Program-made: the position numbers and the translations under genes
Notes under the pieces: generated by a model
What the model was told of the DNA's origin: nothing
Seen by the model: the letters and a program-made list of their open reading frames with translations, nothing else
Database searches by the model: none
In this document: piece by piece, positions 1 through 64,000 of the stretch
Layout: each line of letters begins with the position of its first letter
How positions within the stretch are numbered: position 1 is the first letter of the stretch
Source: Candidatus Parcubacteria bacterium
GTDB lineage: Bacteria; Patescibacteriota; Minisyncoccia; Phycocordibacterales; CAIZLB01
Direction of reading: 5' to 3'
Length of the DNA: 64,000 bases
Assembly (NCBI GenBank): GCA_043760135.1
Contig: JAYUPL010000007.1
Coordinates: 106 to 64,105 of the forward strand

Positions 1-119
1 ACTGAAAGCACTGCCTGAGGGTGGTGTTTTTTGGTGTTTGACAAAGGAATTTTGAGTGGTATTCTGTATTTAAGATCTTCTCTAGGTAGAGATATCTCTT
101 CATTGAACCATCACACAAT

Positions 120-464
120 ATGAACACACTCAAACAGCTTTTAGATGATACAAAGTTTAAGGATGCTTTGATTTTGTTGGGGGAAAAGTTTACCCCCATA
201 GATGCAAACAACTTAGCACTCATATTGGGCAAGAAGGTATCGCCAGTGCCCCTGTTGAAGGTTAAAGAGGTTTTGGTTGAATACCTGATCCAGGACCTAG
301 GAACTGTTTCACTTTCAGTTTATCCGATGAGCCGGGTGGTTGTTCTTTCTAGAAAACTACAATTCATCACGTGCCGACTACTACCTTTTTCTGATCGAAT
401 TACCGATAGTCCACTAACTCCAAATGAGATTCAGGAGATTTACAGAATAGCCTGTCCAGAATAA
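120..464 (+). CDS. hypothetical protein (114 aa)
   Basis: ORF track; no recognisable motifs; hairpin plus T-run downstream at ~495-535. Confidence 0.3.
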   Translation: MNTLKQLLDDTKFKDALILLGEKFTPIDANNLALILGKKVSPVPLLKVKEVLVEYLIQDLGTVSLSVYPMSRVVVLSRKLQFITCRLLPFSDRITDSPLTPNEIQEIYRIACPE

Positions 465-557
465 TCTCGTTTTACAACCAACCATTAAGTGTCCGCCTTC
501 ACCTAGGTGGCGCTTTTTCATTTTTATATTATTTTTCTGATATAATAATATCAACAC

Positions 558-3431
558 ATGCAACCAAATAATTTTGAACAACTAGATAATGAAAACAAAC
601 AGTCACATAATTCTGAACCGTCTTCAGATAATAAAAATTTTACATCTCTTGAAGAAGAACTTGAATATTTACGAGGAGAAGTAAAAAAGAATCAAGAAAA
701 AAAATCAGAACAATTTGAACAAGATCAGATTATCACTCAAGAAATAAAAACATATCATCAAGAAACAGGTAGAGATTTATTACATGAATCATATATTCAA
801 CCTGAAAACAAAAGCGCCGAGATAGTTCTTAACCTTGCCCCTGAAAACCATGATAAAAATATGGAAGAGTATTGGACATTGATGAATAAGAACGGTATTT
901 ATAACACTTTAAACATAATAAAAAACACAGGTAATCCTCACCTAGAAGATGATTTCCATAGATTTTTAGTTGAGTATATAAAGGCTGGCTTGAAGATTCA
1001 AAATTTGAAAGAAAATGATCCAATTGATAGAAGTATTAAACAAACCCTATATCAAGTATCATTACCTGATTTTCAAGAAAAAGAGGGAGCACAAAAACCA
1101 TTAAAAGAACTTTTGTCAGTGATGGAGCAGTTTTATCTTGGTATGAGCTCTATTGCAGAAGCTGGTAAAAAATTTGCAGATAGTAGAAATAACATGACTA
1201 TAGAGCTTGCTATAGCTGAAGGAAGTGAAGAATTTATTTTCTATGTATCAGTGCCAAATGATAAAAATGATTTATTTGAAAAGCATATACTGTCAGTATT
1301 TCCAGAAGCTAAGATAGAAATAGAACACAATGACTATAATATATTTGATGAAGATGGTGTATCGCTGGCATCAGTTGCATCATTTACAAAACAAGATATC
1401 TATCCAATCAAAACATATGAAGAATTTGATGCTGACCCTATTAATGTTATTTTAAACTCATTATCAAAAATACAAAAAAATGGAGAAGGTGCGTGTATTC
1501 AGATTGTATTTAATAATGTTGGTGACTATTATCACAAGCTTTATAGAACAGCACTAGACAATATTCTCAAAGGAGAATCTCTTAAAAAAACAACGGATAT
1601 TCGACATACTATCTGGGGTCAATTTTCAAAAGTTGCTGGTGAAATGGGAAAAGAAATAGTGGATGGTACATTGTCTTATGATGATAGTAAAAAAGATGAG
1701 ACAAAAGAAAAATATATAGATCAGATTGCAGTTGAGCAAATCAAACATAAAATATCATCTCCGATAATAGAAACAAACATAAGACTTATTGCCTCCGCTA
1801 AAGATCGCATGCGCGCAGAAAATATTTTGTCTGATCTTGAGTCTTCGTTTAATCAGTTTACTAATGCTCTTGGAAATAGTTTTAAATGGGGTAGAGTAAA
1901 GGATAATCAACTCAAAGATTTATTTTATAAATTCACATTCCGTCTTTTTGACAAAGATCAAATATTACCAGTTTCTATTAAAGAAATTGCCACAGTGATG
2001 CATTTTCCAATGACTACCCAGTCAAACTTTTCTCCTCAGTTGAAACAATCAACTGCAGCAACAGCACCAGCACCACTGGATATTCCTCGAAAAGGTGATG
2101 GGGTTCTTATCGGTAAAAATGTTCATAGAAATGTTGAGCAAGATATTTATATGTCAGCTGAAGATAGGGCACGTCACATGTATGTGATTGGACAGACTGG
2201 TGTAGGTAAGTCGAGTATTTTAAAAAACCTTATCATACAAGATATTAAAAATGGTGAGGGTGTCTGTTTTATAGACCCTCATGGAAATGATGTGCAGGAT
2301 ATATTATCTCAAATTCCAAAAGAGAGATATGATGATGTGATTTATTTTGATCCAAGTCATACTGATCGTCCGATGGCTTTGAACATGCTCGAATACGATA
2401 CTTCAAATCCAGAACAAAAAACGTTTGTGGTAAACGAGCTGTTTAGTATTTTCCAAAAACTTTACGGCGCCAACCCAGAATCTATGGGACCGATGTTTGA
2501 GCAATATTTTAGAAATGCCACCATGCTCGTTATGGAGGATCCTGAATCAGGTTGTACCATGCTTGATATCTCTCGTGTTATGGCAGTGAAAAGTTTCCGT
2601 GATATGAAGATCGCTCATTGTAAAAACCCAATTGTAAAGCAATTCTGGACTGAGATTGCTGAGAAAACTTCGGGAGAATCAGGTTTAGCAAACATGATTC
2701 CATACATCACCTCAAAATTTGATGTCTTTTCATCAAACGAAATTATGCGCCCTATTATTGCTCAGGAAAAATCTTCTTTTAATTTCCGAGAAATAATGGA
2801 TACTAAAAAAATCTTACTGGTCAATTTGTCAAAAGGAAGATTGGGGGATATTAACGCCAACCTTATCGGTTTGATTATTGTTGGTAAAATTTTGATGGCC
2901 GCCTTATCGAGAGTAGATTCTTTTGGAAAAGATATGAATCCGTTTTATCTATATATTGATGAATTCCAAAACATAACTACTCCATCAATATCAACTATTT
3001 TGTCTGAAGCTAGAAAATATAAATTATCACTCACTATGGCGCATCAATTCATCGCACAGCTTGATGACAAAATAAAAGCTTCTGTGTTTGGAAACGTGGG
3101 GAATATGGTTGTCTACAGGACGGGTGCAGAAGATGCAGAATTTTTACAAAAACAATTCGAACCAGTTTTTGTGGCTAAAGATATTATGAATATTGATAAC
3201 TTCAATGCGTATATAAAGATGCTTTCACATGGTAAACCAACAAAACCATTTAATGTACGTATTATGCCTCAGGAGAAGGGAAATATGGCCATCGTGGACT
3301 CGTTGAAGGAGTTGTCATACCTCAAGTATGGAAAGGATAAAGACACTGTTATAGAAGAAATTGATGCGAAGTTTGCGAGTGATAAACCAAAACCAAAGCC
3401 TGTGGCAGATTTGAGTGCGTTTGGGTTGTAG
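558..3431 (+). CDS. VirD4/TraG/TraD-family type IV coupling-protein-like ATPase with ~480-aa hydrophilic N-terminal region of unknown function
   Basis: C-terminal half has Walker A 'GQTGVGKSS', 'FIDPHGND', Walker B 'LYIDEFQN' and 'TMAHQFIAQL' motifs typical of TrwB/TraG/VirD4; no N-terminal TM helices seen. Confidence 0.6.
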   Translation: MQPNNFEQLDNENKQSHNSEPSSDNKNFTSLEEELEYLRGEVKKNQEKKSEQFEQDQIITQEIKTYHQETGRDLLHESYIQPENKSAEIVLNLAPENHDKNMEEYWTLMNKNGIYNTLNIIKNTGNPHLEDDFHRFLVEYIKAGLKIQNLKENDPIDRSIKQTLYQVSLPDFQEKEGAQKPLKELLSVMEQFYLGMSSIAEAGKKFADSRNNMTIELAIAEGSEEFIFYVSVPNDKNDLFEKHILSVFPEAKIEIEHNDYNIFDEDGVSLASVASFTKQDIYPIKTYEEFDADPINVILNSLSKIQKNGEGACIQIVFNNVGDYYHKLYRTALDNILKGESLKKTTDIRHTIWGQFSKVAGEMGKEIVDGTLSYDDSKKDETKEKYIDQIAVEQIKHKISSPIIETNIRLIASAKDRMRAENILSDLESSFNQFTNALGNSFKWGRVKDNQLKDLFYKFTFRLFDKDQILPVSIKEIATVMHFPMTTQSNFSPQLKQSTAATAPAPLDIPRKGDGVLIGKNVHRNVEQDIYMSAEDRARHMYVIGQTGVGKSSILKNLIIQDIKNGEGVCFIDPHGNDVQDILSQIPKERYDDVIYFDPSHTDRPMALNMLEYDTSNPEQKTFVVNELFSIFQKLYGANPESMGPMFEQYFRNATMLVMEDPESGCTMLDISRVMAVKSFRDMKIAHCKNPIVKQFWTEIAEKTSGESGLANMIPYITSKFDVFSSNEIMRPIIAQEKSSFNFREIMDTKKILLVNLSKGRLGDINANLIGLIIVGKILMAALSRVDSFGKDMNPFYLYIDEFQNITTPSISTILSEARKYKLSLTMAHQFIAQLDDKIKASVFGNVGNMVVYRTGAEDAEFLQKQFEPVFVAKDIMNIDNFNAYIKMLSHGKPTKPFNVRIMPQEKGNMAIVDSLKELSYLKYGKDKDTVIEEIDAKFASDKPKPKPVADLSAFGL

Positions 3432-3437
3432 ATGGTT

Positions 3438-3472
3438 TAAAAAATCTCCTTTATTTTTAAGGAGGTTTTTTA
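3438..3472. terminator. bidirectional hairpin terminator between convergent genes
   Basis: 'AAAAATCTCCTT tattttt AAGGAGGTTTTTT': A-run, 9-bp stem, T-run. Confidence 0.45.
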
Positions 3473-3721
3473 ATTTGACAATAAGGCTTGCTACAACTAT
3501 ACTAAAATCAGTTTTGAGACTTTAAAACTTCTCTAAGTGCAGAAATTCGGCTACTGCCACCTACTTCGTAAGAAGTTGTTGAGATGGGGATTACGTCGTT
3601 CCCTAGAGAAGTTTTAAGTTCTTAAGATAAATTTGACACTCAGATATTGATCATGATACATTTAAATTACTACTAATGACGCTAGATACCTTCTCTAGTT
3701 GGCTCACTGCCTCGATTGGTA

Positions 3722-4207
3722 CTATAGGCATACGGAAGGAACCCTACTTACAACGTTTCCTCTACCGAGGAGGCGTTTTAAGTTTTTCTCATTTAAAGAC
3801 CTAGTTTCAAAATAGGTAACAATGTAAAAACCGTTATCTCTGTTTGCTGCTAAGACTAAATAATTATTAGAATTTGGTACTAACTTTATAATATTAATTC
3901 TATCTACATTTTTATCAAAATTTAAAATAAGGTATTCCCACTTATGAGTGTTAATTATAATATTTTCAGCGCAGATGGGGCCGTGGTCAGATTCTATTTT
4001 GTCTACAATTTCTCTAGATAAGTGTAATGGTCTTTCTTTATTATCAAAGGATAAGTTACTGGATAGATAGCCGATTGTCTCTAGATTACTTTTATAACTT
4101 AAAAGCCTTTTTAGTTTTTTATTGTATCTTTCTTGCTTATTAGTTAAGTTAAATATTTGCTTCGATATAAATGCTGATTTTTTAAATTTTTGATTTTTAT
4201 TTTCCAT
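3722..4207 (-). CDS. hypothetical protein, copy A of a three-member ~160-aa paralogous family
   Basis: Aligns over full length with ORFs 35203-35730 and 44322-44801 (motifs 'RPLxLSRxIxxKIxxDHGxIC', 'NGFYIVTxFE', 'KNLKRLLGRGNV'). Confidence 0.5.
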   Translation of the reverse strand: MENKNQKFKKSAFISKQIFNLTNKQERYNKKLKRLLSYKSNLETIGYLSSNLSFDNKERPLHLSREIVDKIESDHGPICAENIIINTHKWEYLILNFDKNVDRINIIKLVPNSNNYLVLAANRDNGFYIVTYFETRSLNEKNLKRLLGRGNVVSRVPSVCL

Positions 4208-4269
4208 CCACCAATACTACCAATATCAACATCAAGAAAACTTAAAGAAATTCCAAAGAAAAGATCAAG

Positions 4270-4848
4270 TTAAGATAAAGATTTAAACAACTCCTCAATA
4301 CCAATTTTTTCTCGTGCAGAATATTTTATTATTTTCTTACCCTCAAAAGCTTTTTCAATAACCTCCATACTTTTAAAAACTTCGTTTTGTTTTAACTTAT
4401 CAAATTTGTTAGCAATAATAACAATGTCTTGCTTATGCTCTGTTAAAAAATTATAAAAATGAATATCATCAACCGTAGGTCCAACTTTTGCATCTATTAT
4501 TAAAACTACTTTTTTTGTATTTGTTTTTTCACTTATAAAATACCATTCTATAATACGAGCAATCTTATCTCTTTGGACATGTGACCCTCTGGCAAATCCA
4601 TATCCAGGTAGGTCGACTAAATAAAATTCTTCATTGATCAAATAAAAATTAGCCTCAGCTGTAAAGCCTGGGGTAGAGGATGATCGTGCAAGTTTGTTTC
4701 TGCCAACAAGAGTATTTATCACAGAAGACTTACCTACGTTTGACCTTCCGATGAAGGCTATTTCAGGCAACTCGATTGTTGGAAGACCTGTGTCATGGAC
4801 TGCTCCTTTTACAAATATAGATGATTTTATTAATTGAGGGTTGGTCAT
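4270..4848 (-). CDS. engB: ribosome biogenesis GTP-binding protein YihA/EngB
   Basis: G1 'GRSNVGKSS', 'DLPGYGFA'; the track ORF extends over tRNA-Leu so the start was moved to the internal Met ('MTNPQLIK'). Confidence 0.8.
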   Translation of the reverse strand: MTNPQLIKSSIFVKGAVHDTGLPTIELPEIAFIGRSNVGKSSVINTLVGRNKLARSSSTPGFTAEANFYLINEEFYLVDLPGYGFARGSHVQRDKIARIIEWYFISEKTNTKKVVLIIDAKVGPTVDDIHFYNFLTEHKQDIVIIANKFDKLKQNEVFKSMEVIEKAFEGKKIIKYSAREKIGIEELFKSLS

Positions 4849-4852
4849 GTTG

Positions 4853-4935
4853 TGCCTCAGGCGGGACTCGAACCCGCACGACATTGCTGTCAAAAGATTT
4901 TAAGTCTTTCGTGTCTACCATTCCACCACCAAGGC
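4853..4935 (-). tRNA. tRNA-Leu (anticodon TAA), long variable arm
   Basis: Reverse complement folds as a cloverleaf: acceptor GCCTTGG/CTGAGGC, anticodon loop CTTAAAA, T-loop GCGGGTTCGAGTCCCGC. Confidence 0.8.
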
Positions 4936-4985
4936 ATTTTTCTATAGTCATTTTTTATAGGCATTCGCTTATATATAACAGCGTG

Positions 4986-5059
4986 AGGCGTAGGCCGGAT
5001 TTGAACCGGCGAATATCAGTTTTGCAAACTGCCGCGTTAAACCACTTCGCCACTACGCC
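4986..5059 (-). tRNA. tRNA-Cys (anticodon GCA)
   Basis: Reverse complement 'GGCGTAGTGGCGAAGTGG...TTGCAAA...CGCCGGTTCAAATCCGGCCTACGCCT'. Confidence 0.8.
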
Positions 5060-5143
5060 ATGATTGTATTTATAGCATATTTATATATATATTTCTACTC
5101 CAAGTGATTGCATTGTTGATAGGTAAAATGCGATAATATTGGT

Positions 5144-5434
5144 ATGCAAAATAACAATATCCAATTTGATGAATTCAAAGTCAAATCAAGAAGTATTTTA
5201 GGTCAGTCAGAATCTCCAGCTATGATACAGTCGATGGTAAAATATGGTATAGTAAAAAATGAAAAACAAGCTTTTGGGTTTATGGTTACTTTAATAATTG
5301 TCTTTTTAGCAGCTGCTGGTTTTATTATTTATTATAATTTTTTTAAGCAACCAACAATTCCGCCGATTACACCAGAAGCTCAATCATTTTATCAACAACA
5401 AATGGATGCCTCTACTAAGTCAAATAGTAAATAA
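5144..5434 (+). CDS. small membrane protein, upstream partner of the pilin gene (cassette copy 1)
   Basis: One C-terminal TM helix; homologous to ORF 22399-22767 (shared 'GIVKNEKQA'). Confidence 0.45.
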   Translation: MQNNNIQFDEFKVKSRSILGQSESPAMIQSMVKYGIVKNEKQAFGFMVTLIIVFLAAAGFIIYYNFFKQPTIPPITPEAQSFYQQQMDASTKSNSK

Positions 5435-5450
5435 TACAATTCACAACTCT

Positions 5451-6050
5451 ATGTTTAAAAAAATAAAAAATAAAAAAGGTTTTACTTTAATAGAATTAAT
5501 GGTGGTTATATCAATAATTGGATTGCTTTCAAGTATTGTACTAGCCTCACTTAAAGATGCAAGAGATAAAGCAGCGAATCAAAAATTTAAAGCAGAAATC
5601 ATGGAACTAGTTAAAGCATTAGAACTTTATAAAGCAGATAATGGTGAATATCCTTATGAAAAACAAGCTTCAGCTGTTAGTACATCAAACTATTCGGCAG
5701 GAATGTTAAATAATCAAACTGAAACTGTTACAACCGGGGATGCTTTATTATCTACCTTATTAATACCTAAATATATTAAAAAACTACCAACCCCACCAAA
5801 TAATTCTTTTTCTGGACCATCTTGGACTTACCGTACAAATTTTAAAAGATCAGGTTCAGGATTGTTTGTAAACTCGTGTTTTGATGATGGTGCACTTGAT
5901 AGGGATGATAGTCGTGTTCCTAAATATGTTGTTTATGTTGGACCTAATAATCCTATTGTAAATCAATTTAACGAATGGTCTTTTCTGAGAGCGTGGTATA
6001 GTACATCAGGTTATACTGACCTTACAGATCGTTGCTTCTCTCTTAAATAA
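5451..6050 (+). CDS. type IV pilin-like protein (class III N-terminal signal)
   Basis: 'KGFTLIELMVVISIIGLL' prepilin cleavage/methylation motif; start taken at the internal Met before KKGFTLIE. Confidence 0.65.
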   Translation: MFKKIKNKKGFTLIELMVVISIIGLLSSIVLASLKDARDKAANQKFKAEIMELVKALELYKADNGEYPYEKQASAVSTSNYSAGMLNNQTETVTTGDALLSTLLIPKYIKKLPTPPNNSFSGPSWTYRTNFKRSGSGLFVNSCFDDGALDRDDSRVPKYVVYVGPNNPIVNQFNEWSFLRAWYSTSGYTDLTDRCFSLK

Positions 6051-6384
6051 TCTCAAAAATCTCCTGCCTATGCTTCTCACCCTTATCGATCTCAAAATGT
6101 AAAAATGGGAGTATACCAACTCTTGTTTTTTTCTTTATATCATTTCGTATATCAGTCACATTTCTTGTTAAAAAGTCTATCACCGCATCTTCCTTATTTT
6201 CAGGTAATACAGAAACTCGGATTGTAACATTGTTACTCCTATCAGCTTGTTCTATAGAGGTGATAGTGATCAATGATTGACCTCCTGAGTTACGTGAAAT
6301 ATACTCATCAATTGTCTTTCTAAAAATTGACTCAGCCCGTCCTTTTGTTACTCTTTTATCTCTATGGTTGTTTTCTTTTTTCAT
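6043..6384 (-). CDS. rbfA: ribosome-binding factor A
   Basis: ~113 aa; position immediately downstream of infB; RbfA-like pattern 'VTIRVSVL...EDAV...TRVGILPFLHFEID'. Confidence 0.6.
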   Translation of the reverse strand: MKKENNHRDKRVTKGRAESIFRKTIDEYISRNSGGQSLITITSIEQADRSNNVTIRVSVLPENKEDAVIDFLTRNVTDIRNDIKKKTRVGILPFLHFEIDKGEKHRQEIFEII

Positions 6385-6394
6385 ATATTTTAAA

Positions 6395-8608
6395 TTATTT
6401 TTCTATTACAGAGAATGCAGCTATAACATCACCTGTTACGATTTCTATTTTTGCTTCGATCATCAAACCACACTCTGTATCAGCTTCAACACTCTTAACT
6501 TGTGAACGTGCATGTTGCAATTCAACTATCTCTCCACGACCGATTTCATTATCTCGTCTCATAATTTTAATCTTATCTCCTAGATTGATCTTTCCTGTTT
6601 CAACTTTACCTCCAAGAACTTGTTTTGTTTTATTGGCATTGAAAATCTTAAGAACCTTAAGAGTACCATGACTTTCTTCTTCAAGAATTTTAGGTGCTTT
6701 TGATCGTGCTTCATTTTCCAACCATTCTGAAAGTTTATAGATAATATCAAATGTTTCAATTTTCAAATTCAATTGATTGGCTAAATTTTTAGCAACGTTA
6801 TCAACTTTTGTGTTATATCCAACAATAACAGAGTCTTTACTTCCTTGAGCAAGTTTTATGTCATTTTCGTTGATGTCTCCAGTTTCAGCTCGAACGATTC
6901 TTAGCTCTATGTTTTCAAATTTAATTTTAGCAATTTCTTGTTTAACAGCGTCAAGTGTTCCAACAGAATCTGTTTTCAACACAATAGGGAGTGTCCAATT
7001 GTTATCAACTTCAAGACCGTAAAGTGCACGAATATTTGCGGGAATTTTTGCAGCAGGAACTTTACCTTCATTGTTGACTTCATCTTCTAGTATTTGCATT
7101 TTCTTTTGCTCTTCAGCAAGGAGCTCTGCTGTCTCTTTGTCTTCACACATGATACAGATATCGCCAACTTTTGGGGTCTCCACCCAACCAATAAGTCGCA
7201 CAGGTTGTCCTGGTTCAAAAGTTTTTTGAGCCTTACCTTCAAAATTTTCTATAATTCGAACAGGGGAGATAGCGCCACCTGAAACTATAAATGATCCAAC
7301 TTTCAATGTCCCGTTCTTAACAATCATTGTTGCATGAATTCCTCTTATCTTGTCTCTACCAGATTCGATTACAATACATTCAGCAGGAACATCGTACGCC
7401 GCTTTGATATCAGCCACTTCAGACATCAACATAATCATATCCAATAGATCACTTACACCATCTCCGGTTTTTCCTGAAAAAGGAATAAATGAAATATCTC
7501 CTCCGTACCCTTCAACAAAGATATTGTTTTCTGCTAATGATTGTTTTGTCTTCTCTAGGTCAGCCCCAACTTTGTCAATTTTTGATACTCCGATAAAGAA
7601 AGGAACATTTGCATCTTGAATTGATTTTAGCGCATCGAGTGTTTGTGGTTTAACTCCGTCTTCGGCAGAAACAATAAGAATGGCAATGTCGGCAGATCTT
7701 GCTCCACGATCGCGCATACTTGTAAATGATTCGTGCCCAGGTGTATCAAGGAATGTAATTTTTCCATCATTGTGATTGATTTCATATGCAGACATTTTTT
7801 GAGTAATACCTCCAACCTCACGGTCAGCAATGTTTGATTTTCTGATGTAATCCAATAATGTTGATTTACCATGATCAACATGACCCATGATAATAACCAC
7901 TGGATTTTTTGAACGTATATCTAATCCATCTAGTACCTGTATGGTTTTAACTAGATTGTTTGATCTTCCGCTAATGCGTGTTTTTAATGTAGCAGCCTTT
8001 TTAACTTTAGCAACCCTGGGTCTCTTGTAATATGGTATGTACTCAGTACGAGGTGCAATGTCTCTTTTTGCGAATGGTTTTCTCGGTGTTGATGTTCCTG
8101 TGGTTGTATCTTTACTTTTATTATTTATAAATGTCTTAGCAAATGCAATACCTCTCTCTTCTATTTTTTTCTTCTCATCTTCTTTCTTTTGTAAATCAAT
8201 TTTTTCTTCTTTCGTGATCACTTTTGATTTGAAGAGGGTAGGGGAATATTTTGGAACTGGCTTATGTTCAGGTTTTACTTCCTCAACTTTTTTCTCTTCA
8301 GGTTTCACTTCTACTACAGGTTTGTTTTTATTTTCATAAAATTTAGATGCGTTTTCGAACCAATTATTTTGCTCTTCAACTTTGGTTTTTCTTGTATCTT
8401 CAACTTCCTTACTTACAGCAAAAGTTCTCGAGCTAGTTCTTGGTGCTACAGTTATGGTCTCTTTTGTTGCAGTTTTTTTACTTTTAGTTTTACTTTTTAT
8501 CTCATCTGCCGGCTCCGGTGCCTTATTATCTCCAAAAACGCTCCCAAAAGCATTGCCAAAAACCCCTCCAAATGCGCTATCGTCGTTTTGATTTTTATCC
8601 ATTATCAT
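6395..8608 (-). CDS. infB: translation initiation factor IF-2
   Basis: K/E-rich N-terminus; G domain '[17 protein letters not shown]', 'DTPGHESF'; 737 aa. Confidence 0.9.
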
Positions 8609-8655
8609 AGTATATTAAATATACACTTTTTTAAAAAAAATACAATATTATCAAT

Positions 8656-9870
8656 ATGTTTTCACCATTTGGCAAATTTATCCCTCAGGGCAAGAAATAT
8701 TTCGATTATGCCTCTCAAACACCTACAGATGGGAGAGTTTTAAGGGTGGTAGAAGATGTCTCACGGAAGCTTTTTTACAATCCAGGGGCATTGTACTCAA
8801 ATGGGGTTTTGGCAGCCAAGATGTTGCAAAATGCCAGACATAAAACAGCTGATATATTTTCAGGAAAATCAAAGAATTCAGTTCATACCAATGAGATCAT
8901 CTTTACGAGTGGAGGGACCGAGTCCAACAACATCACCATTCAGGGTGTGGTTGCAAAATGGTATGAGGATCATGATTACGACTATTCAAATATTCCTCAT
9001 GTGATTATTTCAGAAATTGAACATCCTTCTTTAAATAATATTGTCGAGAATTTGAAAAAACAAAATAAAATCACATATTCTAAAATAAAAATTAATCAAG
9101 ATGGACTCGTTGATTTACAAGAATTAAAAGATGAATTGGTTAAGCACCGAAATACAATTTTGGTTTCTGTAATGTTAGTTAACAATGAGATTGGTTCTAT
9201 TCAACCTGTTCGAGACATTGCCTCATTGGTTCGAAAAGCTAAAGGGGATGATAAGTATCCATTGTTGCACACTGATGCATGTCAGGCTGTAAATTATCTT
9301 GACATACCTGTTGACAAGATGGGTGTGGATTTGATTTCTTACGATGCCTCTAAGTTTTATGGTCCAAAAAGTGTTGGTATTTTATATGTAAAAAGAGGTA
9401 CTTTGATCAATCCGATTTATTTTGGAGGAGATCAAGAATACTCTATGCGACCTGGTACAGAAAACCTTCCGGCCATTATGGGTATGGTAAAGGCATTGGA
9501 GATTGTAAATCATGAAAAGACAAAAGAGATAGAGAGAATATATAAAATGCAGCAACATATCTTTAAGAAAGTTTCGAAAATGAAAAATCTTTCAATTAAC
9601 GGATCTCTGGAGAAAGAAAAAAGAATTGTAAACAATATTAATATTTGTTTCGCCGGACAAGATTCAGAATTTTTACTTTTTAAAATGGATAAACTAGGGT
9701 ATGAAGTTTCGACTGGTACTACATGTCAGAATAAAAAGGAGGATTCAAAGTCTGTATCAGTAGAGGCTTTAGGTAATGATTGTGCTAGTTCAAGTTTACG
9801 TATCAGTTTAGGAAGGTATACAACTATGATGCAAGTGAGAGGGTTAGTTCGAGCTCTAACAAAATTGTAA
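8656..9870 (+). CDS. cysteine desulfurase / class V aminotransferase (IscS/NifS-like)
   Basis: 'TSGGTESNN', 'HTDACQAV', PLP-lysine context 'SYDASKFYGPKSVGILYV'. Confidence 0.8.
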   Translation: MFSPFGKFIPQGKKYFDYASQTPTDGRVLRVVEDVSRKLFYNPGALYSNGVLAAKMLQNARHKTADIFSGKSKNSVHTNEIIFTSGGTESNNITIQGVVAKWYEDHDYDYSNIPHVIISEIEHPSLNNIVENLKKQNKITYSKIKINQDGLVDLQELKDELVKHRNTILVSVMLVNNEIGSIQPVRDIASLVRKAKGDDKYPLLHTDACQAVNYLDIPVDKMGVDLISYDASKFYGPKSVGILYVKRGTLINPIYFGGDQEYSMRPGTENLPAIMGMVKALEIVNHEKTKEIERIYKMQQHIFKKVSKMKNLSINGSLEKEKRIVNNINICFAGQDSEFLLFKMDKLGYEVSTGTTCQNKKEDSKSVSVEALGNDCASSSLRISLGRYTTMMQVRGLVRALTKL

Positions 9871-9903
9871 GCAAAATTGTAGACTTAGGAGTATACTATA
9901 TAC

Positions 9904-10590
9904 ATGAATAACAAAAAAATAATAGTATCAATATTGGTATTAATCGTCTTAATTTTATCAATAGTTTTATTTAACAAAACCAGTCCACGAGTGATAGAAA
10001 ATGATGAGGTTGCTACAACAACAACTTCATCATCTACAACAGATGGTAAAATGGTCGTTGATAGTAGTATCAAACCAGCGACTGTTGTAAATGAGTCAAG
10101 TGCTAATTATGAATATACAAATGGAGTGTATTGGGGAATTATTAAAAAATCAGCAATTGCTAATGGGAAATTAATCTTAACTATAGATTTCCTACAATCA
10201 TTCGCTACACAAAAAGAAACAGTTCTTGCTGCGATACAAGATGATGTATGTAAATTTCCATCAAACATGGGTATAAAAAATAAACAAGAATTCGTAGCTA
10301 AAGTTATGACTCTAACAGAAGGTGAGATCGGTGCGTTTATTGCCAAGACAAACTGTTTCCCAGATGGAATAACATATTACAGAAATGCTAGTGCTCAATT
10401 GATAAGTAAAGATGTAGCTGCAAATTTCATTGCATTTTATCCAGCATATCCATCAACTACTATAACAAATACTGGAAACATGAATACATTAAACACTTTT
10501 ATAAACACACAAGGTCCATCAAATCCAAAATGGCAAGTTACTATAAAAGACAATAAAGTTGTTGGGTTAAATCAACCGTATACAAAGTAA
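9904..10590 (+). CDS. membrane-anchored hypothetical protein (N-terminal TM, Thr/Ser-rich linker)
   Basis: ORF with hydrophobic N-terminus 'IIVSILVLIVLILSIVLF'. Confidence 0.4.
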   Translation: MNNKKIIVSILVLIVLILSIVLFNKTSPRVIENDEVATTTTSSSTTDGKMVVDSSIKPATVVNESSANYEYTNGVYWGIIKKSAIANGKLILTIDFLQSFATQKETVLAAIQDDVCKFPSNMGIKNKQEFVAKVMTLTEGEIGAFIAKTNCFPDGITYYRNASAQLISKDVAANFIAFYPAYPSTTITNTGNMNTLNTFINTQGPSNPKWQVTIKDNKVVGLNQPYTK

Positions 10591-10696
10591 TCTTCAGATT
10601 CATTAATTAAGAAAGAAAAATACTGCTCATTTGGGTAGTTTTTTTCTTGAGAGTTTCTTTATGGGAACTTTAGCTGTCTTTTATTATCATTGAAGA

Positions 10697-13000
10697 ATGA
10701 AAAAATATTTTGATCAGTGGAATAATAAAAAGAAATATATAGATAAAACTCCTAAAGATTTGATATTTAATGAAGGAGAGATTTGGTGGTCACATTTCGG
10801 TATAAATGTAGGCGAAGAGGCTTATGGGAAAGGTGGGTATTTTAGGAGACCTGTAGTTGTCTTAAAAAAGATATCACAAAACTCTTGCATAGTTGTGCCG
10901 ACAACCACAAAAATAAAAGAAGGTGAAAATTACTTCAAATTCACAACAAATGATCTAGAAAGAAGAGCTATGCTCTATCAGATAAAGTTTATTTCTGCAA
11001 AAAGATTGTATGTGAGAGAATCTGAGATGGAAAAAGAAGATTTCCTGAAATTAAAAAAATCCCTAGCAAACTTGCTAGAAATCTCTTCATGGTCACCGAG
11101 CGGACAAAAAGGACAATGCTCGGATCAGTGGGTTTCCCCTGGTATGAATCTATTTTATCAAACTCAAAATAATTGTCAAATTTCCAAGTTTTCACGTTCT
11201 GGAATCTGTGCTAAACTTCCATTTATGCAAACATCATTAGAACATAAAAGACATTCCTTGGCGCATGTATTAGCTGGAGCCATATTAAAATTATATCCAG
11301 ATGCTTTGATGACGATTGGTCCTGCTGTTGAAAATGGTTTTTATTATGATATTGATTTTCCAAGCGGATCACCAAAAGAGGAAGACTTTGAGAAAATTCA
11401 AAATGAGATGAAAAATGTTTTAAAAGCCTGGTCAACTTCAGAGCAGAGTTTTGTTCAACAAAAAGTTTCTAAAGAAGAGGCAGAAACTATTTTCAAAAAT
11501 AATTCATACAAGTTGGAACTGATCCAAGGTGTTGTTGATCGAGGTGAAGAAATAACTTTGTATGTTTCTGGGAAAGGTACAGAGTACGAATTTACTGATC
11601 TTTGTCGTGGGGGACATGTTGAGAACACAAAAGAGATTGATGAAGGTTCTTTTGCACTAGATAAGATTGCTGGAGCGTACTGGAGAGGTGATGAGAAAAA
11701 TAAGATGCTTGTGCGAATCTATGGACTTGCATTCGAAACAAAAGAAGAGTTGGATTTATTTATTCATAATAGAGAAGAGGCGAAGAAGAGGGATCATAGA
11801 AAATTAGGAAAGGAATTGAAGCTGTTTACTATTTCAGATTTAGTTGGTTCTGGGCTTCCTTTGTTTCAACCAAAGGGTGCCGTCTTGAGAGTGGAGCTAG
11901 AAAAATACTTGTGGTCAATGCATAAAGATAAGGGTTATCAAAGAGTTTGGACGCCACATCTAGCTAAAGCACAACTGTATGAAATATCAGGTCATGGACA
12001 ACATTACCTTGATGATATGTTTGCAGTGCATGGAGGAACTTCAAAAGAAGATTTTTATTTGAAGCCAATGAATTGTCCTCATCACTACCAATTATTTTTG
12101 GATAATCAATTCTCATATAGGGATATGCCAATCAAATATTTTGAACCGGCAACAATCTATCGTGATGAAAAAACAGGACAATTAGCAGGTCTAACTCGTG
12201 TTCGTTCAATCACTCAAGATGATGGGCATTTATTTTGTCGTTCAACTCAAATCAAGGAAGAGGTAAATATTATTGTAGACATTATCAAGCAATTCTATAC
12301 AACTATGAATATGATTGATGGGTATTGGGTACGACTTTCAACTCGAGGTGATGATAAGGATGTGTATCTTGGGTCTGATGAAGTGTGGGAGACTGCTGAA
12401 AGTGCGTTGAAGGATATTTGTAACGAAAATAATTTACCATACAAAGAGGGTAAAAATGAGGCAGCTTTTTATGGTCCAAAACTGGACTTTATGTTTAAGG
12501 ATGCGATTGGAAGAGAATGGCAATTGGCAACAATCCAGCTTGATTTCAATGCACCAGAAAGATTCAATCTTTCTTTTGTAAATGAAAAAGGTGAAGATGA
12601 AAGACCTGTGGTTATTCACCGTGCCATCTCTGGATCAATAGAAAGATTCTTAGGTGTTGCTATTGAGCACTTTGCTGGAGCGTTTCCGCTATGGCTTTCA
12701 CCTGTTCAATTAAAAATTGTTCCAATCGGTGAAAGACAAATAGACTTTGCACATGATTTATTTAAGAAAATAATGAAGACTGATATAAGAGTTGAGATCG
12801 ATCAAAGTAGTGAAGGACTTGGTAAAAAAGTTCGTGCATCTAAAGTTGAGAAAATTCCATACCTAGTTGTGGTAGGAGATAAAGAAATGGAATCAAATAC
12901 ATTTTCTCTTGAAGGAAGAAATGATGAGAAGATTACAGGGTTAAGTTATGATGACATGGTTAAGTTTTTACAAGATAAAATAGACAGTAAGGCTCTATAA
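10697..13000 (+). CDS. thrS: threonyl-tRNA synthetase carrying an in-frame N-terminal MazF/PemK-like domain (no TGS domain)
   Basis: Residues ~180-767 match ThrRS (editing-domain 'HSLAHVLAGAI...IGPAVENGFYYDIDFP', 'DHRKLGKEL', 'KPMNCPHHYQLF', 'RVRSITQDDGHLFC'). Residues ~1-130 match PemK/MazF ('GEIWWSHFGINVGEEAYGKGGYFRRPVVVLK') and are a paralogue of ORF 45002-45400. No stop codon lies between the two parts. Confidence 0.8.
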   Translation: MKKYFDQWNNKKKYIDKTPKDLIFNEGEIWWSHFGINVGEEAYGKGGYFRRPVVVLKKISQNSCIVVPTTTKIKEGENYFKFTTNDLERRAMLYQIKFISAKRLYVRESEMEKEDFLKLKKSLANLLEISSWSPSGQKGQCSDQWVSPGMNLFYQTQNNCQISKFSRSGICAKLPFMQTSLEHKRHSLAHVLAGAILKLYPDALMTIGPAVENGFYYDIDFPSGSPKEEDFEKIQNEMKNVLKAWSTSEQSFVQQKVSKEEAETIFKNNSYKLELIQGVVDRGEEITLYVSGKGTEYEFTDLCRGGHVENTKEIDEGSFALDKIAGAYWRGDEKNKMLVRIYGLAFETKEELDLFIHNREEAKKRDHRKLGKELKLFTISDLVGSGLPLFQPKGAVLRVELEKYLWSMHKDKGYQRVWTPHLAKAQLYEISGHGQHYLDDMFAVHGGTSKEDFYLKPMNCPHHYQLFLDNQFSYRDMPIKYFEPATIYRDEKTGQLAGLTRVRSITQDDGHLFCRSTQIKEEVNIIVDIIKQFYTTMNMIDGYWVRLSTRGDDKDVYLGSDEVWETAESALKDICNENNLPYKEGKNEAAFYGPKLDFMFKDAIGREWQLATIQLDFNAPERFNLSFVNEKGEDERPVVIHRAISGSIERFLGVAIEHFAGAFPLWLSPVQLKIVPIGERQIDFAHDLFKKIMKTDIRVEIDQSSEGLGKKVRASKVEKIPYLVVVGDKEMESNTFSLEGRNDEKITGLSYDDMVKFLQDKIDSKAL

Positions 13001-13050
13001 AAAAAAGACAGCCCGCCGAGAGATCGACAGGTGTTTTGATTGTGTTGAGG

Positions 13051-13218
13051 TTAATCGATGCCTACAGCTAGTTGCAGCCTGTCGACTTCTATTTTGGCCT
13101 CTTCGAGGGAAATGTTTTCCGGATCGATTCCTTCGATCTCGAGCATGGTAAGTCCTGTTGAATTGATTCTCAATTTTTGAACATAGGACTCGAATTCTCC
13201 AATTTCGTTGTGATTCAT
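13051..13218 (-). CDS. possible small acidic protein (55 aa) in a higher-G+C intergenic stretch
   Basis: Hand translation of the minus strand gives 'MNHNEIGEFESYVQKLRINSTGLTMLEIEGIDPENISLEEAKIEVDRLQLAVGID'; absent from the ORF track (<60 aa). Confidence 0.2.
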   Translation of the reverse strand: MNHNEIGEFESYVQKLRINSTGLTMLEIEGIDPENISLEEAKIEVDRLQLAVGID

Positions 13219-13305
13219 GATGGCGGTATTGATTAGTGGTATTACAGTACAGCATCAAAATACCATCATCATAAACAAAATACAATATGATATAATATCC
13301 TAACC

Positions 13306-13980
13306 ATGAAAACTTATACCATAGTCGGCAAGGATTCAAATCCTGTAGATAAAATCTTCCGAGAAAAAGGATATATTAGAAATGATGAAAATCCTGATTT
13401 TGTCATATCGTATGGAGGGGACGGTACGCTCTTAAAAAGTGAGCATCTCTATCCTGGTATTCCAAAATTATTTTTACGAAATAGTTTGATCGGTAATCTT
13501 GGATTTAAAGAAACCAATGAAGAAGTTCTGGAAAAGTTTTTTGCAGATGAACTTACAATAAAAAAATATTTCAAAATCGAAGCACAAATCAAAAATAAAA
13601 AAATAGTAGCAGTAAACGAATTTTCTCTGAAAAACACAAATCCAAGAAATAGTATACGATTTGATGTATGTGTAAATGATGAAAAGATCCTACATCGCAT
13701 TGTGGGGGATGGTTTGATTGCTGCAACTCCTATTGGATCAACTGGATATTATCGATCCATTACTCGCTCTACATTTGAGCTGGGGATCGGTATAGCATTT
13801 AATAATACAACTGAGCACTATAACCACATGGTTTTGAAAGAAGACTCTGTTATTAAGGTTGTGATATTGCGAGGTCCAGCTTTTTGTTATGTTGATAATC
13901 ATGATGAGGAAACTGTTCTTGAAGTAGATGATGAAATAGTGATACGAAAATCAGATCAGTTTTTGCAGATGTTTGCATAA
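13306..13980 (+). CDS. nadK: NAD(+) kinase
   Basis: 'YGGDGTLL' GGDG motif, 'DGLIAATPIGSTGY'. Confidence 0.8.
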   Translation: MKTYTIVGKDSNPVDKIFREKGYIRNDENPDFVISYGGDGTLLKSEHLYPGIPKLFLRNSLIGNLGFKETNEEVLEKFFADELTIKKYFKIEAQIKNKKIVAVNEFSLKNTNPRNSIRFDVCVNDEKILHRIVGDGLIAATPIGSTGYYRSITRSTFELGIGIAFNNTTEHYNHMVLKEDSVIKVVILRGPAFCYVDNHDEETVLEVDDEIVIRKSDQFLQMFA

Positions 13981-14024
13981 ATAAGTCAATAAACTCCAGT
14001 TGACAACTATGTTATACTACAAAT

Positions 14025-16715
14025 ATGCCCCCATTGAACAACTTTACAACACGTGCCAAAGAGGCTATACGTCGTGCACATGAACTTGCTATAGAACGTG
14101 GACAAACCAACGTTTCGCCTATGCATTTATTGGTTTCTTTGCTGACTCAGGAAGATTCTGTGGTTATTTCTATGCTTGAAAAACTCGATGTAGACTATAT
14201 ATTGATGACTGACAATGCCTTTGAAGCAATAGATAGTGATTCTTCTATCTCAAATACTCTTTCACCTGCCTATCAATTATTCTTAACTCCTGAGCTCATC
14301 ATTCTTATGGAAAATTCTGGAAAAGTAGCTGTTGAGGTAAAAGATAATTTTGTTTCAGTAGAGCACTTATTTATTGCATTTTTTGATACATTAAACCCAG
14401 CCAGAGAATTGATAGAAAAATTTAAAATTGATAAAGAAAAATGTGTATCAACTTTGGAATTTTTAAGATCTCAAAAAGATGTGAAAGGTGCCGAAGGTAC
14501 AAGTGAAGCTAAAAAATCAAAAGCACTTGCTAAATTTACAAGAAACTTAACTGCCCTTGCTCGCGATAATAAACTTGATCCAGTGATTGGTCGTGATTCT
14601 GAGATTGCGCGTGTTATTCAAATTCTCTCAAGAAGAACAAAAAATAATCCAATTCTACTTGGTGAAGCGGGAGTTGGTAAGACTGCAATTGTTGAAGGGT
14701 TGGCAAATCGCATTGCACTTGGTGATGTTCCGGAATCTTTGAAAAACAAAGAACTGCTTTCGCTTGATATGGGATCACTTGTTGCGGGCACAAAGTATCG
14801 TGGAGAGTTTGAGGACAGATTAAAAAATATTTTAAAAGAAATAGATAAGTCAGATGGAAAAGTTATTCTATTTATGGATGAGACTCACACTATTGTAGGG
14901 GCTGGAGGTGCTGAGGGGTCACTTGATGCTTCAAATATGTTGAAACCTGCGTTGGCTCGCGGTGAGTTGAAAGCAATTGGTGCGACGACTTTAAGAGAAT
15001 ATCAGAAACATATTGAAAAAGACCCTGCACTGCAAAGACGTTTTCAACCTGTATATGTTGAAGAGCCGTCCATTGAAGATGCTACTGCTATATTAAGAGG
15101 GTTAAAAGAAAAATATGAATTATTCCACGGTGTTCGCATCCTTGATGAAGCAATTGTTGCTGCGGTAACACTATCATCTCGCTACATTTCAGATAGACAA
15201 TTGCCAGATAAGGCTGTTGATCTTATTGATGAGGCTGCATCAACTTTGAAGATTTCTCTTGAAAATAAACCTCAAGTAATAGAAGAGGCTCACAGAAAGA
15301 TCTTGCGTCTTGAGATAGAAAAACAAGCACTCTCAAAAGATCCTGCTAATAAAGATATAAAAGACCGTATTAAAAATATTGAAAACAGTATAAAAGAAAT
15401 AAAAGATTCTATATCTGATGTTGAAGGTAAGTGGAATGTTGAAAAAGAGTTGATCACAGCAATCAAAGATTTAAAGAAAAATATTGAGTCACTTACTCAA
15501 GAATCAATCAAGGCTGAGGCTAAAGCTGACCTGGTGAAAGCGGCAGAGATTCGTTATGGAAAATTACCAATCATGGAAGCGGACTTGGAAAATAAAATCA
15601 AAAAACTTCGCAAGCTTGATACAACAAAAAGAATCCTAAAAGAGGAGATCAATGAGGCTGATATTGCCGCTGTTGTTTCTTCGTGGACCGGTATACCAGT
15701 ATCTCGCATGCTTGAAGAGGAGATGAAAAAACTTTCTCGTCTGGAAGAAGTGTTGAAGTCACAAGTGATAGGACAAGATGAAGCAGTTAAGAAAATATCA
15801 GATACGATCAAAAGATCTCGCGCCGGTATCCATGATCCATCACGTCCACTTGGTTCATTTATATTCCTGGGTCCAACTGGTGTAGGTAAAACTGAGCTTA
15901 CAAAGTCGTTGGCTAAGTTTATGTTCAATGATGACAAAGCCTTGATTCGTGTTGACATGTCAGAGTTTGCTGAGCGTCACACTGTTTCAAAATTGATCGG
16001 TGCACCACCAGGATATGTTGGGCACGAGGATTCAGGAACACTGATCGATAAAGTTAAACATCGTCCGTATTCAGTTATATTATTTGATGAGATTGAAAAA
16101 GCTCACCCTGAGATATTTAACATCTTGTTGCAAGTGTTGGATAACGGTCATTTAACAGATTCAAAAGGTAAGACCGTAAACTTTAAGAATACTATTATTA
16201 TCATGACATCAAATATTGGTGCTCAATATATAGATAGAATGCAAGGTATTGGATTTGCTTCATCAAATGATGATCAGGATATTTATGCAGGTATAAAAGA
16301 AAAAGTTATGTCATCATTGAAAGATTATTTTAAACCAGAGTTTTTGAATCGTCTTGATGAGATTATATTGTTCGATGTGTTGTCACATGAATCTATTAGA
16401 AAAATTGTTGATATTGAAGTTAATAAGGTCCAAGCAAGATTGCTTGAAAAAGATATTCATCTTATGTTTAGGGATGGAGTGTATGAATTATTAGCAAAGG
16501 AAGGATATAGTCCACAATACGGTGCTCGACCTTTGAGACGCCTTATTCAGTCTAAGGTTTTGACACCTTTGGCATCGATGATGATTGATAAAGGCTTGGT
16601 TGGAAATAGACAAGTTGTGATTGATGTTGATAAGAAAGGTGAATTGAGTTTTGAGGACAAACCTTTACAAGTTGCTGGGATGAAGATGAAGAGGACTAAA
16701 GTTGAGAAAAAGTAG
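14025..16715 (+). CDS. clpB: AAA+ chaperone ClpB (two ATPase domains, long middle coiled coil)
   Basis: Clp N-domain; '[18 protein letters not shown]' and '[15 protein letters not shown]'; ~120-aa coiled-coil M-domain. Confidence 0.9.
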
Positions 16716-16761
16716 ATTATAGTGTATATTCATATATATTGTCGTAAGACGATATATATGA

Positions 16762-16847
16762 GCGCAGATGGCGGAGTGGTCAATCGCATCTGACTGTAAA
16801 TCAGACGCCTTCGGGCTACGTAGGTTCAAATCCTACTCTGCGCACCA
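16762..16847 (+). tRNA. tRNA-Tyr (anticodon GTA), long variable arm, CCA encoded
   Basis: Acceptor GCGCAGA/TCTGCGC, anticodon loop CTGTAAA, T-arm GTAGGTTCAAATCCTAC. Confidence 0.8.
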
Positions 16848-16873
16848 AATTAATAAATAAATTTGAAAATAAT

Positions 16874-17038
16874 ATGCCACAAAAGAAAATAGTTAAACTA
16901 AGACACAAAAAATCAGGACACGTTATCATAATGAGAAAATCTGGAAAACCAGGTTCTTCTACTATGCCAAAACTTAAACTGAAAAAGTATAATAAAGTTA
17001 CAAGAAAGAGAGAAGTTTTCGAGGAAGCGAAGAGATAA
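16874..17038 (+). CDS. rpmG: 50S ribosomal protein L33
   Basis: Hand translation gives 'MPQKKIVKLRHKKSGHVIIMRKSGKPGSSTMPKLKLKKYNKVTRKREVFEEAKR' (54 aa, below the ORF-track cutoff); matches the L33 C-terminal pattern. Confidence 0.75.
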   Translation: MPQKKIVKLRHKKSGHVIIMRKSGKPGSSTMPKLKLKKYNKVTRKREVFEEAKR

Positions 17039-17117
17039 TCTCTTATTGCTATTAATTAAATTGGGTCCCGAAAGGGTCTTTTTTAATTTGCATAATCCAT
17101 GCTAGTATATGTCTCAA

Positions 17118-17189
17118 GGGTCCATAGTTTCAATGGTAAAACATCGCACTCCAAACGCGAGGTTCTAGGTTCGAGTCCTAGTGGGCCCG
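17118..17189 (+). tRNA. tRNA-Trp (anticodon CCA)
   Basis: Acceptor GGGTCCA/TGGGCCC, anticodon loop CTCCAAA, T-arm CTAGGTTCGAGTCCTAG. Confidence 0.8.
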
Positions 17190-17237
17190 CAAATGTTACA
17201 ATACTCTCGAGTTAAAAAATGCGGAGCATTTTTAGGA

Positions 17238-17318
17238 CTCGAAAAGCTTTGCTATATTTTTGAGAACTCGGAGAGTTTGAAAAAATAGCAAAGGTGTACT
17301 GAACCTGTAAGGTTCGAC
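17238..17318 (+). promoter_or_regulatory. conserved ~80-nt structured non-coding element, copy 1 (second copy at 63381-63457)
   Basis: Shares 'TCGAAAAGCTTTGC...TATTTT...GAAAAAAT.G.AAAGGTGTACTGA' with copy 2; two hairpins keep pairing through compensatory changes (AACTC-gga-GAGTT vs AGAAC-tgt-GTTCT; ACCT-gta-AGGT vs CCTC-gta-GAGG). Confidence 0.4.
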
Positions 17319-17359
17319 TCTAAACACAACACTCTATTTCTATGGTATAATACATATCT

Positions 17360-18301
17360 ATGACAATACTCATCCTTATCATCATCTTCCTCCTCGGAAC
17401 AATCATCGGAAGTTTCCTTAACGTAGTAATATTTCGCCTCAACACAAATCTGAGTATTAGCCGTGGCCGCTCAAAGTGCTTTTCATGCGGTAGGGAACTG
17501 GAACCTAAAGATTTGATCCCTGTATTTTCATTTTTAATGTTCAAAGGACGATGTCGAACTTGTAAGTCTAAAATTTCTTGGCAATATCCACTTGTAGAAT
17601 TGGCAACTGGTATTATGTTTGTTCTCGTTACATATTCTTATTTTTTCAGTAATACAATTTTCATTGGAAACAATATTTTTAATAAAGGATTGGTGTTACA
17701 GGCATTCACACAGATGGCATATATAAAATATGTTTTCTATATAATGGATTTAGCTGTTGTATCACTTCTTATGTGTATCTTTGTGTATGATTTCAGACAC
17801 AAAATTATCCCTGATAAACTAGTATATTCTGGTGCGGTTTTGATGTTTACAAAAGCCCTTATCTCGATATTTATTTTTAAGGCGAGTGCGATGACTGTTG
17901 TGTGGGTGTTGTTAGCTGGACCAATAGTTGCTATACCTTTTGCATTGTTTTGGGTGGTGTCAGGTGGAAGATGGATGGGGTTGGGAGATGCAAAGCTTGC
18001 TCTTATTGTGGGTTGGGGATTAGGTTTGGGGTATGGATATACTGCGCTCATGTATTCATTTTGGATAGGAGCTATTGTTATTATTGGTCTTATGCTAACC
18101 AGAGAGATGCTCGATGCATTTTCAACTCATAATAATGCACTTGGTTTTAAAATAAAATTTTTACATAATAAAAAGCTAGAATATTTTAGAAACAAGCTAC
18201 CATCTTACAAATTAAGGTCAGAAATACCATTCGGACCCTTTATGATTGTGGCTTTTTATATGATCTATTTCCTAGGCAGGAATCTTCTGTGGTGGATATA
18301 A
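17360..18301 (+). CDS. pilD: prepilin peptidase (A24 family, PilD-like)
   Basis: N-terminal Cys tetrad 'CFSCG...CRTC', TM-rich, 'GLGDAKLALIVGWGLG' motif; TATAAT 9 nt upstream of ATG. Confidence 0.8.
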   Translation: MTILILIIIFLLGTIIGSFLNVVIFRLNTNLSISRGRSKCFSCGRELEPKDLIPVFSFLMFKGRCRTCKSKISWQYPLVELATGIMFVLVTYSYFFSNTIFIGNNIFNKGLVLQAFTQMAYIKYVFYIMDLAVVSLLMCIFVYDFRHKIIPDKLVYSGAVLMFTKALISIFIFKASAMTVVWVLLAGPIVAIPFALFWVVSGGRWMGLGDAKLALIVGWGLGLGYGYTALMYSFWIGAIVIIGLMLTREMLDAFSTHNNALGFKIKFLHNKKLEYFRNKLPSYKLRSEIPFGPFMIVAFYMIYFLGRNLLWWI

Positions 18302-18635
18302 AGCCTTTGGTTTTCACGTTGGTTTATAAGGGGTTTTTTGACTTTTCCTAAATTTGCTTGTCCTTTATGAACATATTTGAATAATCCCCATATAATCGCT
18401 TGACTTTGTTTATGTTTCGTATATAATAGACACCCATACGGAATAGAAATATAACTCTCGAATCCTTGATGGATTCAAGAAAAATTTCTAAAGAAATATA
18501 CTTTGAAAATAGAATAAAGATATACATACATCACAATAGATATGTAAGAACATTGTATTGATTTTGTACAATGAGCAAGAATTAATTTTAAAATTAATCA
18601 AATCCTTTCTTTTGTTCTGTTTGAGTTTTTTATTT

Positions 18636-20160
<1,525 letters not shown>

Positions 20161-20532
20161 TATGTCACCTGATTTATCAGGTTGCATCAGATTTATAACG
20201 GTCGTTACTGATCTTTTAAGCAATTAAAATTTCAACAGTTCTTATATGCTGTCGTTCATATAAGCGAAGAAGTTCGTAAAACTTTGACATATCGGAAAGA
20301 CGGTGACTCAAACAGAACAAAAGAATTTGTTTGATTAGGTTTAGGTTAATTCAAGCGTTTCTATATTGTGATTTTGTAAAAATTATGTAATACTCAGTAC
20401 ATGATATTTTTTCCGTATGGACGGAATGGAATATTGTTTCGCTTAACTTCGCTTATGAGTTGAGCGAACGAGTCGACCCTGCCGGGAAGCTTTGCTTCCG
20501 AGGACTTCTCGACGAGAGAACAAAACAAATAA

Positions 20533-20608
20533 GCGCGCGTAGCTCAGTTGGTAGAGCGCTCGACTGATACTCGAAAGGTCCTTGGTTCAACTCCAAGCGC
20601 GCGCACCA
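20533..20608 (+). tRNA. tRNA-Ile (anticodon GAT) in the 16S-downstream spacer
   Basis: Acceptor GCGCGCG/CGCGCGC, D-arm TAGCTCAGTTGGTAGAGC, anticodon loop CTGATAC, CCA encoded. Confidence 0.8.
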
Positions 20609-20776
20609 CAAGGGTAATTCTATAATTCTAAAGAATTATATGTCGCACAAAAGGCACTTCTATTTTGATAAATCAAAATATGTCGCGCACCAGTAAAAAT
20701 AAAAATAAATCTCCGAAAGGGGATTTATTTTTTTATTTGACATCAAAACCCTACCTCTGATATACTTCAATCATCG

Positions 20777-20872
20777 GAAGCAACTCCTTATACAGGCAAG
20801 TCTGTATCGGGAATTTCCTTAGAATTGGAAGCAACCCCTTGTATAGTTTCGTCTGTATCGGGGATTTCCCTT
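20777..20872. repeat. two tandem ~48-bp imperfect direct repeats
   Basis: 'GGAAGCAACTCCTTATACAGGCAAGTCTGTATCGGGAATTTCC' and 'GGAAGCAACCCCTTGTATAGTTTCGTCTGTATCGGGGATTTCC'; would encode an 'EIPDTD' repeat on the minus strand. Confidence 0.45.
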
Positions 20873-21346
20873 GTATTAAGAAGGTCTATGATGTCAGACA
20901 TGTATATTATTTCTAAATACAGCCGATCTTTAAACATCATCGATGTATTCTTAGGATGAACACTAAAGCATCTCAATATTTCTAGTTTAGATTTTGCATA
21001 ATCGAGTAATGATGTAAAATCACCATCACCTGAAGTGAGGTACGATAGCCTGAACTTTATTTTTTTCTATATCAAGGGTAATTTTGTGAGCTATCTCAAC
21101 GTCACAATTGGCCTTTATTTTATTCTTTTCTCTATAGCTTTGTTTAAAAACAATTTCTACATCATTTTCATACAAACCTACATATAATTGCTCATGTTCT
21201 TCAAACCGAGCGGTGAAATATATTATTTTATCAGCTCTGTATTTATTTTTAAGATAAATAATTAATTCGACCATATCAAAATTCAGTCCTTGATCTCGAG
21301 CACTCAGTATAATATTGGCAGCGTCTATGTATATATTTGTTTTCAT
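20788..21346 (-). pseudogene. NYN-domain (LabA/PIN-like) protein gene interrupted by a frameshift
   Basis: ORF 21026-21346 has N-terminal 'IYIDAANI'; the hallmark 'SGDGDFTSLLDYAK' motif continues in another frame just past its stop and joins ORF 20788-20976. Confidence 0.45.
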
Positions 21347-21434
21347 AATCAGGTAATTTTAACGTAGAGGGGTTAAAGTAAATTAAAAGAAATGATAAAG
21401 AAATTCTAAACTTTTTCATGATATAATATTTCAC

Positions 21435-22430
21435 ATGAACATGCTTAATCCGAAAATTTTTTCACCTATTGCAGAAATAGAACAAACTCCAATCCGAAAA
21501 GGTTTCGGTGAAGGTTTGCTTTTGGCTGGTGAGAAAAATAAAAACATAGTCGGACTGTGTGCGGACCTAACCGAATCTACTCAGATGAATCTTTTCAGAG
21601 ATCGTTTCCCGGACCGTTTTATCGAGATAGGGGTAGCTGAGCAAAACCTTGCCTCTGTGGCCTCTGGTATGGCTGCTATGGGCAAGATTCCTGCCATGAC
21701 ATCATATGCCATGTTCTCACCTGGACGTAACTGGGAGCAGATTAGAACGACTATTTGTTATAACGATAGGAAAGTGATCATCGCTGGTTCGCATGCTGGT
21801 ATATCAGTTGGACCTGATGGTGGAACACATCAGGCTATTGAGGATTTGGCTTTAACTCGGATTATACCAAACATGACGGTTATCTCACCGTGCGATGTTA
21901 TTGAGGCACGTAAGGCGACTATAGCGGCATTTGAAAATACCCAAAAAACACCAGTATATATCCGCCTTGCTCGCGAAAAAACACCAATCATAACAACCGA
22001 AGAAGCGCCATTTGTGATAGGGAAGGCAAATGTGTTGTATGAGTCAAGTTTTGATGTCAATATTGACATACGATTTGACACTCTCATATGTGCAACAGGT
22101 GCATTGGTATACAATGCACTCTTAGCTGCAAAAGAATTGGAATCAAAACATGGTCAAAAAGTCGCGGTTATTAATTTTCATACAATAAAACCACTCGACA
22201 CAGAAACACTTTTTTCATATGTTGAAAAATCAGAAAAAATAGTTACAGTCGAAGAGCATCAGATTGCTGGAGGATTTGGGTCTGCAATATGTGAGGTGGT
22301 GTCAGAAAAATATGCCAAGATTATTCATCGTATCGGAGTAAAAGATCAGTTCGGACAATCAGGAACGCCGGCCGAGCTTATCAAGTTTTATAAGATGGAT
22401 GTTGCGGATATTGTTAAAGTTAGTATATAA
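21435..22430 (+). CDS. transketolase C-terminal subunit (pyrimidine-binding plus C-terminal domains)
   Basis: 'GVAEQNLASVASGMAAMGKIP', 'GSHAGISVGPDGGTHQAIEDLA'; 331 aa is the size of the C-terminal half of split transketolases; no N-terminal subunit gene is adjacent. Confidence 0.75.
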   Translation: MNMLNPKIFSPIAEIEQTPIRKGFGEGLLLAGEKNKNIVGLCADLTESTQMNLFRDRFPDRFIEIGVAEQNLASVASGMAAMGKIPAMTSYAMFSPGRNWEQIRTTICYNDRKVIIAGSHAGISVGPDGGTHQAIEDLALTRIIPNMTVISPCDVIEARKATIAAFENTQKTPVYIRLAREKTPIITTEEAPFVIGKANVLYESSFDVNIDIRFDTLICATGALVYNALLAAKELESKHGQKVAVINFHTIKPLDTETLFSYVEKSEKIVTVEEHQIAGGFGSAICEVVSEKYAKIIHRIGVKDQFGQSGTPAELIKFYKMDVADIVKVSI

Positions 22431-22767
22431 TATGTTTATGTTAACAGAAGATAGTATATCATTTGATGAAAATAAATATAAAATAAAATCAAGAGTTATA
22501 TTTGGGCAAGCTGAGGTGCCTAAGATGATAACTTTTTTAACAACTAAGGGTATAGTTAAAAATGAGAAACAGGCAAAAATGGTTTTGCTTGGTGCTACTA
22601 CATGTTTTTTCATAGCTTCTATTGTTGTGTTTATGGTGTATGTGTTGGATGTACGTATAGGTGGACAGTCAGGTGGTATTACGCCGGAGCAATTGCAGGA
22701 AAATATAGATAGATTTCAACAGATTATTAACAATGGTAAGAATGCAAATACTCAAACTAATCAATAA
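22399..22767 (+). CDS. small membrane protein, upstream partner of the pilin gene (cassette copy 2)
   Basis: Homologous to ORF 5144-5434; true start is probably an internal Met. Confidence 0.4.
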   Translation: MLRILLKLVYNMFMLTEDSISFDENKYKIKSRVIFGQAEVPKMITFLTTKGIVKNEKQAKMVLLGATTCFFIASIVVFMVYVLDVRIGGQSGGITPEQLQENIDRFQQIINNGKNANTQTNQ

Positions 22768-22770
22768 TAT

Positions 22771-23400
22771 ATGAAAAAAATATATAAAAAAGGGTTTACT
22801 CTTATAGAACTATTAGTTGTTATATCTATCATTTCACTTTTGTCTAGTGTTGTGCTTGCGTCGGTGTATACAGGTAGAGAAAAGGCTGTTTTGACTAAAA
22901 CTGTGGCTGAGATGAAGTCGCTGCAGACGGCTGTGGAGTTGTATAGAAATCAGTTTGGGGTTTATCCGGGGGTTACTAATATATTATATTCAGATGCCAG
23001 AACAAGTCCTACCCCTGCAAATTGGAGTACTTGGAACTATATGTCCCCAGCAACAGTTTCATTAAATGATTTGCAAAATACGTATTTGATTTCAAATAAT
23101 TTGCTAGCAAAACCTGTTCTTGCGCCAACATATCTCGAATCTTGTGATACTGGGTGTTATAATAAAGGTTATGAATTGTTATATGTTATACCAAATCCTA
23201 CAACATATAGTTTTGTATTCAGTTGTGGAGGTGTTCCTGTGAATAACTATATAATATTTTTATTAGCCAATACTAAAAAATTAAACTTACCTCTAGCTTC
23301 TGTTTCACCTTTTCCTGGTGCCACTTGGAATGCTGGTTCAGTAAGTGCAGGTACAGGTGGTCCAAATACCCCCCCCTACACCTACTGCCTATCCATGTAA
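22771..23400 (+). CDS. type IV pilin-like protein (class III N-terminal signal)
   Basis: 'MKKIYKKGFTLIELLVVISIISLL'. Confidence 0.65.
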   Translation: MKKIYKKGFTLIELLVVISIISLLSSVVLASVYTGREKAVLTKTVAEMKSLQTAVELYRNQFGVYPGVTNILYSDARTSPTPANWSTWNYMSPATVSLNDLQNTYLISNNLLAKPVLAPTYLESCDTGCYNKGYELLYVIPNPTTYSFVFSCGGVPVNNYIIFLLANTKKLNLPLASVSPFPGATWNAGSVSAGTGGPNTPPYTYCLSM

Positions 23401-23459
23401 TCACTCCAACAAAAAATCCTCTTCATCGAGGATTTTTTCATTTTTCATTTTCTATTTTT

Positions 23460-24497
23460 TTAACCTATAGTCTCAACCTCCCATCCAACAGGTTTAGTTT
23501 TAAGATAATTCTCAAGCTTTTCTCTACTTAACAATCCCTCCTGCGCTCCAACGTATTGACATACTGACATCGAGTTTATCGACCCCCACATCAATGCTGT
23601 TCTATTGTCTAACCCAAGATATTTTGCAGCAGAAAACGTGGAAGCAAAAGCATCTCCTGCGCCAGTCCTATCAACAGGAGTTGCTATATCAGGATATATA
23701 TCTATATGTATAATCCTATCACCTTCATCATATGTATATGATCCATGAGGACCATCTGTGATAACTGGCAAACGTACTCCCAATTTTTTCAGACCATCAA
23801 GCAGATATTGTATGTCCATGTGTCCTTCTCCAGCATTTAGTATTTTTATTGCTTCCTCTTTATTACAGAAAAATATCTCTGTTCTTTTGTACAAATCAGC
23901 AAGAGCGATAGCACCGAACTTTATTTGAAAAGTTCCTGGTTGAAATACAAGTTTTATATCAGGATTTCGCTTTAAGTATAAACTAAGCTGATGATGAAAT
24001 TCTAAAGTGTTCTCACCAAGAGAAGAAAGATAGATATATGCAGGTTTTATCTTTCCTGATATTAATTGCTCTGGTATTTTATAGTCATATTTTTCATGAT
24101 TTATAAGAATAGTTCTTTCATCACCATGCCAAAGCACATAATGATAATTTGTTTTTTTACCAGCATCTGTTGACACTAGGGAAGTGTTCACATCGTCTAC
24201 TCTCAAAACTTCTTTGTTCTTATGTCCATAATAATCATCGCCTGTATGGGTCAAAAGTCCAGAGTTTATATGTAGTCTTGAAACTGCCACAGATGCATTG
24301 GCTGAGTTTCCAACACCTAGAAGCTCAGTTACTGACTCAAAAGGAACTTTTTCCCCGAAAGGTACACATATCTTCTTACTGTTACCGGTTTCTATCACTT
24401 CTCCGACATCGAGTCGTATAAACGCATCAACGACGATATCGCCTATAGACAGGAAGTCAATTTTGTTATTTTTTTGGAAAATGTCTCGTATATTCAT
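23460..24497 (-). CDS. PfkB-family carbohydrate/nucleoside kinase
   Basis: C-terminal 'DRTGAGDAFASTF' PfkB signature; ribokinase-like fold motifs. Confidence 0.7.
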   Translation of the reverse strand: MNIRDIFQKNNKIDFLSIGDIVVDAFIRLDVGEVIETGNSKKICVPFGEKVPFESVTELLGVGNSANASVAVSRLHINSGLLTHTGDDYYGHKNKEVLRVDDVNTSLVSTDAGKKTNYHYVLWHGDERTILINHEKYDYKIPEQLISGKIKPAYIYLSSLGENTLEFHHQLSLYLKRNPDIKLVFQPGTFQIKFGAIALADLYKRTEIFFCNKEEAIKILNAGEGHMDIQYLLDGLKKLGVRLPVITDGPHGSYTYDEGDRIIHIDIYPDIATPVDRTGAGDAFASTFSAAKYLGLDNRTALMWGSINSMSVCQYVGAQEGLLSREKLENYLKTKPVGWEVETIG

Positions 24498-24559
24498 GTA
24501 TATGATAATACCATAGATGTATTGATAAGTGCCAAAAATAGTGTATACTACAAAACACT

Positions 24560-25195
24560 ATGACTTATACACTTAACGTTCAAGAAATCGATAAAAATAA
24601 TACTACTGCTATAGATATGGCAAACAGTATAAAGGCTGTAGTTTATGGTCCTGCATATCCATCTACACCTATTGTTATCAATCAAAAAGATTTTACAAAG
24701 CTATATAAACAAGCTGGAGAATCATCTATTGTAACTCTTACAGGTCTTAAAGCCAATCAAGATGTTTTGATACATGATATTCAGATAAATGTAAGAAACG
24801 GTGAAATCATCCATGCTGATTTCTATGCTGTTAAAAAAGGTCAAAAGATCACAGTTAATGTACCACTGGTATTTGTTGGTGTGGCCGATGCTGTAAAAAC
24901 TCATGGAGCTGATCTTATTAAAAATATGTTCGAAGTTGAGATCGAGGCTGAGGCAAAAGATCTTCCACATGAGATAGAGATAGATATAACAGTTCTTAAA
25001 GAAGTCGATGATCATATCAGTATATCTGATATCAAAGCTCCATCAGGGGTTAAGATCTTGAACAATGAAGATGATGTTATTATCACAGCATCAAAGCATG
25101 AAGAGGAAAAAGAAGAAGAATCAACAGAGATAGATATGTCAGCGATCGGAGTATCTGATGCAAAAGGTAAGAAAGAAGAAGAGGATCCTCAATAA
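24560..25195 (+). CDS. rplY: 50S ribosomal protein L25 / general stress protein Ctc, acidic C-terminal tail
   Basis: L25-like N-terminal beta-barrel pattern 'IKAVVYGP...IHDIQINVRNGEIIHADFYAV'; E/K-rich tail. Confidence 0.55.
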   Translation: MTYTLNVQEIDKNNTTAIDMANSIKAVVYGPAYPSTPIVINQKDFTKLYKQAGESSIVTLTGLKANQDVLIHDIQINVRNGEIIHADFYAVKKGQKITVNVPLVFVGVADAVKTHGADLIKNMFEVEIEAEAKDLPHEIEIDITVLKEVDDHISISDIKAPSGVKILNNEDDVIITASKHEEEKEEESTEIDMSAIGVSDAKGKKEEEDPQ

Positions 25196-25314
25196 AAAAG
25201 AAAGTTCTAAGAAAAAACAAGGTAAACAAAAAAGTTTCCTTGTTTTTTTATTCTCACTTTAGTAGCTCGTCTAGCGATTTTTTTATGAAGGTTTCCATGA
25301 TATAATATAGTGAT

Positions 25315-26670
25315 ATGAATTTTAGACTTAGACACAGACTTGCGATTTTTAGTATTGCTACAATTTTAATAACTTACCTGTCAATGTCTGTTGTTTTTGC
25401 AGCAGAACTTGATTGTAATCTCCCTGAAAATAGAGAGACTTGTTTGGCTGAGTTAGCTAAAACCGAAAATGAGATATCTGACTTAAATAAACAGCTTTCC
25501 GGACTTAAAAATGAAGGAGCCTCTATCGCTCGTGACAAAAAGATCCTTGAAAACCAAGCTAAACAGGCCAAACTGAAGATAAAAACTCATGAACTTTCTA
25601 TAGCTAAACTCGGGAAAGATATTAAAACAAAAGAATCTACAATCACTGGCTTACAAGAGAGAATTAATAAAAACAAAATTGGTTTAAATGAGGTTATTCA
25701 AAATGCCTACGAAGTTGATAATATATCAGCAGTTGAAATATTTTTATCAAATCAAAATATATCTGATTTTTTTCGTGATCTTGATGCCTATGTTTTTATA
25801 AACACTAAGATTAGAGAATCTATAGGAATTATTAGTAAAGACAAGTCAGAAGAAGAGGTTGAAAAAAAACAACTCGACGTAACACGATCTAAAGAATACG
25901 ATTCTAAGTATGCTGTTGAGGCTGAAAAAATGAAGATTGAGAAAATAGATGCTGAAAAAGCCCGTCTTTTGAGTTTGAACAAGAAAGAGCAAACTTCTTA
26001 CGGTACCATCATCGTTGATAAACAAAAGAAAGCTACTCAGATTCGAAATGCACTTTTCGCACTACGTGACTCTGCTTCAATCAAGTTCGAAGATGCGGTA
26101 GCTTTTGCAAAATCAGCAAGTAAAAACACAGGAGTGAGAGCATCATTTATTTTGGCGATACTGCAACAAGAATCTAACTTAGGGAAAAACGTTGGCTCAT
26201 GTTATATGACAAATGTCGATACCGGAGCTGGGGTTAAAATATCATCTGGAAATGCAGTAAATAATGTTATGAAGCCATCACGTGATGTTCAACCGTTTTT
26301 GAATATTACAAAATCTTTGGGTAAAGATTGGGCGACTACTCGAGTGTCATGTCCGTTTACAACAGGGTATGGAGGAGCCATGGGTCCTGCTCAGTTTATA
26401 CCATCTACTTGGCAGTTGTTTGCAGCTCGTATTTCTAAGACTAAAGGAGGTGCTGTTGCCAACCCTTGGGCTGCTGCTGATGCTTTTATGGCCTCGTCTA
26501 TGTACTTATCTGATCTCGGTGCATCCTCTGGATCAGCTTCAGCTGAGCGAAATGCAGCTTGTCGTTACTATTCAGGACGTGCTTGTGGATCTGCTGACAA
26601 CACTTTCTACGGGGATCAGGTTATGAAGAGGGCTGTAAAATTGCAGGCAGATATTGATTTAATCCAGTAA
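25315..26670 (+). CDS. secreted coiled-coil protein with C-terminal lytic-transglycosylase (SLT)-like domain
   Basis: Signal/TM N-terminus, ~250 aa coiled coil, then 'ILQQESNLG' (catalytic ES) and 'GAMGPAQFIPSTW' (GLMQ-like) motifs. Confidence 0.4.
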   Translation: MNFRLRHRLAIFSIATILITYLSMSVVFAAELDCNLPENRETCLAELAKTENEISDLNKQLSGLKNEGASIARDKKILENQAKQAKLKIKTHELSIAKLGKDIKTKESTITGLQERINKNKIGLNEVIQNAYEVDNISAVEIFLSNQNISDFFRDLDAYVFINTKIRESIGIISKDKSEEEVEKKQLDVTRSKEYDSKYAVEAEKMKIEKIDAEKARLLSLNKKEQTSYGTIIVDKQKKATQIRNALFALRDSASIKFEDAVAFAKSASKNTGVRASFILAILQQESNLGKNVGSCYMTNVDTGAGVKISSGNAVNNVMKPSRDVQPFLNITKSLGKDWATTRVSCPFTTGYGGAMGPAQFIPSTWQLFAARISKTKGGAVANPWAAADAFMASSMYLSDLGASSGSASAERNAACRYYSGRACGSADNTFYGDQVMKRAVKLQADIDLIQ

Positions 26671-26691
26671 TAGTGTATAATCGTTACTATT

Positions 26692-26916
26692 ATGAAGAAA
26701 AATATACATCCATCATATTTTGGAGATGCTGAGTTTGTTTGTGCTTGTGGAGCAAAATACACTATGGGATCAACAAAAGAGAAAAATACAACTGAAATGT
26801 GTTCAGCATGTCATCCGTATTACACTGGTAATGAAAGAACAGTTGACACTGCTGGTCGTGTTGAGAAGTTCAAAGCTCGCCAATCAGCTGCTGTTAAAAA
26901 AGTTTCTAATAAATAA
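26692..26916 (+). CDS. rpmE: 50S ribosomal protein L31
   Basis: 'MKKNIHPSY...CACG...CSACHPYYTG' zinc-ribbon L31 pattern. Confidence 0.8.
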   Translation: MKKNIHPSYFGDAEFVCACGAKYTMGSTKEKNTTEMCSACHPYYTGNERTVDTAGRVEKFKARQSAAVKKVSNK

Positions 26917-27056
26917 CTTTAGAGTAAAAAAGTCTGTTATACTACACGTATAGGGCTTTTTTTATTGCGACGTAGAGTGAGAGAACTAAACCTGATAACA
27001 GGTTTAGTTCCGAACCGAGGAGTCAATTACCTATTTTATATAAATAATACAAATAT

Positions 27057-28049
27057 ATGGAAGATTTAAATTTAGAAGAATTAAGAAAAGATTTCAAAAC
27101 TAGTTTTTTTGCTGGTGAGATTGATCGTTTGAATAAAGAAAAAGATTCTTTGACTGAGATGATGGTTGATCCTGAAATGAAGGAAATGGCAGAAGCAGAT
27201 ATGGTTGCTATTGATGAGCAAATACAATTCATGGTTGATAAGATAAAAGATATTATCAAAGAAGAAGAGGTTGCTGATCTATATCCAAACGAACTTGTGC
27301 TTGAAATCAGAGCTGGTGCCGGAGGAGATGAGGCTGCACTTTTTGCTGCCAATCTTTCTAATATGTATAAAGTTTTTTGTGCAGAAAGAGGTTTTAGAGT
27401 TGATACACTTGATGTTTCAGAAAACGGTATTGGAGGATATAAAGAAGCGGTATATGAGATCCGTGGCTTTGAAGTGTATCGATATTTTAAATATGAGATC
27501 GGAACTCATCGTATTCAGCGTATTCCAGAAACTGAAAAATCAGGTAGAGTGCACACCTCAACCGCGACAGTTGCAGTATTACCGATACGAAAGAAAGTTA
27601 AATTTCAAATAGATCCAGCTGATCTAGAAATGGAATTCTCAAGAGCTGGAGGTAAGGGGGGGCAAAACGTAAACAAGGTGGAAACAGCAGTGCGTTTGAT
27701 TCATATACCAACAGGACTGGATGTTCGTTGTACTTCTGAGCGAAGTCAGTTAAAAAACCGCGAGAAAGCGTTGTCTGTACTACAGGCCAAAGTAGGTGAA
27801 TTGTATGAAAGAGAGGCATCTAAAAAATTCTCAGGAGAAAAGAAATTGCAGTTAGGAACGGGAGATAGATCTGAGAAAATACGAACATACAATGTTTTAC
27901 AAGATCGTATCACTGATCATAGACTGAAGGAATCATGGCATGGTATATCGTTGATGTTAGGGCAAGGTCAAATAGGTAAAATGATTGATATGATTGTAGG
28001 GTATTTTGAAAATGGCGGTGAGGTGAGTCTGGAGGATGATGGGGAATAG
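27057..28049 (+). CDS. prfA: peptide chain release factor 1
   Basis: 'GGQNVNKVETAVRL' GGQ motif; RF1-specific 'PET' (PxT) tripeptide in 'RIQRIPETEKSGRVHTSTATVAVLP'. Confidence 0.85.
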   Translation: MEDLNLEELRKDFKTSFFAGEIDRLNKEKDSLTEMMVDPEMKEMAEADMVAIDEQIQFMVDKIKDIIKEEEVADLYPNELVLEIRAGAGGDEAALFAANLSNMYKVFCAERGFRVDTLDVSENGIGGYKEAVYEIRGFEVYRYFKYEIGTHRIQRIPETEKSGRVHTSTATVAVLPIRKKVKFQIDPADLEMEFSRAGGKGGQNVNKVETAVRLIHIPTGLDVRCTSERSQLKNREKALSVLQAKVGELYEREASKKFSGEKKLQLGTGDRSEKIRTYNVLQDRITDHRLKESWHGISLMLGQGQIGKMIDMIVGYFENGGEVSLEDDGE

Positions 28050-28150
28050 TTTGTATTCATTTATTACAAAACTTATACATAAAAGTATAGGTTTGTTGTT
28101 GTATTTATTTGATTTTTAATGGTAAAATAAAATGAGAATTAATTACAAAA

Positions 28151-30676
28151 ATGAAAATATTTAATAATCTTAAGTGTATAGTGTTGGTATTTTTGATTAT
28201 GTTTTCTCATGTAGTTTTCGCCGCCAACCCACCTTATCCTTTTCTACCATCAGACAATGTACAAGATCCAAACTGTACACCGCTGGACTCTAACTGTTAT
28301 GTTCTTTTAACATCTTTTCAGAATGAAACAGTGACAGGACTCGACTATGCAACTTCGACTGGAATACTTTCTTTAACTTCAGGCTACAATATACCACTTA
28401 CTGCGTCGACTACTGCGTGGAATAGTGCTATCGGAGCACTAGGAGGAAGTGCACTTTTGCAAAATGGTAATTCATTTGGTACAACGCTCACACTTGGAAC
28501 AAATGACAATCAAGCTTTGAGTTTTGAGACAAATGGTATTAACAGACTCACTATCGACACATCAGGAAATATCACTGCTACAGGAACCATCACAGCGAGT
28601 TCATTTTTTGGTAATGGCTCAAACTTGACTGGTATATTTTCAACATCAACGACAAGAGGTGTTTTCTCGGCGTCTGGTCCTATTTCGTATTCAACTTCGA
28701 CTGGAAATTTTTTAATAACTCAAGCTTCGTCAACTTCAAGTGGATATCTTTCTTCAGCTGACTTTACAACTTTCCAAGCCAAAGAAGACGTCATCACTGC
28801 GTCCACCACGGCAACATACTTCCGAGGTGACAAAACCTTCAGTACTCTCGACACCTCGGCTGTTCCTGAGAATGGAAATCTCTACTTCACAAATGCTCGT
28901 GTGAATTCAATCTTGTCAGCAACAACTTCACTTCCAAACATCACCACACTCTCAGGACTCATTTCTGCAACAAACCTAGGTTCATTGGGTACGACTACAA
29001 TCGGAGTGTGGAATGCCACTCCGATTGGAGACTCATACATCACAAAGACTGGAAACTGGACAGGAATATTCGATGGACAAGAAGGAACATATTATTTGGA
29101 CAGAGCAAATCACACAGGCACACAGTTGGCTTCAACTATTTTGGATTTCGGAACTACTACAAGAAACTTACTTTCATCCACTGCAACAGGACTAACATAT
29201 TCGACCTCAACTGGAATATTTTCTTTAACTTCAGGTTACAATATACCTTTGACCGCCTCAACTACTGCATGGAATGCAAAAGTCTCAAGTCAATGGGTGA
29301 CGAGTGGTGTAAATATATATTATACAGGTGTGGCTGTTGGTATTGGGACAACAACACCAAGCAATAAATTTGTTGTAGTAGGAACGTCAACAGTTATTGG
29401 AAATTTTAACCTCAATGGTTATGTGTTGCAGGGTTCGTCAAATGGTTCACTGTTTGGGAATACAGTTAGTAATGGTATTTATGATTCCAACTTCCTTGGT
29501 GCCTATGCGGGAAATGGTGCTACAAGTACCAGTTACTCCAACTTCCTTGGTGCCTCTGCGGGACATAGTGCTACAAATGCCAGCTACTCCAACTTCCTTG
29601 GTTACTATGCGGGATATAGTGCTACAAATGCCAACCAATCCAACTTTCTTGGTTACGGTACGGGATATAGTGCTACAAATGCCAACAACTCCAACTTCCT
29701 TGGTTACTATGCGGGATATAGTGCTACAAATGCAGCTTCCTCCATATTCTTTGGGAAGAATTCTGGTTATTCTGACACTGTGAATAACACTTCTGGAAAC
29801 AAATACTCAATACTTATAGGAAACTACACCTCAACTGGTGGTTTTTCCAACTCGATATCAATAGGACAAGGTGTGGCCAACTCAGAAATTGATCAACTAA
29901 ACATTGGTCGTATTATCTATGCTACCAAAATAGGCTCATCAACCTCATCTATCTCTTCACCTTATGCCTCAGCTTCTGTCGGTATAGGAACATCTACTCC
30001 AGCCGATAAGCTTCAAGTCTATGGTGACATACGTGTAGGAACCACAGGAACAAACGGTTGTATCAAAGATTTTGGAGGAACAGGTATCACAGGAGTATGT
30101 TCATCAGATGAAAGATTGAAAACAAATGTTGTAGATTTATCAGATAATTATCTTGATAAAATGGCTAAACTTAGAGTAATATCATATAACTGGAATGATA
30201 CTGCTAAAGATTTAAACAAAGTCAATACGACTGCTACAAACTACGGACTATTGGCGCAAAATGTAGAAGAAAATTTTCCAGAATTAGTCACAATAGATTC
30301 CAATGGATATAAGCAAGTTAATTATTCACGATTACCATTATATTTAATAAAATCAATACAAGAATTGTCAAAAAAGTTTTTGTCATTTGCTGATTCTGTT
30401 ACAACTAAAGAATTAAAAACCAATAAGCTATGTGTTGATGATATTTGTGTTACAAAAGATCAGTTTAAGATGATGTTACAAAACAGTAATGTATCTCCAG
30501 TTATATATCAACAATCAGTCTCAATTCCTGCCCCAGTCCAAAATCCAGAACCTGTTGTTGAGCAAGCAATAACAACTGAAGTTGTGGCCGAAATTGCTGT
30601 ACCGATACCTGTGGTTGAGACTGCTCCTGAACCTATTGTTGTACCAGTTGTGACAGAAAATCAGTTAGTACAATAG
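28151..30676 (+). CDS. phage-tail-fibre-like secreted surface protein with C-terminal intramolecular-chaperone (peptidase S74) domain
   Basis: Signal peptide, S/T/G/N-rich repeats, five tandem 'SNFLGYYAGYSATNAN' repeats; C-terminal 'SDERLKTNVVDLSDNYLDKMAKLRVISYNWND...YGLLAQNVEENFPELVTIDSNGYKQVNYSRLPLYLIKSIQEL' matches S74 autochaperone domains; Pro-rich tail. Confidence 0.6.
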   Translation: MKIFNNLKCIVLVFLIMFSHVVFAANPPYPFLPSDNVQDPNCTPLDSNCYVLLTSFQNETVTGLDYATSTGILSLTSGYNIPLTASTTAWNSAIGALGGSALLQNGNSFGTTLTLGTNDNQALSFETNGINRLTIDTSGNITATGTITASSFFGNGSNLTGIFSTSTTRGVFSASGPISYSTSTGNFLITQASSTSSGYLSSADFTTFQAKEDVITASTTATYFRGDKTFSTLDTSAVPENGNLYFTNARVNSILSATTSLPNITTLSGLISATNLGSLGTTTIGVWNATPIGDSYITKTGNWTGIFDGQEGTYYLDRANHTGTQLASTILDFGTTTRNLLSSTATGLTYSTSTGIFSLTSGYNIPLTASTTAWNAKVSSQWVTSGVNIYYTGVAVGIGTTTPSNKFVVVGTSTVIGNFNLNGYVLQGSSNGSLFGNTVSNGIYDSNFLGAYAGNGATSTSYSNFLGASAGHSATNASYSNFLGYYAGYSATNANQSNFLGYGTGYSATNANNSNFLGYYAGYSATNAASSIFFGKNSGYSDTVNNTSGNKYSILIGNYTSTGGFSNSISIGQGVANSEIDQLNIGRIIYATKIGSSTSSISSPYASASVGIGTSTPADKLQVYGDIRVGTTGTNGCIKDFGGTGITGVCSSDERLKTNVVDLSDNYLDKMAKLRVISYNWNDTAKDLNKVNTTATNYGLLAQNVEENFPELVTIDSNGYKQVNYSRLPLYLIKSIQELSKKFLSFADSVTTKELKTNKLCVDDICVTKDQFKMMLQNSNVSPVIYQQSVSIPAPVQNPEPVVEQAITTEVVAEIAVPIPVVETAPEPIVVPVVTENQLVQ
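29485..29760 (+). repeat. five tandem 51-bp in-frame coding repeats (17-aa units)
   Basis: 'TCCAACTTCCTTGGTTACTATGCGGGATATAGTGCTACAAATGCCAAC...' repeated with minor variation. Confidence 0.75.
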
Positions 30677-30742
30677 TTCACTGCGTGATAGAAGTTTTTT
30701 CTATTGCCATTTTACCTGAAAAATGATATACATATACACTAT

Positions 30743-31408
30743 ATGACATCACAAAACGACACGATAAAAGACATGTTTGAAGCAGGGGTTCACTATGGAA
30801 CTCTGCGCGCATCTCGAAATCCATCTGTTAAAAAATACGTTTATGGAACAAAAGGAACCGTTGATATTATTAATGTTGAAATTACAGCTGATCAAATCGA
30901 AAAAGCTCGCATCTTCATTGCTGATCTTAAGGCAAACGGTAAAGTTATTCTTTTTGCCACAAGTAAAAGTGAAGTAGTTGATCTTGTAAAAGATTCTGCT
31001 ATCAGATTCAACTCACCATTCATCGCAGGACGATGGGTTGGAGGACTATTCACAAACTTTGAAATCATCAGAAAAAGAATCAATCGTATGATTGATCTTG
31101 TTTCAATGAAAGAAAAAGGTGAATTAAAAAAATATACTAAAAAAGAGCAATCATTGATGGATAAAGAAGTTGAAAGACTTGAAAAACTATTCTCAGGTGT
31201 AAAAGAGTTAACTTCACTACCAGCAGCATTACTTGTTGTTGATCCTAAGAAAGAATTTATCGCCGTAGAAGAAGCTCGTATGCTTGGTATACCTGTTATT
31301 GCTATTGCCAACACAGATTGTAAAGTTTCAACTATCGATTTCCCAATCGTTGCAAATGACTCATCAAGATCTTCAGTTGATTACATCTTGCATCAATTGT
31401 TAGGCTAA
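30743..31408 (+). CDS. rpsB: 30S ribosomal protein S2
   Basis: 'MFEAGVHYGTLRASRNPSV', 'GRWVGGLFTNFEII'; start taken at the internal Met; tsf follows. Confidence 0.85.
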   Translation: MTSQNDTIKDMFEAGVHYGTLRASRNPSVKKYVYGTKGTVDIINVEITADQIEKARIFIADLKANGKVILFATSKSEVVDLVKDSAIRFNSPFIAGRWVGGLFTNFEIIRKRINRMIDLVSMKEKGELKKYTKKEQSLMDKEVERLEKLFSGVKELTSLPAALLVVDPKKEFIAVEEARMLGIPVIAIANTDCKVSTIDFPIVANDSSRSSVDYILHQLLG

Positions 31409-31470
31409 TTCGGTTTTTCGGATTATAATAGTTAGATATTTATATAAAATAATTTCAAAATAAAAACACT

Positions 31471-32058
31471 ATGAACATTACATCAGATCAGATCAAAGCG
31501 CTTAGAGAAAAAACTGGTATTTCAGTTATGCAATGTAAAAAAGCATTGGAAGAGGCAGAAGGTGATGAGGCTAAGGCTATCATCATCCTAAAGAAAAAAG
31601 GTGCTGAACAAGCAGCTAAAAAAGCAGATCGTGAATTTGGTGCTGGAATTGTAGAAGCCTACATCCACTCAAACGGCTTAGTTGGATCTATTATAGAGTT
31701 GGCATCAGAAACAGATTTTGTGTCAAACAATGCAGAATTCAAAACATTGGCCAAAGATATCGCGATGCAAGTTACTGCAACTGCACCTGAGTTTTTAAGA
31801 CAAACTGATATAGACGAGACTACGGCCCAAAAAGCTAAAGAATTGTTTACAAAAGAGATTGTCGATAAACCAGCTGAAATGCAAGAGAAGATCCTACAAG
31901 GAAAGATGGATTCATACTTCAAAGATCAAGTATTGTTAAATCAAGATTTTATCAAGAATCCTGAGATGACAATTCAAATGATGCTTGATAATGCTATGCA
32001 AAAGTTTGGTGAGCGTATTGAGATAACTCGCTTCAAAAGATTTGAAATTGGAAAGTAA
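31471..32058 (+). CDS. tsf: elongation factor Ts (short form, 195 aa)
   Basis: N-terminal UBA-like 'IKALREKTGISVMQCKKALEEAEGDEAKAII'; downstream of rpsB. Confidence 0.8.
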   Translation: MNITSDQIKALREKTGISVMQCKKALEEAEGDEAKAIIILKKKGAEQAAKKADREFGAGIVEAYIHSNGLVGSIIELASETDFVSNNAEFKTLAKDIAMQVTATAPEFLRQTDIDETTAQKAKELFTKEIVDKPAEMQEKILQGKMDSYFKDQVLLNQDFIKNPEMTIQMMLDNAMQKFGERIEITRFKRFEIGK

Positions 32059-32197
32059 TTAGTGTATACTGGGTTTGTCAAAAGGTTATCTTACCCTGAA
32101 GACAAGGCGTTTGTTCCCCTAGCGATGCACGTATCCTTCCATGGTGGAAGGATCTACGGAAGCGTCAACATCGACAGGGAACTACGCCTCCACTTTT

Positions 32198-32270
32198 GCC
32201 GTTTTAGCTCAGTTGGTAGAGCAACTGTTTTGTAAACAGTAGGTCCCCAGTTCGAATCTGGGAAGCGGCT
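32198..32270 (+). tRNA. tRNA-Thr (anticodon TGT)
   Basis: Acceptor GCCGTTT/AAGCGGC, anticodon loop TTTGTAA, T-arm CCCAGTTCGAATCTGGG. Confidence 0.8.
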
Positions 32271-32275
32271 CCGAT

Positions 32276-32839
32276 ATGTTTGAACCTTATTCATCAACAA
32301 GAAAATCAACGACAGCTTCAAATAATTTTGAGGCCAATACCGTTGAGAAGATGAGAATGGAAAATTTGAAGAAAGAAAAAGAACGAAGAGAGAAGGAAAG
32401 ATATAAGATGGAATACGATGCAAAGAAAAGAGAATTTGACCGGCACAGTGCTGACAAAGCTCGTTTTGAGTTGGAAAAAAGAAGATTGGAAATAGAGCTT
32501 AAAAAATATGAGACTGACACACTATCGACTTTACGAGATGAAAAGAAATACGATATTGAAAAAATGCATCTGACTGACGAAGAAAGTGTAATCAATAAAA
32601 AAATTCAAACTATGGAGGTTGAATTACAACAATTAAAAAACAAAGCTCAAAAGTTGAAGGTGGATAAAGAATCATCAACCAGAAAAGATAGAGAATTATT
32701 GTCTGACATTACTAAGAAGAATGCCTATATTCAATCAATCAATTTGAAATTAGCAGCAGCAGAAAGAAATTTGGCTGAAGCAAATAGACAGGTAACACAT
32801 TTAAATACAGATTTAATAAATTTAAAGAAATATGCGTAA
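32276..32839 (+). CDS. K/E/R-rich coiled-coil hypothetical protein
   Basis: ORF; heptad-like charged repeats. Confidence 0.4.
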   Translation: MFEPYSSTRKSTTASNNFEANTVEKMRMENLKKEKERREKERYKMEYDAKKREFDRHSADKARFELEKRRLEIELKKYETDTLSTLRDEKKYDIEKMHLTDEESVINKKIQTMEVELQQLKNKAQKLKVDKESSTRKDRELLSDITKKNAYIQSINLKLAAAERNLAEANRQVTHLNTDLINLKKYA

Positions 32840-34361
32840 AGTAGCACTGATAATAATGGATGGTTGGGGAATGGGTGAAGAAAATGAAAAGAATGCGATT
32901 CATATGGCGAAGACTCCATTCTTTGACCACTGTCTAAAAACATACCCACATGCATTTTTAGAAGCCTCAGGATTGGCTGTAGGTCTACCTGAAGGTCAGA
33001 TGGGAAATAGTGAGATCGGGCACACAACTATTGGTGCCGGCTCTGCAATCGATACTGATCTTGTAATGATAGAGAAATCTATTAAAGATAATTCATTTTT
33101 TGAGAATGAGGCTTTTTTGCGTTTGATAAATCATGCAAAAACATACAACTCCAAGATCCACATGATTGGGTTATTGTCAGATGGCGGTGTTCATAGTCAT
33201 AACACTCATATTTATGCATTTTTAAAATTGGCGAAACATCAAGGATTAGATAAAAACCAAGTTGTACTGCATATATTTACAGATGGTCGCGATGTGTCTG
33301 GGGGAACAGCAGTAAAATATATTAAAGAATTGGAAAGTGAAATAGTTAAAATAGATATGGGGGTGATAGGCTCATTTGGAGGGAGATATTATGGAATGGA
33401 TAGAGCTGGTAATCATGAACGAATAGAACACGTTACAAATATCCTTTTTAAGGCAGAAGGAAATGTATTAAATTTGCACGAGACGTCTATTGCTGATTTT
33501 ATAGAAAATGAATATGTACAAAAAGATCCAACTGGAAAGATTGATGAATATTTTGAACACTATTTATGTATACATGATCATGAAAATCCACGTAAATATA
33601 TTATAGATAAAAATGATGGAATATTTTTCTTTAATTTTAGAGCCGATCGTGCGAAGCAATTAACCAAAGCGATCTTGGATAAACAAGAAGAATATAATCT
33701 ACACTTTGTTTCAATGGCTCAATATGGTGAGGATTTGAAAACTGATGCTGCATTTAAACCAGCATATATTGTGACAACATTAGGAAAAGAATTATCTTCA
33801 AGAAAAATCAAGCACGCTCATATCTCTGAATCTGAGAAATTTCCTCATGTAACTTTTTTTATGAATGGACAATCTGATATTGTGCAAGAGGGAGAAACGC
33901 AAAAGAAAATTGAAAGTCGAACTGATGTTAAAACACATGATGAAGCGCCAGAGATGAAATCTAAAGAAATAGTTGATGCGGCGATCGAAGCGTTTGCGGA
34001 TCATGATGTGGTGATTATTAATTTTCCCAATACCGATGTGGTTGGGCATACAGGGAATATAAAAGCGGTTATGGCAGCTGCAGAGACTGTGGACATGGAA
34101 ACTAAAAGATTAGCTGACTACGTTGCTCGTGTGGGTGGTGTATCTCTAATAACAGCAGATCATGGAAATGCTGAGGTGATGATTGATGGTGATGGTGCGA
34201 TGCATGTGGCTCATACGACAAACTTGGTACCATTTATTGTGACTGATACAAGTATAGAAATAAAAAGACCAGTGGGGACATTGGCTGATATTGCACCGAC
34301 GATATTGAAGTTGTGTGGAGTAGATAATGTAAAGGGGATGAAGGGGAAGAGTGTATTGTAA
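32832..34361 (+). CDS. gpmI: 2,3-bisphosphoglycerate-independent phosphoglycerate mutase
   Basis: 'ALIIMDGWG', 'GNSEIGHTTIGAG', ~509 aa. Confidence 0.9.
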   Translation: MRKVALIIMDGWGMGEENEKNAIHMAKTPFFDHCLKTYPHAFLEASGLAVGLPEGQMGNSEIGHTTIGAGSAIDTDLVMIEKSIKDNSFFENEAFLRLINHAKTYNSKIHMIGLLSDGGVHSHNTHIYAFLKLAKHQGLDKNQVVLHIFTDGRDVSGGTAVKYIKELESEIVKIDMGVIGSFGGRYYGMDRAGNHERIEHVTNILFKAEGNVLNLHETSIADFIENEYVQKDPTGKIDEYFEHYLCIHDHENPRKYIIDKNDGIFFFNFRADRAKQLTKAILDKQEEYNLHFVSMAQYGEDLKTDAAFKPAYIVTTLGKELSSRKIKHAHISESEKFPHVTFFMNGQSDIVQEGETQKKIESRTDVKTHDEAPEMKSKEIVDAAIEAFADHDVVIINFPNTDVVGHTGNIKAVMAAAETVDMETKRLADYVARVGGVSLITADHGNAEVMIDGDGAMHVAHTTNLVPFIVTDTSIEIKRPVGTLADIAPTILKLCGVDNVKGMKGKSVL

Positions 34362-34403
34362 AAAAAAGTGCCCATCCTGGAGAATTCCAGGATGGGCTTT
34401 TTG
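34362..34403. terminator. rho-independent bidirectional terminator after gpmI
   Basis: A-run, 'GCCCATCCTGGAGAATTCCAGGATGGGC' perfect hairpin, T-run. Confidence 0.65.
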
Positions 34404-34410
34404 GTTGTCG

Positions 34411-34656
34411 TCACCGCATGCTGTTGATGGTAAGTGCGAAGAGATTGATTCGATCAGGATCAGTGAGGTAGTTTGCTCTTTCACATTGACACTGGTATTC
34501 TCTCATTCGATTATCGACGAACGTGAACTGGTCTTCGTCCTCTAGAATCACATCTTTTCTGACCCCGCAGGTAACCTCCTTAAGGAAGGTTTCCATCGCT
34601 TTTGAACTTTTTTGTTCGGCGAGTTCTCTCAGATATTGTTTTGCTGGCATGCTCAT
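34411..34656 (-). CDS. hypothetical protein (81 aa, Cys-containing), higher G+C
   Basis: ORF track only. Confidence 0.3.
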   Translation of the reverse strand: MSMPAKQYLRELAEQKSSKAMETFLKEVTCGVRKDVILEDEDQFTFVDNRMREYQCQCERANYLTDPDRINLFALTINSMR

Positions 34657-34804
34657 AATTGTATGGTGTTCGTTGTTTATTTACTCAAATTAAAACAGTG
34701 TATATATTATATCAATATTAGATATATTTGTCAAGTATGGACATTCCACTATCAAAAAATGGTATAATTATAATTATTAATAAATAAATAATAAAAATAA
34801 ACAT

Positions 34805-34975
34805 ATGCAAGAATCAAACGGATCATCATCAAATTTAATAATAGGAATCATATTAGGTATTTTAATTATAGGAGGAGTTCTTCTGTATATGAGAAATCAA
34901 GCACCAGCTGCAAATGACTCTCTGGATGTTAATGTAACATTGCCAACAACACAAGACGAGACAAACGGAAGATAA
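34805..34975 (+). CDS. possible small membrane peptide (56 aa)
   Basis: Hand translation gives 'MQESNGSSSNLIIGIILGILIIGGVLLYMRNQAPAAND...'; below the ORF-track cutoff. Confidence 0.3.
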   Translation: MQESNGSSSNLIIGIILGILIIGGVLLYMRNQAPAANDSLDVNVTLPTTQDETNGR

Positions 34976-34978
34976 TTT

Positions 34979-35143
34979 ATGGATCGGAAAAAGCTTGTGA
35001 TGTTTGGAACTATTGTTGGAGGATATGCGGGTAGTTATATCCCGGCTCTTTGGGGTGCAGGTGGTTTGTCTATGTGGGGGCTTTTATTCGGAGCTATGGG
35101 AAGTTTGGTTGGAATTTGGGTAGGGTTTAGGTTGGGTGAGTAA
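34979..35143 (+). CDS. possible small glycine-zipper membrane peptide (54 aa)
   Basis: Hand translation gives 'MDRKKLVMFGTIVGGYAGSYIPALWGAGGLSMWGLLFGAMGSLVGIWVGFRLGE'. Confidence 0.3.
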   Translation: MDRKKLVMFGTIVGGYAGSYIPALWGAGGLSMWGLLFGAMGSLVGIWVGFRLGE

Positions 35144-35202
35144 ATTCAGGTTTTCTTTAGAACTTCTTAATCAAAACTTTACCACCTCTCTGGTAAAGTT
35201 TT

Positions 35203-35730
35203 TTGATGGAATACAGAAAACCTAAAAAATCACTTTTTATATCAAAACAAATTAGAAATTTAAATAGTGAGGAAAAGATATATCTCGAGAATTTAAAAAA
35301 AGTTTTAAACAAAGAAAGTGATATTGAAACCATTGGGAATATTCCGGGTTATTTATGTTTTGATAAAAAAGAAAGACCCTTAATTTTATCTCGAGAGATT
35401 GTCGATAAGATAGAAAATGATCATGGTTCAATTTGCTCTCAAAATATGATTATTAACATTTTTGAATGGGAATATGCAACTACTAATGTATTAGGTAATC
35501 CTGATAAAATAAATCTTATTAAAAATATACCCGATTCTGATAATTATCTCTTAGTGGCAGCTGTTAGGATTAATGGCTTTTTTGTACTTACTCATTTTGA
35601 AATTGAAGCTAAAAATGGTAACAATTTAAAACGCCTCCTCGACAGAGGGAGCGTTTTAAATAGGGTCTCTTCTATAGCCTGTACTACCAATCAAGACTTG
35701 AATTCAAGTCAATCTAGAGAAGTTGTCTAG
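35203..35730 (+). CDS. hypothetical protein, copy B of the ~160-aa paralogous family (C-terminally extended)
   Basis: Full-length alignment to copies A and C. Confidence 0.5.
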   Translation: MMEYRKPKKSLFISKQIRNLNSEEKIYLENLKKVLNKESDIETIGNIPGYLCFDKKERPLILSREIVDKIENDHGSICSQNMIINIFEWEYATTNVLGNPDKINLIKNIPDSDNYLLVAAVRINGFFVLTHFEIEAKNGNNLKRLLDRGSVLNRVSSIACTTNQDLNSSQSREVV

Positions 35731-35833
35731 CGTCAAAGGTAATGGTTGTATTTTAGCAAAAGTTTGATTTATGTCAAATAATACACAAGTATTTCCTTTT
35801 GACTTTTTACCTCAAATAATATAGGTTTTATAT

Positions 35834-36103
35834 ATGAAAAACATATATAAGGCCTTTATTTGTATACTCGCTTTAACAGTACTGGCTCCGTCAGCTGAAG
35901 CCTATTCGTATGGATATAATACGTACAATCCGTACCAATACCATTACCAAAATTATGATTACCGAGATTTTAGTACAAGACCAAATTACACTTATTCGAG
36001 TATTCCAACTATTGTAACTCGACTTAATTTTACGAACTCGTATGTACCTTTTACGAACTCACGAATAAGTTATAGTTCGTATGTGCCGATTTATTATAGA
36101 TAA
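35834..36103 (+). CDS. small secreted Tyr-rich protein
   Basis: Signal peptide 'ILALTVLAPSAEA' then Y/N/P-rich sequence. Confidence 0.4.
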   Translation: MKNIYKAFICILALTVLAPSAEAYSYGYNTYNPYQYHYQNYDYRDFSTRPNYTYSSIPTIVTRLNFTNSYVPFTNSRISYSSYVPIYYR

Positions 36104-36145
36104 TTTCTCTCATTTATTTATGAATTACGATATACTATTTGTATT

Positions 36146-36439
36146 ATGTCAGAAAAAATATTAACACCAGAATCTCTACAAGAAGGAACCGATCTATATG
36201 ATGGGTTTATACTATCTGCCCTTGAAGGTGATTTAGATTTTGGAATATTGGATCCTGAGACCTTGTTTAAGATTCATGAACGATTGATGCACTATGTAGA
36301 GATACGTAAATCTGTAGATAAACCAGGAGAGGAACCATTTGCATATTTAGAAGCGAAAGGGTTGACTGATAAGCTGGGTATAGATATTGATGATGAATCT
36401 CTTGCAATGATAATAGGAGACTGTGAGGCATATATGTAA
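36146..36439 (+). CDS. hypothetical acidic protein
   Basis: ORF track only. Confidence 0.3.
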   Translation: MSEKILTPESLQEGTDLYDGFILSALEGDLDFGILDPETLFKIHERLMHYVEIRKSVDKPGEEPFAYLEAKGLTDKLGIDIDDESLAMIIGDCEAYM

Positions 36440-36458
36440 TTTGCTATACTAAACCTAT

Positions 36459-37043
36459 ATGAAAAAATATTTCCCACACTTGTTACTTGCGATATATGTT
36501 ATTGAATTTATTGTTCTTGGAATTAGTCCATACTCAAGAGCGGTGTGGTATGCAGAAAACTTACCTATAGTCGCATTGGTGGCAGTGATGACAATTTTAT
36601 ACTATAAGAAAGTTCGATTTTCTAATCTAACTTATTTTCTGATATTTATTTTACCTTTTTGGCATACAATAGGAGGTCACTATACGTTTGAGAAAGTTCC
36701 ATTCCAATGGTTTAGTGATTTGTTTGGATTTGAGAGAAATATGTTTGATCGTATTGGACACTTTGCAGTTGGTTTTTATGCCTTGCCGATAATGGAGTAT
36801 GTATATAGTCGAGGGATTATTAAGAGTAAATTGGTGACGATTTTGTATGGTATTTTTGCTATTGCGTTTGTTGCGGCCTGTTATGAATGGATTGAATGGA
36901 TTTATGCTGTTATGTATGGTGGGGAGGCTGGTGCGGCGTTTTTAGGGTCCCAGGGGGATGTGTGGGACGCACAGAAGGATATGTTGATGGATGTGTTGGG
37001 TGCGGTGGTTGGGTCTATTGTTTGGATATTTAAAAAGAGATAA
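36459..37043 (+). CDS. integral membrane protein (possibly YjdF/DUF2238-like)
   Basis: Four or five predicted TM helices; family assignment is tentative. Confidence 0.4.
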   Translation: MKKYFPHLLLAIYVIEFIVLGISPYSRAVWYAENLPIVALVAVMTILYYKKVRFSNLTYFLIFILPFWHTIGGHYTFEKVPFQWFSDLFGFERNMFDRIGHFAVGFYALPIMEYVYSRGIIKSKLVTILYGIFAIAFVAACYEWIEWIYAVMYGGEAGAAFLGSQGDVWDAQKDMLMDVLGAVVGSIVWIFKKR

Positions 37044-37579
37044 TGATGCCTCCATACACACTGAACACCCGAAAAAATTTAAAAAATCTTCGTATTACGA
37101 TAACTCGAACTGGAGAGATTATTTTATCTAAACCAAATCGAATACCACTTTTAATTGCTGAAAATTTTATCCTATCCAAATCCGACTGGATAAACTCACA
37201 GCTGGAAAAAATAAAATCGGCACCTCAACAAACTCCACACATAAAATTAACTAAAAAAGATTACCTACGCTTAAAACCCCTCGCGCTCAAACTAACCACA
37301 GAAAAACTCGCACTTTACAACCGTCACTACAACCTCCCATACAAAAACATCACAATCAAAAATACCAAAACTCGCTGGGGATCATGCTCACACCGCGGCA
37401 ACTTAAATTTCAATTATAAAATCGCCCTCATCCCGGAACAACTTCAAAACTACATCGTCGTCCACGAACTCTGCCACCGCGGACAGTTTAATCATTCTCA
37501 AAAATTCTGGGACCTCGTCGCAGAAACAATTCCAAACCACCTCGAACTGAGGAGGGAATTACGGAAAATACATCTTTAG
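37043..37579 (+). CDS. YgjP/DUF45-family metal-dependent hydrolase (HExxH)
   Basis: C-terminal 'VVHELCHRGQFNHSQKFWDLV'. Confidence 0.6.
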   Translation: MMPPYTLNTRKNLKNLRITITRTGEIILSKPNRIPLLIAENFILSKSDWINSQLEKIKSAPQQTPHIKLTKKDYLRLKPLALKLTTEKLALYNRHYNLPYKNITIKNTKTRWGSCSHRGNLNFNYKIALIPEQLQNYIVVHELCHRGQFNHSQKFWDLVAETIPNHLELRRELRKIHL

Positions 37580-37639
37580 TCTACATTGACTTTTTTTATA
37601 TAGAATGTTAGAATCCACGCATCTAACAACACAATTAGA

Positions 37640-37945
37640 ATGCACAAAATAGACAACGAAAAAGTTCTTCGACCGCTTATAGAGAGGTTCGAAGCCCTTA
37701 GTCATCAAGGTTTCAGCCATGGAAGAAGAGATCATGATCTCGATGACTTATTTGCAGAACTGGTTCTTACCAAGCTTGGTCCGGGTGAAAAAGAATTCAA
37801 ACCTGAGGATACTTCAAAAGTTTGGAGCCGATGCTTTAGCTACAAGAGCTCTGATCATACCTGCAAGATTTTCCTCCGAGTAAAAATAGTTAAAGGTAAA
37901 AAGGGACAGAGTAGCTTTGAAGTCGAAACTAAATTCAAGAAATAA
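37640..37945 (+). CDS. hypothetical protein (101 aa)
   Basis: ORF; overlaps the next ORF by 29 nt. Confidence 0.3.
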   Translation: MHKIDNEKVLRPLIERFEALSHQGFSHGRRDHDLDDLFAELVLTKLGPGEKEFKPEDTSKVWSRCFSYKSSDHTCKIFLRVKIVKGKKGQSSFEVETKFKK

Positions 37946-38279
37946 CAATCAGCCAACTCAGATGAAACAGAAACTTCGCAATCTCATTACCGATCTCCAC
38001 CATGCTTCAAAATTACCACCTAGCGATATACGCAACAGGAGTATTTGTGACTTTTTCAAGCGAGCGGTAATGCTCGGTCTCCAAGAAGACAAACAGAAGG
38101 GTGTTATTTACACTCAGATTGAAACTGAGTTTGAACTATCTTCGATTCTCAATCTCTGGTTCAGTGACCCTGGACAAGGTATTGATATTCTCATTGTAGT
38201 TGAGCTTGGGAAGAATCCACTTAATACTACTGTCATGATCGACCGCGAGCGCATCGATGAAGATGCTGAAGAAGTATGA
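37917..38279 (+). CDS. hypothetical protein (120 aa)
   Basis: ORF track only. Confidence 0.3.
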   Translation: MKSKLNSRNNNQPTQMKQKLRNLITDLHHASKLPPSDIRNRSICDFFKRAVMLGLQEDKQKGVIYTQIETEFELSSILNLWFSDPGQGIDILIVVELGKNPLNTTVMIDRERIDEDAEEV

Positions 38280-38356
38280 TCTCACTCATGGTTGCAAGTT
38301 ACCCTACCAAAACTTGCTCCTCCTCCGGGAGGTATTTTTTATAGTATAATTAAACT

Positions 38357-39157
38357 ATGAAAACGTATCAAAAAAACATCACCCTCTTCGTGATTCTTTC
38401 CTTGTGTCTTTTTGTGTATTTTTCAAAAAAAGAAAAAGAAGTTGTGGTTCCTTCAACTGTAGCTACCACCACCGATATTTTTATTAATGATGTAAACGAG
38501 TTTTATACAATTTCAGCACAGTATCCGAAAGAGCTTTGGGACAAAGATTTTACCATGGAAAAAGATGTGCTTACTATTGTAAATCAAAAAAAAGAAGAAT
38601 GGAAAATAGGTGGTCCGGTAAATAATGAAGAAAAGGCGATAACTATGCAGTATCCAGATCGTCCTATTTTAAAATATGAATTAAACATTAAGTTTGATAA
38701 ATTTGAGTCAAAAGATAAAGGTACTGTAAGTTATGTATTTAAAAATTATGAGTTTACAGGTGGGGCTCATGGGGGTACTGGACTGGTAACATACACATTC
38801 GATAAAAACGGTATTGTGAATATTGGAGATATTTTAGACTTAACAAGTAGTGGTCATTCTTTGGCCATAAGTAAAATAATGAGAGATAAGCTAAAAGTGT
38901 CATTAGGTGAATTGCATAATGCAGAGATGTTGGATGGCGGACTTGGTTTGCAGTTTATAAATGCCAATGGAAATTCTAATGCTATAACTGGTGATGCGTT
39001 TAATTTTTCTGCGAATTTTAATAACTTTGTAGTGTTGGATGAGGGGATTAGATTTATTTTTGGGCAATATCAAGTTGCTCCGTATGCTGCTGGTATACCC
39101 GAGGTGTTATTGACTTGGGAGGAACTTAGTCCGTATTTAAAAAAGTATGCTCGTTAA
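38357..39157 (+). CDS. membrane-anchored protein, possibly DUF3298/DUF4163 (RsiV-like) fold
   Basis: N-terminal TM; 'YEFTGGAHGGTG' resembles the DUF3298 'tGGAHG' motif (from memory). Confidence 0.35.
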   Translation: MKTYQKNITLFVILSLCLFVYFSKKEKEVVVPSTVATTTDIFINDVNEFYTISAQYPKELWDKDFTMEKDVLTIVNQKKEEWKIGGPVNNEEKAITMQYPDRPILKYELNIKFDKFESKDKGTVSYVFKNYEFTGGAHGGTGLVTYTFDKNGIVNIGDILDLTSSGHSLAISKIMRDKLKVSLGELHNAEMLDGGLGLQFINANGNSNAITGDAFNFSANFNNFVVLDEGIRFIFGQYQVAPYAAGIPEVLLTWEELSPYLKKYAR

Positions 39158-39169
39158 GTATTCTGTAAA

Positions 39170-39207
39170 TAAAAAACCACCCCCGCGAACACTTGGTTCG
39201 CACGGGG
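39170..39207. terminator. GC-rich hairpin terminator between convergent genes
   Basis: 'AAAAAACCA CCCCGCGAAC acttg GTTCGCACGGGG'. Confidence 0.5.
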
Positions 39208-39221
39208 CACGGGGGAATGGG

Positions 39222-39494
39222 TTATGCAGCACGGCTGCGTTGTTGTTGGTTGGGTTTACTGGCTTCTCTGATCCAGCTGGTAATCTCGTTGTGTACGAGG
39301 TTTGCCAGTTCTGCAGGTGACTTTTCGTCGATTTGAATTGCACTAAGCCAAGCGATTAAGTGTCTCTCATCTTCTTGGTTGAGTTGACTGTTGTCTTGGT
39401 CTGTGTGCGCAGCGATGTGGGCAATCAAGTTTTTGAATCTCAAATCTTCGCGTTTATTTGAGATTCCTTCGAGTATGGTTATTGTTGGTTTCAT
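39222..39494 (-). CDS. hypothetical protein (90 aa), higher G+C
   Basis: ORF track only. Confidence 0.3.
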   Translation of the reverse strand: MKPTITILEGISNKREDLRFKNLIAHIAAHTDQDNSQLNQEDERHLIAWLSAIQIDEKSPAELANLVHNEITSWIREASKPNQQQRSRAA

Positions 39495-39639
39495 GATTTA
39501 TCATAATGGGCTCTACATAATATGTAATATCATTATATATGGCTTTGTCAACCTTGCCACATCACCAAACAAGCTCTTAATAAAATAAACCATTCGAGGA
39601 AAGAATGGTTTATTTATATGTTAGGTTTGGAAAAAGAAT

Positions 39640-40929
39640 CTATTTGTTGAGCGCCTTAACCCCAGCAAACACAGCCTTCTTTCCAAGTTGTTCCTCAATT
39701 CGAAGCAACTCATTATATTTCGCAACCCTATCAGTTCGACATAATGATCCTGTCTTAATTTGACCACATCCTGTTCCAACCACAAAGTGTGAAATAGTTG
39801 TATCTTCAGTCTCACCTGATCGATGGGATATGATTGCAGTCATCCCAGCTTTGTGTGCCATTTTCACAGCCCTGATAGTTTCTGTAACTGTACCGATTTG
39901 ATTTAGTTTTATAAGAATAGAGTTACCGGCTTTGGTATCAATTCCTTTTTGTAATCTCTCAATATTTGTTACAAAAAGATCATCTCCAACAACTTGAACT
40001 TTTGTTCCCATAAGTTTTGTACATTCTTGATATCCTTCCCAATCATCTTCAGCAAATCCATCCTCGATAGAAAGGATTGGATATTTTTTACACCAAGTTT
40101 TATATAGTTGTACCATTTCTTTTGAAGATAATTTTTTACCCTCTCTTTCTAGATCGTACACACCATCTTTATATAATTCTGATGCGGCAACATCCATCGC
40201 AATACCAACATCTTTTCCTAATTTGTATCCAGCAATTTTCACAGCTTTAGAAATAATCTCAATCGCTGCTTCGTTCGATGGAAGTGATGGGGCATATCCA
40301 CCTTCATCTCCTGTAGTTGTGGTCATACCCTGATCTTTTAACATTTTCTTTAAGTGGTGGAAAATTTCAGCACCCATACGAAGCGCCTCGCGAAAAGTTC
40401 TCGCCCCGATCGGCATAATCATAAACTCTTGAAAATCTGTTGAGTTTGTTGCATGTTGTCCACCATTTAAAATATTCATCATTGGTAATGGAAGAGAAAT
40501 TTTCTTTCCAGTTTTAGCAATAGATGCAAAATACATATACAGAGGTTTTTTCATTGATGCGGCTGCAGCATGTGAGAATGCCATTGATACACCAAGGATT
40601 GCATTTGCCCCCAAGTTTGATTTTGTATTTGTACCGTCAAGTTTAATCATCGCTTCATCAAGTGTAGTTTGATCCCAAGTTTTTCCAACCAAAGCTTTTT
40701 TAAGTTTTGTATTTACATTTGCCACAGCTTTCAAAACACCTTTTCCAAGATATCTTTTTTTATCACCATCGCGAAGTTCGATCGCTTCATATGACCCAGT
40801 TGAAGCACCTGAAGGAACGGCGGCACGACCAAAAGAACCATCTTTAAGTAAAACATCTACTTCGACAGTAGGATTACCACGAGAGTCTAAGATTTCACGA
40901 CCAGTAATGTTTTTTATCGTTAACGACAT
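39640..40929 (-). CDS. eno: enolase
   Basis: '[19 protein letters not shown]', 'SHRSGETED', 429 aa. Confidence 0.9.
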
Positions 40930-40992
40930 ATGTTTGTATTTATGAATTTTAATTATTTATATAATGACTGATACATGATATCATAGATTCAT

Positions 40993-42009
40993 ATGCTTAA
41001 AAGATTTACACGGACGGCCTTATTATGTTTGATTTTGATAATTGGAGTCTTTTTGAGTAATAATGCTCGGGCTGCATTTATAAATGACTTTATTGTACCT
41101 CGAGGCTTTACGTTTAATAGAAATCTAGTTAAAGGTACAACTGTGTCACCAGATGTGAGATATCTACAAAATATTTTAAATATCTCAACCTCAACTCGTG
41201 TGTCTGAAAAGGATGCGGGTGCTAACGGAAAACTAACACCATATTTTGGTGATAAAACAGAAAGTGCATTGGCACGATTCCAACAAACATTTAAACAAGA
41301 TATAGAGTTTGAAAAAGCTATATCAACAACAACTGGTGCAAATCAATATGTTATAAATTCGAAAGTGGTGGATCCGTACACTCGTATTGTATTAACTAAG
41401 TTGGTTACCATATACAACGATCAGCTTGATACCTATAAAAAAGTTAGAGCTGCAACTTCTACATTGCCTTTTTCTTCAACAACAAAATTTAAAACTGATG
41501 AGGGAAAAACTGATGAAAAATTTGATGTTAAAAAAGGCGGTTTTGAATATTCACCACAAGGTTTACTTTTAAAATTAATTGGTGGACAGGATTTGGTTGA
41601 TAAGATTTATAGTTATTCTCCAGTAGGAATGATAGAAGGTGGCGGTGCTGGGGGAGGAAGTGGTGGTGGTGCGGCACTTGGATCTTTGGGAGGGATAGGT
41701 GGAGCAGGAGGTAGTGGTGCATCTGCATCTTCGGGTATTTACAACTTCGGCGGTAAAACAGTTTCTATGGTAACTTGTACATGTAGTCTTAATCTTTTAT
41801 TATATGTTCAAGATGTGAGAGGTGCAACTATTCCATTGATATATCAGCCAGGTGCTACGTATTTGTATAAAATGTATACACCGACAGTGGGGGTGAACGT
41901 ATTAGGAAAATATGTATCAGGTGGACAATGTTTACTTATCGGATATCCGTGTTACACCGGTGGAAGTCCGATGGGTACTATGATACAACTAGGTACATCC
42001 GCTTTATAG
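40993..42009 (+). CDS. secreted hypothetical protein with Gly-rich segment
   Basis: Signal peptide; 'GGGAGGGSGGGAALGSLGGIGGAGGSGAS'. Confidence 0.4.
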   Translation: MLKRFTRTALLCLILIIGVFLSNNARAAFINDFIVPRGFTFNRNLVKGTTVSPDVRYLQNILNISTSTRVSEKDAGANGKLTPYFGDKTESALARFQQTFKQDIEFEKAISTTTGANQYVINSKVVDPYTRIVLTKLVTIYNDQLDTYKKVRAATSTLPFSSTTKFKTDEGKTDEKFDVKKGGFEYSPQGLLLKLIGGQDLVDKIYSYSPVGMIEGGGAGGGSGGGAALGSLGGIGGAGGSGASASSGIYNFGGKTVSMVTCTCSLNLLLYVQDVRGATIPLIYQPGATYLYKMYTPTVGVNVLGKYVSGGQCLLIGYPCYTGGSPMGTMIQLGTSAL

Positions 42010-42012
42010 ATT

Positions 42013-43020
42013 ATGTCTTTCATTCAAAAATTAAAACAAGATAAACAACGACCCTTATTTGTACTGGCTCCAATGGCTGATGTGACAGATGTGGCTTTTC
42101 GAACTGTCATAGGTGAGGCAGCGTCACCTGACATCTATTGGACTGAGTTTGTGTCGGCAGATGGGCTTATACGAGCTACGGAGATTGGAAAATATAAGCT
42201 AAAAAAAGATTTATTATTTGATACAGAAAAACAACGACCTATTATTGTTCAATTATTTTCTTCTACGTATCAATATATGTATGAGGCAACAAAACTTTGT
42301 ATTGAACTTGGTTTTGATGGTGTGGATATAAACATGGGTTGTCCAGATAAATCAATTGAAAAACAAAAGTGTGGTGCGGCGATGATTAAAAATCCAGAGC
42401 TGGCAGTTGGTGTGATAAAAGCCTGTAAGGATGCACGGCGAGATTTTGGAAATGAAAACTTTTCTGTATCTGTAAAAACTCGAGTAGGATACAATGCGGT
42501 TGAATTAGATTCTTGGATTCCACTATTGTTGGAACAAGAAATCGATCTCATAACTATCCATGCCCGTACTCGAAAAGAAATGTCGAAAGTTGAAGCAAAT
42601 TGGGACTATGTCAAGACTGTTGTCAAGATGAGAGATGGTTGGGTTGAAAAAAATCCTACAAAAACCGCACCACTTATTTTTGGAAATGGTGATGTTGTAA
42701 GTGTTGAGGATGGATTTTCTAAGTGTGAAAATTTTAATGCAGACGGAGCAATGATTGGACGAGCTATGTTCGGTAATCCGTGGTTCTTTAAAGATATCGA
42801 AGAAAAATTCGTACCAACGAGGGAAGACAGAATTAAAACCTTGATCAGACAAGTTGAAGTGTTTGATAGGGAATTGGGAGATGTAAAATCTTTTGCTGTG
42901 ATGAAGAAATTTTTTAAGACGTATATGAATGGGTTTGAGGATGCGAAAGAGATCAGGGAGAAAATTATGGGGATGGAAAATGCCGGTGAGGTTACGAGGT
43001 TTTTGAGAGAATCTCTTTAG
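42013..43020 (+). CDS. dus: tRNA-dihydrouridine synthase
   Basis: 'LAPMADVTDVAFR', TIM-barrel FMN motifs, 'DINMGCP'. Confidence 0.8.
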   Translation: MSFIQKLKQDKQRPLFVLAPMADVTDVAFRTVIGEAASPDIYWTEFVSADGLIRATEIGKYKLKKDLLFDTEKQRPIIVQLFSSTYQYMYEATKLCIELGFDGVDINMGCPDKSIEKQKCGAAMIKNPELAVGVIKACKDARRDFGNENFSVSVKTRVGYNAVELDSWIPLLLEQEIDLITIHARTRKEMSKVEANWDYVKTVVKMRDGWVEKNPTKTAPLIFGNGDVVSVEDGFSKCENFNADGAMIGRAMFGNPWFFKDIEEKFVPTREDRIKTLIRQVEVFDRELGDVKSFAVMKKFFKTYMNGFEDAKEIREKIMGMENAGEVTRFLRESL

Positions 43021-43048
43021 ATGGTAGGGTTGCTTTTTTCGTCAAGAT

Positions 43049-43738
43049 ATGTTTAAATTACATACCCGAAGCGATAACGAAACGCTTGGATTAACACAAA
43101 CTAGAACATTACATACTATGCCTAAAATTGAAGGACACATTAGCCAGATCGAAGCACTTACCAGAAAACTTGGTGCAACTCCAGAATCTCTAGACGCAGT
43201 ATTGGCTTCCAACCTGCTCCGAGATATCCTGAACCCAGATGCAATTCTGAGAAATCTGACTCGAGATTCTTTGAGGCGCATCATTGAACTTCCTGAGCTG
43301 CTCCATGTTGATTACAGTCTGACGTTGGAGGAGGTTATCCGTCAGTCTCAGATTCAGGACATTGACCCGAACCTGTTCAAGGTTGATGCTAAATGCTGGG
43401 AATACAAGTATTCAACCATGAAGACTTTCGAGTGCGAGGATGTTATTTTCGGTGGCCCGACGATTATCAAAAACGCCCGCGAAACTATCAATGGTTCTGA
43501 TGGAGGTTCGTGGCGACAGGTTGATTTGTACCAATTTTTGGTATATCACTGCAAGCATCTAGAAAAACATATTCATCACCCAATTATCTGTGGTCAGATT
43601 CTTGAAATCAAAGGGGTGCAACACATCGCCGTTCTCGGGTCTGAGAAGAAACGTTCATTCATTCATCTGATGCCGATAAAGAGTATGCCGGCTTGGCCAA
43701 AAATAACCCTTTTTCCCAAGGTGCGATTAGCAAAATAA
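43049..43738 (+). CDS. hypothetical protein (229 aa), higher G+C
   Basis: ORF track only. Confidence 0.35.
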   Translation: MFKLHTRSDNETLGLTQTRTLHTMPKIEGHISQIEALTRKLGATPESLDAVLASNLLRDILNPDAILRNLTRDSLRRIIELPELLHVDYSLTLEEVIRQSQIQDIDPNLFKVDAKCWEYKYSTMKTFECEDVIFGGPTIIKNARETINGSDGGSWRQVDLYQFLVYHCKHLEKHIHHPIICGQILEIKGVQHIAVLGSEKKRSFIHLMPIKSMPAWPKITLFPKVRLAK

Positions 43739-43820
43739 CGACGTACAATCGCAAAAACCAAAAATCCTGCAACAGCATCACACTGTTGCGGGAATTTTAT
43801 TTTACATATAAAATCAAACT

Positions 43821-44276
43821 ATGAATTACTGGCTCATGAAATCTGAAGGAGATTGCTATCCTATCGAACAACTTAAAAAAGATAAAGTCACTCCATGGGG
43901 CGGTGTGCGCAACTATCAAGCACGAAACTACATGAAAGAGATGGAAGTTGGAGATATGGTTTTATTCTATCATTCAAGTTCAAAACCCACTGGAGTATTT
44001 GGATTGGCAAAAGTTGTAAAAACTGCACATCCTGATCTGACCGCTTTTGATAAAAGAGATGATCATTATGATGAACGATCAACAGTAGAAAAACCCATCT
44101 GGGAATGTGTTGATGTACAGTATGTTTCAACATTTAAAGAACCTATCACATTAGATGAAATGAAAAGATATCGAGAGTTAAGCACAATGAAATTATTTCA
44201 AAAAGGATCAAGATTGTCAGTTATTCCAGTGACTGAGAAGGAGTACAATTTTATTGTTTCTTTGGGGAAAGTTTAG
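43821..44276 (+). CDS. EVE (PUA-like) domain protein
   Basis: 'MNYWLMKSEG...GGVRNYQARNYMKEMEVGDMVLFYHSS...GVFGLAKVV'. Confidence 0.7.
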   Translation: MNYWLMKSEGDCYPIEQLKKDKVTPWGGVRNYQARNYMKEMEVGDMVLFYHSSSKPTGVFGLAKVVKTAHPDLTAFDKRDDHYDERSTVEKPIWECVDVQYVSTFKEPITLDEMKRYRELSTMKLFQKGSRLSVIPVTEKEYNFIVSLGKV

Positions 44277-44321
44277 AATTTCTTTATGAGAACTTTATGT
44301 TGGTTTTGGTATTATTTTTGA

Positions 44322-44801
44322 ATGCTAATCGAAAAACCAAAAAAGCCTGCATTTATCCACGGACCTATCCTACCTCTGAATAAAAGAGAGGAGATGTACT
44401 TGTGGAAAATAAAAAATATTATCAAATATAAAAGCACTCATGAAAATATTGGGTATGTACCCGAATCTTTATCAAAGGACGCTAAAGTCAGACCCCTTAT
44501 TTTATCTCGAAGTATATTACATAAAATTCAATCTGATCATGGACATATTTGTCCAGAAAACATGATTATCAATGCACATCGGTGGGATTATATCGTTTCG
44601 TATCCATATAACAATGTAGACAAGATTGTGCTGGTAAAGAATATACCGAATAGTCGCAATTATTTTGTGTTAGCAGCTAACAGAAATAATGGTTTTTATA
44701 TTGTGACACATTTCGAAGTCGAAGCGATGACTGGAAAAAACTTAAAACGTCTCCTCGGTAGAGGAAACGTTTTAAGTAGGGGGCCTTCTATATGCCTATA
44801 G
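44322..44801 (+). CDS. hypothetical protein, copy C of the ~160-aa paralogous family
   Basis: Full-length alignment to copies A and B; 200 bp upstream of the MazF-like gene. Confidence 0.5.
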   Translation: MLIEKPKKPAFIHGPILPLNKREEMYLWKIKNIIKYKSTHENIGYVPESLSKDAKVRPLILSRSILHKIQSDHGHICPENMIINAHRWDYIVSYPYNNVDKIVLVKNIPNSRNYFVLAANRNNGFYIVTHFEVEAMTGKNLKRLLGRGNVLSRGPSICL

Positions 44802-45001
44802 TACCGATCTGAGACTTTTTCAAGTCAGTATGAGAAGGTGTCATGTGTCATCGGTAATGGTTGTATTATACGCTTGGGTAAACCAAAGTCAAATTGTAGA
44901 ATATTTTGATCATTTCAATGAAATATAATTTTATTTTTTCTTTGGTAAAACTTTAAAATCTCTTTATCAGAACTTTATCGGTATTTTTATAAAATTGATG
45001 G

Positions 45002-45400
45002 ATGAATAACAAAAACTATGATGAATGGAATATATTAAAGAAAAGAATAAATAAATTATATAAAACCAAACATCCAAAAATAAGAGAAGTTTGGTGGGTA
45101 AATATCGGTTTGAATATAGGCTCTGAAATATATGGAAAGGGTTCAAAATATTTAAGACCTGTATTGGTGTTAAAGGTAAATGATGAAAGTTTTTTAGGTA
45201 TACCATTATCATCAAAATTAAGGAAAAGCAAACAAAGATTCATTTTGAAAACAAATGATCAGAAGCTTCATTCCTTGGTTTTTAATCAAATTAAGATTTT
45301 GGACAACAGGAGATTGTTGAGTAAGAAGTATATTATTTCAAAAAATAAATTTAGGAAAATAATCCGTAAATTTAAAAATACGATAACCGTCAATGGTTAG
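45002..45400 (+). CDS. MazF/PemK-family toxin-like protein
   Basis: 'REVWWVNIGLNIGSEIYGKGSKYLRPVLVLK' matches the MazF/PemK core; paralogue of the ThrRS N-terminal domain. Confidence 0.65.
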   Translation: MNNKNYDEWNILKKRINKLYKTKHPKIREVWWVNIGLNIGSEIYGKGSKYLRPVLVLKVNDESFLGIPLSSKLRKSKQRFILKTNDQKLHSLVFNQIKILDNRRLLSKKYIISKNKFRKIIRKFKNTITVNG

Positions 45401-45502
45401 TTGACGGTTATCCGGCCCGAAGGCTGAGGAGCATAAGCTCAACTCGTACCTTCATTGTATCAAATTATCTTTTGCTGTCAAATTTGGTATAATACTCATC
45501 AT

Positions 45503-46426
45503 ATGTCAGAACACACATCCTTATATAGAAAATATCGCCCCTCTAATTTCTCTGAAGTTCTAGGTCAAGATCATATTATTTCTGTATTACAAAAAGCTAT
45601 TGAAAGTAAAAATCCAAACCATGCCTACATCTTTACTGGTTCAAGAGGTATTGGAAAAACTTCTATTGCTCGTATCTTTGCTCGAGAGTTAGGGGTTAAT
45701 GAAGCTGATATTTATGAGATTGATTCAGCATCGTATACTGGAGTTGATAATATTAGAGAGCTTATCGAAAGTGCCACGGTACTTCCGATGCAATCACCAT
45801 ACAAAGTGTACATACTCGATGAGGTTCACATGCTTTCGAAGAATGCTTTTAATGCATTTCTTAAGGGATTGGAAGAGCCACCAAAGCATGTGATTTATAT
45901 ATTGGCGACAACAGAATTAAATAAATTATTAGATACAATTATTTCTCGCTGCGAAGTTCATAATTTTAAAAAGCCGAGTATCGAGATACTGTCTCAAGTT
46001 GTTTCGGACGTTGTCAAGAAAGAAGGGTTATCTATAGATGATGAATCGACAAAATTGATAGCCATGAGCGGGGATGAATCTTTTAGAGATACATTGTCTG
46101 TTTTGCAAAAAGTTATCGCATCTATTGGAAGTAAGAAAATAGAGAACATAGAACATATTTTAAATATTCCGGATATATCTTTGATCGAAGAGATTATAGA
46201 AAAGAATATAAAAGGGGAGGCAGTGTTTGAAAATATTGATAAACTAAAACAAAATAATGCTGATGGAAAAATCGTGTATGATTTGTTTATGGATAGATTA
46301 CGATCAAAATTGAGAGAGGGAAAAGATAAAGAAAAAGTTCTGAGCTTGTTTACTAAGGCATTGGAAAATTATCGACATGTAAGGTTTGTGGATGCGTTTT
46401 TGGTGTTGGAGGTGGTGTGTGGATAA
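45503..46426 (+). CDS. dnaX: DNA polymerase III clamp-loader subunit (gamma/tau-like, or delta')
   Basis: 'YRPSNFSEVLGQDHI', Walker A 'GSRGIGKTSIAR', 'ILDEVHML', 'SRC'; short (307 aa); -10 TATAAT 9 nt before ATG. Confidence 0.6.
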   Translation: MSEHTSLYRKYRPSNFSEVLGQDHIISVLQKAIESKNPNHAYIFTGSRGIGKTSIARIFARELGVNEADIYEIDSASYTGVDNIRELIESATVLPMQSPYKVYILDEVHMLSKNAFNAFLKGLEEPPKHVIYILATTELNKLLDTIISRCEVHNFKKPSIEILSQVVSDVVKKEGLSIDDESTKLIAMSGDESFRDTLSVLQKVIASIGSKKIENIEHILNIPDISLIEEIIEKNIKGEAVFENIDKLKQNNADGKIVYDLFMDRLRSKLREGKDKEKVLSLFTKALENYRHVRFVDAFLVLEVVCG

Positions 46427-46449
46427 AGAAAATATGATATTATTTAAAT

Positions 46450-46704
46450 ATGAAATTTATAGTATATCTTTTTGATGCATGGTTGAACTTTTTGAGTTTA
46501 TTTGCTGGAGATAGTTTAAGTGCATCTCTTATTGTTTCAGGGATAGGGTTTATAACGTTTGCAGCAGTTTTAATAACTATCGTATTAACAATATTAAAAT
46601 TTATTTTTAAATATCTTAAATTGAAAGATAATTATATATCTAAGGTAATTGTGATTCTGGTATTATTATTATTAATATTTTATTGGAATTATTTAACTTG
46701 GTAA
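46450..46704 (+). CDS. small membrane protein
   Basis: ORF with two hydrophobic helices. Confidence 0.3.
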   Translation: MKFIVYLFDAWLNFLSLFAGDSLSASLIVSGIGFITFAAVLITIVLTILKFIFKYLKLKDNYISKVIVILVLLLLIFYWNYLTW

Positions 46705-46765
46705 ACATAAAGTTAAACGAAAAATAACCACCCGTAAGGATGGATATTTTTATTTTATATATTCT

Positions 46766-48757
46766 CTATGCAAACAATATCACAGGAATAATAATTGGTC
46801 TTTTGGCAGTCTCTCTAAAGATAAACTTACCAAGCGTATCCGTCACAACATCTTTCACGTAATCAAGATTAGGTGCATTTCTTGTATCATACACCGCCTT
46901 CTCGATAGTAGTTCGAACAGTTGTTCTGATCTCTCTAAGCAAGTCTTGTGACTCTCTTAAGTAGACTGACCCTCTTGAGATAATATCAGGAGATTTAATA
47001 AGTCGTCCTGTCATTGGATTCAACATTGCAACAACCACGAAGATTCCGTCTTCAGCCAGAATTTGTCTATCTCGAAGAACAACATCTTGAATATCTCCAA
47101 CTGTAAATCCATCAACGATTACAACATTGTCAGGAGCTTTCACACCAAGCTTCACGAATTTAGTTCCTTTATCTTGGATCTCAAGAATATTACAGTCATC
47201 AGGAATAATAATATTTTCCTTTGGCATACCAATTTGCATTGCAAGATCAGCATGAAGTTTTACGTGATAATGGTGACCATGCATCGGCATAAAGAATTTA
47301 GGATTCAATTTCTTATGTAACCACTCGATCTCTCCACGGTTCGCATGTCCTGTTGCGTGAATAAACACATCAGATGATCTGTAGTGAATAATCTTTGCAC
47401 CTGAACGAGCAATATTATCTTTCATTTTTTGTACCGCTTTTTCATTTCCAGGAATGATAGATGATGACAGTAGAACAGTATCTCTATCAGTTATTTGAAC
47501 ATATTTATGCTGCTTTGTAGAAATACGCATCAAGGCTGAGAATTCATCTCCCTGTCCACCAGTGGCTAAGATAACAATCTTATCAGGTGAATAGTTGGCC
47601 ATGTCTGGTGCATTGATCACTGTACTTTTATTTATCTTAAGCATTCCAGCTTGGATCATAATATCAATATTGTTTTTTAGTGAACGTCCTTCAATCACAA
47701 GTTTCTTTCCATTCTTTTCACAGGCTTCAGCGATTTTTGCAATACGGAAGAAGTGAGAGGCGAACATTCCGACAATAAGACGACCCTTTATTTCCTTTAC
47801 AATTTGTACCAAGTTGTCATGTACAATAGATTCAGGAGTAGAGAAGCCAGGGTTTTCAATGTTTGTAGATTCACCTAATAAAAGGAGAACATTTTTTCCA
47901 TCAAATACTTTATAGTTTTCTTCTTCTTCGTCGGTTGGTTTTCCATCAACGTGGTCAAGCTTAAAGTCTCCAGGTGTTGTAATCCATCCGTATGGTGTGT
48001 CAAAGATAATACCCATAGAGTCAGGAATAGAGTGAGTTACTCCGTAAAATTTTACTGATGTTTTTCCGATGATTACAGTTTCATTTCCTTCGATTATTTT
48101 AAAATCTATTGGTGGAACATGAGGAAACTCAGCTTGACGTTTTTTCAACATCAGCGATGTAAGGTTTCGAGTATACACTGGGGGCATACCGATCTTCTCC
48201 ATAATATATGGGATTGCACCGATGTGGTCCAAGTGACCGTGAGTTACGATCATGGCTCGGATTTTATGTTTTCTTTCTTCAAGATATTTTGTGTTTGGTA
48301 AAATATAGTCGATACCAGGTGTAGCTTCTTCTTTGAATTTGAAACCGGCATCGATCACAATAATGTCGTGCTCGTTTTCAAAAACAGTCATGTTCATACC
48401 GATCTCTTCAACTCCACCAAGTGGAATAATACGAAAAGTGTCAGGCGCTACATCAGGAATGTTATGTTTAACCCCGTGCTTGATTTGACTTGCTGAACCG
48501 ATGTTTGGTCGTGTTCGTGGCATGTTAAATCTTTTTGCTCCGGGCTTTTTCATTTTGATACCAGTTAATTCACCACTCGCGTTAGATGAAAAGGTATCAT
48601 TCATATTTAAATTATTGTCCTGTCTTCTCGTGATTGGACCAGGTGCACGTGCTGGCGCAGATGCTCTTGGTGTGACAGGGGTATTTGGTATTGGTAAATT
48701 TTTCTTTAGACCACCGTGATATACCCTTGATGGCGGTCTGTTGTTATTTGGATTCAT
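46766..48757 (-). CDS. rnj: ribonuclease J (metallo-beta-lactamase/beta-CASP) with ~110-aa Pro/basic-rich N-terminal extension
   Basis: 'HGHLDHIGA', beta-CASP and RNase J C-terminal motifs. Confidence 0.85.
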   Translation of the reverse strand: MNPNNNRPPSRVYHGGLKKNLPIPNTPVTPRASAPARAPGPITRRQDNNLNMNDTFSSNASGELTGIKMKKPGAKRFNMPRTRPNIGSASQIKHGVKHNIPDVAPDTFRIIPLGGVEEIGMNMTVFENEHDIIVIDAGFKFKEEATPGIDYILPNTKYLEERKHKIRAMIVTHGHLDHIGAIPYIMEKIGMPPVYTRNLTSLMLKKRQAEFPHVPPIDFKIIEGNETVIIGKTSVKFYGVTHSIPDSMGIIFDTPYGWITTPGDFKLDHVDGKPTDEEEENYKVFDGKNVLLLLGESTNIENPGFSTPESIVHDNLVQIVKEIKGRLIVGMFASHFFRIAKIAEACEKNGKKLVIEGRSLKNNIDIMIQAGMLKINKSTVINAPDMANYSPDKIVILATGGQGDEFSALMRISTKQHKYVQITDRDTVLLSSSIIPGNEKAVQKMKDNIARSGAKIIHYRSSDVFIHATGHANRGEIEWLHKKLNPKFFMPMHGHHYHVKLHADLAMQIGMPKENIIIPDDCNILEIQDKGTKFVKLGVKAPDNVVIVDGFTVGDIQDVVLRDRQILAEDGIFVVVAMLNPMTGRLIKSPDIISRGSVYLRESQDLLREIRTTVRTTIEKAVYDTRNAPNLDYVKDVVTDTLGKFIFRETAKRPIIIPVILFA

Positions 48758-48848
48758 TGTTTTAATTTTTAGTTTAGTTAACCTCGATGCATCTGTAAAG
48801 AGTTACAGTTCAAGGTTTTGTATAATTAGTAACAATTAAACTAAGTTT

Positions 48849-49094
48849 TTATTTCCACAGATCAACGAGTACAGAGGCTACGAATAGTATAGAGATCACT
48901 ATTGTAAAGTAGAAGATGAACTTTTCAGCTCCACGACGTGTGTGCCAATTTGAAGTAGCGCCACCACCGAAAGAACCTCCGGCATCAGACTCTGTTTGTT
49001 GTATCAATACAAGTATTACCATCAATATAGCTAGAAATATCTGTATGTAAGGGAGAATGCTTAGAATAACTGTTAACATGCTTAGAGTATACAC
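48849..49094 (-). CDS. secG: preprotein translocase subunit SecG
   Basis: Two TM helices flanking 'ESDAGGSFGGGA' Gly-rich loop. Confidence 0.6.
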   Translation of the reverse strand: MYTLSMLTVILSILPYIQIFLAILMVILVLIQQTESDAGGSFGGGATSNWHTRRGAEKFIFYFTIVISILFVASVLVDLWK

Positions 49095-49133
49095 TAGTTA
49101 TGTGTGTTTGAAAAGGGCTTATTTATATATGAA

Positions 49134-50006
49134 TTATAGTCTCATTTCCTTCTTCGGAAACATTTGAGACAATATAACCGCTGTGAAAATTATTCCAAAA
49201 AGCACAGCCAAAGATATTGCTGAGCTAATATGAATATGGAAAATTCCAAGCATCATTTTCCCTCCAATAAAAAATAGGATGATTGCCAAAGCCTTCGTAA
49301 TAAGATGAAATTTATGAAGTATATATTCAACAACGAAGAACAATGACCGTAGACCTAAAAGAGCAAAAGCATTTGCAGTAAAGATCACAAATCTATTTTG
49401 ACTAATAGCAAACGAAGCGGGGATAGAATCAACGGCAAAAATAATATCAGAAAATTCTATCATCAAGAGACATAGGAAGAGATTGGTGATGTGAAATTTC
49501 TTGTTAATCGTAATAAAAAACTTCTTGCCATGATGTCCATCAGCAATTGGTAAAACTTTGTTTAAAAATTTTAGTATTTTATTTGTATCTAAATTTTTAT
49601 CTTTCTCATTTTTCTCTTTTAATATTTGAATACCAGTGTAAATAAGAAGTGCACCAAAAAGATACAATACCCATTCAAATCTTTGTACGATTTCAAATCC
49701 TAACCCTATAAAAATGGCACGAAATACAAATGCCCCCATAATTCCTAAAAATAATACTCGATGCTGATATTTTTCCTCAACTTTAAAATAAGAGAATATT
49801 AAAAGCATGATAAAGAGGTTATCAATAGAGAGCATGTATTCAGTTATATACACAGAGAACCATTGAAACCCAATCTCGGCACCGCGAGTAAAGTAGACAT
49901 AGATACCAAAAGCAACAGCGGTCATCACCCACATTAAGGTCAGTAAAATAGATTTTTTTATTTTGTTCATTGGTATATTAAAACATGTTTGAAGTGGATT
50001 TGACAA
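49134..50006 (-). CDS. TerC-family integral membrane protein
   Basis: Multi-TM; 'LSIDNLFIMLLIF' TerC-like motif. Confidence 0.5.
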   Translation of the reverse strand: MSNPLQTCFNIPMNKIKKSILLTLMWVMTAVAFGIYVYFTRGAEIGFQWFSVYITEYMLSIDNLFIMLLIFSYFKVEEKYQHRVLFLGIMGAFVFRAIFIGLGFEIVQRFEWVLYLFGALLIYTGIQILKEKNEKDKNLDTNKILKFLNKVLPIADGHHGKKFFITINKKFHITNLFLCLLMIEFSDIIFAVDSIPASFAISQNRFVIFTANAFALLGLRSLFFVVEYILHKFHLITKALAIILFFIGGKMMLGIFHIHISSAISLAVLFGIIFTAVILSQMFPKKEMRL

Positions 50007-50158
50007 ACTTTAACAACTTGCTAAAATAAATATGTAATCTGAAGGACAGAAAATTAACAATCGGCTTGCTGCGGACTTCGCTGAAAATGCTTAGTACTTA
50101 TGGATGAAATGTTCTCATTTTTAATAAATGATCCCTGCCGTCATCCCAGACTACAATT

Positions 50159-50190
50159 AAAAACACCACCGGTTATCCGGTGGTGTTTTT
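50159..50190. terminator. rho-independent terminator overlapping the 3' end of ORF 50173-50505
   Basis: 'AAAAACACCACCGG ttat CCGGTGGTGTTTTT' perfect hairpin. Confidence 0.6.
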
Positions 50191-50505
50191 AATTTTCTTA
50201 TAATGCATTGTCACTATTTCAAGATGATCTTCGGTATGTTCGAGCACTATTCTGATTATCGGTATGGATCTTATGCTTTCAGAAAAATCTTTTGAAAAAT
50301 AAAGCCTATTACTATTTGTTTCCAACGAATTATAATTACTTAGAACATTTTCAATGTTGTCGATAATTAAATAAAGCCTTCCTAAAATATATTCATTTTC
50401 AGATCCAACTAATTCTCCAGACCTGCTCTCAACAAAATGCTTCAAGGCCCTCTTGGAAATATATACATCTTTGTCCTCCAGTCCGCATACAAACACCAAT
50501 CCCAA
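50173..50505 (-). CDS. hypothetical protein (110 aa)
   Basis: ORF track only. Confidence 0.35.
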   Translation of the reverse strand: MGLVFVCGLEDKDVYISKRALKHFVESRSGELVGSENEYILGRLYLIIDNIENVLSNYNSLETNSNRLYFSKDFSESIRSIPIIRIVLEHTEDHLEIVTMHYKKIKNTTG

Positions 50506-50716
50506 AAAATCTGCAATTAATTCACCTTTTTTAGATGGAAATATTCGTTAACTAGTTTTTTAATTGTAATTATATTTGTGTTAATTCTTCAATTTTACAA
50601 AACCACCCATAAACTCCCCATAAAGAAAAACCGAAGATTTCCACAAGAAAAGATGAAGAAAGGTAAAACCAGCCTCAAATTTTGCATTTTCTCAAAAAAT
50701 ATGTCAAAATGGTGCG

Positions 50717-52534
50717 ATGACTAATGAAAACTCAAATGATATAAGAAATATAGCGATTATTGCCCATGTGGACCACGGTAAAACAACTCTTGTTGATGCC
50801 ATGCTGCACTATACTGGTGCCATCAAAGCTGATGCGGGGTCTATGGACTCGAACTCTATCGAACAAGAAAGAGGTATTACTATTTATGCGAAAAATGCAT
50901 CTTTGACTTATAAAGGTCACAAGATCAATATTGTGGACACACCAGGTCATGCCGACTTCGGATCAGAGGTAGAGCGCGTACTTAGATCTATCGATACAGT
51001 GCTTTTGTTGGTTGATGCTCAAGAAGGTCCTATGCCTCAAACAAGATTCGTTCTTAAGAAATCTTTAGAGCTTGGATTAAACCCAATCATTATTATGAAC
51101 AAGTTGGATAAGCCTGCAGCTGATCCTCATAAAGTTCATGATGAGATTCTAGAATTGTTCATCGAACTTGGAGCACATGATTCACAACTAGATTTCCCAG
51201 TAGTATATGCGATTGGACGGGATGCAGTTGCTAAAAAAGAGTTGACAGACGAATTTGTCAATCTTGACCCGCTATTTGACATGATCATTTCTCATATTGC
51301 ACCAGCCAAGCCATCTCGTGAAGATGATGTATTTGTTGCTCAACCTTTCAACCTTGCCTACGACAACTTCCTAGGACGTATGGCACTTTGTCGTGTATGG
51401 AATGGATCAATGGAAATAAATAAGACTGTACACATATTGAATGCTGATAAAGCTCCACGAACAGGAAAGATTATTAAAATCTATTCATTCATAGGTCAAT
51501 CAAAAGTTGAAGTAGAAAAAGCTTCTGTTGGAGATATTGTTATGGTTGCTGGTTTAACTGATATCTATATCGGAGAAACTATTACTTCAGATCCAACTAT
51601 CGAACCTTTGAAAACTATCGGTATCGATGAACCGACTATTGCGCTTAACTTTTTGGTTAACAACTCACCATTTGCCGGAAAAGATGGAAAATATGTTACA
51701 TCAAGACAAATCAGAGATAGACTAGAAAAAGAACTTGAAGTAAATGTTGGACTTAAGGTTGATTTTGATAATGCAACGGGAGACACATTTAAAGTATATG
51801 GTCGTGGAGAATTGCACATCGCTGTTCTTCTAGAGCAAATGCGAAGAGAAGGTTTTGAAGTTCAAGTTTCAAATCCAGAGGTTATTACAAAAATGGTAGA
51901 TAATAGATTGAATGAGCCTTTTGAAGAAGTTGTAATCGACGTTCCTCAAGAATTCTCAGGTGCTGTTATTGAAAAACTTGGAAAAAGAAAAGGTATCATG
52001 ACTCAAATGTCAGAAAGAAATGGTATCTCAAGACTTGTATTTGAAATGCCAACAAGAGGTCTACTTGGTTACCGAGGTCAATTTACTATTGATACAAAAG
52101 GTGAAGGTATTCTATCATCACGTTTTATTGAGTTCAGACAGCACGTAGGTGTTATAGAGAAAAGAGAAGTTGGTTCTATGGTTTCTATGGAAAATGGAAA
52201 GGCACTTACGTTCGCTCTTGGAAACTTACAAACCCGTGGAGTATTATATATCATTGCTCAAACAGAAGTGTATGCTGGTATGGTTGTTGGTAACACATCG
52301 AAAGGAGAGGAGATGGAAGTTAACCCAACAAAAGCTAAACAGCTTACAAACATGCGTGCCTCAGGAACTGATGATGCTATCTTACTTGTTCCACCATATA
52401 CAATTACGATTGAAAGAGGATTGGAAATTATGCAAGATGATGAATATCTTGAAATCACTCCGAACAACGTAAGACTGCGAAAGAAATATTTGACAAAGAC
52501 TGATAGAGAGATGGCGAAGAAGAAGGCACAATAA
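50717..52534 (+). CDS. typA: translational GTPase TypA/BipA
   Basis: 'IRNIAIIAHVDHGKTTLVDAML', 'DTPGHADF', 605 aa. Confidence 0.85.
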   Translation: MTNENSNDIRNIAIIAHVDHGKTTLVDAMLHYTGAIKADAGSMDSNSIEQERGITIYAKNASLTYKGHKINIVDTPGHADFGSEVERVLRSIDTVLLLVDAQEGPMPQTRFVLKKSLELGLNPIIIMNKLDKPAADPHKVHDEILELFIELGAHDSQLDFPVVYAIGRDAVAKKELTDEFVNLDPLFDMIISHIAPAKPSREDDVFVAQPFNLAYDNFLGRMALCRVWNGSMEINKTVHILNADKAPRTGKIIKIYSFIGQSKVEVEKASVGDIVMVAGLTDIYIGETITSDPTIEPLKTIGIDEPTIALNFLVNNSPFAGKDGKYVTSRQIRDRLEKELEVNVGLKVDFDNATGDTFKVYGRGELHIAVLLEQMRREGFEVQVSNPEVITKMVDNRLNEPFEEVVIDVPQEFSGAVIEKLGKRKGIMTQMSERNGISRLVFEMPTRGLLGYRGQFTIDTKGEGILSSRFIEFRQHVGVIEKREVGSMVSMENGKALTFALGNLQTRGVLYIIAQTEVYAGMVVGNTSKGEEMEVNPTKAKQLTNMRASGTDDAILLVPPYTITIERGLEIMQDDEYLEITPNNVRLRKKYLTKTDREMAKKKAQ

Positions 52535-52633
52535 TTAATTTTATGTATTTGCTCCGTTTCAGTCCTCGGTCCTTTGCTTAGAGCAAAAGACCTGCGAAGA
52601 AACTCACTCATACATAAAATTAATAGTAAATGA

Positions 52634-52660
52634 AAAGCGTTCAGTGGTGGACGCTTTTTT
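52634..52660 (+). terminator. hairpin plus T-run downstream of typA; a TTGACT -35-like box follows at 52667
   Basis: 'AAGCGTtcagtggtggACGCTTTTTT'. Confidence 0.4.
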
Positions 52661-52725
52661 GTTGTGTTGACTTGCAAGGTTCGTTATGGTTTAATATATT
52701 CGTCAAACATTCAACATACACCATC

Positions 52726-53211
52726 ATGAAAATAATTGAACTTCCATGTCTCTATGAAGGCTTTCCTCTTTCTCTCGCTTGGTATGGCTACTCAACCATT
52801 GTAGAAACATACTCATTTCGGATATTCACTTTGAATAAGGAATATCTATCGTCGATCATTGTCGATTGGGACATTATTTCGATAATGGATATGATCTGCT
52901 CAGACTTTCCAGAGTATGCCGCTATTGAGCGTGCTGCGGCAGACGGACCTGTTGTTGAGTTGGCGGAGGCAAGACTTAAAACCAATAGGATTGCTATGGA
53001 TCAAATCCCTTTCGTTATTGAGGCTACCTTCTTTAAAACTGGCCACATTATGTCTCGTCAGTATATAAATGCAGGGGAAGAAACCCTGGGATACAGAGTT
53101 GTCTTTAGGTTTGCAGAGTCATTGCAAGCACCGGTTTCAGAGGATAACCCTCCGTTGTTTAATCCGCGGACTGATAGACTTTTTATACTCAGCAATAAAT
53201 TTATTGTATAG
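52726..53211 (+). CDS. hypothetical protein, higher G+C (start uncertain)
   Basis: ORF; internal Met 'MKIIELP' follows a promoter-like region. Confidence 0.3.
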   Translation: MKIIELPCLYEGFPLSLAWYGYSTIVETYSFRIFTLNKEYLSSIIVDWDIISIMDMICSDFPEYAAIERAAADGPVVELAEARLKTNRIAMDQIPFVIEATFFKTGHIMSRQYINAGEETLGYRVVFRFAESLQAPVSEDNPPLFNPRTDRLFILSNKFIV

Positions 53212-53227
53212 GTTTAATAATCCAACC

Positions 53228-53268
53228 CACGCGGTATCCTTCACAGGACCCGCGTGATTTTATTTATC
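53228..53268 (+). terminator. hairpin terminator
   Basis: 'CACGCGG...CCGCGTG ATTTTATTT'. Confidence 0.4.
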
Positions 53269-53615
53269 ATAATTTCAGTATTTCTTAATAATTTCAATAT
53301 CTACCTAGATAACATATAAAGAAAAAAGGTCGTCATCCTAACGGTCGACGCCTTTTTTCAAACTAGCCTTAGTTATTATAATATCAAAAAAATATTTTAT
53401 GTTAAATCTGCTAAAACATAAAATAAAAATACTCAACTAAGAGTATCTTTATCCATGCGACCGGCGCCAGCTTGTGAAGATGAGGATTGTTTAAATCCGG
53501 CGGTCTAACGGACCTTTTTCTCTTCAGCTTGTTACGCTATATATTATACTTGTGGAGAAAGGTAAGTCAAATACCATTCATAAACCCTCAAAACTGTGTT
53601 ATACTGCAAATAATT

Positions 53616-55247
53616 ATGCAAAAAACAAGCAACATCCTCACAAAATTAAAAGCTGCTCCCACCTACGTCTGGACCAATAAAAAGAAAAAAAGAGTGTGGA
53701 TTCCAGCTACGCTTATCGTCATTGCTTTGACTTTCAGTCTTTTTGGGGGAAATAAGTCAGCAGACGTGTCAACATATAAAGTCGAGGCTAAAGAATTTGT
53801 ACAAAATGTATCACTCACTGGAAAGGTGATAGCGGCTAAAAATGTAGACATGGGGTTTGAGACTTCGGGTCGTATCAACAGGGTAAATTTTAAAGTTGGC
53901 GACCGCGTTAAAAAAGGACAAGTCATCGCATCACTTCAAAATGGCGATGCGGTTTCTAACCTTCAAAAGAGTTATGCATCTGTATCAGCTCAGAGTGCAC
54001 GACTTCAAGATACTCAAAATGGTTCACGTCCTGAAGAAATTGCTATTGCAGAAGGTGATCTGACTGGTGCACAAAATGATCTTGATTTGTCTAAACAAGT
54101 TCTTGAAGCTGAGTTGCAAAACATTTACAATAAGGCTGATGAAGCTATTCGTTTTAAAATAGATAACACATTTACTAATCCACGCAGTGTAAATCCACAA
54201 TTTAACTATTCTATAGATCAAAACGCAAATTTAAAGCAAAAGTTATCAGAGGATAGATTGAAACTAACTGAGACTTTTGTAAAATGGAATGGTAAATTTA
54301 ATATCAGCAATATTGAAGAAGTAAAAGTATACATCATTCAAGTTCAGAATTTTATAAATGATGTTAATACTGCGATGTCTATAGTTGCCGAAAAATCAGT
54401 TTCAACCGATGCAAATTATGCAACTGTTCAATCAAACAAAGTCGATGTATCACTTGCTCGTACCAATTTTTCAACTGCCAACAATAGCTTCAACCAAGCG
54501 CAAATTGCATATAAAAACAGTCAAAATCTTTTGACTCGAGCACAAAATAACTTGAAATTAAAAATGTCTGGTGGAACAGCAACTCAGATCGGTATCCAAC
54601 GGGCTGATCTGCAAAGTGCAAATGCCGGTGTAAATAACGCTCGCGCAATTATAGCCAAAACTCTCATAACGGCACCATTTGATGGAGTGATAACTAAAGT
54701 TGATGTGAAGGAAGGGGAAATATCTTCACCAAATACACCAGTTATTAGTTTGCTTAATGACGGAGAATATCAAATAGAAACATTCGTTTCGGAAAATGAT
54801 ATTGCAAAACTAAAAGTAGATCAGACAACAAAAATATCATTAGATGCGTACGGCCGCGACGTATTTTTTAACGGTTTGATTATTTCTATCGACCCAGCTG
54901 AAACAATAAAAGATGGAGTTTCAACATATAGAACTAAAATACAATTTATCAATAAAGATGAACGTGTTAAAAGTGGTATGACTGCAAACATTGATATTGA
55001 AACTGATCGAAGACCAAATATTATTTCTATCCCTCAAGCAGCAGTGATTCTTTTGAAGGGAATAAAGAAAGTGTATGTACTCACAGATACTTCATGTGTG
55101 TTGGATAATTCATGTGCTACCAATTTCAAAAAAATGAAAGATGTACAAGTTGTTGAAATAAAAACAGGAGAAATAAATAATAATGGCGATATAGAAATAA
55201 TTTCAGGATTAGAAAATAATCAAACAATTATTTATGGAAAGAAATAA
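53616..55247 (+). CDS. HlyD/MacA-family periplasmic adaptor (membrane fusion protein) with very long coiled coil
   Basis: N-terminal TM, biotin-lipoyl-like 'VTLTGKVIAAKNVDMGFETSGRINRVNFKVGDRVKKGQVIASL', long coiled coil, C-terminal beta domains. Confidence 0.65.
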   Translation: MQKTSNILTKLKAAPTYVWTNKKKKRVWIPATLIVIALTFSLFGGNKSADVSTYKVEAKEFVQNVSLTGKVIAAKNVDMGFETSGRINRVNFKVGDRVKKGQVIASLQNGDAVSNLQKSYASVSAQSARLQDTQNGSRPEEIAIAEGDLTGAQNDLDLSKQVLEAELQNIYNKADEAIRFKIDNTFTNPRSVNPQFNYSIDQNANLKQKLSEDRLKLTETFVKWNGKFNISNIEEVKVYIIQVQNFINDVNTAMSIVAEKSVSTDANYATVQSNKVDVSLARTNFSTANNSFNQAQIAYKNSQNLLTRAQNNLKLKMSGGTATQIGIQRADLQSANAGVNNARAIIAKTLITAPFDGVITKVDVKEGEISSPNTPVISLLNDGEYQIETFVSENDIAKLKVDQTTKISLDAYGRDVFFNGLIISIDPAETIKDGVSTYRTKIQFINKDERVKSGMTANIDIETDRRPNIISIPQAAVILLKGIKKVYVLTDTSCVLDNSCATNFKKMKDVQVVEIKTGEINNNGDIEIISGLENNQTIIYGKK

Positions 55248-56529
55248 GCTAAAAAATAAAACTGCAAACAAAAAAATACACAATATTAAAATTGGATATT
55301 TTTTGGCCTATAGGCAATTGAAACACGCCAGTATATGGACTACGTCTTTGATTGTGGTTGTGATGATGCTTACGTTTTTGAACTTGGTTGTGGTAAATGG
55401 TATTTTGGTTGGACTTATTCAAAGTTCCATCCAAGCATCAGAGGAGAGATATTCTGGAAATGTAATTATTTCAACGTTGCGACAAAAATCCATCATTGAA
55501 AATTCTGCAGAAATTCAGAAGGTATTGGAGAGCTTACCTAATGTAATTGATGTAGTTCCTAGGGTTTTGGCTGGAGGTACAGTTAAGGCAGACTACAACA
55601 GACTGCTTCGAGAAGAAGAAACTCCAAATCAAGCTCAGGCCACAATCTCAGGAATCGTTCCTTCAAGAGAAGATAAAGCAACAGGACTTTCAAAATATGT
55701 TGTGGATGGAGCGTATTTGGATGATGCAGACAAAGACGGAATATTGGTTGGTGCATTTCTTGTAAATGAATTAACCCCGATTGATGCAGTTGGATTTTCA
55801 CAACTTAGGGAAGTTAAAGTTGGTGATAGGATAAAAGTTACGGTTGGAAATAATAGTAAGGAAGTATATATTCGTGGATTTATGAAATCAAAAATAGATA
55901 ATATCGATGCACGAATTATTATGATTGAATCAGAGCTTCGAAAATTGATCGGAAGAAGTGATACAAATGTTTCTGAGATAGCTGTAAAATTAACAGCAGG
56001 ATCAACCGAGCTTGATGGAGTTCGTGTAAAAGAAATTCTTTCTGCTAACGGCTATGATTTTGATGCAAAAATTCAAACCGCTACAGAGGCTCAGCCTAAA
56101 TTCTTAAAAGATATGAAAAGTTTATTTGGATTACTTGGAACATTGATGGGTTCTATTGGTTTGGTTGTGGCTTCGATTACTGTGTTCATTGTTATTTTTG
56201 TAAACACCTTAACACGACGTAAATTTATCGGAATATTAAAAGGTATTGGTATATCATCAAAATCAATTGAGTATTCATATATTATGCAATCTGCATTTTA
56301 TGCTATTGTTGGTGCAGCTCTTGGTATGATCGTTCTCTATGGATTTTTAGTTCCATTCATTGATGCTCACCCGATTAACTTTCCATTTTCTGATGGAATA
56401 TTATACGCACCGCTTGGTGGAACTCTTTGGAGGGTGCTGGCATTATTTATTACGACAATAGTTGCTGGATATATTCCTGCCAGAATGATTGTTAAAAAAA
56501 ATACATTAGATTCAATATTGGGACGATAA
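55234..56529 (+). CDS. ABC transporter permease, FtsX/MacB-like (4 TM, large extracytoplasmic domain)
   Basis: TM1, ~250-aa extracytoplasmic domain, three C-terminal TM helices; 14-nt overlap with the upstream gene. Confidence 0.7.
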   Translation: MERNKLKNKTANKKIHNIKIGYFLAYRQLKHASIWTTSLIVVVMMLTFLNLVVVNGILVGLIQSSIQASEERYSGNVIISTLRQKSIIENSAEIQKVLESLPNVIDVVPRVLAGGTVKADYNRLLREEETPNQAQATISGIVPSREDKATGLSKYVVDGAYLDDADKDGILVGAFLVNELTPIDAVGFSQLREVKVGDRIKVTVGNNSKEVYIRGFMKSKIDNIDARIIMIESELRKLIGRSDTNVSEIAVKLTAGSTELDGVRVKEILSANGYDFDAKIQTATEAQPKFLKDMKSLFGLLGTLMGSIGLVVASITVFIVIFVNTLTRRKFIGILKGIGISSKSIEYSYIMQSAFYAIVGAALGMIVLYGFLVPFIDAHPINFPFSDGILYAPLGGTLWRVLALFITTIVAGYIPARMIVKKNTLDSILGR

Positions 56530-56543
56530 ATTAAAATACATAT

Positions 56544-57215
56544 ATGCAAGATCCAATTATAAAAACAAAAAATCTTATACGATCATTTACCGATGGTGAT
56601 AAAGAGACCACCGTTTTAAAAAGTATTGATATGGAAATTCAGAGAGGGGAATTTGTAGCAATTATGGGTAGGTCTGGTGCCGGAAAATCAACTCTCCTCT
56701 ATCAAATATCTTTACTTGATACTCCAACTTCGGGTGAGATTGTAATCAATGGAGTTGATATTCACAATTTAACAGAGGATGAGAGAATTAATTTTCGTTT
56801 AAATAATCTTGGATATGTTTTTCAAGATTATGCCTTACTTCCTGATTTGACTGCTGTAGAGAATGTTTCTTTACCATTGTTAATGCAAGGGTACAATAGA
56901 GAACAAGCATATAACAGAGCTGTTGAGGTTTTGGATCAAGTAGGTCTTGACGGAAAATATAAAAACATACCAGCGAAACTTTCTGGTGGTCAGCAACAAA
57001 GAGTTTCGATTGCTCGAGCCTTAGCACACAGTCCAGCAATTATTTTTGCTGATGAGCCAACAGCAAACTTGGATATTGAGTCTTCACTTTTGGTTCTTAA
57101 AATTTTCAAAGAGATTCATGCTAAAGGTCAGACTATTGTTATGGTGACTCATGAGGCAGAGTATGCAAGAACTGCAGATAGGGTGATCGAGATGAAGGAT
57201 GGAATCATTGAATAG
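56544..57215 (+). CDS. ABC transporter ATP-binding protein (MacB/LolD-like)
   Basis: Walker A 'GRSGAGKST', signature 'LSGGQQQRVSIARAL', Walker B 'IIFADEPT'. Confidence 0.85.
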   Translation: MQDPIIKTKNLIRSFTDGDKETTVLKSIDMEIQRGEFVAIMGRSGAGKSTLLYQISLLDTPTSGEIVINGVDIHNLTEDERINFRLNNLGYVFQDYALLPDLTAVENVSLPLLMQGYNREQAYNRAVEVLDQVGLDGKYKNIPAKLSGGQQQRVSIARALAHSPAIIFADEPTANLDIESSLLVLKIFKEIHAKGQTIVMVTHEAEYARTADRVIEMKDGIIE

Positions 57216-57292
57216 GAACCCTCAATAAAAAATATTCATTCAAGGAAAGAATGAATATTTTTATATTTCGGGTTCAGAAGACAAGACATAGG

Positions 57293-57326
57293 CAAAAAAA
57301 ACGAGGCGGCCCTGGGTGGGACCGCC
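57293..57326 (-). terminator. terminator of the minus-strand gene 57334-57825
   Basis: On the minus strand: 'GGCGGTCCCACCCAGGGCCGCC' hairpin followed by a T-run. Confidence 0.5.
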
Positions 57327-57333
57327 TACTGTA

Positions 57334-57825
57334 TTACGAGTACTTTACGTGCAGGCAAAGCACCAAGTATGAATCTGACTGTGAACTGATAAATGTTCGA
57401 GATCTTACATGTAAATGCCAGTATTGTGGATATTCAGGATTTTGCTCCAGGCAGAGATAGTGATGATTGTCGATATCCTGTACCTGAAGTGATTTAGTGA
57501 GGGGTGTGTTGAAAGCGAACATTTTGTATCCACTGAATCGGCTGAAATCTATCAGACCTAAGTTGAGCCACCGAGACAGGATGTACATGTCCAAGATTGT
57601 GAGTTTAACAATGGAGCTGCAGATTCGATTTGCAGATATGGCCTCAATCTCATTGACGTTTGCTCGGGTTACATGAATCTTGCAACTCTGTGGTTTGCCG
57701 GCATAGTGCCAAGGATTTGGGTAAAAGTTGATGTTTTTCAGGACTGTTTTGAGGGTGACTTTCTTGTGCCGGAAATACCACCTCCTTTTTCCGACAATTT
57801 TTTTTGCTGGTGATGTATTTTTCAT
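57334..57825 (-). CDS. hypothetical protein (163 aa), higher G+C, basic N-terminus
   Basis: ORF track only. Confidence 0.35.
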   Translation of the reverse strand: MKNTSPAKKIVGKRRWYFRHKKVTLKTVLKNINFYPNPWHYAGKPQSCKIHVTRANVNEIEAISANRICSSIVKLTILDMYILSRWLNLGLIDFSRFSGYKMFAFNTPLTKSLQVQDIDNHHYLCLEQNPEYPQYWHLHVRSRTFISSQSDSYLVLCLHVKYS

Positions 57826-57909
57826 GTGCGTGGGGTTACAATTAAACAGTATAATATATCTACTGACTTGTCAAAACTCACCTAGCAAAAAACCTAAAAA
57901 TAAGGTACT

Positions 57910-59691
57910 ATGGGCACAATGCAGATTAGAAACTTTAGTATTATAGCCCATATAGATCACGGTAAATCAACTCTTGCCGATCGAATGCTTGAGATTACTC
58001 AAACGGTTGAAAAGAGAAAAATGACCAATCAGGTTCTCGACGACATGGAGCTCGAAAAAGAAAAAGGTATCACTATCAAGATGCGTCCTGTTCGTATGGA
58101 ATATAAGGGGCATGTTTTAAACTTGATCGATACACCAGGTCATATTGATTTCTCATATGAGGTATCTCGTGCACTTAAGGCAGTGGAAGGTTGCTTACTT
58201 TTGGTTGATGCTACGCAAGGGGTTCAGGCTCAAACATTAACCACATTAAATGCTGCCAAAGAAGCTGGGTTGGTTATCATTCCAGTATTATCAAAATCAG
58301 ATTCACCACTTGCTCGCATTGCCGATATTAAAAAAGAAGTATCTATTCTTTTGAATTGTGATGAGAGTACTATACTTGAAAGTTCAGGAAAAACTGGGGC
58401 TGGTGTGAAAGAGTTACTTGATGCAATAATAGAAATTATTCCGCCATCAAAATCAGAATCAGAAACAAAAGATCCGAGAGGTTTGATTTTTGATTTTCAA
58501 TATTCAAACCATAAAGGGGTAATTGTGTTTATTCGTGTTATGGATGGAGAGATTAGAAAAGGAGATGAGTTGATCTTCTCTCAAGCGGACGAAAAGTTCT
58601 TCGTGCTCGAGGTTGGAATTTTCGCTCCGGAGGAGCGTCCAGTCGATGTATTAACTGCCGGGTGTATTGGGTATATTGTGACAGGTATAAAACGATCAGG
58701 TATTGCAACAGTAGGAGATACGATCACAAGTTTTAGAAGACCGTTGCCTGCCTTGCCTGGATACATGAAGCCTTCGCCTGTGGTATGGGCATCTATTTTC
58801 CCAGAAGATGCGGATGACTTCGAATCATTAAAACAATCTCTTGGAAAATTATCTTTATCTGATTCATCGTATTCATACGAAGAAGAATCATCAGGAACGA
58901 TGGGAAGAGGTTTTCGTTGTGGATTTTTGGGACTTTTGCACTTGGAAATTATTACTGAACGTTTGAAGAGAGAATATAATTTGTCACTTATCATCGCTAG
59001 TCCAAGCATAACGTACGAAGTAACTTTGAAGAATGGAGAAGTTAAAATGGTATATTCACCGTCACTGTTTCCAGAACACGGATTTTATACAAAGGTTCGC
59101 GAGCCGTGGATTGTAGTAAAAATTATTTCACCAGGAAAATATTCTGGAAATATCTATCAGCTCTTATATGATCATGAAGGTGATTTGATTGAAACGGAAA
59201 ACTTCGGTGATGATAGACTATCACTTACAATCCTTATGCCGTTACGTGAGCTTATGAGGAACTTTTTTGATGAATTGAAGAGTGTAACTTCAGGTTACGG
59301 TTCTTTGTCATATGAATTTTTTGAAATGAAAGATGCTGACGTGACGCGAATGGATATCTTGGTTGCAGAAGAAGTGATTGAGGCATTTACAAGAGTTGTT
59401 GCTCAAAGAAGGTTAGATGAAGAAGCTACAAAAGCTGTGGAAAAACTAGAAGGTGTATTACCAAAGCAAATGTTCACGACCAAGATTCAAGCGAAATCAA
59501 ACGGGAGAATAATTGCATCAAGAACTTTATCTGCTATGCGTAAAGACGTTACAGGATATTTATATGGTGGAGATATTACACGAAAGATGAAGCTTTTGGA
59601 TAAACAAAAGAAGGGAAAGAAGAAAATGGCGGAAAGGGGTAAGGTTTCTATTTCTCATGAAGTGTTTTTGAAGATGATGAAGAATGGGTAG
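57910..59691 (+). CDS. lepA: elongation factor 4 (LepA)
   Basis: 'IRNFSIIAHIDHGKSTLADRML', 593 aa, LepA C-terminal domain. Confidence 0.9.
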   Translation: MGTMQIRNFSIIAHIDHGKSTLADRMLEITQTVEKRKMTNQVLDDMELEKEKGITIKMRPVRMEYKGHVLNLIDTPGHIDFSYEVSRALKAVEGCLLLVDATQGVQAQTLTTLNAAKEAGLVIIPVLSKSDSPLARIADIKKEVSILLNCDESTILESSGKTGAGVKELLDAIIEIIPPSKSESETKDPRGLIFDFQYSNHKGVIVFIRVMDGEIRKGDELIFSQADEKFFVLEVGIFAPEERPVDVLTAGCIGYIVTGIKRSGIATVGDTITSFRRPLPALPGYMKPSPVVWASIFPEDADDFESLKQSLGKLSLSDSSYSYEEESSGTMGRGFRCGFLGLLHLEIITERLKREYNLSLIIASPSITYEVTLKNGEVKMVYSPSLFPEHGFYTKVREPWIVVKIISPGKYSGNIYQLLYDHEGDLIETENFGDDRLSLTILMPLRELMRNFFDELKSVTSGYGSLSYEFFEMKDADVTRMDILVAEEVIEAFTRVVAQRRLDEEATKAVEKLEGVLPKQMFTTKIQAKSNGRIIASRTLSAMRKDVTGYLYGGDITRKMKLLDKQKKGKKKMAERGKVSISHEVFLKMMKNG

Positions 59692-59701
59692 ATATAACTT
59701 C

Positions 59702-59965
59702 CTATCTATACACCTCATCATGCGTGCCTATCTGTATCATCTCTACCAAAGTATACCCATCCTCCTCTCTAAATATTATACGTATATTGTAATTTACTCG
59801 AATTGATTTATACCCAACAAGCTTTCCTGTGAGGTTATGATTCATAAGTGAAATGTCAAAAGGATTTACTTCAAATTTTTCTATAGCTATATTTACTTTT
59901 CTTTGAAGTATAGAGTTGAGTTTTCTATATTGCTTTTCAAAGGTAGTATTAAAAATAATCCTCAT
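59702..59965 (-). CDS. RelE/ParE-family type II toxin
   Basis: 87 aa; '...KSIRVNYNIRIIFREEDGYTLVEMIQIGTHDEVY' RelE/YafQ-like C-terminus; begins 1 nt after the antitoxin stop. Confidence 0.6.
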   Translation of the reverse strand: MRIIFNTTFEKQYRKLNSILQRKVNIAIEKFEVNPFDISLMNHNLTGKLVGYKSIRVNYNIRIIFREEDGYTLVEMIQIGTHDEVYR

Positions 59966-59966
59966 A

Positions 59967-60278
59967 TTATTTTTTCTTCTTAAGGTAGGCTATGGCACTT
60001 TTGGCATCTTTGAACGTAGGAGATCGAGAAGTGTCCTTTGCGGCTTTTAGTATCTGATCTTCTTCTTTTTTGGAATAACTATAATACCAACTATCTGTAT
60101 CATCTATTACACTAAAAGGTATACCTTGTACCATATTCATCTTTTTAAGAAACATACGAAAAGCAGTAGGAAAATCAAGTCCTAGTTTATCCAAGAGCTT
60201 TTCACTGTCTTTTTTGAGTTTTGTGTCTATGCGTATTTGTATGTTTGTTGTCATAAATGTAGTGTAATGCATATGCAT
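59967..60278 (-). CDS. RelB/DinJ-family antitoxin
   Basis: 'NIQIRIDTKLKKDSEKLLDKLGLDFPTAFRMFLKKMNMVQGIPF' ribbon-helix-helix DinJ pattern. Confidence 0.6.
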   Translation of the reverse strand: MHMHYTTFMTTNIQIRIDTKLKKDSEKLLDKLGLDFPTAFRMFLKKMNMVQGIPFSVIDDTDSWYYSYSKKEEDQILKAAKDTSRSPTFKDAKSAIAYLKKKK

Positions 60279-60352
60279 GTGTTTTGCAAATGTTTAATTT
60301 ACCCCCGGTATACGAAAGCAACCGGGGTATTTTTTAATTCTTTAAATTATTA

Positions 60353-60381
60353 TTGACATGAGGGTATGTCAGGTATATAAA
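60353..60381 (+). promoter_or_regulatory. sigma70-like promoter (TTGACA-17-TATAAA)
   Basis: Followed by a 12-bp perfect inverted repeat (60425-60471) and a strong SD 'AAAGGAGGT' 6 nt before GTG at 60512. Confidence 0.35.
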
Positions 60382-60569
60382 TTAATAGTAAAAGAGCACT
60401 TTGTTGAAATGCAGAGCACAGCTTTTTGTATCTACATGTTTGGATATATAAAGCTGTGCTCAATCAGGAGCTCGTGCCAGTCATCTGTTTGCCTGTAAAA
60501 GGAGGTATATCGTGCGTCTAACACGGTGTATTAACTTAAATAGACGGTTTACCTTACTGCGCTCCGTTA

Positions 60570-60941
60570 ATGCGTACAAAAATTGCAATGTCCAGTTCAT
60601 CTATCCCTAATTCACCTAAAACCGATTTTTCAGTAATTCCAACTGATTTTGTCTTTCTCCGAAACCCTTCTCCTCGGCTGATCAAGGCTCTGGGTAAGAC
60701 GGAGGCAGATCTAGAGCCGGACGAATGGAACCGGGAAAATTTGAGATGGTTGAATCTTCCATCTGTACCTGAAGATGTCGAGATTTATTATGATGGTCTC
60801 GAAAGCACCTGTCTTTTGGAGGAACTTGAGGAAGAAGCGGTGGTCGAAGTAGCTACTGCGAACACTGTTCCGTTTGAGATTCCTAAGGTGTCTAAAAAAC
60901 AGACCCAGTTTAGACGCAAGGTGTGGAGAAAGTTCGCTTAG
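60570..60941 (+). CDS. hypothetical protein (123 aa) in a higher-G+C segment
   Basis: ORF track; an alternative GTG-initiated 32-codon ORF at 60512-60610 has the only strong SD seen in the window. Confidence 0.3.
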   Translation: MRTKIAMSSSSIPNSPKTDFSVIPTDFVFLRNPSPRLIKALGKTEADLEPDEWNRENLRWLNLPSVPEDVEIYYDGLESTCLLEELEEEAVVEVATANTVPFEIPKVSKKQTQFRRKVWRKFA

Positions 60942-61183
60942 AAGGGACAACACCTCACCTATGAGAAAAATGGTAACACTCTCATAGTATCAATACCAAA
61001 CACCTCGTACGCCTACACGTTCGGGGTTGTTTTTTTGTATTAAAATCAATAATTTACGCAATAATCATCGCAACGTACGCAAAGAGCATACTCACGATTA
61101 TCAGTACCACTACAATAGCCCATATGAATTGAAGTTTTTGACGATGCTTTGGATTTAGAAACATGATATAAATATAGCAGTAA

Positions 61184-61504
61184 ATGAGAGAATTTCAAGC
61201 CCAAAAAAAACAACAAGCTTCTTTTGATAGAGTTCTCAATTCTAAATGGTCTTTAGTTGTTCTTTTAATAATACTGATATTTTTAGTAAAAGGTAATATA
61301 CGAATCTTTAAAAACTATTTCCATGTGAAAGATAAGTATGAACAAGATTTAAAATCTTATGAAGAGTTAAAAAATCGAGAAGCTCAACTTAATAAAGATA
61401 TTGATAGACTTAAAACCGATCAAGGATTAGACTATGAAATCAGAAAAAAACTTGACGTTTCCACACCGGATGAGAAAGTGATAAAGATAATAGATAAAAA
61501 ATAA
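61184..61504 (+). CDS. septum formation initiator family protein (FtsB/DivIC-like)
   Basis: N-terminal TM, coiled coil, C-terminal 'DYEIRKKLDVSTPDEKVIKI'. Confidence 0.55.
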   Translation: MREFQAQKKQQASFDRVLNSKWSLVVLLIILIFLVKGNIRIFKNYFHVKDKYEQDLKSYEELKNREAQLNKDIDRLKTDQGLDYEIRKKLDVSTPDEKVIKIIDKK

Positions 61505-61524
61505 ATACGTGATATAATTGACGA

Positions 61525-61788
61525 ATGGACACAACGACAACAATAGAACAAAAAAATAAAATCATTATTTACAGTACTGAAAACTGCAAATTTTGCCATA
61601 TGTTAAAGGATTATTTGACAGAGAAAGGTTTTAGCTATGAGAACGTAGATGTTGGTAAGGATGCTTCTCAGGCTGAGATCGCTAAGGAAAAAAGTGGTCA
61701 GCTGGGAGTGCCTGTAACCGATATAGATGGTCATATTATTGTCGGATATGATATAGAAGAAGTGGATAATTTACTAAATATAAAATAA
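61525..61788 (+). CDS. glutaredoxin-like protein (NrdH/Grx fold, CxxC)
   Basis: 'IIIYSTENCKFCHMLKDYL', 'GVPVTDIDGHIIVGYD'. Confidence 0.7.
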   Translation: MDTTTTIEQKNKIIIYSTENCKFCHMLKDYLTEKGFSYENVDVGKDASQAEIAKEKSGQLGVPVTDIDGHIIVGYDIEEVDNLLNIK

Positions 61789-61803
61789 AATAATTAAAAT
61801 AAC

Positions 61804-62328
61804 ATGGAACAAACACAACAAAACAAAAAAGTAGTTTATATAATCGTATTACTAGCGTTGGCTTTATTTGGTTATATTGCTTATGCAGTTATTCAAAATA
61901 ATAAAAATAATAAAGATACAAATATGGCAACAACGACAAATCAAGAGGTTTTAGGAGAACTGAGAGTAGCTCAGGCAGAAGATATTATTGTTATCAATTA
62001 CTCCGGAAAGCTTGAGAATGGTACTGAATTTGATTCATCATATAAGAGAAATCAACCTTTTGTATTTCAACTTGGTATAGGTCAAGTTATCAAAGGGTGG
62101 GATGAAAGTCTTGTTGGGGTGAAAAAAGGTGATAAAAAAACACTTACTATTACACCTGATAAAGGATACGGTGCTGAGGATGTAAAAGGTCAAGATGGAA
62201 AAATTGTTATTCCTAAAAACTCAACTCTTATTTTTGATGTAGAAGTTGTTGAAGTGATCTCAAAAGCTGATGCAGAAAAAATGATGGCTGAGCAACAAGC
62301 TGCACAAGGTACAACTACAGCTCAATAG
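61804..62328 (+). CDS. FKBP-type peptidyl-prolyl cis-trans isomerase, membrane-anchored
   Basis: N-terminal TM; 'NYSGKLENGTEFDSSYKRNQPFVFQLGIGQVIKGWDESLVGVKKGDKKTLTITPDKGYG'. Confidence 0.8.
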   Translation: MEQTQQNKKVVYIIVLLALALFGYIAYAVIQNNKNNKDTNMATTTNQEVLGELRVAQAEDIIVINYSGKLENGTEFDSSYKRNQPFVFQLGIGQVIKGWDESLVGVKKGDKKTLTITPDKGYGAEDVKGQDGKIVIPKNSTLIFDVEVVEVISKADAEKMMAEQQAAQGTTTAQ

Positions 62329-62352
62329 ATTTTAAACTGACACAGGTCAGTT

Positions 62353-62424
62353 GCCGCTATAGTTCAATGGATAGAACAGTCCCGTCCTAAGGGGTAGATG
62401 TAGGTTCGATTCCCGCTAGCGGCA
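62353..62424 (+). tRNA. tRNA-Arg (anticodon CCT)
   Basis: Acceptor GCCGCTA/TAGCGGC, D-arm GTTCAATGGATAGAAC, anticodon loop GTCCTAA, T-loop TTCGATT; one mismatch in the T-stem. Confidence 0.7.
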
Positions 62425-62481
62425 CAGTAGAAAAATATGAGGTTGTTAGGGTTATGACACCTTAAAATACAAGGTTGCAAA

Positions 62482-63189
62482 TTGGTCAAAATGACATATA
62501 ATTCAACTATGACACCCGAATCAATGCCTCAAGAATTGTTACCCAAAGAAGTTTTTATGGATGCGTTAGATAAAGAATTGTCCACCTTAGTTCAATCTGG
62601 GAGAATTACCGAAGATCGGGCGGAAGAAAAAAGAAGTGCAGGAATGTTAATTGAGGAAAGCTTTTCCGATGACCCTAAACACGACGCACTTGTCTTTGCA
62701 TTGGCAGGTAATACTTCTGAAAGTGAAATGGTTGAAGTTTTTAATAGGAAAAAAAATAATGCAGAAGAGGAGGATGGTTTTGCAGATGAAGAATCATTGG
62801 CTAAAGATGTATTTTTCCACACTGTTAGAGATAAAGTGGGAAGCCTTTGTGATAAGGGTGAACTGTCTGGTGAATATGTGCAAAATTTGTTAGACCGCGC
62901 CGTTCTGATAGAAGGTCCTTTTGATGATGCCGATGACGCTAAGGAAAAAGCTTTTGGGTTTTTGAAGACGATCGAGCCTGTTGTTGAATTAATGCGCATT
63001 TTAAACAATACCGAAATGCAACTTTTATCCGCGGCTGGAGATATCAGTATTTCAATGGAAGAAGTAAGGTCTAATGCTAATATTGACGAAGAAAAGAAAG
63101 TTGGCATATTGAATAAGCTTTCAGGTGTTCTTGAGGGAATAAATGGTTATTCAGAAACAATAAAAGCTGTGCGAAACAATATTTTCTAA
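62482..63189 (+). CDS. hypothetical acidic protein (235 aa)
   Basis: ORF track only. Confidence 0.3.
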   Translation: MVKMTYNSTMTPESMPQELLPKEVFMDALDKELSTLVQSGRITEDRAEEKRSAGMLIEESFSDDPKHDALVFALAGNTSESEMVEVFNRKKNNAEEEDGFADEESLAKDVFFHTVRDKVGSLCDKGELSGEYVQNLLDRAVLIEGPFDDADDAKEKAFGFLKTIEPVVELMRILNNTEMQLLSAAGDISISMEEVRSNANIDEEKKVGILNKLSGVLEGINGYSETIKAVRNNIF

Positions 63190-63306
63190 TGAAGAAAAGG
63201 TTAGGTAAAAATTTATGAAGCAAGCAAGTGGTTTATTTTTCCATCAATTTCATCCATATACTCCTTATCCATAAACAGGAAATTAAGAGCCTTTAAGGGC
63301 ACATTA

Positions 63307-63336
63307 GAAAAAGTCACCTAATTTAGGTGACTTTTT
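63307..63336. terminator. perfect hairpin terminator
   Basis: 'AAAAAGTCACCTAA ttt AGGTGACTTTTT'. Confidence 0.55.
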
Positions 63337-63380
63337 CTGTGCCAGCTAAGCAAGCCAACAGCTTGGCTTGCGGGCGGGAA

Positions 63381-63457
63381 TCGAAAAGCTTTGCCTTATT
63401 TTCGAAGAACTGTGTTCTGAGAAAATGGTAAAGGTGTACTGACCTCGTAGAGGTCGA
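63381..63457 (+). promoter_or_regulatory. conserved ~80-nt structured non-coding element, copy 2
   Basis: See copy 1 (17238-17318); lies ~45 nt upstream of the RlmI-like start. Confidence 0.4.
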
Positions 63458-63500
63458 TTTCTGTATATAAATTAAATCTTTAATATGCTACCATAATCCC

Positions 63501-64000
63501 ATGAAAGACCTCAACTACACCCTCATCGACACCGGAGACAAACGTAAACTTGAATCATACAACGGCTACATTATCGATCGACCAGATCCCCAAGCACTTT
63601 GGCCGAAGAAATTGACCAAAGAATGGGAGAAGGTTGATGCTATTTTTGTTGACGACAACAAGGTAGGAAAAAGAGATGAAAGAGGAATCTGGAAAACATA
63701 TAAAGATTTACCAGAAGATTTTTCTATAAACTTTTTTAAAGATTTAAAATGTGGTATTAAACTAAATCCATTTAAACATACTGGAATTTTCCCTGAGCAA
63801 TATGATAACTGGAAATTTATCGATGATGTTATTTCTAAATCAAAAAATAAAAATATAAAAGTTTTAAATCTTTTTGGATACACAGGTTGTGCATCTTTAG
63901 TTGCAGTCAACGCAGGTGCTGAAACGGTTCATGTGGATGCTTCAAAACCATCTATTGGTGTAGGTATGAAAAATGCTGAACTCTCAGGTCTTAAAGACAA
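63501..64000 (+). CDS. class I SAM-dependent rRNA methyltransferase, RlmI-like (partial, runs off the window end)
   Basis: 'VLNLFGYTGCASLVAVNAGAETVHVDASKPSI' resembles the RlmI/RlmK SAM-binding region; no stop before the window end. Confidence 0.55.
   Translation, partial: MKDLNYTLIDTGDKRKLESYNGYIIDRPDPQALWPKKLTKEWEKVDAIFVDDNKVGKRDERGIWKTYKDLPEDFSINFFKDLKCGIKLNPFKHTGIFPEQYDNWKFIDDVISKSKNKNIKVLNLFGYTGCASLVAVNAGAETVHVDASKPSIGVGMKNAELSGLKD

What the first reader, a model, noticed from the sequence alone, without database searches (positions are those of the whole stretch)
43049..45400. Candidate defence/toxin island: higher-G+C ORFan, EVE-domain protein, unknown-family copy C and MazF-like toxin
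Four consecutive same-strand genes with no housekeeping assignment. A 229-aa ORFan (43049-43738) has visibly higher G+C than its neighbours. A standalone 151-aa EVE/PUA-like domain protein follows; EVE domains read modified bases and recur in modification-dependent restriction and abortive-infection contexts. Then come the 159-aa unknown-family protein and a MazF-like toxin. The block is flanked by core genes, dus upstream and a dnaX-like gene downstream.
Basis: inference. Interest (0 to 1): 0.55.

Follow-up and report, generated by a model that had tools for sequence, protein, structure and literature searches.

The report
RNase toxin genes with antisense RNAs
In this tiny-genome Parcubacteria/Paceibacteria bacterium, the flagged block holds two predicted RNase toxin genes that have no protein antitoxin; each faces a conserved, structured antisense small-RNA gene, an unusual toxin-antitoxin design, while the EVE gene next to them is a stable resident rather than part of a mobile defence island.

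Summary
The four ORFs exist as described. EVE matches PF01878 (E 2e-53). The MazF-like protein matches PF02452, and its fold matches solved MazF structures. The block is not a defence island: PADLOC finds no system. The order dus - X - EVE - (MazF-like) - dnaX is syntenic in related Paceibacteria, and EVE evolves at a housekeeping-like rate. The 159-aa "unknown family" is a stand-alone copy of a domain found inside giant polyvalent proteins. It has the PBECR RNase signature: an invariant His in the helix before the sheet and Thr/Ser in strand 4. The new result is that both RNase genes lack a neighbouring antitoxin ORF. Each instead overlaps at its 3' end a convergent small-RNA gene with a near-consensus sigma-70 promoter, conserved covarying hairpins and an intrinsic terminator inside the toxin ORF. 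asRNA1 lies at about 44733-44858(-) and asRNA2 at about 45373-45447(-). The orf159/asRNA1 module occurs three times in the window. It was inserted at the EVE stop codon in this lineage. Elsewhere the RNA also occurs with only remnants of the ORF. The best reading is type-I-like (possibly type-III-like) toxin-antisense RNA modules with full-size RNase toxins. All evidence is computational; neither expression nor toxicity has been tested.

The parts
43118..43738 (+). orfX: 206 aa from M24 (the longest ORF starts at 43049, 229 aa). A hypervariable gene of unknown function that always sits upstream of EVE.
   Evidence: ORF; 43% G+C; no Pfam, PHROG, PADLOC or PDB match. It is only 26-28% identical to its positional counterparts, while neighbouring genes are 85-97% identical. 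No other homologue was found in 5.8e9 proteins.
43821..44276 (+). Stand-alone EVE (PUA-like) domain protein, 151 aa. A conserved resident gene.
   Evidence: PF01878 E 2.2e-53. It holds the same position in all relatives and is 84-93% identical. Its C-terminus reads ...FIVSLGKV* where the orf159 module follows and ...FIVSL* where it does not.
44258..44297 (+). Two copies of an 18-nt motif, TTCTTTNNNNRAAYTTTA, starting 22 nt apart. They are followed by an extended -10 (TGGTATTAT) that ends 6 nt before the ATG of orf159. This is the shared promoter/operator cassette, and the mRNA is probably leaderless.
   Evidence: Pattern searches (7 matches in the window against 0.83 expected). The same cassette precedes the MazF-like gene, the MazF-thrS ORF and the 110-aa ORF. 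The spacing from -10 to ATG is shown.
44322..44801 (+). orf159, copy C: a stand-alone PBECR-like domain and a predicted metal-independent endoRNase (putative toxin 1).
   Evidence: AF2 model with pLDDT 85 and pTM 0.80. A profile search found 101 relatives, about half of them embedded in 700-3100-aa proteins. One of these carries ART-PolyVal PF18760 next to the domain. The best BFVD fold hits are phage polyvalent proteins. The distant member P0090 hits Pfam PBECR2 with E 4e-4. H73 is invariant and T129 is Thr/Ser in 91 of 92 distant domains.
44733..44858 (-). asRNA1, copy C: a predicted ~126-nt antisense sRNA. A multi-helix domain (P2 enclosing P4 and P3) is followed by a linker and a terminator hairpin P1. 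P1 lies inside the last ~70 nt of orf159.
   Evidence: Terminator with a 17-bp stem plus T6 at 44777->44740 on the minus strand. Comparative structure on 24 distinct sequences: 88.4% of cells paired against 39-47% when partners are slid, and 41 cells changed on both sides against 12.9 in shuffles, 0/500. P3 forms a hairpin in 21 of 24 antisense-strand sequences, with many different stems. MFE -38.7 kcal/mol, z -6.4. G-U counts favour the minus strand for P1, P2 and P4. No Rfam family matches.
44865..44892 (-). Promoter of asRNA1 (TTGACT-16-TATAAT, 11/12).
   Evidence: In 24 homologous elements the -35 and -10 are conserved while the spacer between them varies. It is one of only 10 sites scoring >=11/12 in the 64-kb window; another of the 10 lies upstream of the 16S rRNA gene.
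44938..44977 (+). Second instance of the tandem 18-nt motif cassette, upstream of the MazF-like gene. Its -10 (TAAAAT) ends 6 nt before the ATG.
45002..45400 (+). MazF/PemK-family endoribonuclease, 132 aa (putative toxin 2), with no adjacent antitoxin ORF.
   Evidence: PF02452 and phrog_9567. Fold match to solved MazF structures. R52 (RPVLV) and S70 (PLSS) are conserved in 25 homologues. The only upstream ORF of >=20 aa lies within the asRNA1 region. Homologues in seven other loci (L045-L050, L010) are also solitary.
45373..45447 (-). asRNA2: a predicted ~75-nt antisense sRNA. It consists of hairpin H1, a GCC-UUCG-GGC tetraloop hairpin and a terminator that overlaps the last ~28 nt of the MazF-like ORF.
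   Evidence: Terminator with a 12-bp stem plus a T-run at 45412->45382 on the minus strand. Seven homologous sequences all fold into the same three hairpins. 92.1% of cells are paired against 29-47% when slid, and 4 terminator pairs carry changes on both sides. No Rfam family matches.
45454..45481 (-). Promoter of asRNA2 (TTGACA-16-TACAAT with TG, 11/12). It sits back to back with the dnaX promoter.
3722..4207 (-). orf159 paralogue A.
3633..3787 (+). asRNA1 of paralogue A, with promoter TTGACA-18-TACATT at 3633-3662 and terminator at 3752-3777.
35203..35730 (+). orf159 paralogue B. A 1-nt deletion gives it a different C-terminal tail that reads through the RNA element.
35617..35777 (-). asRNA1 of paralogue B, with promoter TTGACA-16-TAAAAT (TG) at 35777->35750.

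Best explanation
The block contains two conserved resident genes (orfX and EVE) followed by two independent toxin-antisense RNA modules. Each module has three parts. The first is a shared promoter cassette: two 18-nt motifs plus an extended -10 that ends 6 nt before the AUG, which suggests a leaderless mRNA. The second is a full-size predicted endoribonuclease, either the PBECR-like orf159 or a MazF-family protein. The third is a convergent, strongly promoted, structured small RNA whose terminator hairpin lies inside the 3' end of the RNase ORF. The proposed mechanism is as follows. The abundant antisense RNA pairs with the 3' end of the toxin mRNA. This triggers duplex-dependent degradation and/or transcriptional interference, as in the 3'-overlapping type I systems of Gram-positive bacteria (TxpA/RatA, BsrG/SR4). 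It may also bind the RNase protein directly, as in type III systems. If the unstable RNA is lost, the RNase is made and cleaves cellular or invading RNA. What is shown: the ORFs, their family and fold assignments, the conserved catalytic-type residues, the absence of neighbouring antitoxin ORFs, the promoter and terminator signals, covariation in the RNAs, the repetition of the module, and its variable presence. What is inferred: that the RNAs are transcribed, that the proteins are toxic, and that the RNAs act as antitoxins.
For: Toxin 1: the orf159 domain occurs in giant polyvalent-type proteins and its best fold hits are phage polyvalent proteins. His73 and Thr/Ser129 are invariant or nearly so. 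They sit at the positions that define PBECR RNases (PMC5512222, section 19; model). There is a sub-threshold link to Pfam PBECR2 through P0090.
Toxin 2: MazF fold and motifs.
No protein antitoxin: no plausible ORF lies beside either gene in the window. MazF-like homologues in seven other loci (L045-L050, L010) are also solitary.
Antisense RNA genes: near-consensus promoters and terminators lie on the opposite strand at all three orf159 copies and at the MazF-like gene. These account for 4 of the 10 best promoters in 64 kb. The -35 and -10 are conserved while the spacers vary. Covariation and slide controls support the structures. G-U asymmetry and a UUCG loop favour the antisense strand. z = -6.4.
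Module behaviour typical of toxin-antitoxin systems: there are three copies in 64 kb. The module was inserted at the EVE stop codon in one lineage only. MazF is lost in some relatives. Elsewhere, asRNA1 copies retain only remnants of their ORF (L029, L040), and ORF-less asRNA2 copies occur in L009, L010 and L017.
Against: There are no transcript data, so promoter and terminator matches remain predictions. Part of the conservation of P1 is explained by the coding of the NLKRLLGRGNV motif. One proposed helix (TAGG/CCTA) fits the sense strand better than the antisense strand. Classical type I toxins are 20-60-aa hydrophobic peptides (PMC8594479), and these proteins are not. orf159 itself does not hit any Pfam PBECR model or any solved structure. 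The loop sequences of asRNA1 are conserved more strongly than cis-pairing alone would require, which hints at another or an additional role. An antitoxin encoded elsewhere in the genome, as for M. xanthus MazF-mx/MrpC (PMC4803016), cannot be excluded.
Confidence: 0.55

Rival explanations
1. Type-III-like rather than type-I-like control. The structured RNAs neutralise the RNases by binding the proteins, and may be processed by them; the antisense overlap with the mRNA is secondary.
For: Loop and linker sequences of asRNA1 stay nearly invariant between paralogues that are only 52-57% identical as proteins. cis-pairing does not require that. The MazF fold is shared with type III toxins: CptN ranks 39th among the fold hits. 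asRNA copies that retain only ORF remnants, or none, persist, as expected for antitoxins that act in trans.
Against: There are no tandem RNA repeats upstream of the toxin genes, and such repeats are the defining type III layout. The RNA genes are convergent and overlap the ORFs, which is the type I layout of Gram-positive bacteria (PMC8594479).
Confidence: 0.2
2. The proteins are non-toxic housekeeping or regulatory RNases of a reduced genome. The conserved 3' elements are ordinary regulatory features: mRNA 3'-UTR stabilisers or terminators acting in the sense strand, or trans-acting sRNAs unrelated to the adjacent gene.
For: X-EVE-MazF-like is syntenic across genera. A MazF-like domain is even read in frame with thrS. 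One helix fits the sense strand better. Antisense RNAs that merely tune expression are known, for example aMEF for mazEF (PMC8749433).
Against: Presence varies between close relatives, and orf159 occurs as several dispersed copies. The domain belongs to polyvalent conflict proteins. The dedicated opposite-strand promoters and terminators have no other gene to serve. G-U asymmetry favours the antisense strand in three of four helices.
Confidence: 0.15
3. One reading: a defence island in which EVE senses modified bases of invading nucleic acid and directs the neighbouring effectors (MazF-like, orf159).
For: EVE domains occur in toxin-antitoxin and modification-dependent restriction contexts (PMC7641849). 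EVE lies immediately upstream of MazF-like in L045 and L047. The neighbouring orfX is hypervariable.
Against: PADLOC finds no system. EVE evolves as slowly as housekeeping genes, whereas PMC7641849 reports that defence-linked EVE domains are typically fast-evolving. MazF-like homologues and orf159 paralogues occur without EVE. EVE persists where MazF-like is absent.
Confidence: 0.07
4. The conserved DNA around orf159 marks the ends of a small mobile element (IS200-like or cassette-like). On this view, orf159 is its recombinase and the conserved 3' structure is a DNA hairpin.
For: The unit is about 630 bp with conserved upstream and downstream boundaries. It is dispersed in several copies and was inserted precisely at the EVE stop codon.
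Against: The model does not resemble HUH/Y1 transposases or any solved recombinase. The same domain is an internal module of giant polyvalent proteins. The downstream conserved block has the anatomy of a promoter, structured RNA and terminator, with a variable promoter spacer. No copies were found in IMG/VR.
Confidence: 0.03

Closest known systems
3'-overlapping type I toxin-antitoxin systems of Gram-positive bacteria (TxpA/RatA, BsrG/SR4, BsrE/SR5, YonT; Fst/RNAII)
   Same: The toxin mRNA and a 60-200-nt antisense RNA are transcribed convergently and overlap at their 3' ends, including the end of the ORF (PMC8594479). The antisense RNA has a strong promoter. Multiple chromosomal copies occur.
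   Different: The toxins here are 132- and 159-aa soluble predicted RNases, not 20-60-aa hydrophobic peptides. The host is a CPR/Patescibacteria bacterium; PMC12390103 states that type I systems had been found only in Proteobacteria, Firmicutes and Tenericutes. The antisense RNA has a conserved multi-helix domain outside the overlap.
Type I systems with enzyme-like toxins (SymE/SymR, RalR/RalA)
   Same: An antisense RNA controls a nuclease-type toxin that is not a membrane peptide.
   Different: Those RNAs pair at or near the 5' region or the coding region of the toxin mRNA in E. coli. The proteins are unrelated (AbrB-like SymE, the small DNase RalR). No homology to them was found here. This comparison rests on my own knowledge of these systems; the two are only listed as references in PMC8594479.
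Type II MazEF
   Same: The toxin belongs to the MazF/PemK family by sequence, fold and catalytic-type residues.
   Different: There is no mazE-like gene upstream or downstream, either in the window or in seven homologous loci. A convergent antisense sRNA gene is present instead. The known mazEF antisense RNA aMEF acts on a system that still has MazE (PMC8749433).
Type III ToxIN/CptIN/AbiQ
   Same: An endoRNase toxin with a MazF/Kid-like fold is neutralised by RNA. CptN appears among the fold hits.
   Different: There is no tandem-repeat RNA array upstream of the toxin. The RNA here is a single structured unit on the opposite strand.
PBECR domains of phage and conjugative-element polyvalent proteins (Iyer et al. 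2017, PMC5512222)
   Same: A helix followed by a four-stranded sheet, with His in the helix and Thr/Ser in strand 4. The domain occurs inside giant multi-domain proteins (one beside ART-PolyVal) and also as solo proteins.
   Different: orf159 matches none of the Pfam PBECR1-5 models; only a distant relative gives a sub-threshold PBECR2 hit. It has an extra N-terminal helix and two strands. Here it is chromosomal, present in several copies, and paired with an antisense RNA.
Solitary MazF-mx of Myxococcus xanthus, with MrpC as trans-encoded antitoxin
   Same: A MazF gene with no adjacent antitoxin gene (PMC4803016).
   Different: In that case the proposed antitoxin is a distant transcription factor protein. 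Here a conserved antisense RNA gene is physically attached to the toxin gene.

Membership tests
Type I toxin-antitoxin system | A cis-encoded antisense RNA of 60-200 nt, with its own promoter, that overlaps the toxin mRNA | tested here: met
   Predicted only. Opposite-strand promoters (11/12) and terminators define RNAs of ~126 and ~75 nt that overlap the 3' ends of the ORFs. They are conserved and covary. No transcript data exist.
Type I toxin-antitoxin system | The toxin is a small (20-60 aa), usually hydrophobic peptide (PMC8594479) | tested here: not met
   The toxin candidates are 159 and 132 aa and are modelled as globular alpha/beta proteins.
Type I toxin-antitoxin system | The protein is toxic, and the antisense RNA prevents its synthesis by base pairing | not testable with these tools
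   Requires expression experiments.
Type II MazEF | The toxin has the MazF/PemK fold and catalytic-type residues | tested here: met
   PF02452 at 32.7 bits. Foldseek matches MazF structures with E 3e-6 and TM up to 0.76. R52 and S70 are conserved.
Type II MazEF | An adjacent co-transcribed protein antitoxin gene (mazE/pemI) | tested here: not met
   No candidate ORF lies in the 200-nt upstream or 100-nt downstream gap. Homologues in L045-L050 and L010 are also solitary.
Type III toxin-antitoxin (ToxIN-like) | An array of tandem RNA repeats upstream of the toxin gene | tested here: not met
   Tandem Repeats Finder finds nothing in 43000-45600.
Type III toxin-antitoxin (ToxIN-like) | The RNA binds and inhibits the endoRNase protein | not testable with these tools
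   Needs biochemistry.
PBECR (BECR-fold RNase of polyvalent proteins) | A core of an N-terminal helix followed by 4-5 strands, with His in the helix and Ser/Thr in strand 4 (PMC5512222) | tested here: met
   In the AF2 model, helix 63-73 ends in H73, strands run from 90 to 135, and T129 is in the fourth strand. H73 is present in 82 of 82 distant domains and T/S129 in 91 of 92.
PBECR (BECR-fold RNase of polyvalent proteins) | Occurrence as a module of polyvalent proteins | tested here: met
   About half of the 101 relatives are domains inside 700-3100-aa proteins. P0044 has ART-PolyVal next to the domain. The best BFVD hits are polyvalent proteins.
PBECR (BECR-fold RNase of polyvalent proteins) | A significant match to a Pfam PBECR1-5 model or to a solved BECR structure | tested here: inconclusive
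EVE domain | A match to PF01878 over the full domain | tested here: met
   E 2.2e-53; residues 2-147 match positions 1-144 of the 145-position model.
Known anti-phage defence system (PADLOC) | Component proteins match the system's HMMs in the required combination | tested here: not met
   The only hit is a weak, partial match of EVE to PDC-M11A (E 1.4e-3). The other three proteins have no hits.

The most novel reading that the evidence does not exclude
Parcubacteria/Paceibacteria carry an unrecognised class of toxin-antitoxin modules. In these, full-size endoribonuclease toxins of unrelated folds (MazF, PBECR-like and perhaps others) are each controlled by a structured, convergent antisense RNA. 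The modules share a common leaderless promoter cassette, occur several times per genome, and are exchanged like cassettes. This would be a hybrid of type I architecture with type II/III toxins, in a lineage where type I systems have not been reported.
Probability: 0.4. Interest if true: 0.8.

Novelty: new variant of a known kind. Interest (0 to 1): 0.68.

Why it matters
Type I (antisense-RNA) toxin-antitoxin systems are thought to be phylogenetically narrow and limited to tiny membrane peptides. MazF is the textbook protein-neutralised (type II) toxin. If MazF-family and PBECR-like RNases are really held in check by dedicated antisense RNAs, the boundary between toxin-antitoxin types would blur. 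It would also add two new structured RNA families that are absent from Rfam. It would give the first mechanistic handle on a polyvalent-protein domain of unknown function. And it would show that ultra-small CPR genomes, which largely lack CRISPR (PMC4742961), invest in several RNA-controlled RNase modules. The prediction can be tested directly with existing metatranscriptomes and with simple co-expression assays.

Tried and rejected
- PADLOC, NCBIfam, Pfam and PHROGs gave nothing for orf159 or orfX.
- A profile search of PDB sequences and a Foldseek search of PDB gave only noise for orf159: 14-3-3 and NTF2-like hits with TM below 0.3.
- I first considered that the conserved 3' DNA of orf159 could be an IS200/IS605-type transposon end, or a TnpB-like omega-RNA on the sense strand. 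I dropped this when the opposite-strand promoter and terminator were found and G-U counts favoured the antisense strand.
- A possible pseudoknot, CCUUC/GAAGG, within asRNA1 cannot be evaluated. Four of its five pairs are almost invariant, and the varying one changes without compensation.
- The TAGG/CCTA helix fits the sense strand, not the antisense RNA, so it was left out of the model.
- RNAalifold on the MAFFT alignment recovered only P1 and P4, because P3 is misaligned. I therefore assessed P3 by folding each sequence.
- The 110-aa ORF of the third module shows no profile similarity to orf159.
- The asRNA1 core pattern is absent from IMG/VR viral contigs.
- Seven of ten giant proteins carrying the domain had no Pfam domain at the thresholds used.
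- No covariance model was built.
Full report
**Observation.** The region contains four consecutive plus-strand ORFs, exactly as listed.
- The first ORF has 43% G+C against a window mean of 35.9%.
- The second is a full-length EVE domain (PF01878, E 2.2e-53).
- The third (159 aa) has no Pfam, NCBIfam, PHROG or PADLOC match. It has two paralogues in the window, at 3722-4207(-) and 35203-35730(+).
- The fourth is a MazF/PemK-family protein (PF02452 at 32.7 bits; phrog_9567 E 1.8e-18).
- The flanks are dus and dnaX.
- Record titles of related contigs place the organism in Candidatus Parcubacteria/Paceibacteria, within the CPR.

**Is it an island?** Contigs from relatives were recovered through exact-protein look-ups.
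- In genomes whose orf159 is 77-90% identical, the order dus - X - EVE - orf159 - dnaX - RNase J is kept. The MazF-like gene is present only in some of them.
- In more distant genomes (MazF-like 64-67% identical, including GCA_041752275.1) the order is dus - X - EVE - MazF-like - dnaX - RNase J, with no orf159.
- EVE is 84-93% identical between genomes whose dus, dnaX, rnj, eno and bipA are 85-97% identical. orf159 is 77-90% identical. orfX is only 26-28% identical.
- orfX is therefore not a true orphan, because it has weak positional homologues. It is hypervariable, or was replaced, in the window strain, and nothing else in 5.8 billion proteins resembles it.
- EVE ends ...FIVSLGKV* wherever orf159 follows and ...FIVSL* where it does not. 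This places the left edge of an inserted orf159 module at the EVE stop codon.
- PADLOC finds no defence system.
- Bell et al. (PMC7641849) report that fast-evolving EVE domains typically sit in defence contexts. This EVE evolves slowly and keeps a fixed position.
- So X-EVE are residents, and orf159 and MazF-like are separate modules of variable presence.

**What is orf159?**
- An alignment-based AF2 model is confident (pLDDT 85, pTM 0.80).
- A profile search of 1.8 billion cluster representatives found 101 relatives. About half are a domain inside proteins of 700-3100 aa.
- One of these giant proteins has the Pfam domain "ADP-ribosyltransferase in polyvalent proteins" directly after the domain.
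- The best fold matches among viral models are phage polyvalent proteins (E about 1e-3, TM 0.46-0.52). Solved structures give nothing.
- Iyer et al. [quoted passage not shown]
- In the model, H73 ends the helix before the sheet and T129 lies in the fourth strand. Across 102 distant domain instances, H73 is present in 82 of 82 and residue 129 is Thr or Ser in 91 of 92.
- A distant family member gives a sub-threshold hit to Pfam PBECR2 (E 4e-4).
- I therefore read orf159 as a divergent, stand-alone PBECR-like endoRNase. Membership by an HMM or solved-structure match remains inconclusive.

**The MazF-like protein.**
- Its model matches S. aureus, B. subtilis, M. tuberculosis and E. coli MazF (E down to 3e-6, TM up to 0.76) and, at lower rank, the type III toxin CptN.
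- The GSE...RPVLV and PLSS motifs are conserved in 25 homologues. From my own knowledge, these motifs hold the catalytic Arg and Thr/Ser of MazF.
- No antitoxin-sized ORF flanks the gene. Homologues in seven other loci, including a Campylobacter genome, are likewise solitary.

**The new feature: antisense RNA genes (asRNA1).**
- Aligning the DNA of the three orf159 paralogues showed that the last ~70 nt of the ORF and ~95 nt beyond the stop codon are far better conserved than the rest of the gene.
- A further 21 distinct copies were collected from genomes and metagenomes.
- On the strand opposite to orf159, the scan finds a near-consensus promoter at all three copies:
  - copy C: TTGACT-16-TATAAT at 44892->44865;
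  - copy B: TTGACA-16-TAAAAT;
  - copy A: TTGACA-18-TACATT.
- At copy C it also finds an intrinsic terminator, a 17-bp stem plus T6 at 44777->44740 inside the ORF, and at copy A an 11-bp terminator stem at 3752-3777. At copy B only a short 5-bp hairpin is detected.
- In the 24-sequence alignment the -35 and -10 hexamers are nearly invariant while the spacer is free to vary.
- The predicted 126-nt RNA has a helix P2 that encloses hairpins P4 and P3, then a linker, then the terminator P1.
- On the alignment, 88.4% of cells pair, against 39-47% when partners are slid. Eleven pairs show changes on both sides, and 41 such cells compare with 12.9 in shuffles (0 of 500 reach the observed value).
- P3 is misaligned by MAFFT, but it folds as a hairpin in 21 of 24 antisense-strand sequences with many different stems.
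- G-U against A-C counts favour the antisense strand for P1 (44 against 7), P2 (7 against 1) and P4 (7 against 2).
- The window copy folds as the comparative model predicts, with z = -6.4.

**The same architecture at the MazF-like gene (asRNA2).**
- A minus-strand promoter, TTGACA-16-TACAAT with TG, lies at 45481->45454. A minus-strand terminator at 45412->45382 overlaps the stop codon.
- Seven homologous sequences fold into the same three hairpins: a variable H1, a GCC-UUCG-GGC hairpin and the terminator.
- 92% of cells are paired, and the terminator shows compensatory changes.
- Neither RNA matches any Rfam 15 family.
- Only ten sites in the 64-kb window reach 11/12 of the promoter consensus. 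One lies upstream of the 16S rRNA gene, and at least five face the 3' end of a small toxin-like or unknown ORF.

**Shared upstream cassette.**
- Both toxin genes, the MazF-thrS ORF and a 110-aa ORF are preceded by copies of an 18-nt motif, TTCTTTNNNNRAAYTTTA. There are 7 matches in the window against 0.83 expected.
- At orf159 copy C and at the MazF-like gene the motif occurs twice, with starts 22 nt apart.
- A -10-like hexamer ends exactly 6 nt before the ATG in all five orf159 and MazF-like genes, with no Shine-Dalgarno sequence. This suggests leaderless mRNAs. That reading is an inference.

**Module behaviour.**
- orf159/asRNA1 occurs three times in 64 kb. Elsewhere it lies in unrelated contexts, after map or beside a SpoU methylase gene.
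- Copies of asRNA1 with only remnants of the ORF exist in L029 and L040.
- ORF-less copies of asRNA2 sit between the orf159 and MazF modules in L009, L010 and L017.
- Patchy presence, multiplication and surviving orphan antitoxin-like parts are typical of toxin-antitoxin modules. That generalisation is from my own knowledge.

**Mechanism and comparison.**
- The layout is that of the Gram-positive type I families, in which the antisense RNA overlaps the 3' end of the toxin mRNA and ORF (PMC8594479). The size and hydrophobic-peptide criterion for the toxin is not met.
- The MazF protein lacks the MazE partner that defines type II systems. The tandem-repeat RNA that defines type III systems is absent.
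- I therefore describe the modules as working like type I systems, possibly with a type III-like protein-binding component. The unusually strong sequence conservation of the asRNA1 loops is the reason for that caveat. I do not file them as members of any existing family.
- Literature searches found no CPR or MazF precedent for this arrangement. The nearest cases are an antisense RNA that tunes a complete mazEF operon (PMC8749433) and the solitary MazF-mx with a distant protein antitoxin (PMC4803016).

**Verdict.** The "defence island centred on EVE" reading is largely wrong. What is there is more interesting: two (and in the window at least five) RNase/antisense-RNA modules of a new variant. 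Everything about expression, toxicity and neutralisation remains to be tested.

Noticed in passing
window 10697-13000 (+); promoter 11179->11152 (-): A MazF-like domain (aa 26-126; PF02452 at 33 bits; RPVVV and PTTT motifs kept) is read in one 767-aa ORF with threonyl-tRNA synthetase. It is preceded by the same 18-nt motif (10655-10672). A near-consensus antisense promoter (TTGACA-16-TAAAAT) sits just after the MazF part. This is either a true MazF-ThrRS fusion, or a MazF module that lost its stop codon upstream of a thrS that starts near residue 178 (MQTSLEHKRHSLAH...).
   Followed up: partly
window 50000-50660: A third module with the same architecture. A 110-aa ORF (50173-50505, -; TTG start; no family; not called as a gene on the same-strain contig L001) lies behind the shared motif promoter (50592-50658). 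It faces a plus-strand promoter, TTGACA-16-TAAAAT, at 50000-50027. A plus-strand terminator with an 18-bp stem (50155-50194) overlaps its stop codon. The RNA part is 85% conserved in L004:6680-6855, where the ORF is replaced by a DUF3800 gene.
   Followed up: partly
window 53543-53570 (-) and ORF 52630-53211 (+): Another 11/12 promoter (TTGACT-16-TATAAT) points at the 3' end of a 193-aa ORF with no family assignment. This may be a further toxin/antisense pair.
   Followed up: no
window 3475-3625 (+): A strong promoter (TTGACA-17-TATACT) lies directly after the terminator of the TraG-like gene. It is followed by ~115 nt with a long-range stem (CTTAAAACTTCTCTA ... TAGAGAAGTTTTAAG), just upstream of the asRNA1 of paralogue A. 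This may be an additional small RNA gene.
   Followed up: no
window 558-3431 (+): A 957-aa protein with TraG/VirD4/TrwB coupling-protein and HerA-like ATPase signatures lies next to orf159 paralogue A. PBECR domains are reported on elements with type IV secretion-like DNA transfer (PMC5512222).
   Followed up: no
L029:3210-4173 and L004:6680-7512: DUF3800 genes sit next to antisense-RNA elements that lack their usual ORF, in two unrelated loci. In L029 the neighbour is an asRNA1 element with only ORF remnants. In L004 it is an asRNA3-like element.
   Followed up: no
L040:650-1305: A MazF-like homologue is followed directly by a remnant of the orf159 3' end plus a complete asRNA1 element. The two module types thus also co-occur in a different order in another genome.
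   Followed up: partly
window 34706-34734 (-): The only perfect 12/12 sigma-70 consensus in the window (TTGACA-17-TATAAT). It lies upstream of an 81-aa minus-strand ORF (about 34411-34656), between the iPGM gene and paralogue B.
   Followed up: no
window 39150-39600: A stretch with raised G+C (0.43-0.44), strong AT skew and only short overlapping ORFs, between a PdaC/DUF3298 gene and enolase. No Rfam family reaches its gathering score. It could be an unrecognised RNA gene or a small protein gene.
   Followed up: no
L048:2914-4227 (Campylobacter lanienae): The solitary MazF-like homologue in Campylobacter is followed by 1.3 kb with no called gene. That region begins with a hairpin and a ...GGGTATCCGAGCC... 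stretch, which resembles the asRNA2 core GGTTATCCGGCCC.
   Followed up: no

What the first reader, a model, noticed from the sequence alone, without database searches (positions are those of the whole stretch)
44275..44321. Conserved promoter/operator-like motif shared by five toxin-like genes
A ~45-nt motif with core 'TTTCTTTAT(G/C)AGAACTTTAT' followed by a 'TATTAT'-type -10 box ~9 nt before the ATG lies directly upstream of ORF 44322 (44275-44321), the MazF-like ORF 45002 (44960-45001), the MazF-ThrRS ORF 10697 (10654-10696), copy B at 35203 (35150-35202, more diverged) and copy A at 4207, minus strand (4208-4262). In the 45002 copy the half-sites form a direct repeat 'CTTTATC-AGAA-CTTTATC'. 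A shared motif in front of two unrelated protein families suggests co-regulation by one DNA-binding factor or a common cassette boundary. Close -10 to ATG spacing implies leaderless transcripts.
Basis: seen in the sequence. Interest (0 to 1): 0.62.

Follow-up and report, generated by a model that had tools for sequence, protein, structure and literature searches.

The report
Shared promoter of toxin–antisense RNA cassettes
The motif is real: it is a specialised promoter found in front of at least seven nuclease or toxin-like genes in this small Patescibacteria genome, and each of those genes also has a small structured antisense RNA gene facing its 3' end, so the motif marks a family of RNA-guarded toxin cassettes not described in Rfam 15 or the papers I searched.

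Summary
The window comes from a Patescibacteria (Parcubacteria/Paceibacteria) genome in which leaderless genes are the norm.

**The motif**
- It is an array of 3-5 direct repeats (WWWCTTTA) with an 11/22-bp period, spanning -72 to -22.
- It is followed by TTTTGnTAnnAT (an extended -10), exactly 6 nt, then the ATG.
- A 48-nt matrix scores true sites 34-59, against a shuffle maximum of 8.9 per 64 kb.
- It finds 7 sites in the window, not 5, and an eighth just outside.

**What it precedes**
- In the window: three paralogues of an unknown family (famX), a MazF gene, a MazF-ThrRS read-through fusion, a frameshifted NYN gene and one decayed ORF.
- An unbiased pattern scan found 45 metagenome contigs and no viral contigs.
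- Across all contigs there are 52 distinct sites. They lie mostly before famX, MazF, DUF3800 and NYN genes.
- It is therefore not the general promoter.

**New finding**
Almost every such gene has a convergent consensus promoter (TTGACA-16-TAnnAT) just past its stop codon. This promoter drives a family-specific structured small RNA that ends in a terminator inside the gene's 3' end. Covariation support is strong for the famX RNA.

**Best reading**
This is a co-regulated toxin promoter, probably bound by an unidentified factor that recognises direct repeats, within cassettes that resemble type I/III toxin-antitoxin systems.

The parts
44257..44321 (+). Promoter of famX gene 44322. Repeat units run from about -65 to -22, the extended -10 is TGGTATTAT (hexamer 44310-44315), then 6 nt to the ATG.
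   Evidence: matrix score 59.1.
44937..45001 (+). Promoter of MazF/PemK gene 45002. It has the same repeat array, with -10 TAAAAT 6 nt before the ATG.
   Evidence: 49.3. The footprint is conserved against L006.
10632..10696 (+). Promoter of the MazF-ThrRS read-through ORF 10697. It has the repeat array, with -10 TATCAT 6 nt before the ATG.
   Evidence: 42.1.
35141..35205 (+). Promoter of famX paralogue 35206. It has the repeat array, with -10 TGGTAAAGT 6 nt before ATG 35206.
   Evidence: 40.0.
4208..4272 (-). Promoter of famX paralogue 3722-4207(-). It has the repeat array, with -10 TGGTAGTAT 6 nt before the ATG.
   Evidence: 34.2.
21347..21414 (-). Sixth copy, before the NYN-like gene. The repeat array sits 3 nt further from the ATG, and the -10 is TAAAAT.
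   Evidence: 33-nt matrix 31.3.
50586..50650 (-). Seventh copy. The motif and TAAAAT plus 6 nt are intact, but ATT stands in place of ATG. It belongs to a decayed cassette.
   Evidence: (42.7).
44322..44801 (+). famX gene (159 aa). It has no Pfam or PADLOC match and belongs to a narrow family.
   Evidence: The predicted fold has no PDB match.
35206..35730 (+). famX paralogue (174 aa), 52% identical to the 44322 product.
3722..4207 (-). famX paralogue (161 aa), 57% identical to the 44322 product.
45002..45400 (+). Solitary MazF/PemK-like gene (132 aa). No MazE-like gene lies next to it.
10697..13000 (+). A MazF domain fused in frame to ThrRS. The MazF stop codon TAA has become TCA. An internal leaderless promoter-like TGCTAAACT lies 7 nt before ATG 11226.
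20866..21346 (-). NYN-domain gene, frameshifted near 21040.
50173..50505 (-). ORF of unknown function downstream of the seventh motif copy. It is out of frame with the ATT.
44733..44892 (-). Convergent small-RNA gene of famX 44322. The promoter is TTGACT-16-TATAAT (44892..44865), the RNA spans 44864..44733, and the terminator hairpin 44777..44740 lies inside the famX codons.
35617..35777 (-). Convergent small-RNA gene of famX 35206. The promoter is TTGACA-16-TAAAAT with TG, and the RNA spans 35749..35617.
3633..3790 (+). Convergent small-RNA gene of famX 3722-4207(-). The promoter is TTGACA-18-TACATT with TG, and the RNA spans 3663-3790.
45372..45481 (-). Convergent small-RNA gene of MazF 45002. 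The promoter is TTGACA-16-TACAAT with TG. The RNA has three hairpins, and its terminator 45412..45382 spans the MazF stop codon.
   Evidence: z -5.3.
11040..11179 (-). Convergent small-RNA gene lying inside the MazF-ThrRS linker. The promoter is TTGACA-16-TAAAAT with TG, followed by hairpins and a U-run.
   Evidence: z -2.9.
20737..20870 (+). Convergent promoter TTGACA-18-TATACT with TG, and the RNA facing the NYN gene. The 3' end of this RNA is uncertain.
50000..50205 (+). Convergent promoter TTGACA-16-TAAAAT with TG, and an RNA ending in an 18-bp terminator (50155-50194) that overlaps the stop of ORF 50173-50505.
   Evidence: z -5.6.

Best explanation
The motif is the upstream half of a specialised leaderless promoter. 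This promoter heads the protein gene of a family of compact two-gene cassettes.

**Shown by sequence and comparison**
- The promoter has 3-5 direct repeats (WWWCTTTA) with an 11-bp period, from about -72 to -22.
- Next comes a sigma-70-type extended -10 (TTTTGnTAnnAT at -19..-7), then 6 nt, then the ATG.
- It precedes solitary nuclease or toxin-like genes: MazF, NYN, DUF3800 (which other authors describe as having an RNase H-like fold), the uncharacterised famX, and a few other families.
- In the four main families (famX, MazF, DUF3800, NYN), a near-consensus promoter on the opposite strand lies 20-105 nt past the stop codon in almost every case. It drives a family-specific structured small RNA whose terminator lies at or inside the 3' end of the protein gene.

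**Inferred**
- The repeats are the binding array of one trans-acting protein. It touches RNA polymerase at a promoter that has no -35 box, so all cassettes are switched together.
- The geometry is that of promoters activated by OmpR/PhoB-type regulators: two or more 11-bp repeats ending 10 bp upstream of the -10.
- The fixed spacing in all sites favours an activator or polymerase-contacting factor over a simple repressor. A stress-responsive repressor, as LexA is for the type I toxins tisB and symE, remains possible.
- The convergent RNA is made constitutively. It keeps the toxin off either by pairing with the 3' part of its leaderless mRNA (type I-like) or by binding the protein (type III-like).
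For: **The motif is non-random and specific**
- The 11/22-bp period shows in 52 distinct sites.
- Near-invariant bases are T-50, C-40, T-39, T-38, T-28, T-27, A-25, T-12, A-11 and T-7.
- The distance to the ATG is fixed in sites that were found without requiring an ATG.

**It is conserved in relatives**
- It lies before famX homologues in 9 other Patescibacteria assemblies.
- An unbiased pattern scan gave 45 metagenome contigs and 0 viral contigs.

**Downstream genes**
- Counts are famX 17, MazF 11, DUF3800 14 and NYN 2, plus two unknown families.

**It is not the general promoter**
- Other genes use TGATATAAT or TTGACA/TATAAT promoters.
- The RelB/YafQ type II pair at 59702-60278 has no matrix hit.

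**The -35 is missing**
- Module promoters match TTGACA at only 1-4 of 6 positions.
- They still keep the TGn extended -10.

**Convergent promoters**
- They are present in 16 of 17 famX, 10 of 10 MazF and 9 of 10 DUF3800 cases with enough flanking sequence.
- The background rate is 0.41 hits per kb per strand.
- They make up 6 of the 10 best promoter matches in the window.

**The famX small RNA is real**
- A covariance model finds exactly one copy per famX gene.
- 95% of cells are paired, against 37-51% in the slid controls.
- 13 of 31 pairs show compensatory changes, and 0 of 500 shuffles reach the observed values.
- G-U cells outnumber A-C cells 46 to 6, which places the RNA on the antisense strand.
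- The MazF and DUF3800 RNAs also show compensatory pairs.

**Precedent**
- A gene-associated structured RNA (the abiF motif) acts as an RNA antitoxin (bioRxiv 10.1101/2025.04.15.648962).
Against: - There are no transcript data. The start sites, the RNAs and the toxicity are all predicted.
- No candidate regulator was found. No transcription-factor domain appears in the window's proteins. No PhoB- or AgrA-like gene appears in 547 kb of related contigs.
- The extended -10 could make the promoter active without any factor.
- Some true motif sites lack a convergent promoter: the 274-aa family, the 130-aa family and MurC-like genes. The promoter and the RNA are therefore not strictly coupled.
- famX has no detectable fold relative or domain, so calling it a toxin is guilt by association.
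Confidence: 0.6

Rival explanations
1. The motif is the recognition sequence of an alternative sigma factor. The proximal unit (G/A)AACTTTA would act as an ECF-like -35, 16 nt from the -10, so the cassettes would form a sigma regulon rather than a transcription-factor regulon.
For: - GAACTTT in the window copies resembles the ECF -35 GGAACTT (my own knowledge).
- The spacing from AAC to the -10 is 16 nt.
- An ECF sigma and anti-sigma pair exists in this clade, 3.5 kb from a cassette in L011.
Against: - The C of AAC is present in only about half of the sites.
- The -10 is a housekeeping-type TGnTAnnAT, not CGT.
- Units further upstream (-43..-33 and -54..-44) are at least as conserved as the proximal one, and a sigma factor would not need them.
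- The L011 ECF gene has its own GTAAT-N16-CGT promoter and no copy of the motif.
Confidence: 0.15
2. The motif is a factor-independent promoter architecture. The phased T/A-rich repeats would act as an UP-element-like or curved-DNA module that sets a fixed constitutive level for these genes, and all regulation would come from the antisense RNA.
For: - The extended -10 can work without a -35.
- The repeats are A/T-rich and phased with the helix.
- No regulator was found.
Against: - Invariant C/T positions such as C-40 (2.6 bits) and base-specific cores point to sequence-specific recognition.
- The array extends to -22, well inside the region where UP elements end.
- The other leaderless genes of the genome do without it.
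Confidence: 0.12
3. The motif is a cassette boundary, that is, the conserved 5' end of a mobile or recently duplicated module. On this reading the similarity reflects common descent or a recombination site rather than regulation.
For: - The units are compact (about 550-650 bp) and sit between housekeeping genes at different loci.
- They decay: a frameshifted NYN gene, a lost ATG, and orphan small-RNA genes in L006 and L008.
- One module has a 10-nt repeat on both flanks.
Against: - Coding regions of paralogues have diverged to 33-57% protein identity, and unrelated families share the motif. Flanking DNA is at background identity.
- The motif's orientation and distance to the ATG are invariant.
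- There are no terminal inverted repeats, no consistent target duplications and no recombinase nearby.
Confidence: 0.08
4. The motif acts as RNA, as a 5' leader element of transcripts that start further upstream.
For: A TATAAT or TACAAT hexamer lies just upstream of the array in two copies (44245 and 44925).
Against: - That hexamer is absent from the other copies.
- There are no conserved complementary segments in the consensus.
- There is no Rfam match.
- The conserved -10 at a fixed 6 nt from the ATG fits DNA-level function.
Confidence: 0.03

Closest known systems
PhoB/PhoP (OmpR-family) activated promoters (pho boxes)
   Same: These promoters have direct repeats with an 11-bp period, occupying about -60 to -22 and ending 10 bp upstream of the -10. 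The repeats replace the -35 box, and two to four units are needed. That geometry comes from established knowledge; the geometry here comes.
   Different: The repeat sequence differs (WWWCTTTA, not CTGTCAT or TTAACA). No OmpR-family gene was found in the available contigs. The regulated genes are nucleases, not phosphate-uptake genes.
Type I toxin-antitoxin loci with 3'-overlapping antisense RNA (bsrG/SR4, txpA/RatA, par RNA I/RNA II), including LexA-controlled toxins (tisB, symE)
   Same: A small RNA is transcribed convergently from a strong promoter and overlaps the 3' end of the toxin gene. The toxin promoter is weaker and specially controlled.
   Different: The proteins here are 130-190-aa enzymes (MazF, NYN, DUF3800, famX), not small membrane peptides. 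The RNAs are highly structured and specific to each family. The mRNAs are leaderless, so masking of a ribosome-binding site is impossible.
Type III toxin-antitoxin systems and AbiF/RCd22 (an RNA antitoxin that binds the toxin protein)
   Same: The toxin is an endoribonuclease-type protein paired with a dedicated structured RNA. The abiF RNA motif, long an orphan, was shown to be an antitoxin.
   Different: Type III RNAs are tandem repeats upstream of the toxin on the same strand. Here the RNA is a single unit, convergent and downstream.
DUF3800-I to -XI, drum and skipping-rope RNA motifs (Weinberg et al. 2017, PMC5737381)
   Same: These are structured RNAs with intrinsic terminators, found next to DUF3800 genes on either strand, with unknown function.
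   Different: None of those Rfam families matches here, even at E<=1. Here the same layout also serves MazF, NYN and famX, and it comes with a shared promoter motif.

Membership tests
Sigma-70-type extended -10 leaderless promoter | TGnTAnnnT element 5-8 nt upstream of the start site | tested here: met
   TAnnAT lies at -12..-7 in all sites, with G at -14 in the majority.
Sigma-70-type extended -10 leaderless promoter | Transcription starts at the A of the ATG | not testable with these tools
   This needs 5'-RACE or dRNA-seq. The spacing of exactly 6 nt is compatible with it.
OmpR/PhoB-type activator site (pho-box-like) | Two or more direct repeats with a 10-11-bp period abutting the -35 position, ending about 10 bp before the -10 | tested here: met
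   Autocorrelation peaks at lags 11 and 22, and the units span -54..-22.
OmpR/PhoB-type activator site (pho-box-like) | A cognate winged-helix response regulator encoded in the genome | tested here: inconclusive
   tblastn with PhoB and AgrA found nothing in 547 kb of related contigs, and no such Pfam domain is in the window. The genomes are incomplete.
ECF sigma promoter | Conserved AAC in the -35 and CGT-type -10, 16-17 nt apart | tested here: not met
   C-29 is present in 11 of 23 sites. The -10 is TAnnAT. The clade's ECF gene has a different promoter of its own.
Type II toxin-antitoxin operon operator | Antitoxin gene co-transcribed with the toxin; palindromic operator at the operon promoter | tested here: not met
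   There is no ORF between promoter and toxin and no adjacent MazE-like gene. The repeats are direct, not inverted.
Type I toxin-antitoxin system | Antisense RNA gene overlapping the toxin gene, with its own promoter and terminator | tested here: met
   This is sequence-level evidence only.
Type I toxin-antitoxin system | Small hydrophobic toxin peptide | tested here: not met
   The products are 130-190-aa soluble enzyme-like proteins.
Type I toxin-antitoxin system | Toxicity of the protein, relieved by the RNA | not testable with these tools
   This needs expression assays.
Type III toxin-antitoxin system | Tandem-repeat RNA upstream of the toxin on the same strand | tested here: not met
   The RNA is a single unit, convergent and downstream. 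Tandem Repeats Finder found no repeat array of RNA-unit length; its only row was a 6-bp TAAAAA run at 20694-20709, outside the predicted RNA.
Rfam DUF3800-associated RNA motifs, or any other Rfam family | Covariance-model match | tested here: not met
   There were no matches except tRNA and rRNA, at gathering score and at E<=1.
Mobile cassette (integron attC, MITE or transposon end) | Terminal inverted repeats, target duplications or a recombination-site structure at the boundary | tested here: not met
   No consistent flanking repeats were found, and one of six modules has a 10-nt flank repeat. No recombinase domain turned up in the neighbouring genes that were scanned against Pfam; inverted repeats at the boundaries were not searched for with a dedicated tool.

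The most novel reading that the evidence does not exclude
A clade of Patescibacteria carries many copies of a new kind of toxin-antitoxin cassette; this genome has at least 8 in about 70 kb. In each cassette an enzyme-size nuclease (MazF, NYN, DUF3800, famX and others) is held in check by a dedicated, convergently transcribed structured RNA. All the toxin genes would be wired to one dedicated regulator through the 11-bp-repeat promoter. That would make a genome-wide 'toxin regulon', and it would also explain the orphan DUF3800-associated RNA motifs as RNA antitoxins.
Probability: 0.4. Interest if true: 0.85.

Novelty: new variant of a known kind. Interest (0 to 1): 0.68.

Why it matters
**What it would add, if true**
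- It would give a first defined regulon and promoter class for Patescibacteria, organisms that are uncultured or hard to culture and whose gene regulation is largely unknown.
- It would show that classic type II toxins such as MazF can be paired with RNA rather than protein antitoxins.
- It would offer a testable function for the structured RNAs found next to DUF3800 genes, which have been unexplained since 2017.
- It would identify famX and two further unknown families as candidate nucleases or toxins.

**Practical use**
- The 48-nt matrix and the convergent-promoter rule together form a simple detector for such cassettes in metagenomes.

Tried and rejected
- **Rfam.** Searches at gathering score and at E<=1 found nothing but tRNA and rRNA.
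- **Loose half-motif pattern.** A 17-base version in viral contigs returned only chance hits, with a best matrix score of 19.5. The strict 22-base pattern found none in viral contigs.
- **Candidate regulators.** No transcription-factor domain appeared among the window's proteins. tblastn with PhoB and AgrA found nothing in related contigs. The only extra sigma factor found, an ECF in L011, has a different promoter.
- **Cassette mobility.** There are no consistent flanking direct repeats.
- **NYN-associated RNA.** Tandem Repeats Finder did not confirm tandem repeats.
- **Strand assignment by energy.** Folding energy alone did not decide the strand of the famX RNA (-490 against -465 kcal/mol summed). 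The G-U against A-C asymmetry did decide it.
- **Literature.** Searches found no prior description of this motif or of RNA-paired MazF/NYN cassettes in Patescibacteria.
Full report
**The observation**

The 18-mer core TTCTTTATSAGAACTTTA occurs 5 times at up to 3 mismatches, against 0.51 expected, and no shuffle out of 100 reaches 5.

When the upstream regions are anchored on the start codon they align without gaps. That alignment shows the motif is larger than reported. It is a run of units of the form WWWCTTTA spaced 11 bp apart, followed by a conserved TTTTGnTAnnAT, exactly 6 nt, and the ATG.

For 'copy B' this spacing identifies ATG 35206 as the start, rather than TTG 35203.

A 33-nt matrix recovers a sixth site before a NYN-like ORF (21371-21414, minus strand). 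It also recovers the same sites shifted by 11 nt, which is what a tandem repeat should give.

A 48-nt matrix covering -54..-7 scores true sites 34-59, while the best score in shuffled windows is 8.9. It adds a seventh site at 50592-50639 (minus strand, score 42.7). That site has the -10 and the 6-nt spacer but ATT in place of ATG. An eighth site lies just beyond the right end of the window, before a third MazF gene.

Identity between copies is 0.66 in the repeats. In the flanks and the first codons it is 0.31-0.37.

**The organism and its ordinary promoters**

The window carries a 16S rRNA gene, seven tRNA genes and housekeeping genes. Relatives of its proteins come from Parcubacteria, Paceibacteria and Patescibacteria MAGs.

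Of 58 genes, 32 have a TAnnnT hexamer ending 4-10 nt before the start codon. Only one has a Shine-Dalgarno-like sequence. Leaderless expression is therefore the rule in this genome and not a property of the motif-bearing genes.

Ordinary promoters are of the TGATATAAT type or are TTGACA-N16-18-TATAAT pairs.

**The downstream genes**

Three are paralogues (52-57% identity) of a narrow family I call famX. It has 35 relatives among 5.8 billion proteins and no Pfam or PADLOC hit. A confident structural model has no PDB neighbour.

Two carry a MazF/PemK domain, 33% identical to each other. One of them is fused to ThrRS. One is a NYN-domain gene with a frameshift. One is a decayed ORF.

So the motif heads at least three unrelated protein families in the window.

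**Conservation elsewhere**

A scan of one genome per species with the famX alignment returned 14 loci from about 9 assemblies. The same motif sits at the same distance from the ATG of the famX homologues. It also sits before other genes in those loci.

For a view not anchored on any gene, I scanned public collections with a 22-base skeleton that matches 13 of 23 known sites. It gave 45 metagenome contigs and no viral contig. Most hits agree with the consensus at the unspecified positions too.

Pooling everything gives 52 distinct sites. Their autocorrelation peaks at lags 11 (0.50) and 22 (0.55), against 0.31-0.41 elsewhere. The most informative positions are the CTTTA cores, the T-run at -17..-15 and the -10.

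The downstream genes fall into a few families:
- famX: 17
- MazF: 11
- DUF3800, three subfamilies: 14
- NYN: 2
- an unknown family of about 130 aa: 5
- an unknown family of about 274 aa: 4
- a few singletons, including an HTH protein I read, from its sequence alone, as LAGLIDADG-like, a ChlI/ComM-like protein and MurC-like genes with weaker scores

Other authors describe DUF3800 as having an RNase H-like fold (PMC10910872).

**The other half of the system**

While comparing the MazF upstream region with its orthologue, I noticed that the DNA just after the famX stop codon is as conserved as coding sequence. The promoter scan placed a near-consensus promoter there on the opposite strand, with a 17-bp terminator hairpin inside the famX 3' codons.

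The same layout holds for all seven window genes. Of the 27 strongest sigma-70-type matches in the window, seven are these convergent promoters. Of the ten with at least 11 of 12 matches, six are.

Across all loci, a TTGACA-16-TAnnAT promoter lies 20-105 nt beyond the stop on the opposite strand in these proportions:
- 16 of 17 famX genes
- 10 of 10 MazF genes with sequence available
- 9 of 10 DUF3800 genes with enough flanking sequence

The background rate is 0.41 such matches per kb per strand.

Each protein family has its own conserved RNA between that promoter and the stop codon.

For the famX RNA, every sequence folds on its own into the same shape. It is a three-way junction followed by a terminator.

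A covariance model finds exactly one copy per famX gene. There are 17 full hits at 63-146 bits, including four that were not in the seed alignment.

On the structural alignment 95.2% of cells are paired, against 37-51% when partners are slid. Thirteen of 31 pairs show changes on both sides (50 cells), against 0-3 in the slid controls. No shuffle out of 500 reaches the observed values.

G-U cells outnumber A-C cells 46 to 6. The structure therefore belongs to the strand antisense to famX.

The MazF- and DUF3800-associated RNAs also show compensatory pairs, but with few sequences. The window's other RNAs fold well below shuffled controls.

None matches any Rfam family, even at E<=1. Weinberg et al. 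described eleven unexplained structured RNAs with terminators next to DUF3800 genes (PMC5737381). A comparable orphan RNA next to abiF was recently shown to be an RNA antitoxin.

**How the motif most likely works**

Shown:
- The element lies entirely upstream of a housekeeping-type extended -10 at a fixed distance.
- It replaces the -35 box. Module promoters match TTGACA at 1-4 of 6 positions.
- It consists of helically phased direct repeats with base-specific conservation.
- It is shared by unrelated genes over a wide evolutionary range.

Inferred:
- It is the binding array of one trans-acting protein that contacts RNA polymerase.
- The geometry is two or more 11-bp repeats ending 10 bp before the -10, spanning about -60 to -22. 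From established knowledge, that is the geometry of PhoB/PhoP-activated promoters.
- The invariance of spacing in about 50 sites fits an activator or polymerase-contacting factor better than a repressor, whose operators usually vary in position.
- By analogy with the LexA-controlled type I toxins, a stress-released repressor cannot be excluded.

I could not name the factor. No transcription-factor domain occurs among the window's proteins. PhoB and AgrA queries find nothing in 547 kb of related contigs. The one extra sigma factor seen, an ECF in L011, has a distinct GTAAT-N16-CGT promoter of its own.

The convergent RNA, made from a consensus promoter, would hold the toxin in check. It could do this by pairing with the 3' part of the leaderless mRNA, which has no ribosome-binding site to mask, or by binding the protein.

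**Rivals**

I consider four rivals. An alternative-sigma reading gets about 0.15. A factor-independent promoter architecture gets about 0.12. A cassette boundary or shared descent gets about 0.08. An RNA leader element gets about 0.03. The arguments for and against each are in the rival entries.

The cassette idea has some appeal. The units are compact and they decay: a frameshifted NYN gene, a lost ATG, and orphan small-RNA genes in L006 and L008. However, I found no terminal repeats, no consistent target duplications and no recombinase.

**Side issue: the MazF-ThrRS 'fusion'**

The MazF stop codon TAA is TCA here. The closest orthologues are 165-194 aa and also read through the small-RNA region. 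Only this genome runs in frame into thrS. An internal TGCTAAACT lies 7 nt before ATG 11226. ThrRS is therefore probably made on its own, and the fusion may be incidental.

**Verdict**

- The interpretation as a gene-specific promoter/operator is supported.
- The motif is one half of a conserved cassette: a special promoter, a nuclease gene and a convergent structured RNA. I found no description of this cassette in Rfam 15 or in the papers searched.
- I rate it a new variant of known kinds (a regulon promoter, and type I/III-like toxin-antitoxin systems), with interest 0.68.
- All functional statements rest on sequence and comparison. No expression or toxicity data exist.

Noticed in passing
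window 44733-44892(-), 35617-35777(-), 3633-3790(+), 45372-45481(-), 11040-11179(-), 20737-20870(+), 50000-50205(+): Every motif-headed gene has a convergent small-RNA gene with a near-consensus promoter and a terminator at or inside the gene's 3' end. The famX-type RNA has strong covariation support and no Rfam match.
   Followed up: yes
window 44740-44777 (also 35634-35651 and 3752-3777): The terminator hairpin of the antisense RNA lies inside the codons for the most conserved famX peptide (NLKRLLGRGNV). That stretch is therefore under both protein and RNA constraint. In some paralogues the ORF reads on through the RNA gene, which gives variable C-termini.
   Followed up: partly
window 10697-13000, junction about 11085-11226: The MazF-ThrRS fusion arises from loss of the MazF stop codon (TAA to TCA). 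Orthologues of 165-194 aa read through the RNA gene but are not fused to ThrRS. An internal leaderless promoter-like TGCTAAACT precedes ATG 11226.
   Followed up: partly
window 20866-21346(-): The NYN-domain gene is split by a frameshift near 21040. Residues 7-104 and 105-162 of the L008 homologue align in different frames. It is likely a pseudogene or a sequencing error.
   Followed up: partly
window 50173-50650(-): This cassette has an intact promoter motif and an intact convergent RNA gene, but ATT replaces the ATG and the downstream ORF is out of frame. It appears to be decaying.
   Followed up: partly
L006 about 5265-5390; L008 9520-9660(-); window 3475-3630: These appear to be orphan small-RNA genes or cassette remnants without a toxin. 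L006 has a MazF-type RNA between famX and MazF. L008 has a DUF3800-type RNA next to the NYN cassette. In the window, a second strong promoter (3475-3503, plus strand) and a motif-like remnant lie beside the famX 3722-4207 cassette.
   Followed up: partly
whole window: The genome is essentially leaderless: 32 of 58 genes have a -10 hexamer 4-10 nt before the start codon, and 1 of 58 has a Shine-Dalgarno-like sequence.
   Followed up: yes
window 59702-60278(-): A conventional RelB/YafQ-type type II toxin-antitoxin pair has no hit to the motif matrix; I did not scan its flanks for a convergent promoter. The motif is therefore not a feature of all toxin genes.
   Followed up: partly
window 18629-20608: The 16S rRNA gene is followed by tRNA-Ile, but no 23S rRNA lies in the remaining 43 kb. 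The rRNA operon appears to be unlinked or split.
   Followed up: no
window 34706-34734(-) and 53543-53570(-): Two further near-perfect sigma-70 promoters are not tied to cassettes. One (12 of 12 matches) lies 45 nt upstream of the small ORF 34411-34656. The other is antisense within the start of gene 53487-55247. Both are possible additional small RNAs.
   Followed up: no
window 558-3431 and 28151-30676: A TraG/VirD4-like coupling ATPase, and an 841-aa protein with a Peptidase_S74 (endosialidase chaperone, tail-fibre-like) domain. These hint at mobile or phage-derived material in the region.
   Followed up: no
L011 5729-7166: An ECF-type sigma factor and a putative anti-sigma pair lie 3.5 kb from a famX cassette. 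The pair has its own GTAAT-N16-CGT promoter and not the motif.
   Followed up: partly

Follow-up and report, generated by a model that had tools for sequence, protein, structure and literature searches.

Toxin-antitoxin (TA) pairs in which a small RNA (sRNA) overlaps the 3' end of the toxin gene include txpA/RatA and bsrG/SR4 of B. subtilis and fst/RNAII of the E. faecalis par locus. In these type I systems the sRNA is cis-encoded, convergent with the toxin gene and lies over the 3' end of the toxin mRNA. There is no protein antitoxin, the pairs occur in multiple copies, and a strong sRNA promoter faces a weaker toxin promoter. Classical type I toxins are hydrophobic membrane peptides of less than 60 amino acids, and SymE (SymE/SymR) and RalR (RalR/RalA) are enzyme-type exceptions. 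In type III systems (ToxIN, CptIN and TenpIN) an endoribonuclease with a ToxN/Kid-like fold is held by a structured RNA, and no protein antitoxin is involved. Type II toxins of the BECR/RelE and MazF kinds are small metal-independent endoribonucleases. According to a statement in a 2025 paper (PMC12390103), type I systems are known only from Proteobacteria, Firmicutes and Tenericutes. PBECR2 (PF18810) and the other PBECR domains of phage polyvalent proteins have a predicted BECR fold with a His on the pre-alpha helix, a Thr/His on the last core strand and extra N-terminal strands, and PBECR2-type domains are found both as solo proteins and as modules of giant proteins of phages in which ART-PolyVal or LPD38 is also present (Iyer et al. 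2017, PMC5512222).

The family described here resembles each of these systems in part. Like the 3'-overlapping type I pairs it is multi-copy, has no protein antitoxin and combines a predicted convergent sRNA under a strong promoter with a toxin gene under a weaker one. It differs from them in that its toxin would be a soluble alpha/beta BECR RNase of ~160 aa, its sRNA terminator lies inside the toxin ORF, its toxin mRNA is predicted to be leaderless and its host belongs to the Patescibacteria. With type III systems it shares a predicted endoribonuclease and a structured RNA, but this RNA is encoded downstream on the opposite strand, as a single copy at each gene of the window, rather than as same-strand tandem repeats arrayed upstream of the toxin gene, and the toxin fold is BECR. 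Its predicted enzyme is of the small metal-independent kind also seen in type II toxins. Compared with PBECR2, the family scores under the Pfam gathering threshold and has an additional C-terminal helix and strand that are dual-coded with the RNA terminator, and its solo genes, which lie in multiple copies on Patescibacteria chromosomes, are each coupled to a predicted antisense sRNA. BECR RNases and antisense-RNA TA systems are thus known kinds, and what is new is their combination, the host phylum and the dual coding of a terminator within an ORF. We found no literature pairing Patescibacteria or the Candidate Phyla Radiation with RNA-antitoxin TA systems and no annotation of the protein family or of the RNA in the databases searched. 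If confirmed, this would be the first candidate RNA-antitoxin TA system in the phylum.

Three paralogous genes and their 5' flanks

Three ORFs of the window (the whole stretch of DNA that was analysed, 64 kb) can be aligned from end to end. Copy A (3722-4207, minus strand) encodes 161 aa and copy C (44322-44801, plus strand) 159 aa, whereas copy B (35206..35730, plus strand) encodes 174 aa when counted from the ATG at 35206, a likelier start than the TTG at 35203 given by the ORF listing. The three proteins are 52-57% identical with 65 invariant columns. This bears out the earlier note, which had described a three-member paralogous family, and every motif that it quoted was found in our alignment. 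When the flanks are included in a DNA alignment, nucleotide similarity begins ~55-75 nt 5' of each ATG. The conserved flanks that had been reported are therefore real, but on the 3' side they reach ~90 nt past the copy C stop codon and not the ~60 nt given before. The similarity of the copies and of their flanks is not due to chance. Each copy would form a self-contained cassette of ~640 bp with two convergent genes, one of them a predicted RNA gene. In public data the family comprises ~80 clusters at 90% identity, all of them unannotated. Its members often occur as several copies in one MAG, and the flanks are kept across different MAGs.

The sense promoter region of copy C (44244..44321, plus strand) contains repeats of a ~22-nt unit (AAnTTTAnnnTTTCTTTnnnn; 44247-44297) followed by an extended -10 element, TGgTATTAT, at 44307-44315. 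Equivalent regions, composed of an upstream motif and an extended -10 element, precede copy B (35164..35205, plus strand; TGgTAAAGT, -10 at 35194-35199) and copy A (4208..4262, minus strand; TGgTAGTAT, -10 at 4219-4214, with the ATG at 4207). The extended -10 element (TGnTAnnnT) ends exactly 6 nt before the ATG in copies A, B and C and at the majority of homologous loci, and a Shine-Dalgarno (SD) sequence is absent there. Together these two features indicate that the mRNA is probably leaderless. The upstream motif has a periodicity of ~22 nt (TTTCTTTAT ... AACTTTA) and is conserved across genomes. A regular-expression scan of the 64-kb window returned the arrangement TTCTT[AT]A-N3-7-AxTTTA-N9-14-TAnnnT-N5-8-ATG exactly five times, before copies A, B and C and before the two MazF-like genes, in agreement with the promoter-like motif that these genes had been said to share. 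Judging from the sequence, many genes of this organism seem to start without a leader or an SD motif: a -10-like hexamer lies 5-8 nt before the start in 13/44 other genes and an SD-like motif in only 4/44, and the 16S 3' end lacks CCUCC. Unlike leaderless starts, the upstream motif is limited in the window to the five toxin-like genes.

Predicted fold and relatives of the protein

Pfam, NCBIfam and PADLOC searches with the proteins of copies A, B and C gave nothing significant. The sole recurring Pfam signal for the family is a sub-threshold match to PF18810 (PBECR2), obtained for 17 of 58 family members with E-values from 3e-4 up to the cut-off of 1. None of the 58 reaches the gathering score of 27.1 bits, the best member scoring 21 bits (E 3e-4). 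Those PBECR2 matches that are displayed per residue span the C-terminal strands. An exhaustive profile search with the 58-sequence family alignment recovered 108 cluster representatives, many of which are domains within proteins of 750-3163 aa, and several of the more distant relatives also match PBECR2 below threshold. Some giant relatives contain ART-PolyVal (P0083, P0113 and P0114) or LPD38 (P0122). The gene for P0083 is located on a phage-like contig of 47 kb, where it adjoins long structural-type ORFs and the gene of a peptidoglycan-binding protein. Viral contigs yielded one relative, which forms the C-terminal part of a fusion ORF of 762 aa without Pfam domains. The description of the domain as unrecognised consequently holds as far as significant direct matches are concerned, but not for its sub-threshold kinship with PBECR2, a module of phage polyvalent proteins.

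The AlphaFold (AF2) model of the protein (pLDDT 89, pTM 0.84) consists of an N-terminal helix, two strands, a helix at 63-73, a helix at 78-86, four antiparallel strands, a helix at 138-145 and a short strand. [quoted passage not shown] 2017, PMC5512222). The model has this core topology, and strands precede its pre-alpha helix, like the extra strands described for PBECRs. H73 (in DHG) ends helix 63-73, which corresponds to pre-alpha, K68 stands five residues earlier, and T129-H130 (in THFE) are on strand 125-135, the last core strand. By sequence position the family therefore has both the His of the N-terminal helix and the Thr/Ser or His of the last strand. H73 and T129-H130 are invariant or nearly so in the 58 sequences, are all kept in copies A, B and C, and occupy the positions given for PBECR and colicin-D-like active sites. 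K68, H73, R121, T129, H130 and E132 of copy C are candidate catalytic residues.

Phage polyvalent proteins ranked top when Foldseek was run against viral models (BFVD). Against the PDB, Foldseek returned only NTF2-like or curved-sheet noise. The matches of a sequence profile search, for example 14-3-3 at E 0.06, were likewise no more than noise, and neither search found a solved structure for the family. On the basis of the model and its relatives we predict that the protein is a divergent PBECR2-like endoribonuclease domain of the colicin-D type with a BECR fold. Among the roles that had been suggested, toxin, antitoxin or immunity protein, the predicted RNase and its conserved His/Thr-His set favour the toxin, and the antitoxin or immunity reading found no support. 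If the prediction is true, ~80 clusters of hypothetical proteins receive a functional assignment. Two other candidates were rejected. An IS200-like element (HUH Y1 transposase, hairpin ends), suggested by the size of the unit, was discarded for want of an HUH motif, an invariant Tyr or a Pfam match, and a PD-(D/E)xK nuclease motif near D100-K106 did not fit the pattern.

A predicted opposite-strand RNA gene at the 3' end

The conserved 3' flank reads neither as a 3' UTR of the toxin mRNA nor as the end of a cassette. An antisense promoter, a terminator and covariation were found there instead, and the sequence predicts an independent sRNA gene on the opposite strand with a promoter and terminator of its own. 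In a pattern scan for promoters the opposite-strand site ranked first at copies A, B and C, with a terminator on the same strand. At copy C the predicted sRNA is ~125 nt long and extends over 44734..44858 on the minus strand (covariance-model match 44736-44860), with a putative TSS near 44858. It overlaps the final 68 nt of the ORF and 57 nt past the stop codon and contains helices H0, H1, H2 and H3 and the terminator. Its promoter (44865..44892, minus strand; TTGACT-16-TATAAT) matches at 11/12 positions. The terminator hairpin (44740..44777, minus strand) has 17 bp and is followed by a U-run at 44739-44734; read on the plus strand, it encodes NLKRLLGRGNVLS. The sRNA of copy B is predicted at 35617..35743 on the minus strand (covariance-model match 35620-35745, 116 bits; terminator hairpin 35624-35661), behind a promoter at 35750..35777 (minus strand; TTGACA-16-TAAAAT, upstream TG, 11/12 matches). 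That of copy A is predicted at 3669..3787 on the plus strand (covariance-model match 3667-3787, 130 bits; terminator hairpin 3747-3782, U-run 3783-3787), behind a promoter at 3633..3662 (plus strand; TTGACA-18-TACATT, upstream TG, 10/12 matches).

In copies A and C, ~60-90 nt separate the stop codon from the antisense promoter. In copy B a 1-nt deletion in the tail shifts the frame and lengthens the C-terminus through the RNA gene, and the promoter lies just past the extended stop. Of 34 non-redundant loci, which come from many MAGs, 25 have an antisense promoter-like site with at least 10/12 matches whose offset hardly varies; its spacers are 15-18 nt long, mostly 16, and their sequence varies freely. 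This promoter accounts for the string 'GGTAATGGTTGTATT' that had been recorded in the flank and for the terminal GTCAA. Across genomes, nucleotide-level conservation covers the last ~70 nt of the ORF and ~90 nt beyond it. The reading frame past residue ~155 is variable, some members ending in GPSICL* and others continuing as VSSVACTT... through 1-nt indels, which argues that the sequence beyond this residue is not under coding selection. Three other explanations of the flank were rejected. A structured sense-strand 3' UTR or sense terminator does not agree with a hairpin that lacks a sense U-run and whose G-U pairs favour the antisense strand. An attC-like site lacks the R'/R'' cores, the apparent 'variable hairpin + GTCAA' being the promoter spacer and the -35 box read backwards. 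A conserved peptide within the sRNA was dropped because the start codon is not kept and the ORFs differ, with a length of 8 aa in copy C against 42 aa for copy A.

A covariance model built from 20 sequences had three matches in the window and no others, all of 116-130 bits: 3667-3787(+), 44736-44860(-) and 35620-35745(-). No orphan sRNA copies were thus found in the 64 kb. At other loci it matched only the 3' ends of family genes, always in antisense. The predicted fold comprises a closing helix H0, a hairpin H1 whose loop, CCUUCU, is conserved, a hairpin H2 of variable sequence, a helix H3 enclosing AGAAGG, and the terminator. Compensatory changes were counted in 15 of 28 pairs, against 7.0+-1.6 in shuffled alignments (none of 500 as high) and 5 or fewer with slid partners, and H2 is formed in 19/21 sequences despite being unrelated in sequence. 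Pairing is satisfied in 93% of the cells of the sRNA alignment. Owing to 60 G-U cells, the value is 93.0% when the structure is read in antisense but 84.7% for the ORF strand, and only the antisense strand has a U-run after the hairpin. Single-sequence folding energies did not discriminate between the strands. Rfam detected only rRNA and tRNAs in the whole window at gathering threshold, and a search of both strands of 44200-45050 at E<=10 gave no credible match; if confirmed, the RNA would be a family new to Rfam. The idea that the H1 loop imitates the anti-SD of the 16S rRNA was dropped because the 16S 3' end of this organism is devoid of CCUCC, as mentioned above.

The antisense terminator is embedded within the last ~20 codons of the ORF, where its U-tract and GAGGAG stem, when reverse-complemented, encode the invariant peptide L-K-x-L-L. 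This arrangement would fix both the LKRLL peptide and its rare codons. The Lys codon is AAA in 34/34 loci and the two Leu codons are CTC in 33/34 and 29/34, whereas CTC makes up 6.2% of the Leu codons in the other genes of the window. This is a clear case of dual coding, in which the predicted terminator of one strand sets invariant residues and rare codons of the opposite strand.

The neighbours of the family genes differ from locus to locus and include an EVE-domain gene with dnaX, a VirD4-like gene with engB, the end of a ribosomal protein operon, methyltransferase and SpoU genes, and the gap between pilB and pilC. When all ORFs within +-2 kb of the 34 non-redundant loci were clustered, no ORF family occurred at more than four of the 34, and those few reflect orthologous synteny, which is limited to close relatives. 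In contrast to type II systems, an adjacent protein antitoxin gene is absent at 34/34 loci, and a second ORF would not fit into the cassette. The RNA, kept throughout, is consequently the only conserved partner of the gene. The link to MazF-like toxins that the earlier note drew from the shared promoter motif is nevertheless real.

A proposed type-I-like cassette, its rivals and the MazF parallel

These observations are best explained by a compact type-I-like TA cassette made up of an RNase toxin and a cis-antisense sRNA antitoxin, to which we give a probability of about 55%. The cis-encoded antisense RNA gene overlapping the toxin mRNA, by which type I systems are recognised, is present here as a prediction from promoter, terminator and covariation. 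According to this model, the extended -10 promoter would direct a leaderless mRNA for a ~155-aa metal-independent BECR endoribonuclease with His73 in pre-alpha and Thr129-His130 on the last core strand. The near-consensus sigma-70 promoter on the opposite strand would produce a structured sRNA of ~125 nt that terminates inside the last ~20 codons of the toxin gene. By analogy with txpA/RatA, bsrG/SR4 and fst/RNAII, an abundant sRNA would be expected to pair with the 3' portion of the toxin transcript, which would then be degraded or silenced. Should the supply of sRNA fall, the RNase would be made and might cut cellular or phage RNA, leading to growth arrest in the manner of an addiction module or of abortive-infection defence. 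If this is true, antisense RNA can take the place of a protein antitoxin in the control of a BECR RNase of the phage polyvalent repertoire and probably also of MazF, and 'orphan' toxin genes of reduced genomes could have RNA partners overlooked by protein-centred surveys. At ~640 bp the cassette is experimentally tractable.

The sequence and fold of the RNA are conserved beyond the needs of plain cis-antisense pairing, which hints at another or additional mode of action. The sRNA might bind the RNase as an inhibitor or pseudo-substrate, in a protein-binding RNA antitoxin or a type I/III hybrid in which the antisense overlap is secondary or additional. Single-stranded UGACGC, CCUUCU and AGAAGG and the four covarying helices, none of which pure cis-antisense would require, have been kept while the protein diverged to 40-55% identity, and tandem second copies of the RNA element occur, in two loci only (L032 and L034). 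A loop-loop pairing CCUUC/GAAGG is also possible, but it covaries in one clade only. Since part of the conservation is due to dual coding with the ORF, promoter and terminator, and since the layout is unlike the upstream same-strand repeat arrays of type III, we regard such direct binding as unlikely. Still less probable, in our view, is that there is no TA pair at all and that the genes are paralogous, non-lethal RNases for housekeeping-like RNA processing or defence, with a dosage tuned by the cis-antisense RNA. The genes do sit among core genes, and the clade within the type IV pilus operon, between pilB and pilC, has no promoter of its own and its antisense promoter is weaker, which fits a domesticated, non-toxic role. 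A narrow, patchy and multi-copy family without synteny beyond close relatives, related to effectors in phage polyvalent proteins and sharing promoter motif and architecture with MazF toxins, is however not what this explanation predicts.

The earlier note had also raised a small mobile cassette. In an element of the kind of an integron cassette or an IS, the flanks would be recombination sites (attC-like or terminal hairpins) and not expression signals. The unit is indeed multi-copy and occupies different intergenic sites, hairpins are found in its 3' flank, a 10-nt direct repeat surrounds cassette A, and the MazF cassette next to copy C is present or absent among close relatives. In the strict sense the proposal nevertheless fails: no integrase, transposase or other recombinase lies inside, the proteins have neither an HUH or recombinase Pfam match nor an invariant Tyr or Ser, and terminal inverted repeats and target duplications are not consistent features, being absent at copies B and C. 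Fixed-spacing promoters, a terminator with its U-run and strand-specific G-U pairs fully account for the flanks. We therefore consider recombination sites very improbable and retain the type-I-like cassette.

The two MazF-like genes of the window are built on the same plan. Their assignment to MazF/PemK was confirmed by PF02452 (E 9e-8 and 6e-8), as was the statement that copy C ends 200 bp before the MazF-like gene at 45002-45400 while copies A and B are solo. The second MazF-like unit corresponds to the first 130 aa of ORF 10697-13000, an ORF that continues in frame as a threonyl-tRNA synthetase. MazE is absent at both, and on the opposite strand a promoter and a hairpin lie close behind each toxin domain. 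At 45002-45400 an opposite-strand unit (45372..45481, minus strand) has a TG-extended promoter at 45481-45454 (TTGACA-16-TACAAT, 11/12 matches) and a hairpin at 45412-45382 followed by a T-run, from which we predict a ~75-nt antisense RNA (45447-45372) across the MazF stop codon. The unit at the MazF-like domain of ORF 10697-13000 (11050..11179, minus strand) likewise has a TG-extended promoter at 11179-11152 (TTGACA-16-TAAAAT, 11/12 matches) and a hairpin, CTAGCAAGTTTGCTAG, followed by T7 at ~11075-11050. It is conceivable, although we hold this only tentatively, that the lineage has generally swapped protein antitoxins for structured cis-antisense sRNAs, with the BECR RNase and MazF carried in one portable cassette (shared operator-like promoter motif, leaderless mRNA, convergent sRNA with its terminator in the C-terminal codons of the toxin) and the sRNA acting on protein as well as mRNA. 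Action on both the toxin protein and its mRNA would make this a new hybrid TA class and not a variant of type I. The predicted MazF antisense RNAs are unrelated in sequence to the family sRNA and give no match to its covariance model, and at both MazF-like genes the hairpin and T-run overlap the end of the toxin domain.

Repeats and gene neighbourhood of the cassettes

In the window, an upstream motif is confined to the five toxin-like genes, which are copies A, B and C of the predicted PBECR2-like RNase, the MazF-like gene at 45002-45400 and the MazF-like N-terminus of the ORF at 10697-13000. The motif consists of two to three direct repeats of a unit of about 22 nt (two helical turns) and is located at 44247-44297, 44927-44977, 35150-35181, 4230-4285 and 10640-10672. 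Its appearance is that of an operator array, or else of a distinct class of promoter serving toxin cassettes. Cassette A is moreover flanked by a perfect 10-nt direct repeat, TTAAGATAAA (3622-3631 and 4270-4279), the downstream copy of which lies within sequence resembling the upstream promoter motif (TTTATCTTAAGAACTTAAAAC). Either an adjacent cassette has left this repeat behind, or promoter motifs have recombined and the repeat is the footprint; both are tentative readings. Copy A adjoins a gene (558-3431, + strand) whose 957-aa product carries the TraG-D_C and TrwB_AAD_bind domains of TraG/VirD4-type coupling proteins, and an EVE-domain protein is encoded immediately upstream of copy C (43821-44276).

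The CCUCC anti-Shine-Dalgarno sequence is absent from the 3' tail (GGAUUUAUUCAAG, 20130-20150) of the 16S rRNA (18629-20150). Only 4 of the 44 window genes have a Shine-Dalgarno-like motif, and a -10-like hexamer is found 5-8 nt upstream of the start codon in 13 of the 44. Translation in the source organism seems to be largely leaderless or Shine-Dalgarno-independent.

Predicted antisense units at the MazF-like genes

The stop codon of the MazF-like ORF at 45002-45400, an 'orphan' gene, is overlapped by an opposite-strand unit (within 45372-45481, - strand) composed of a TG-extended sigma-70 promoter matching at 11/12 positions and a 12-bp terminator hairpin followed by a T-run. From this arrangement we predict an antisense RNA of about 75 nt. 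The close relative L003 lacks the MazF ORF but still shows, on the opposite strand, a comparable predicted set of promoter, RNA and terminator. At L004 and L016 both the MazF ORF and the opposite-strand elements are absent. The ORF at 10697-13000 (+ strand, 767 aa) carries a MazF/PemK domain (aa 26-126) in frame with a threonyl-tRNA synthetase, and a consensus promoter with a hairpin followed by T7 is found on the - strand between the two parts (11050-11179). The fusion may have arisen by read-through across a gene for an antisense RNA in which stop codons are absent by chance.

Relatives in phage-type proteins and pilus operons

In four polyvalent proteins of 1400-2060 aa (P0083, P0113, P0114 and P0122) the family RNase domain adjoins ART-PolyVal or LPD38. 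Among these, P0083 was traced to a phage-like contig, L042 (about 47 kb), of which its gene occupies 10001-16183. Such proteins are probably effectors injected by phages, the hosts of which are possibly Patescibacteria. The viral contigs of IMG/VR yielded a single relative, which forms the C-terminal domain of an ORF of 762 aa (L041, 2231-4519). This ORF contains no Pfam domain and has at its 3' end a weak match to the covariance model of the family antisense RNA.

One clade of the family, found at L019 (5001-5666), L020, L032 and L034, is placed between pilB (T2SSE) and pilC (T2SSF) in a type IV pilus operon. These genes overlap the end of pilB and lack a promoter of their own, and their reading frame continues through the RNA region, which gives the proteins a long C-terminal extension. 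A second, tandem RNA/terminator element is present at L032 and L034, and also with protein P0058.
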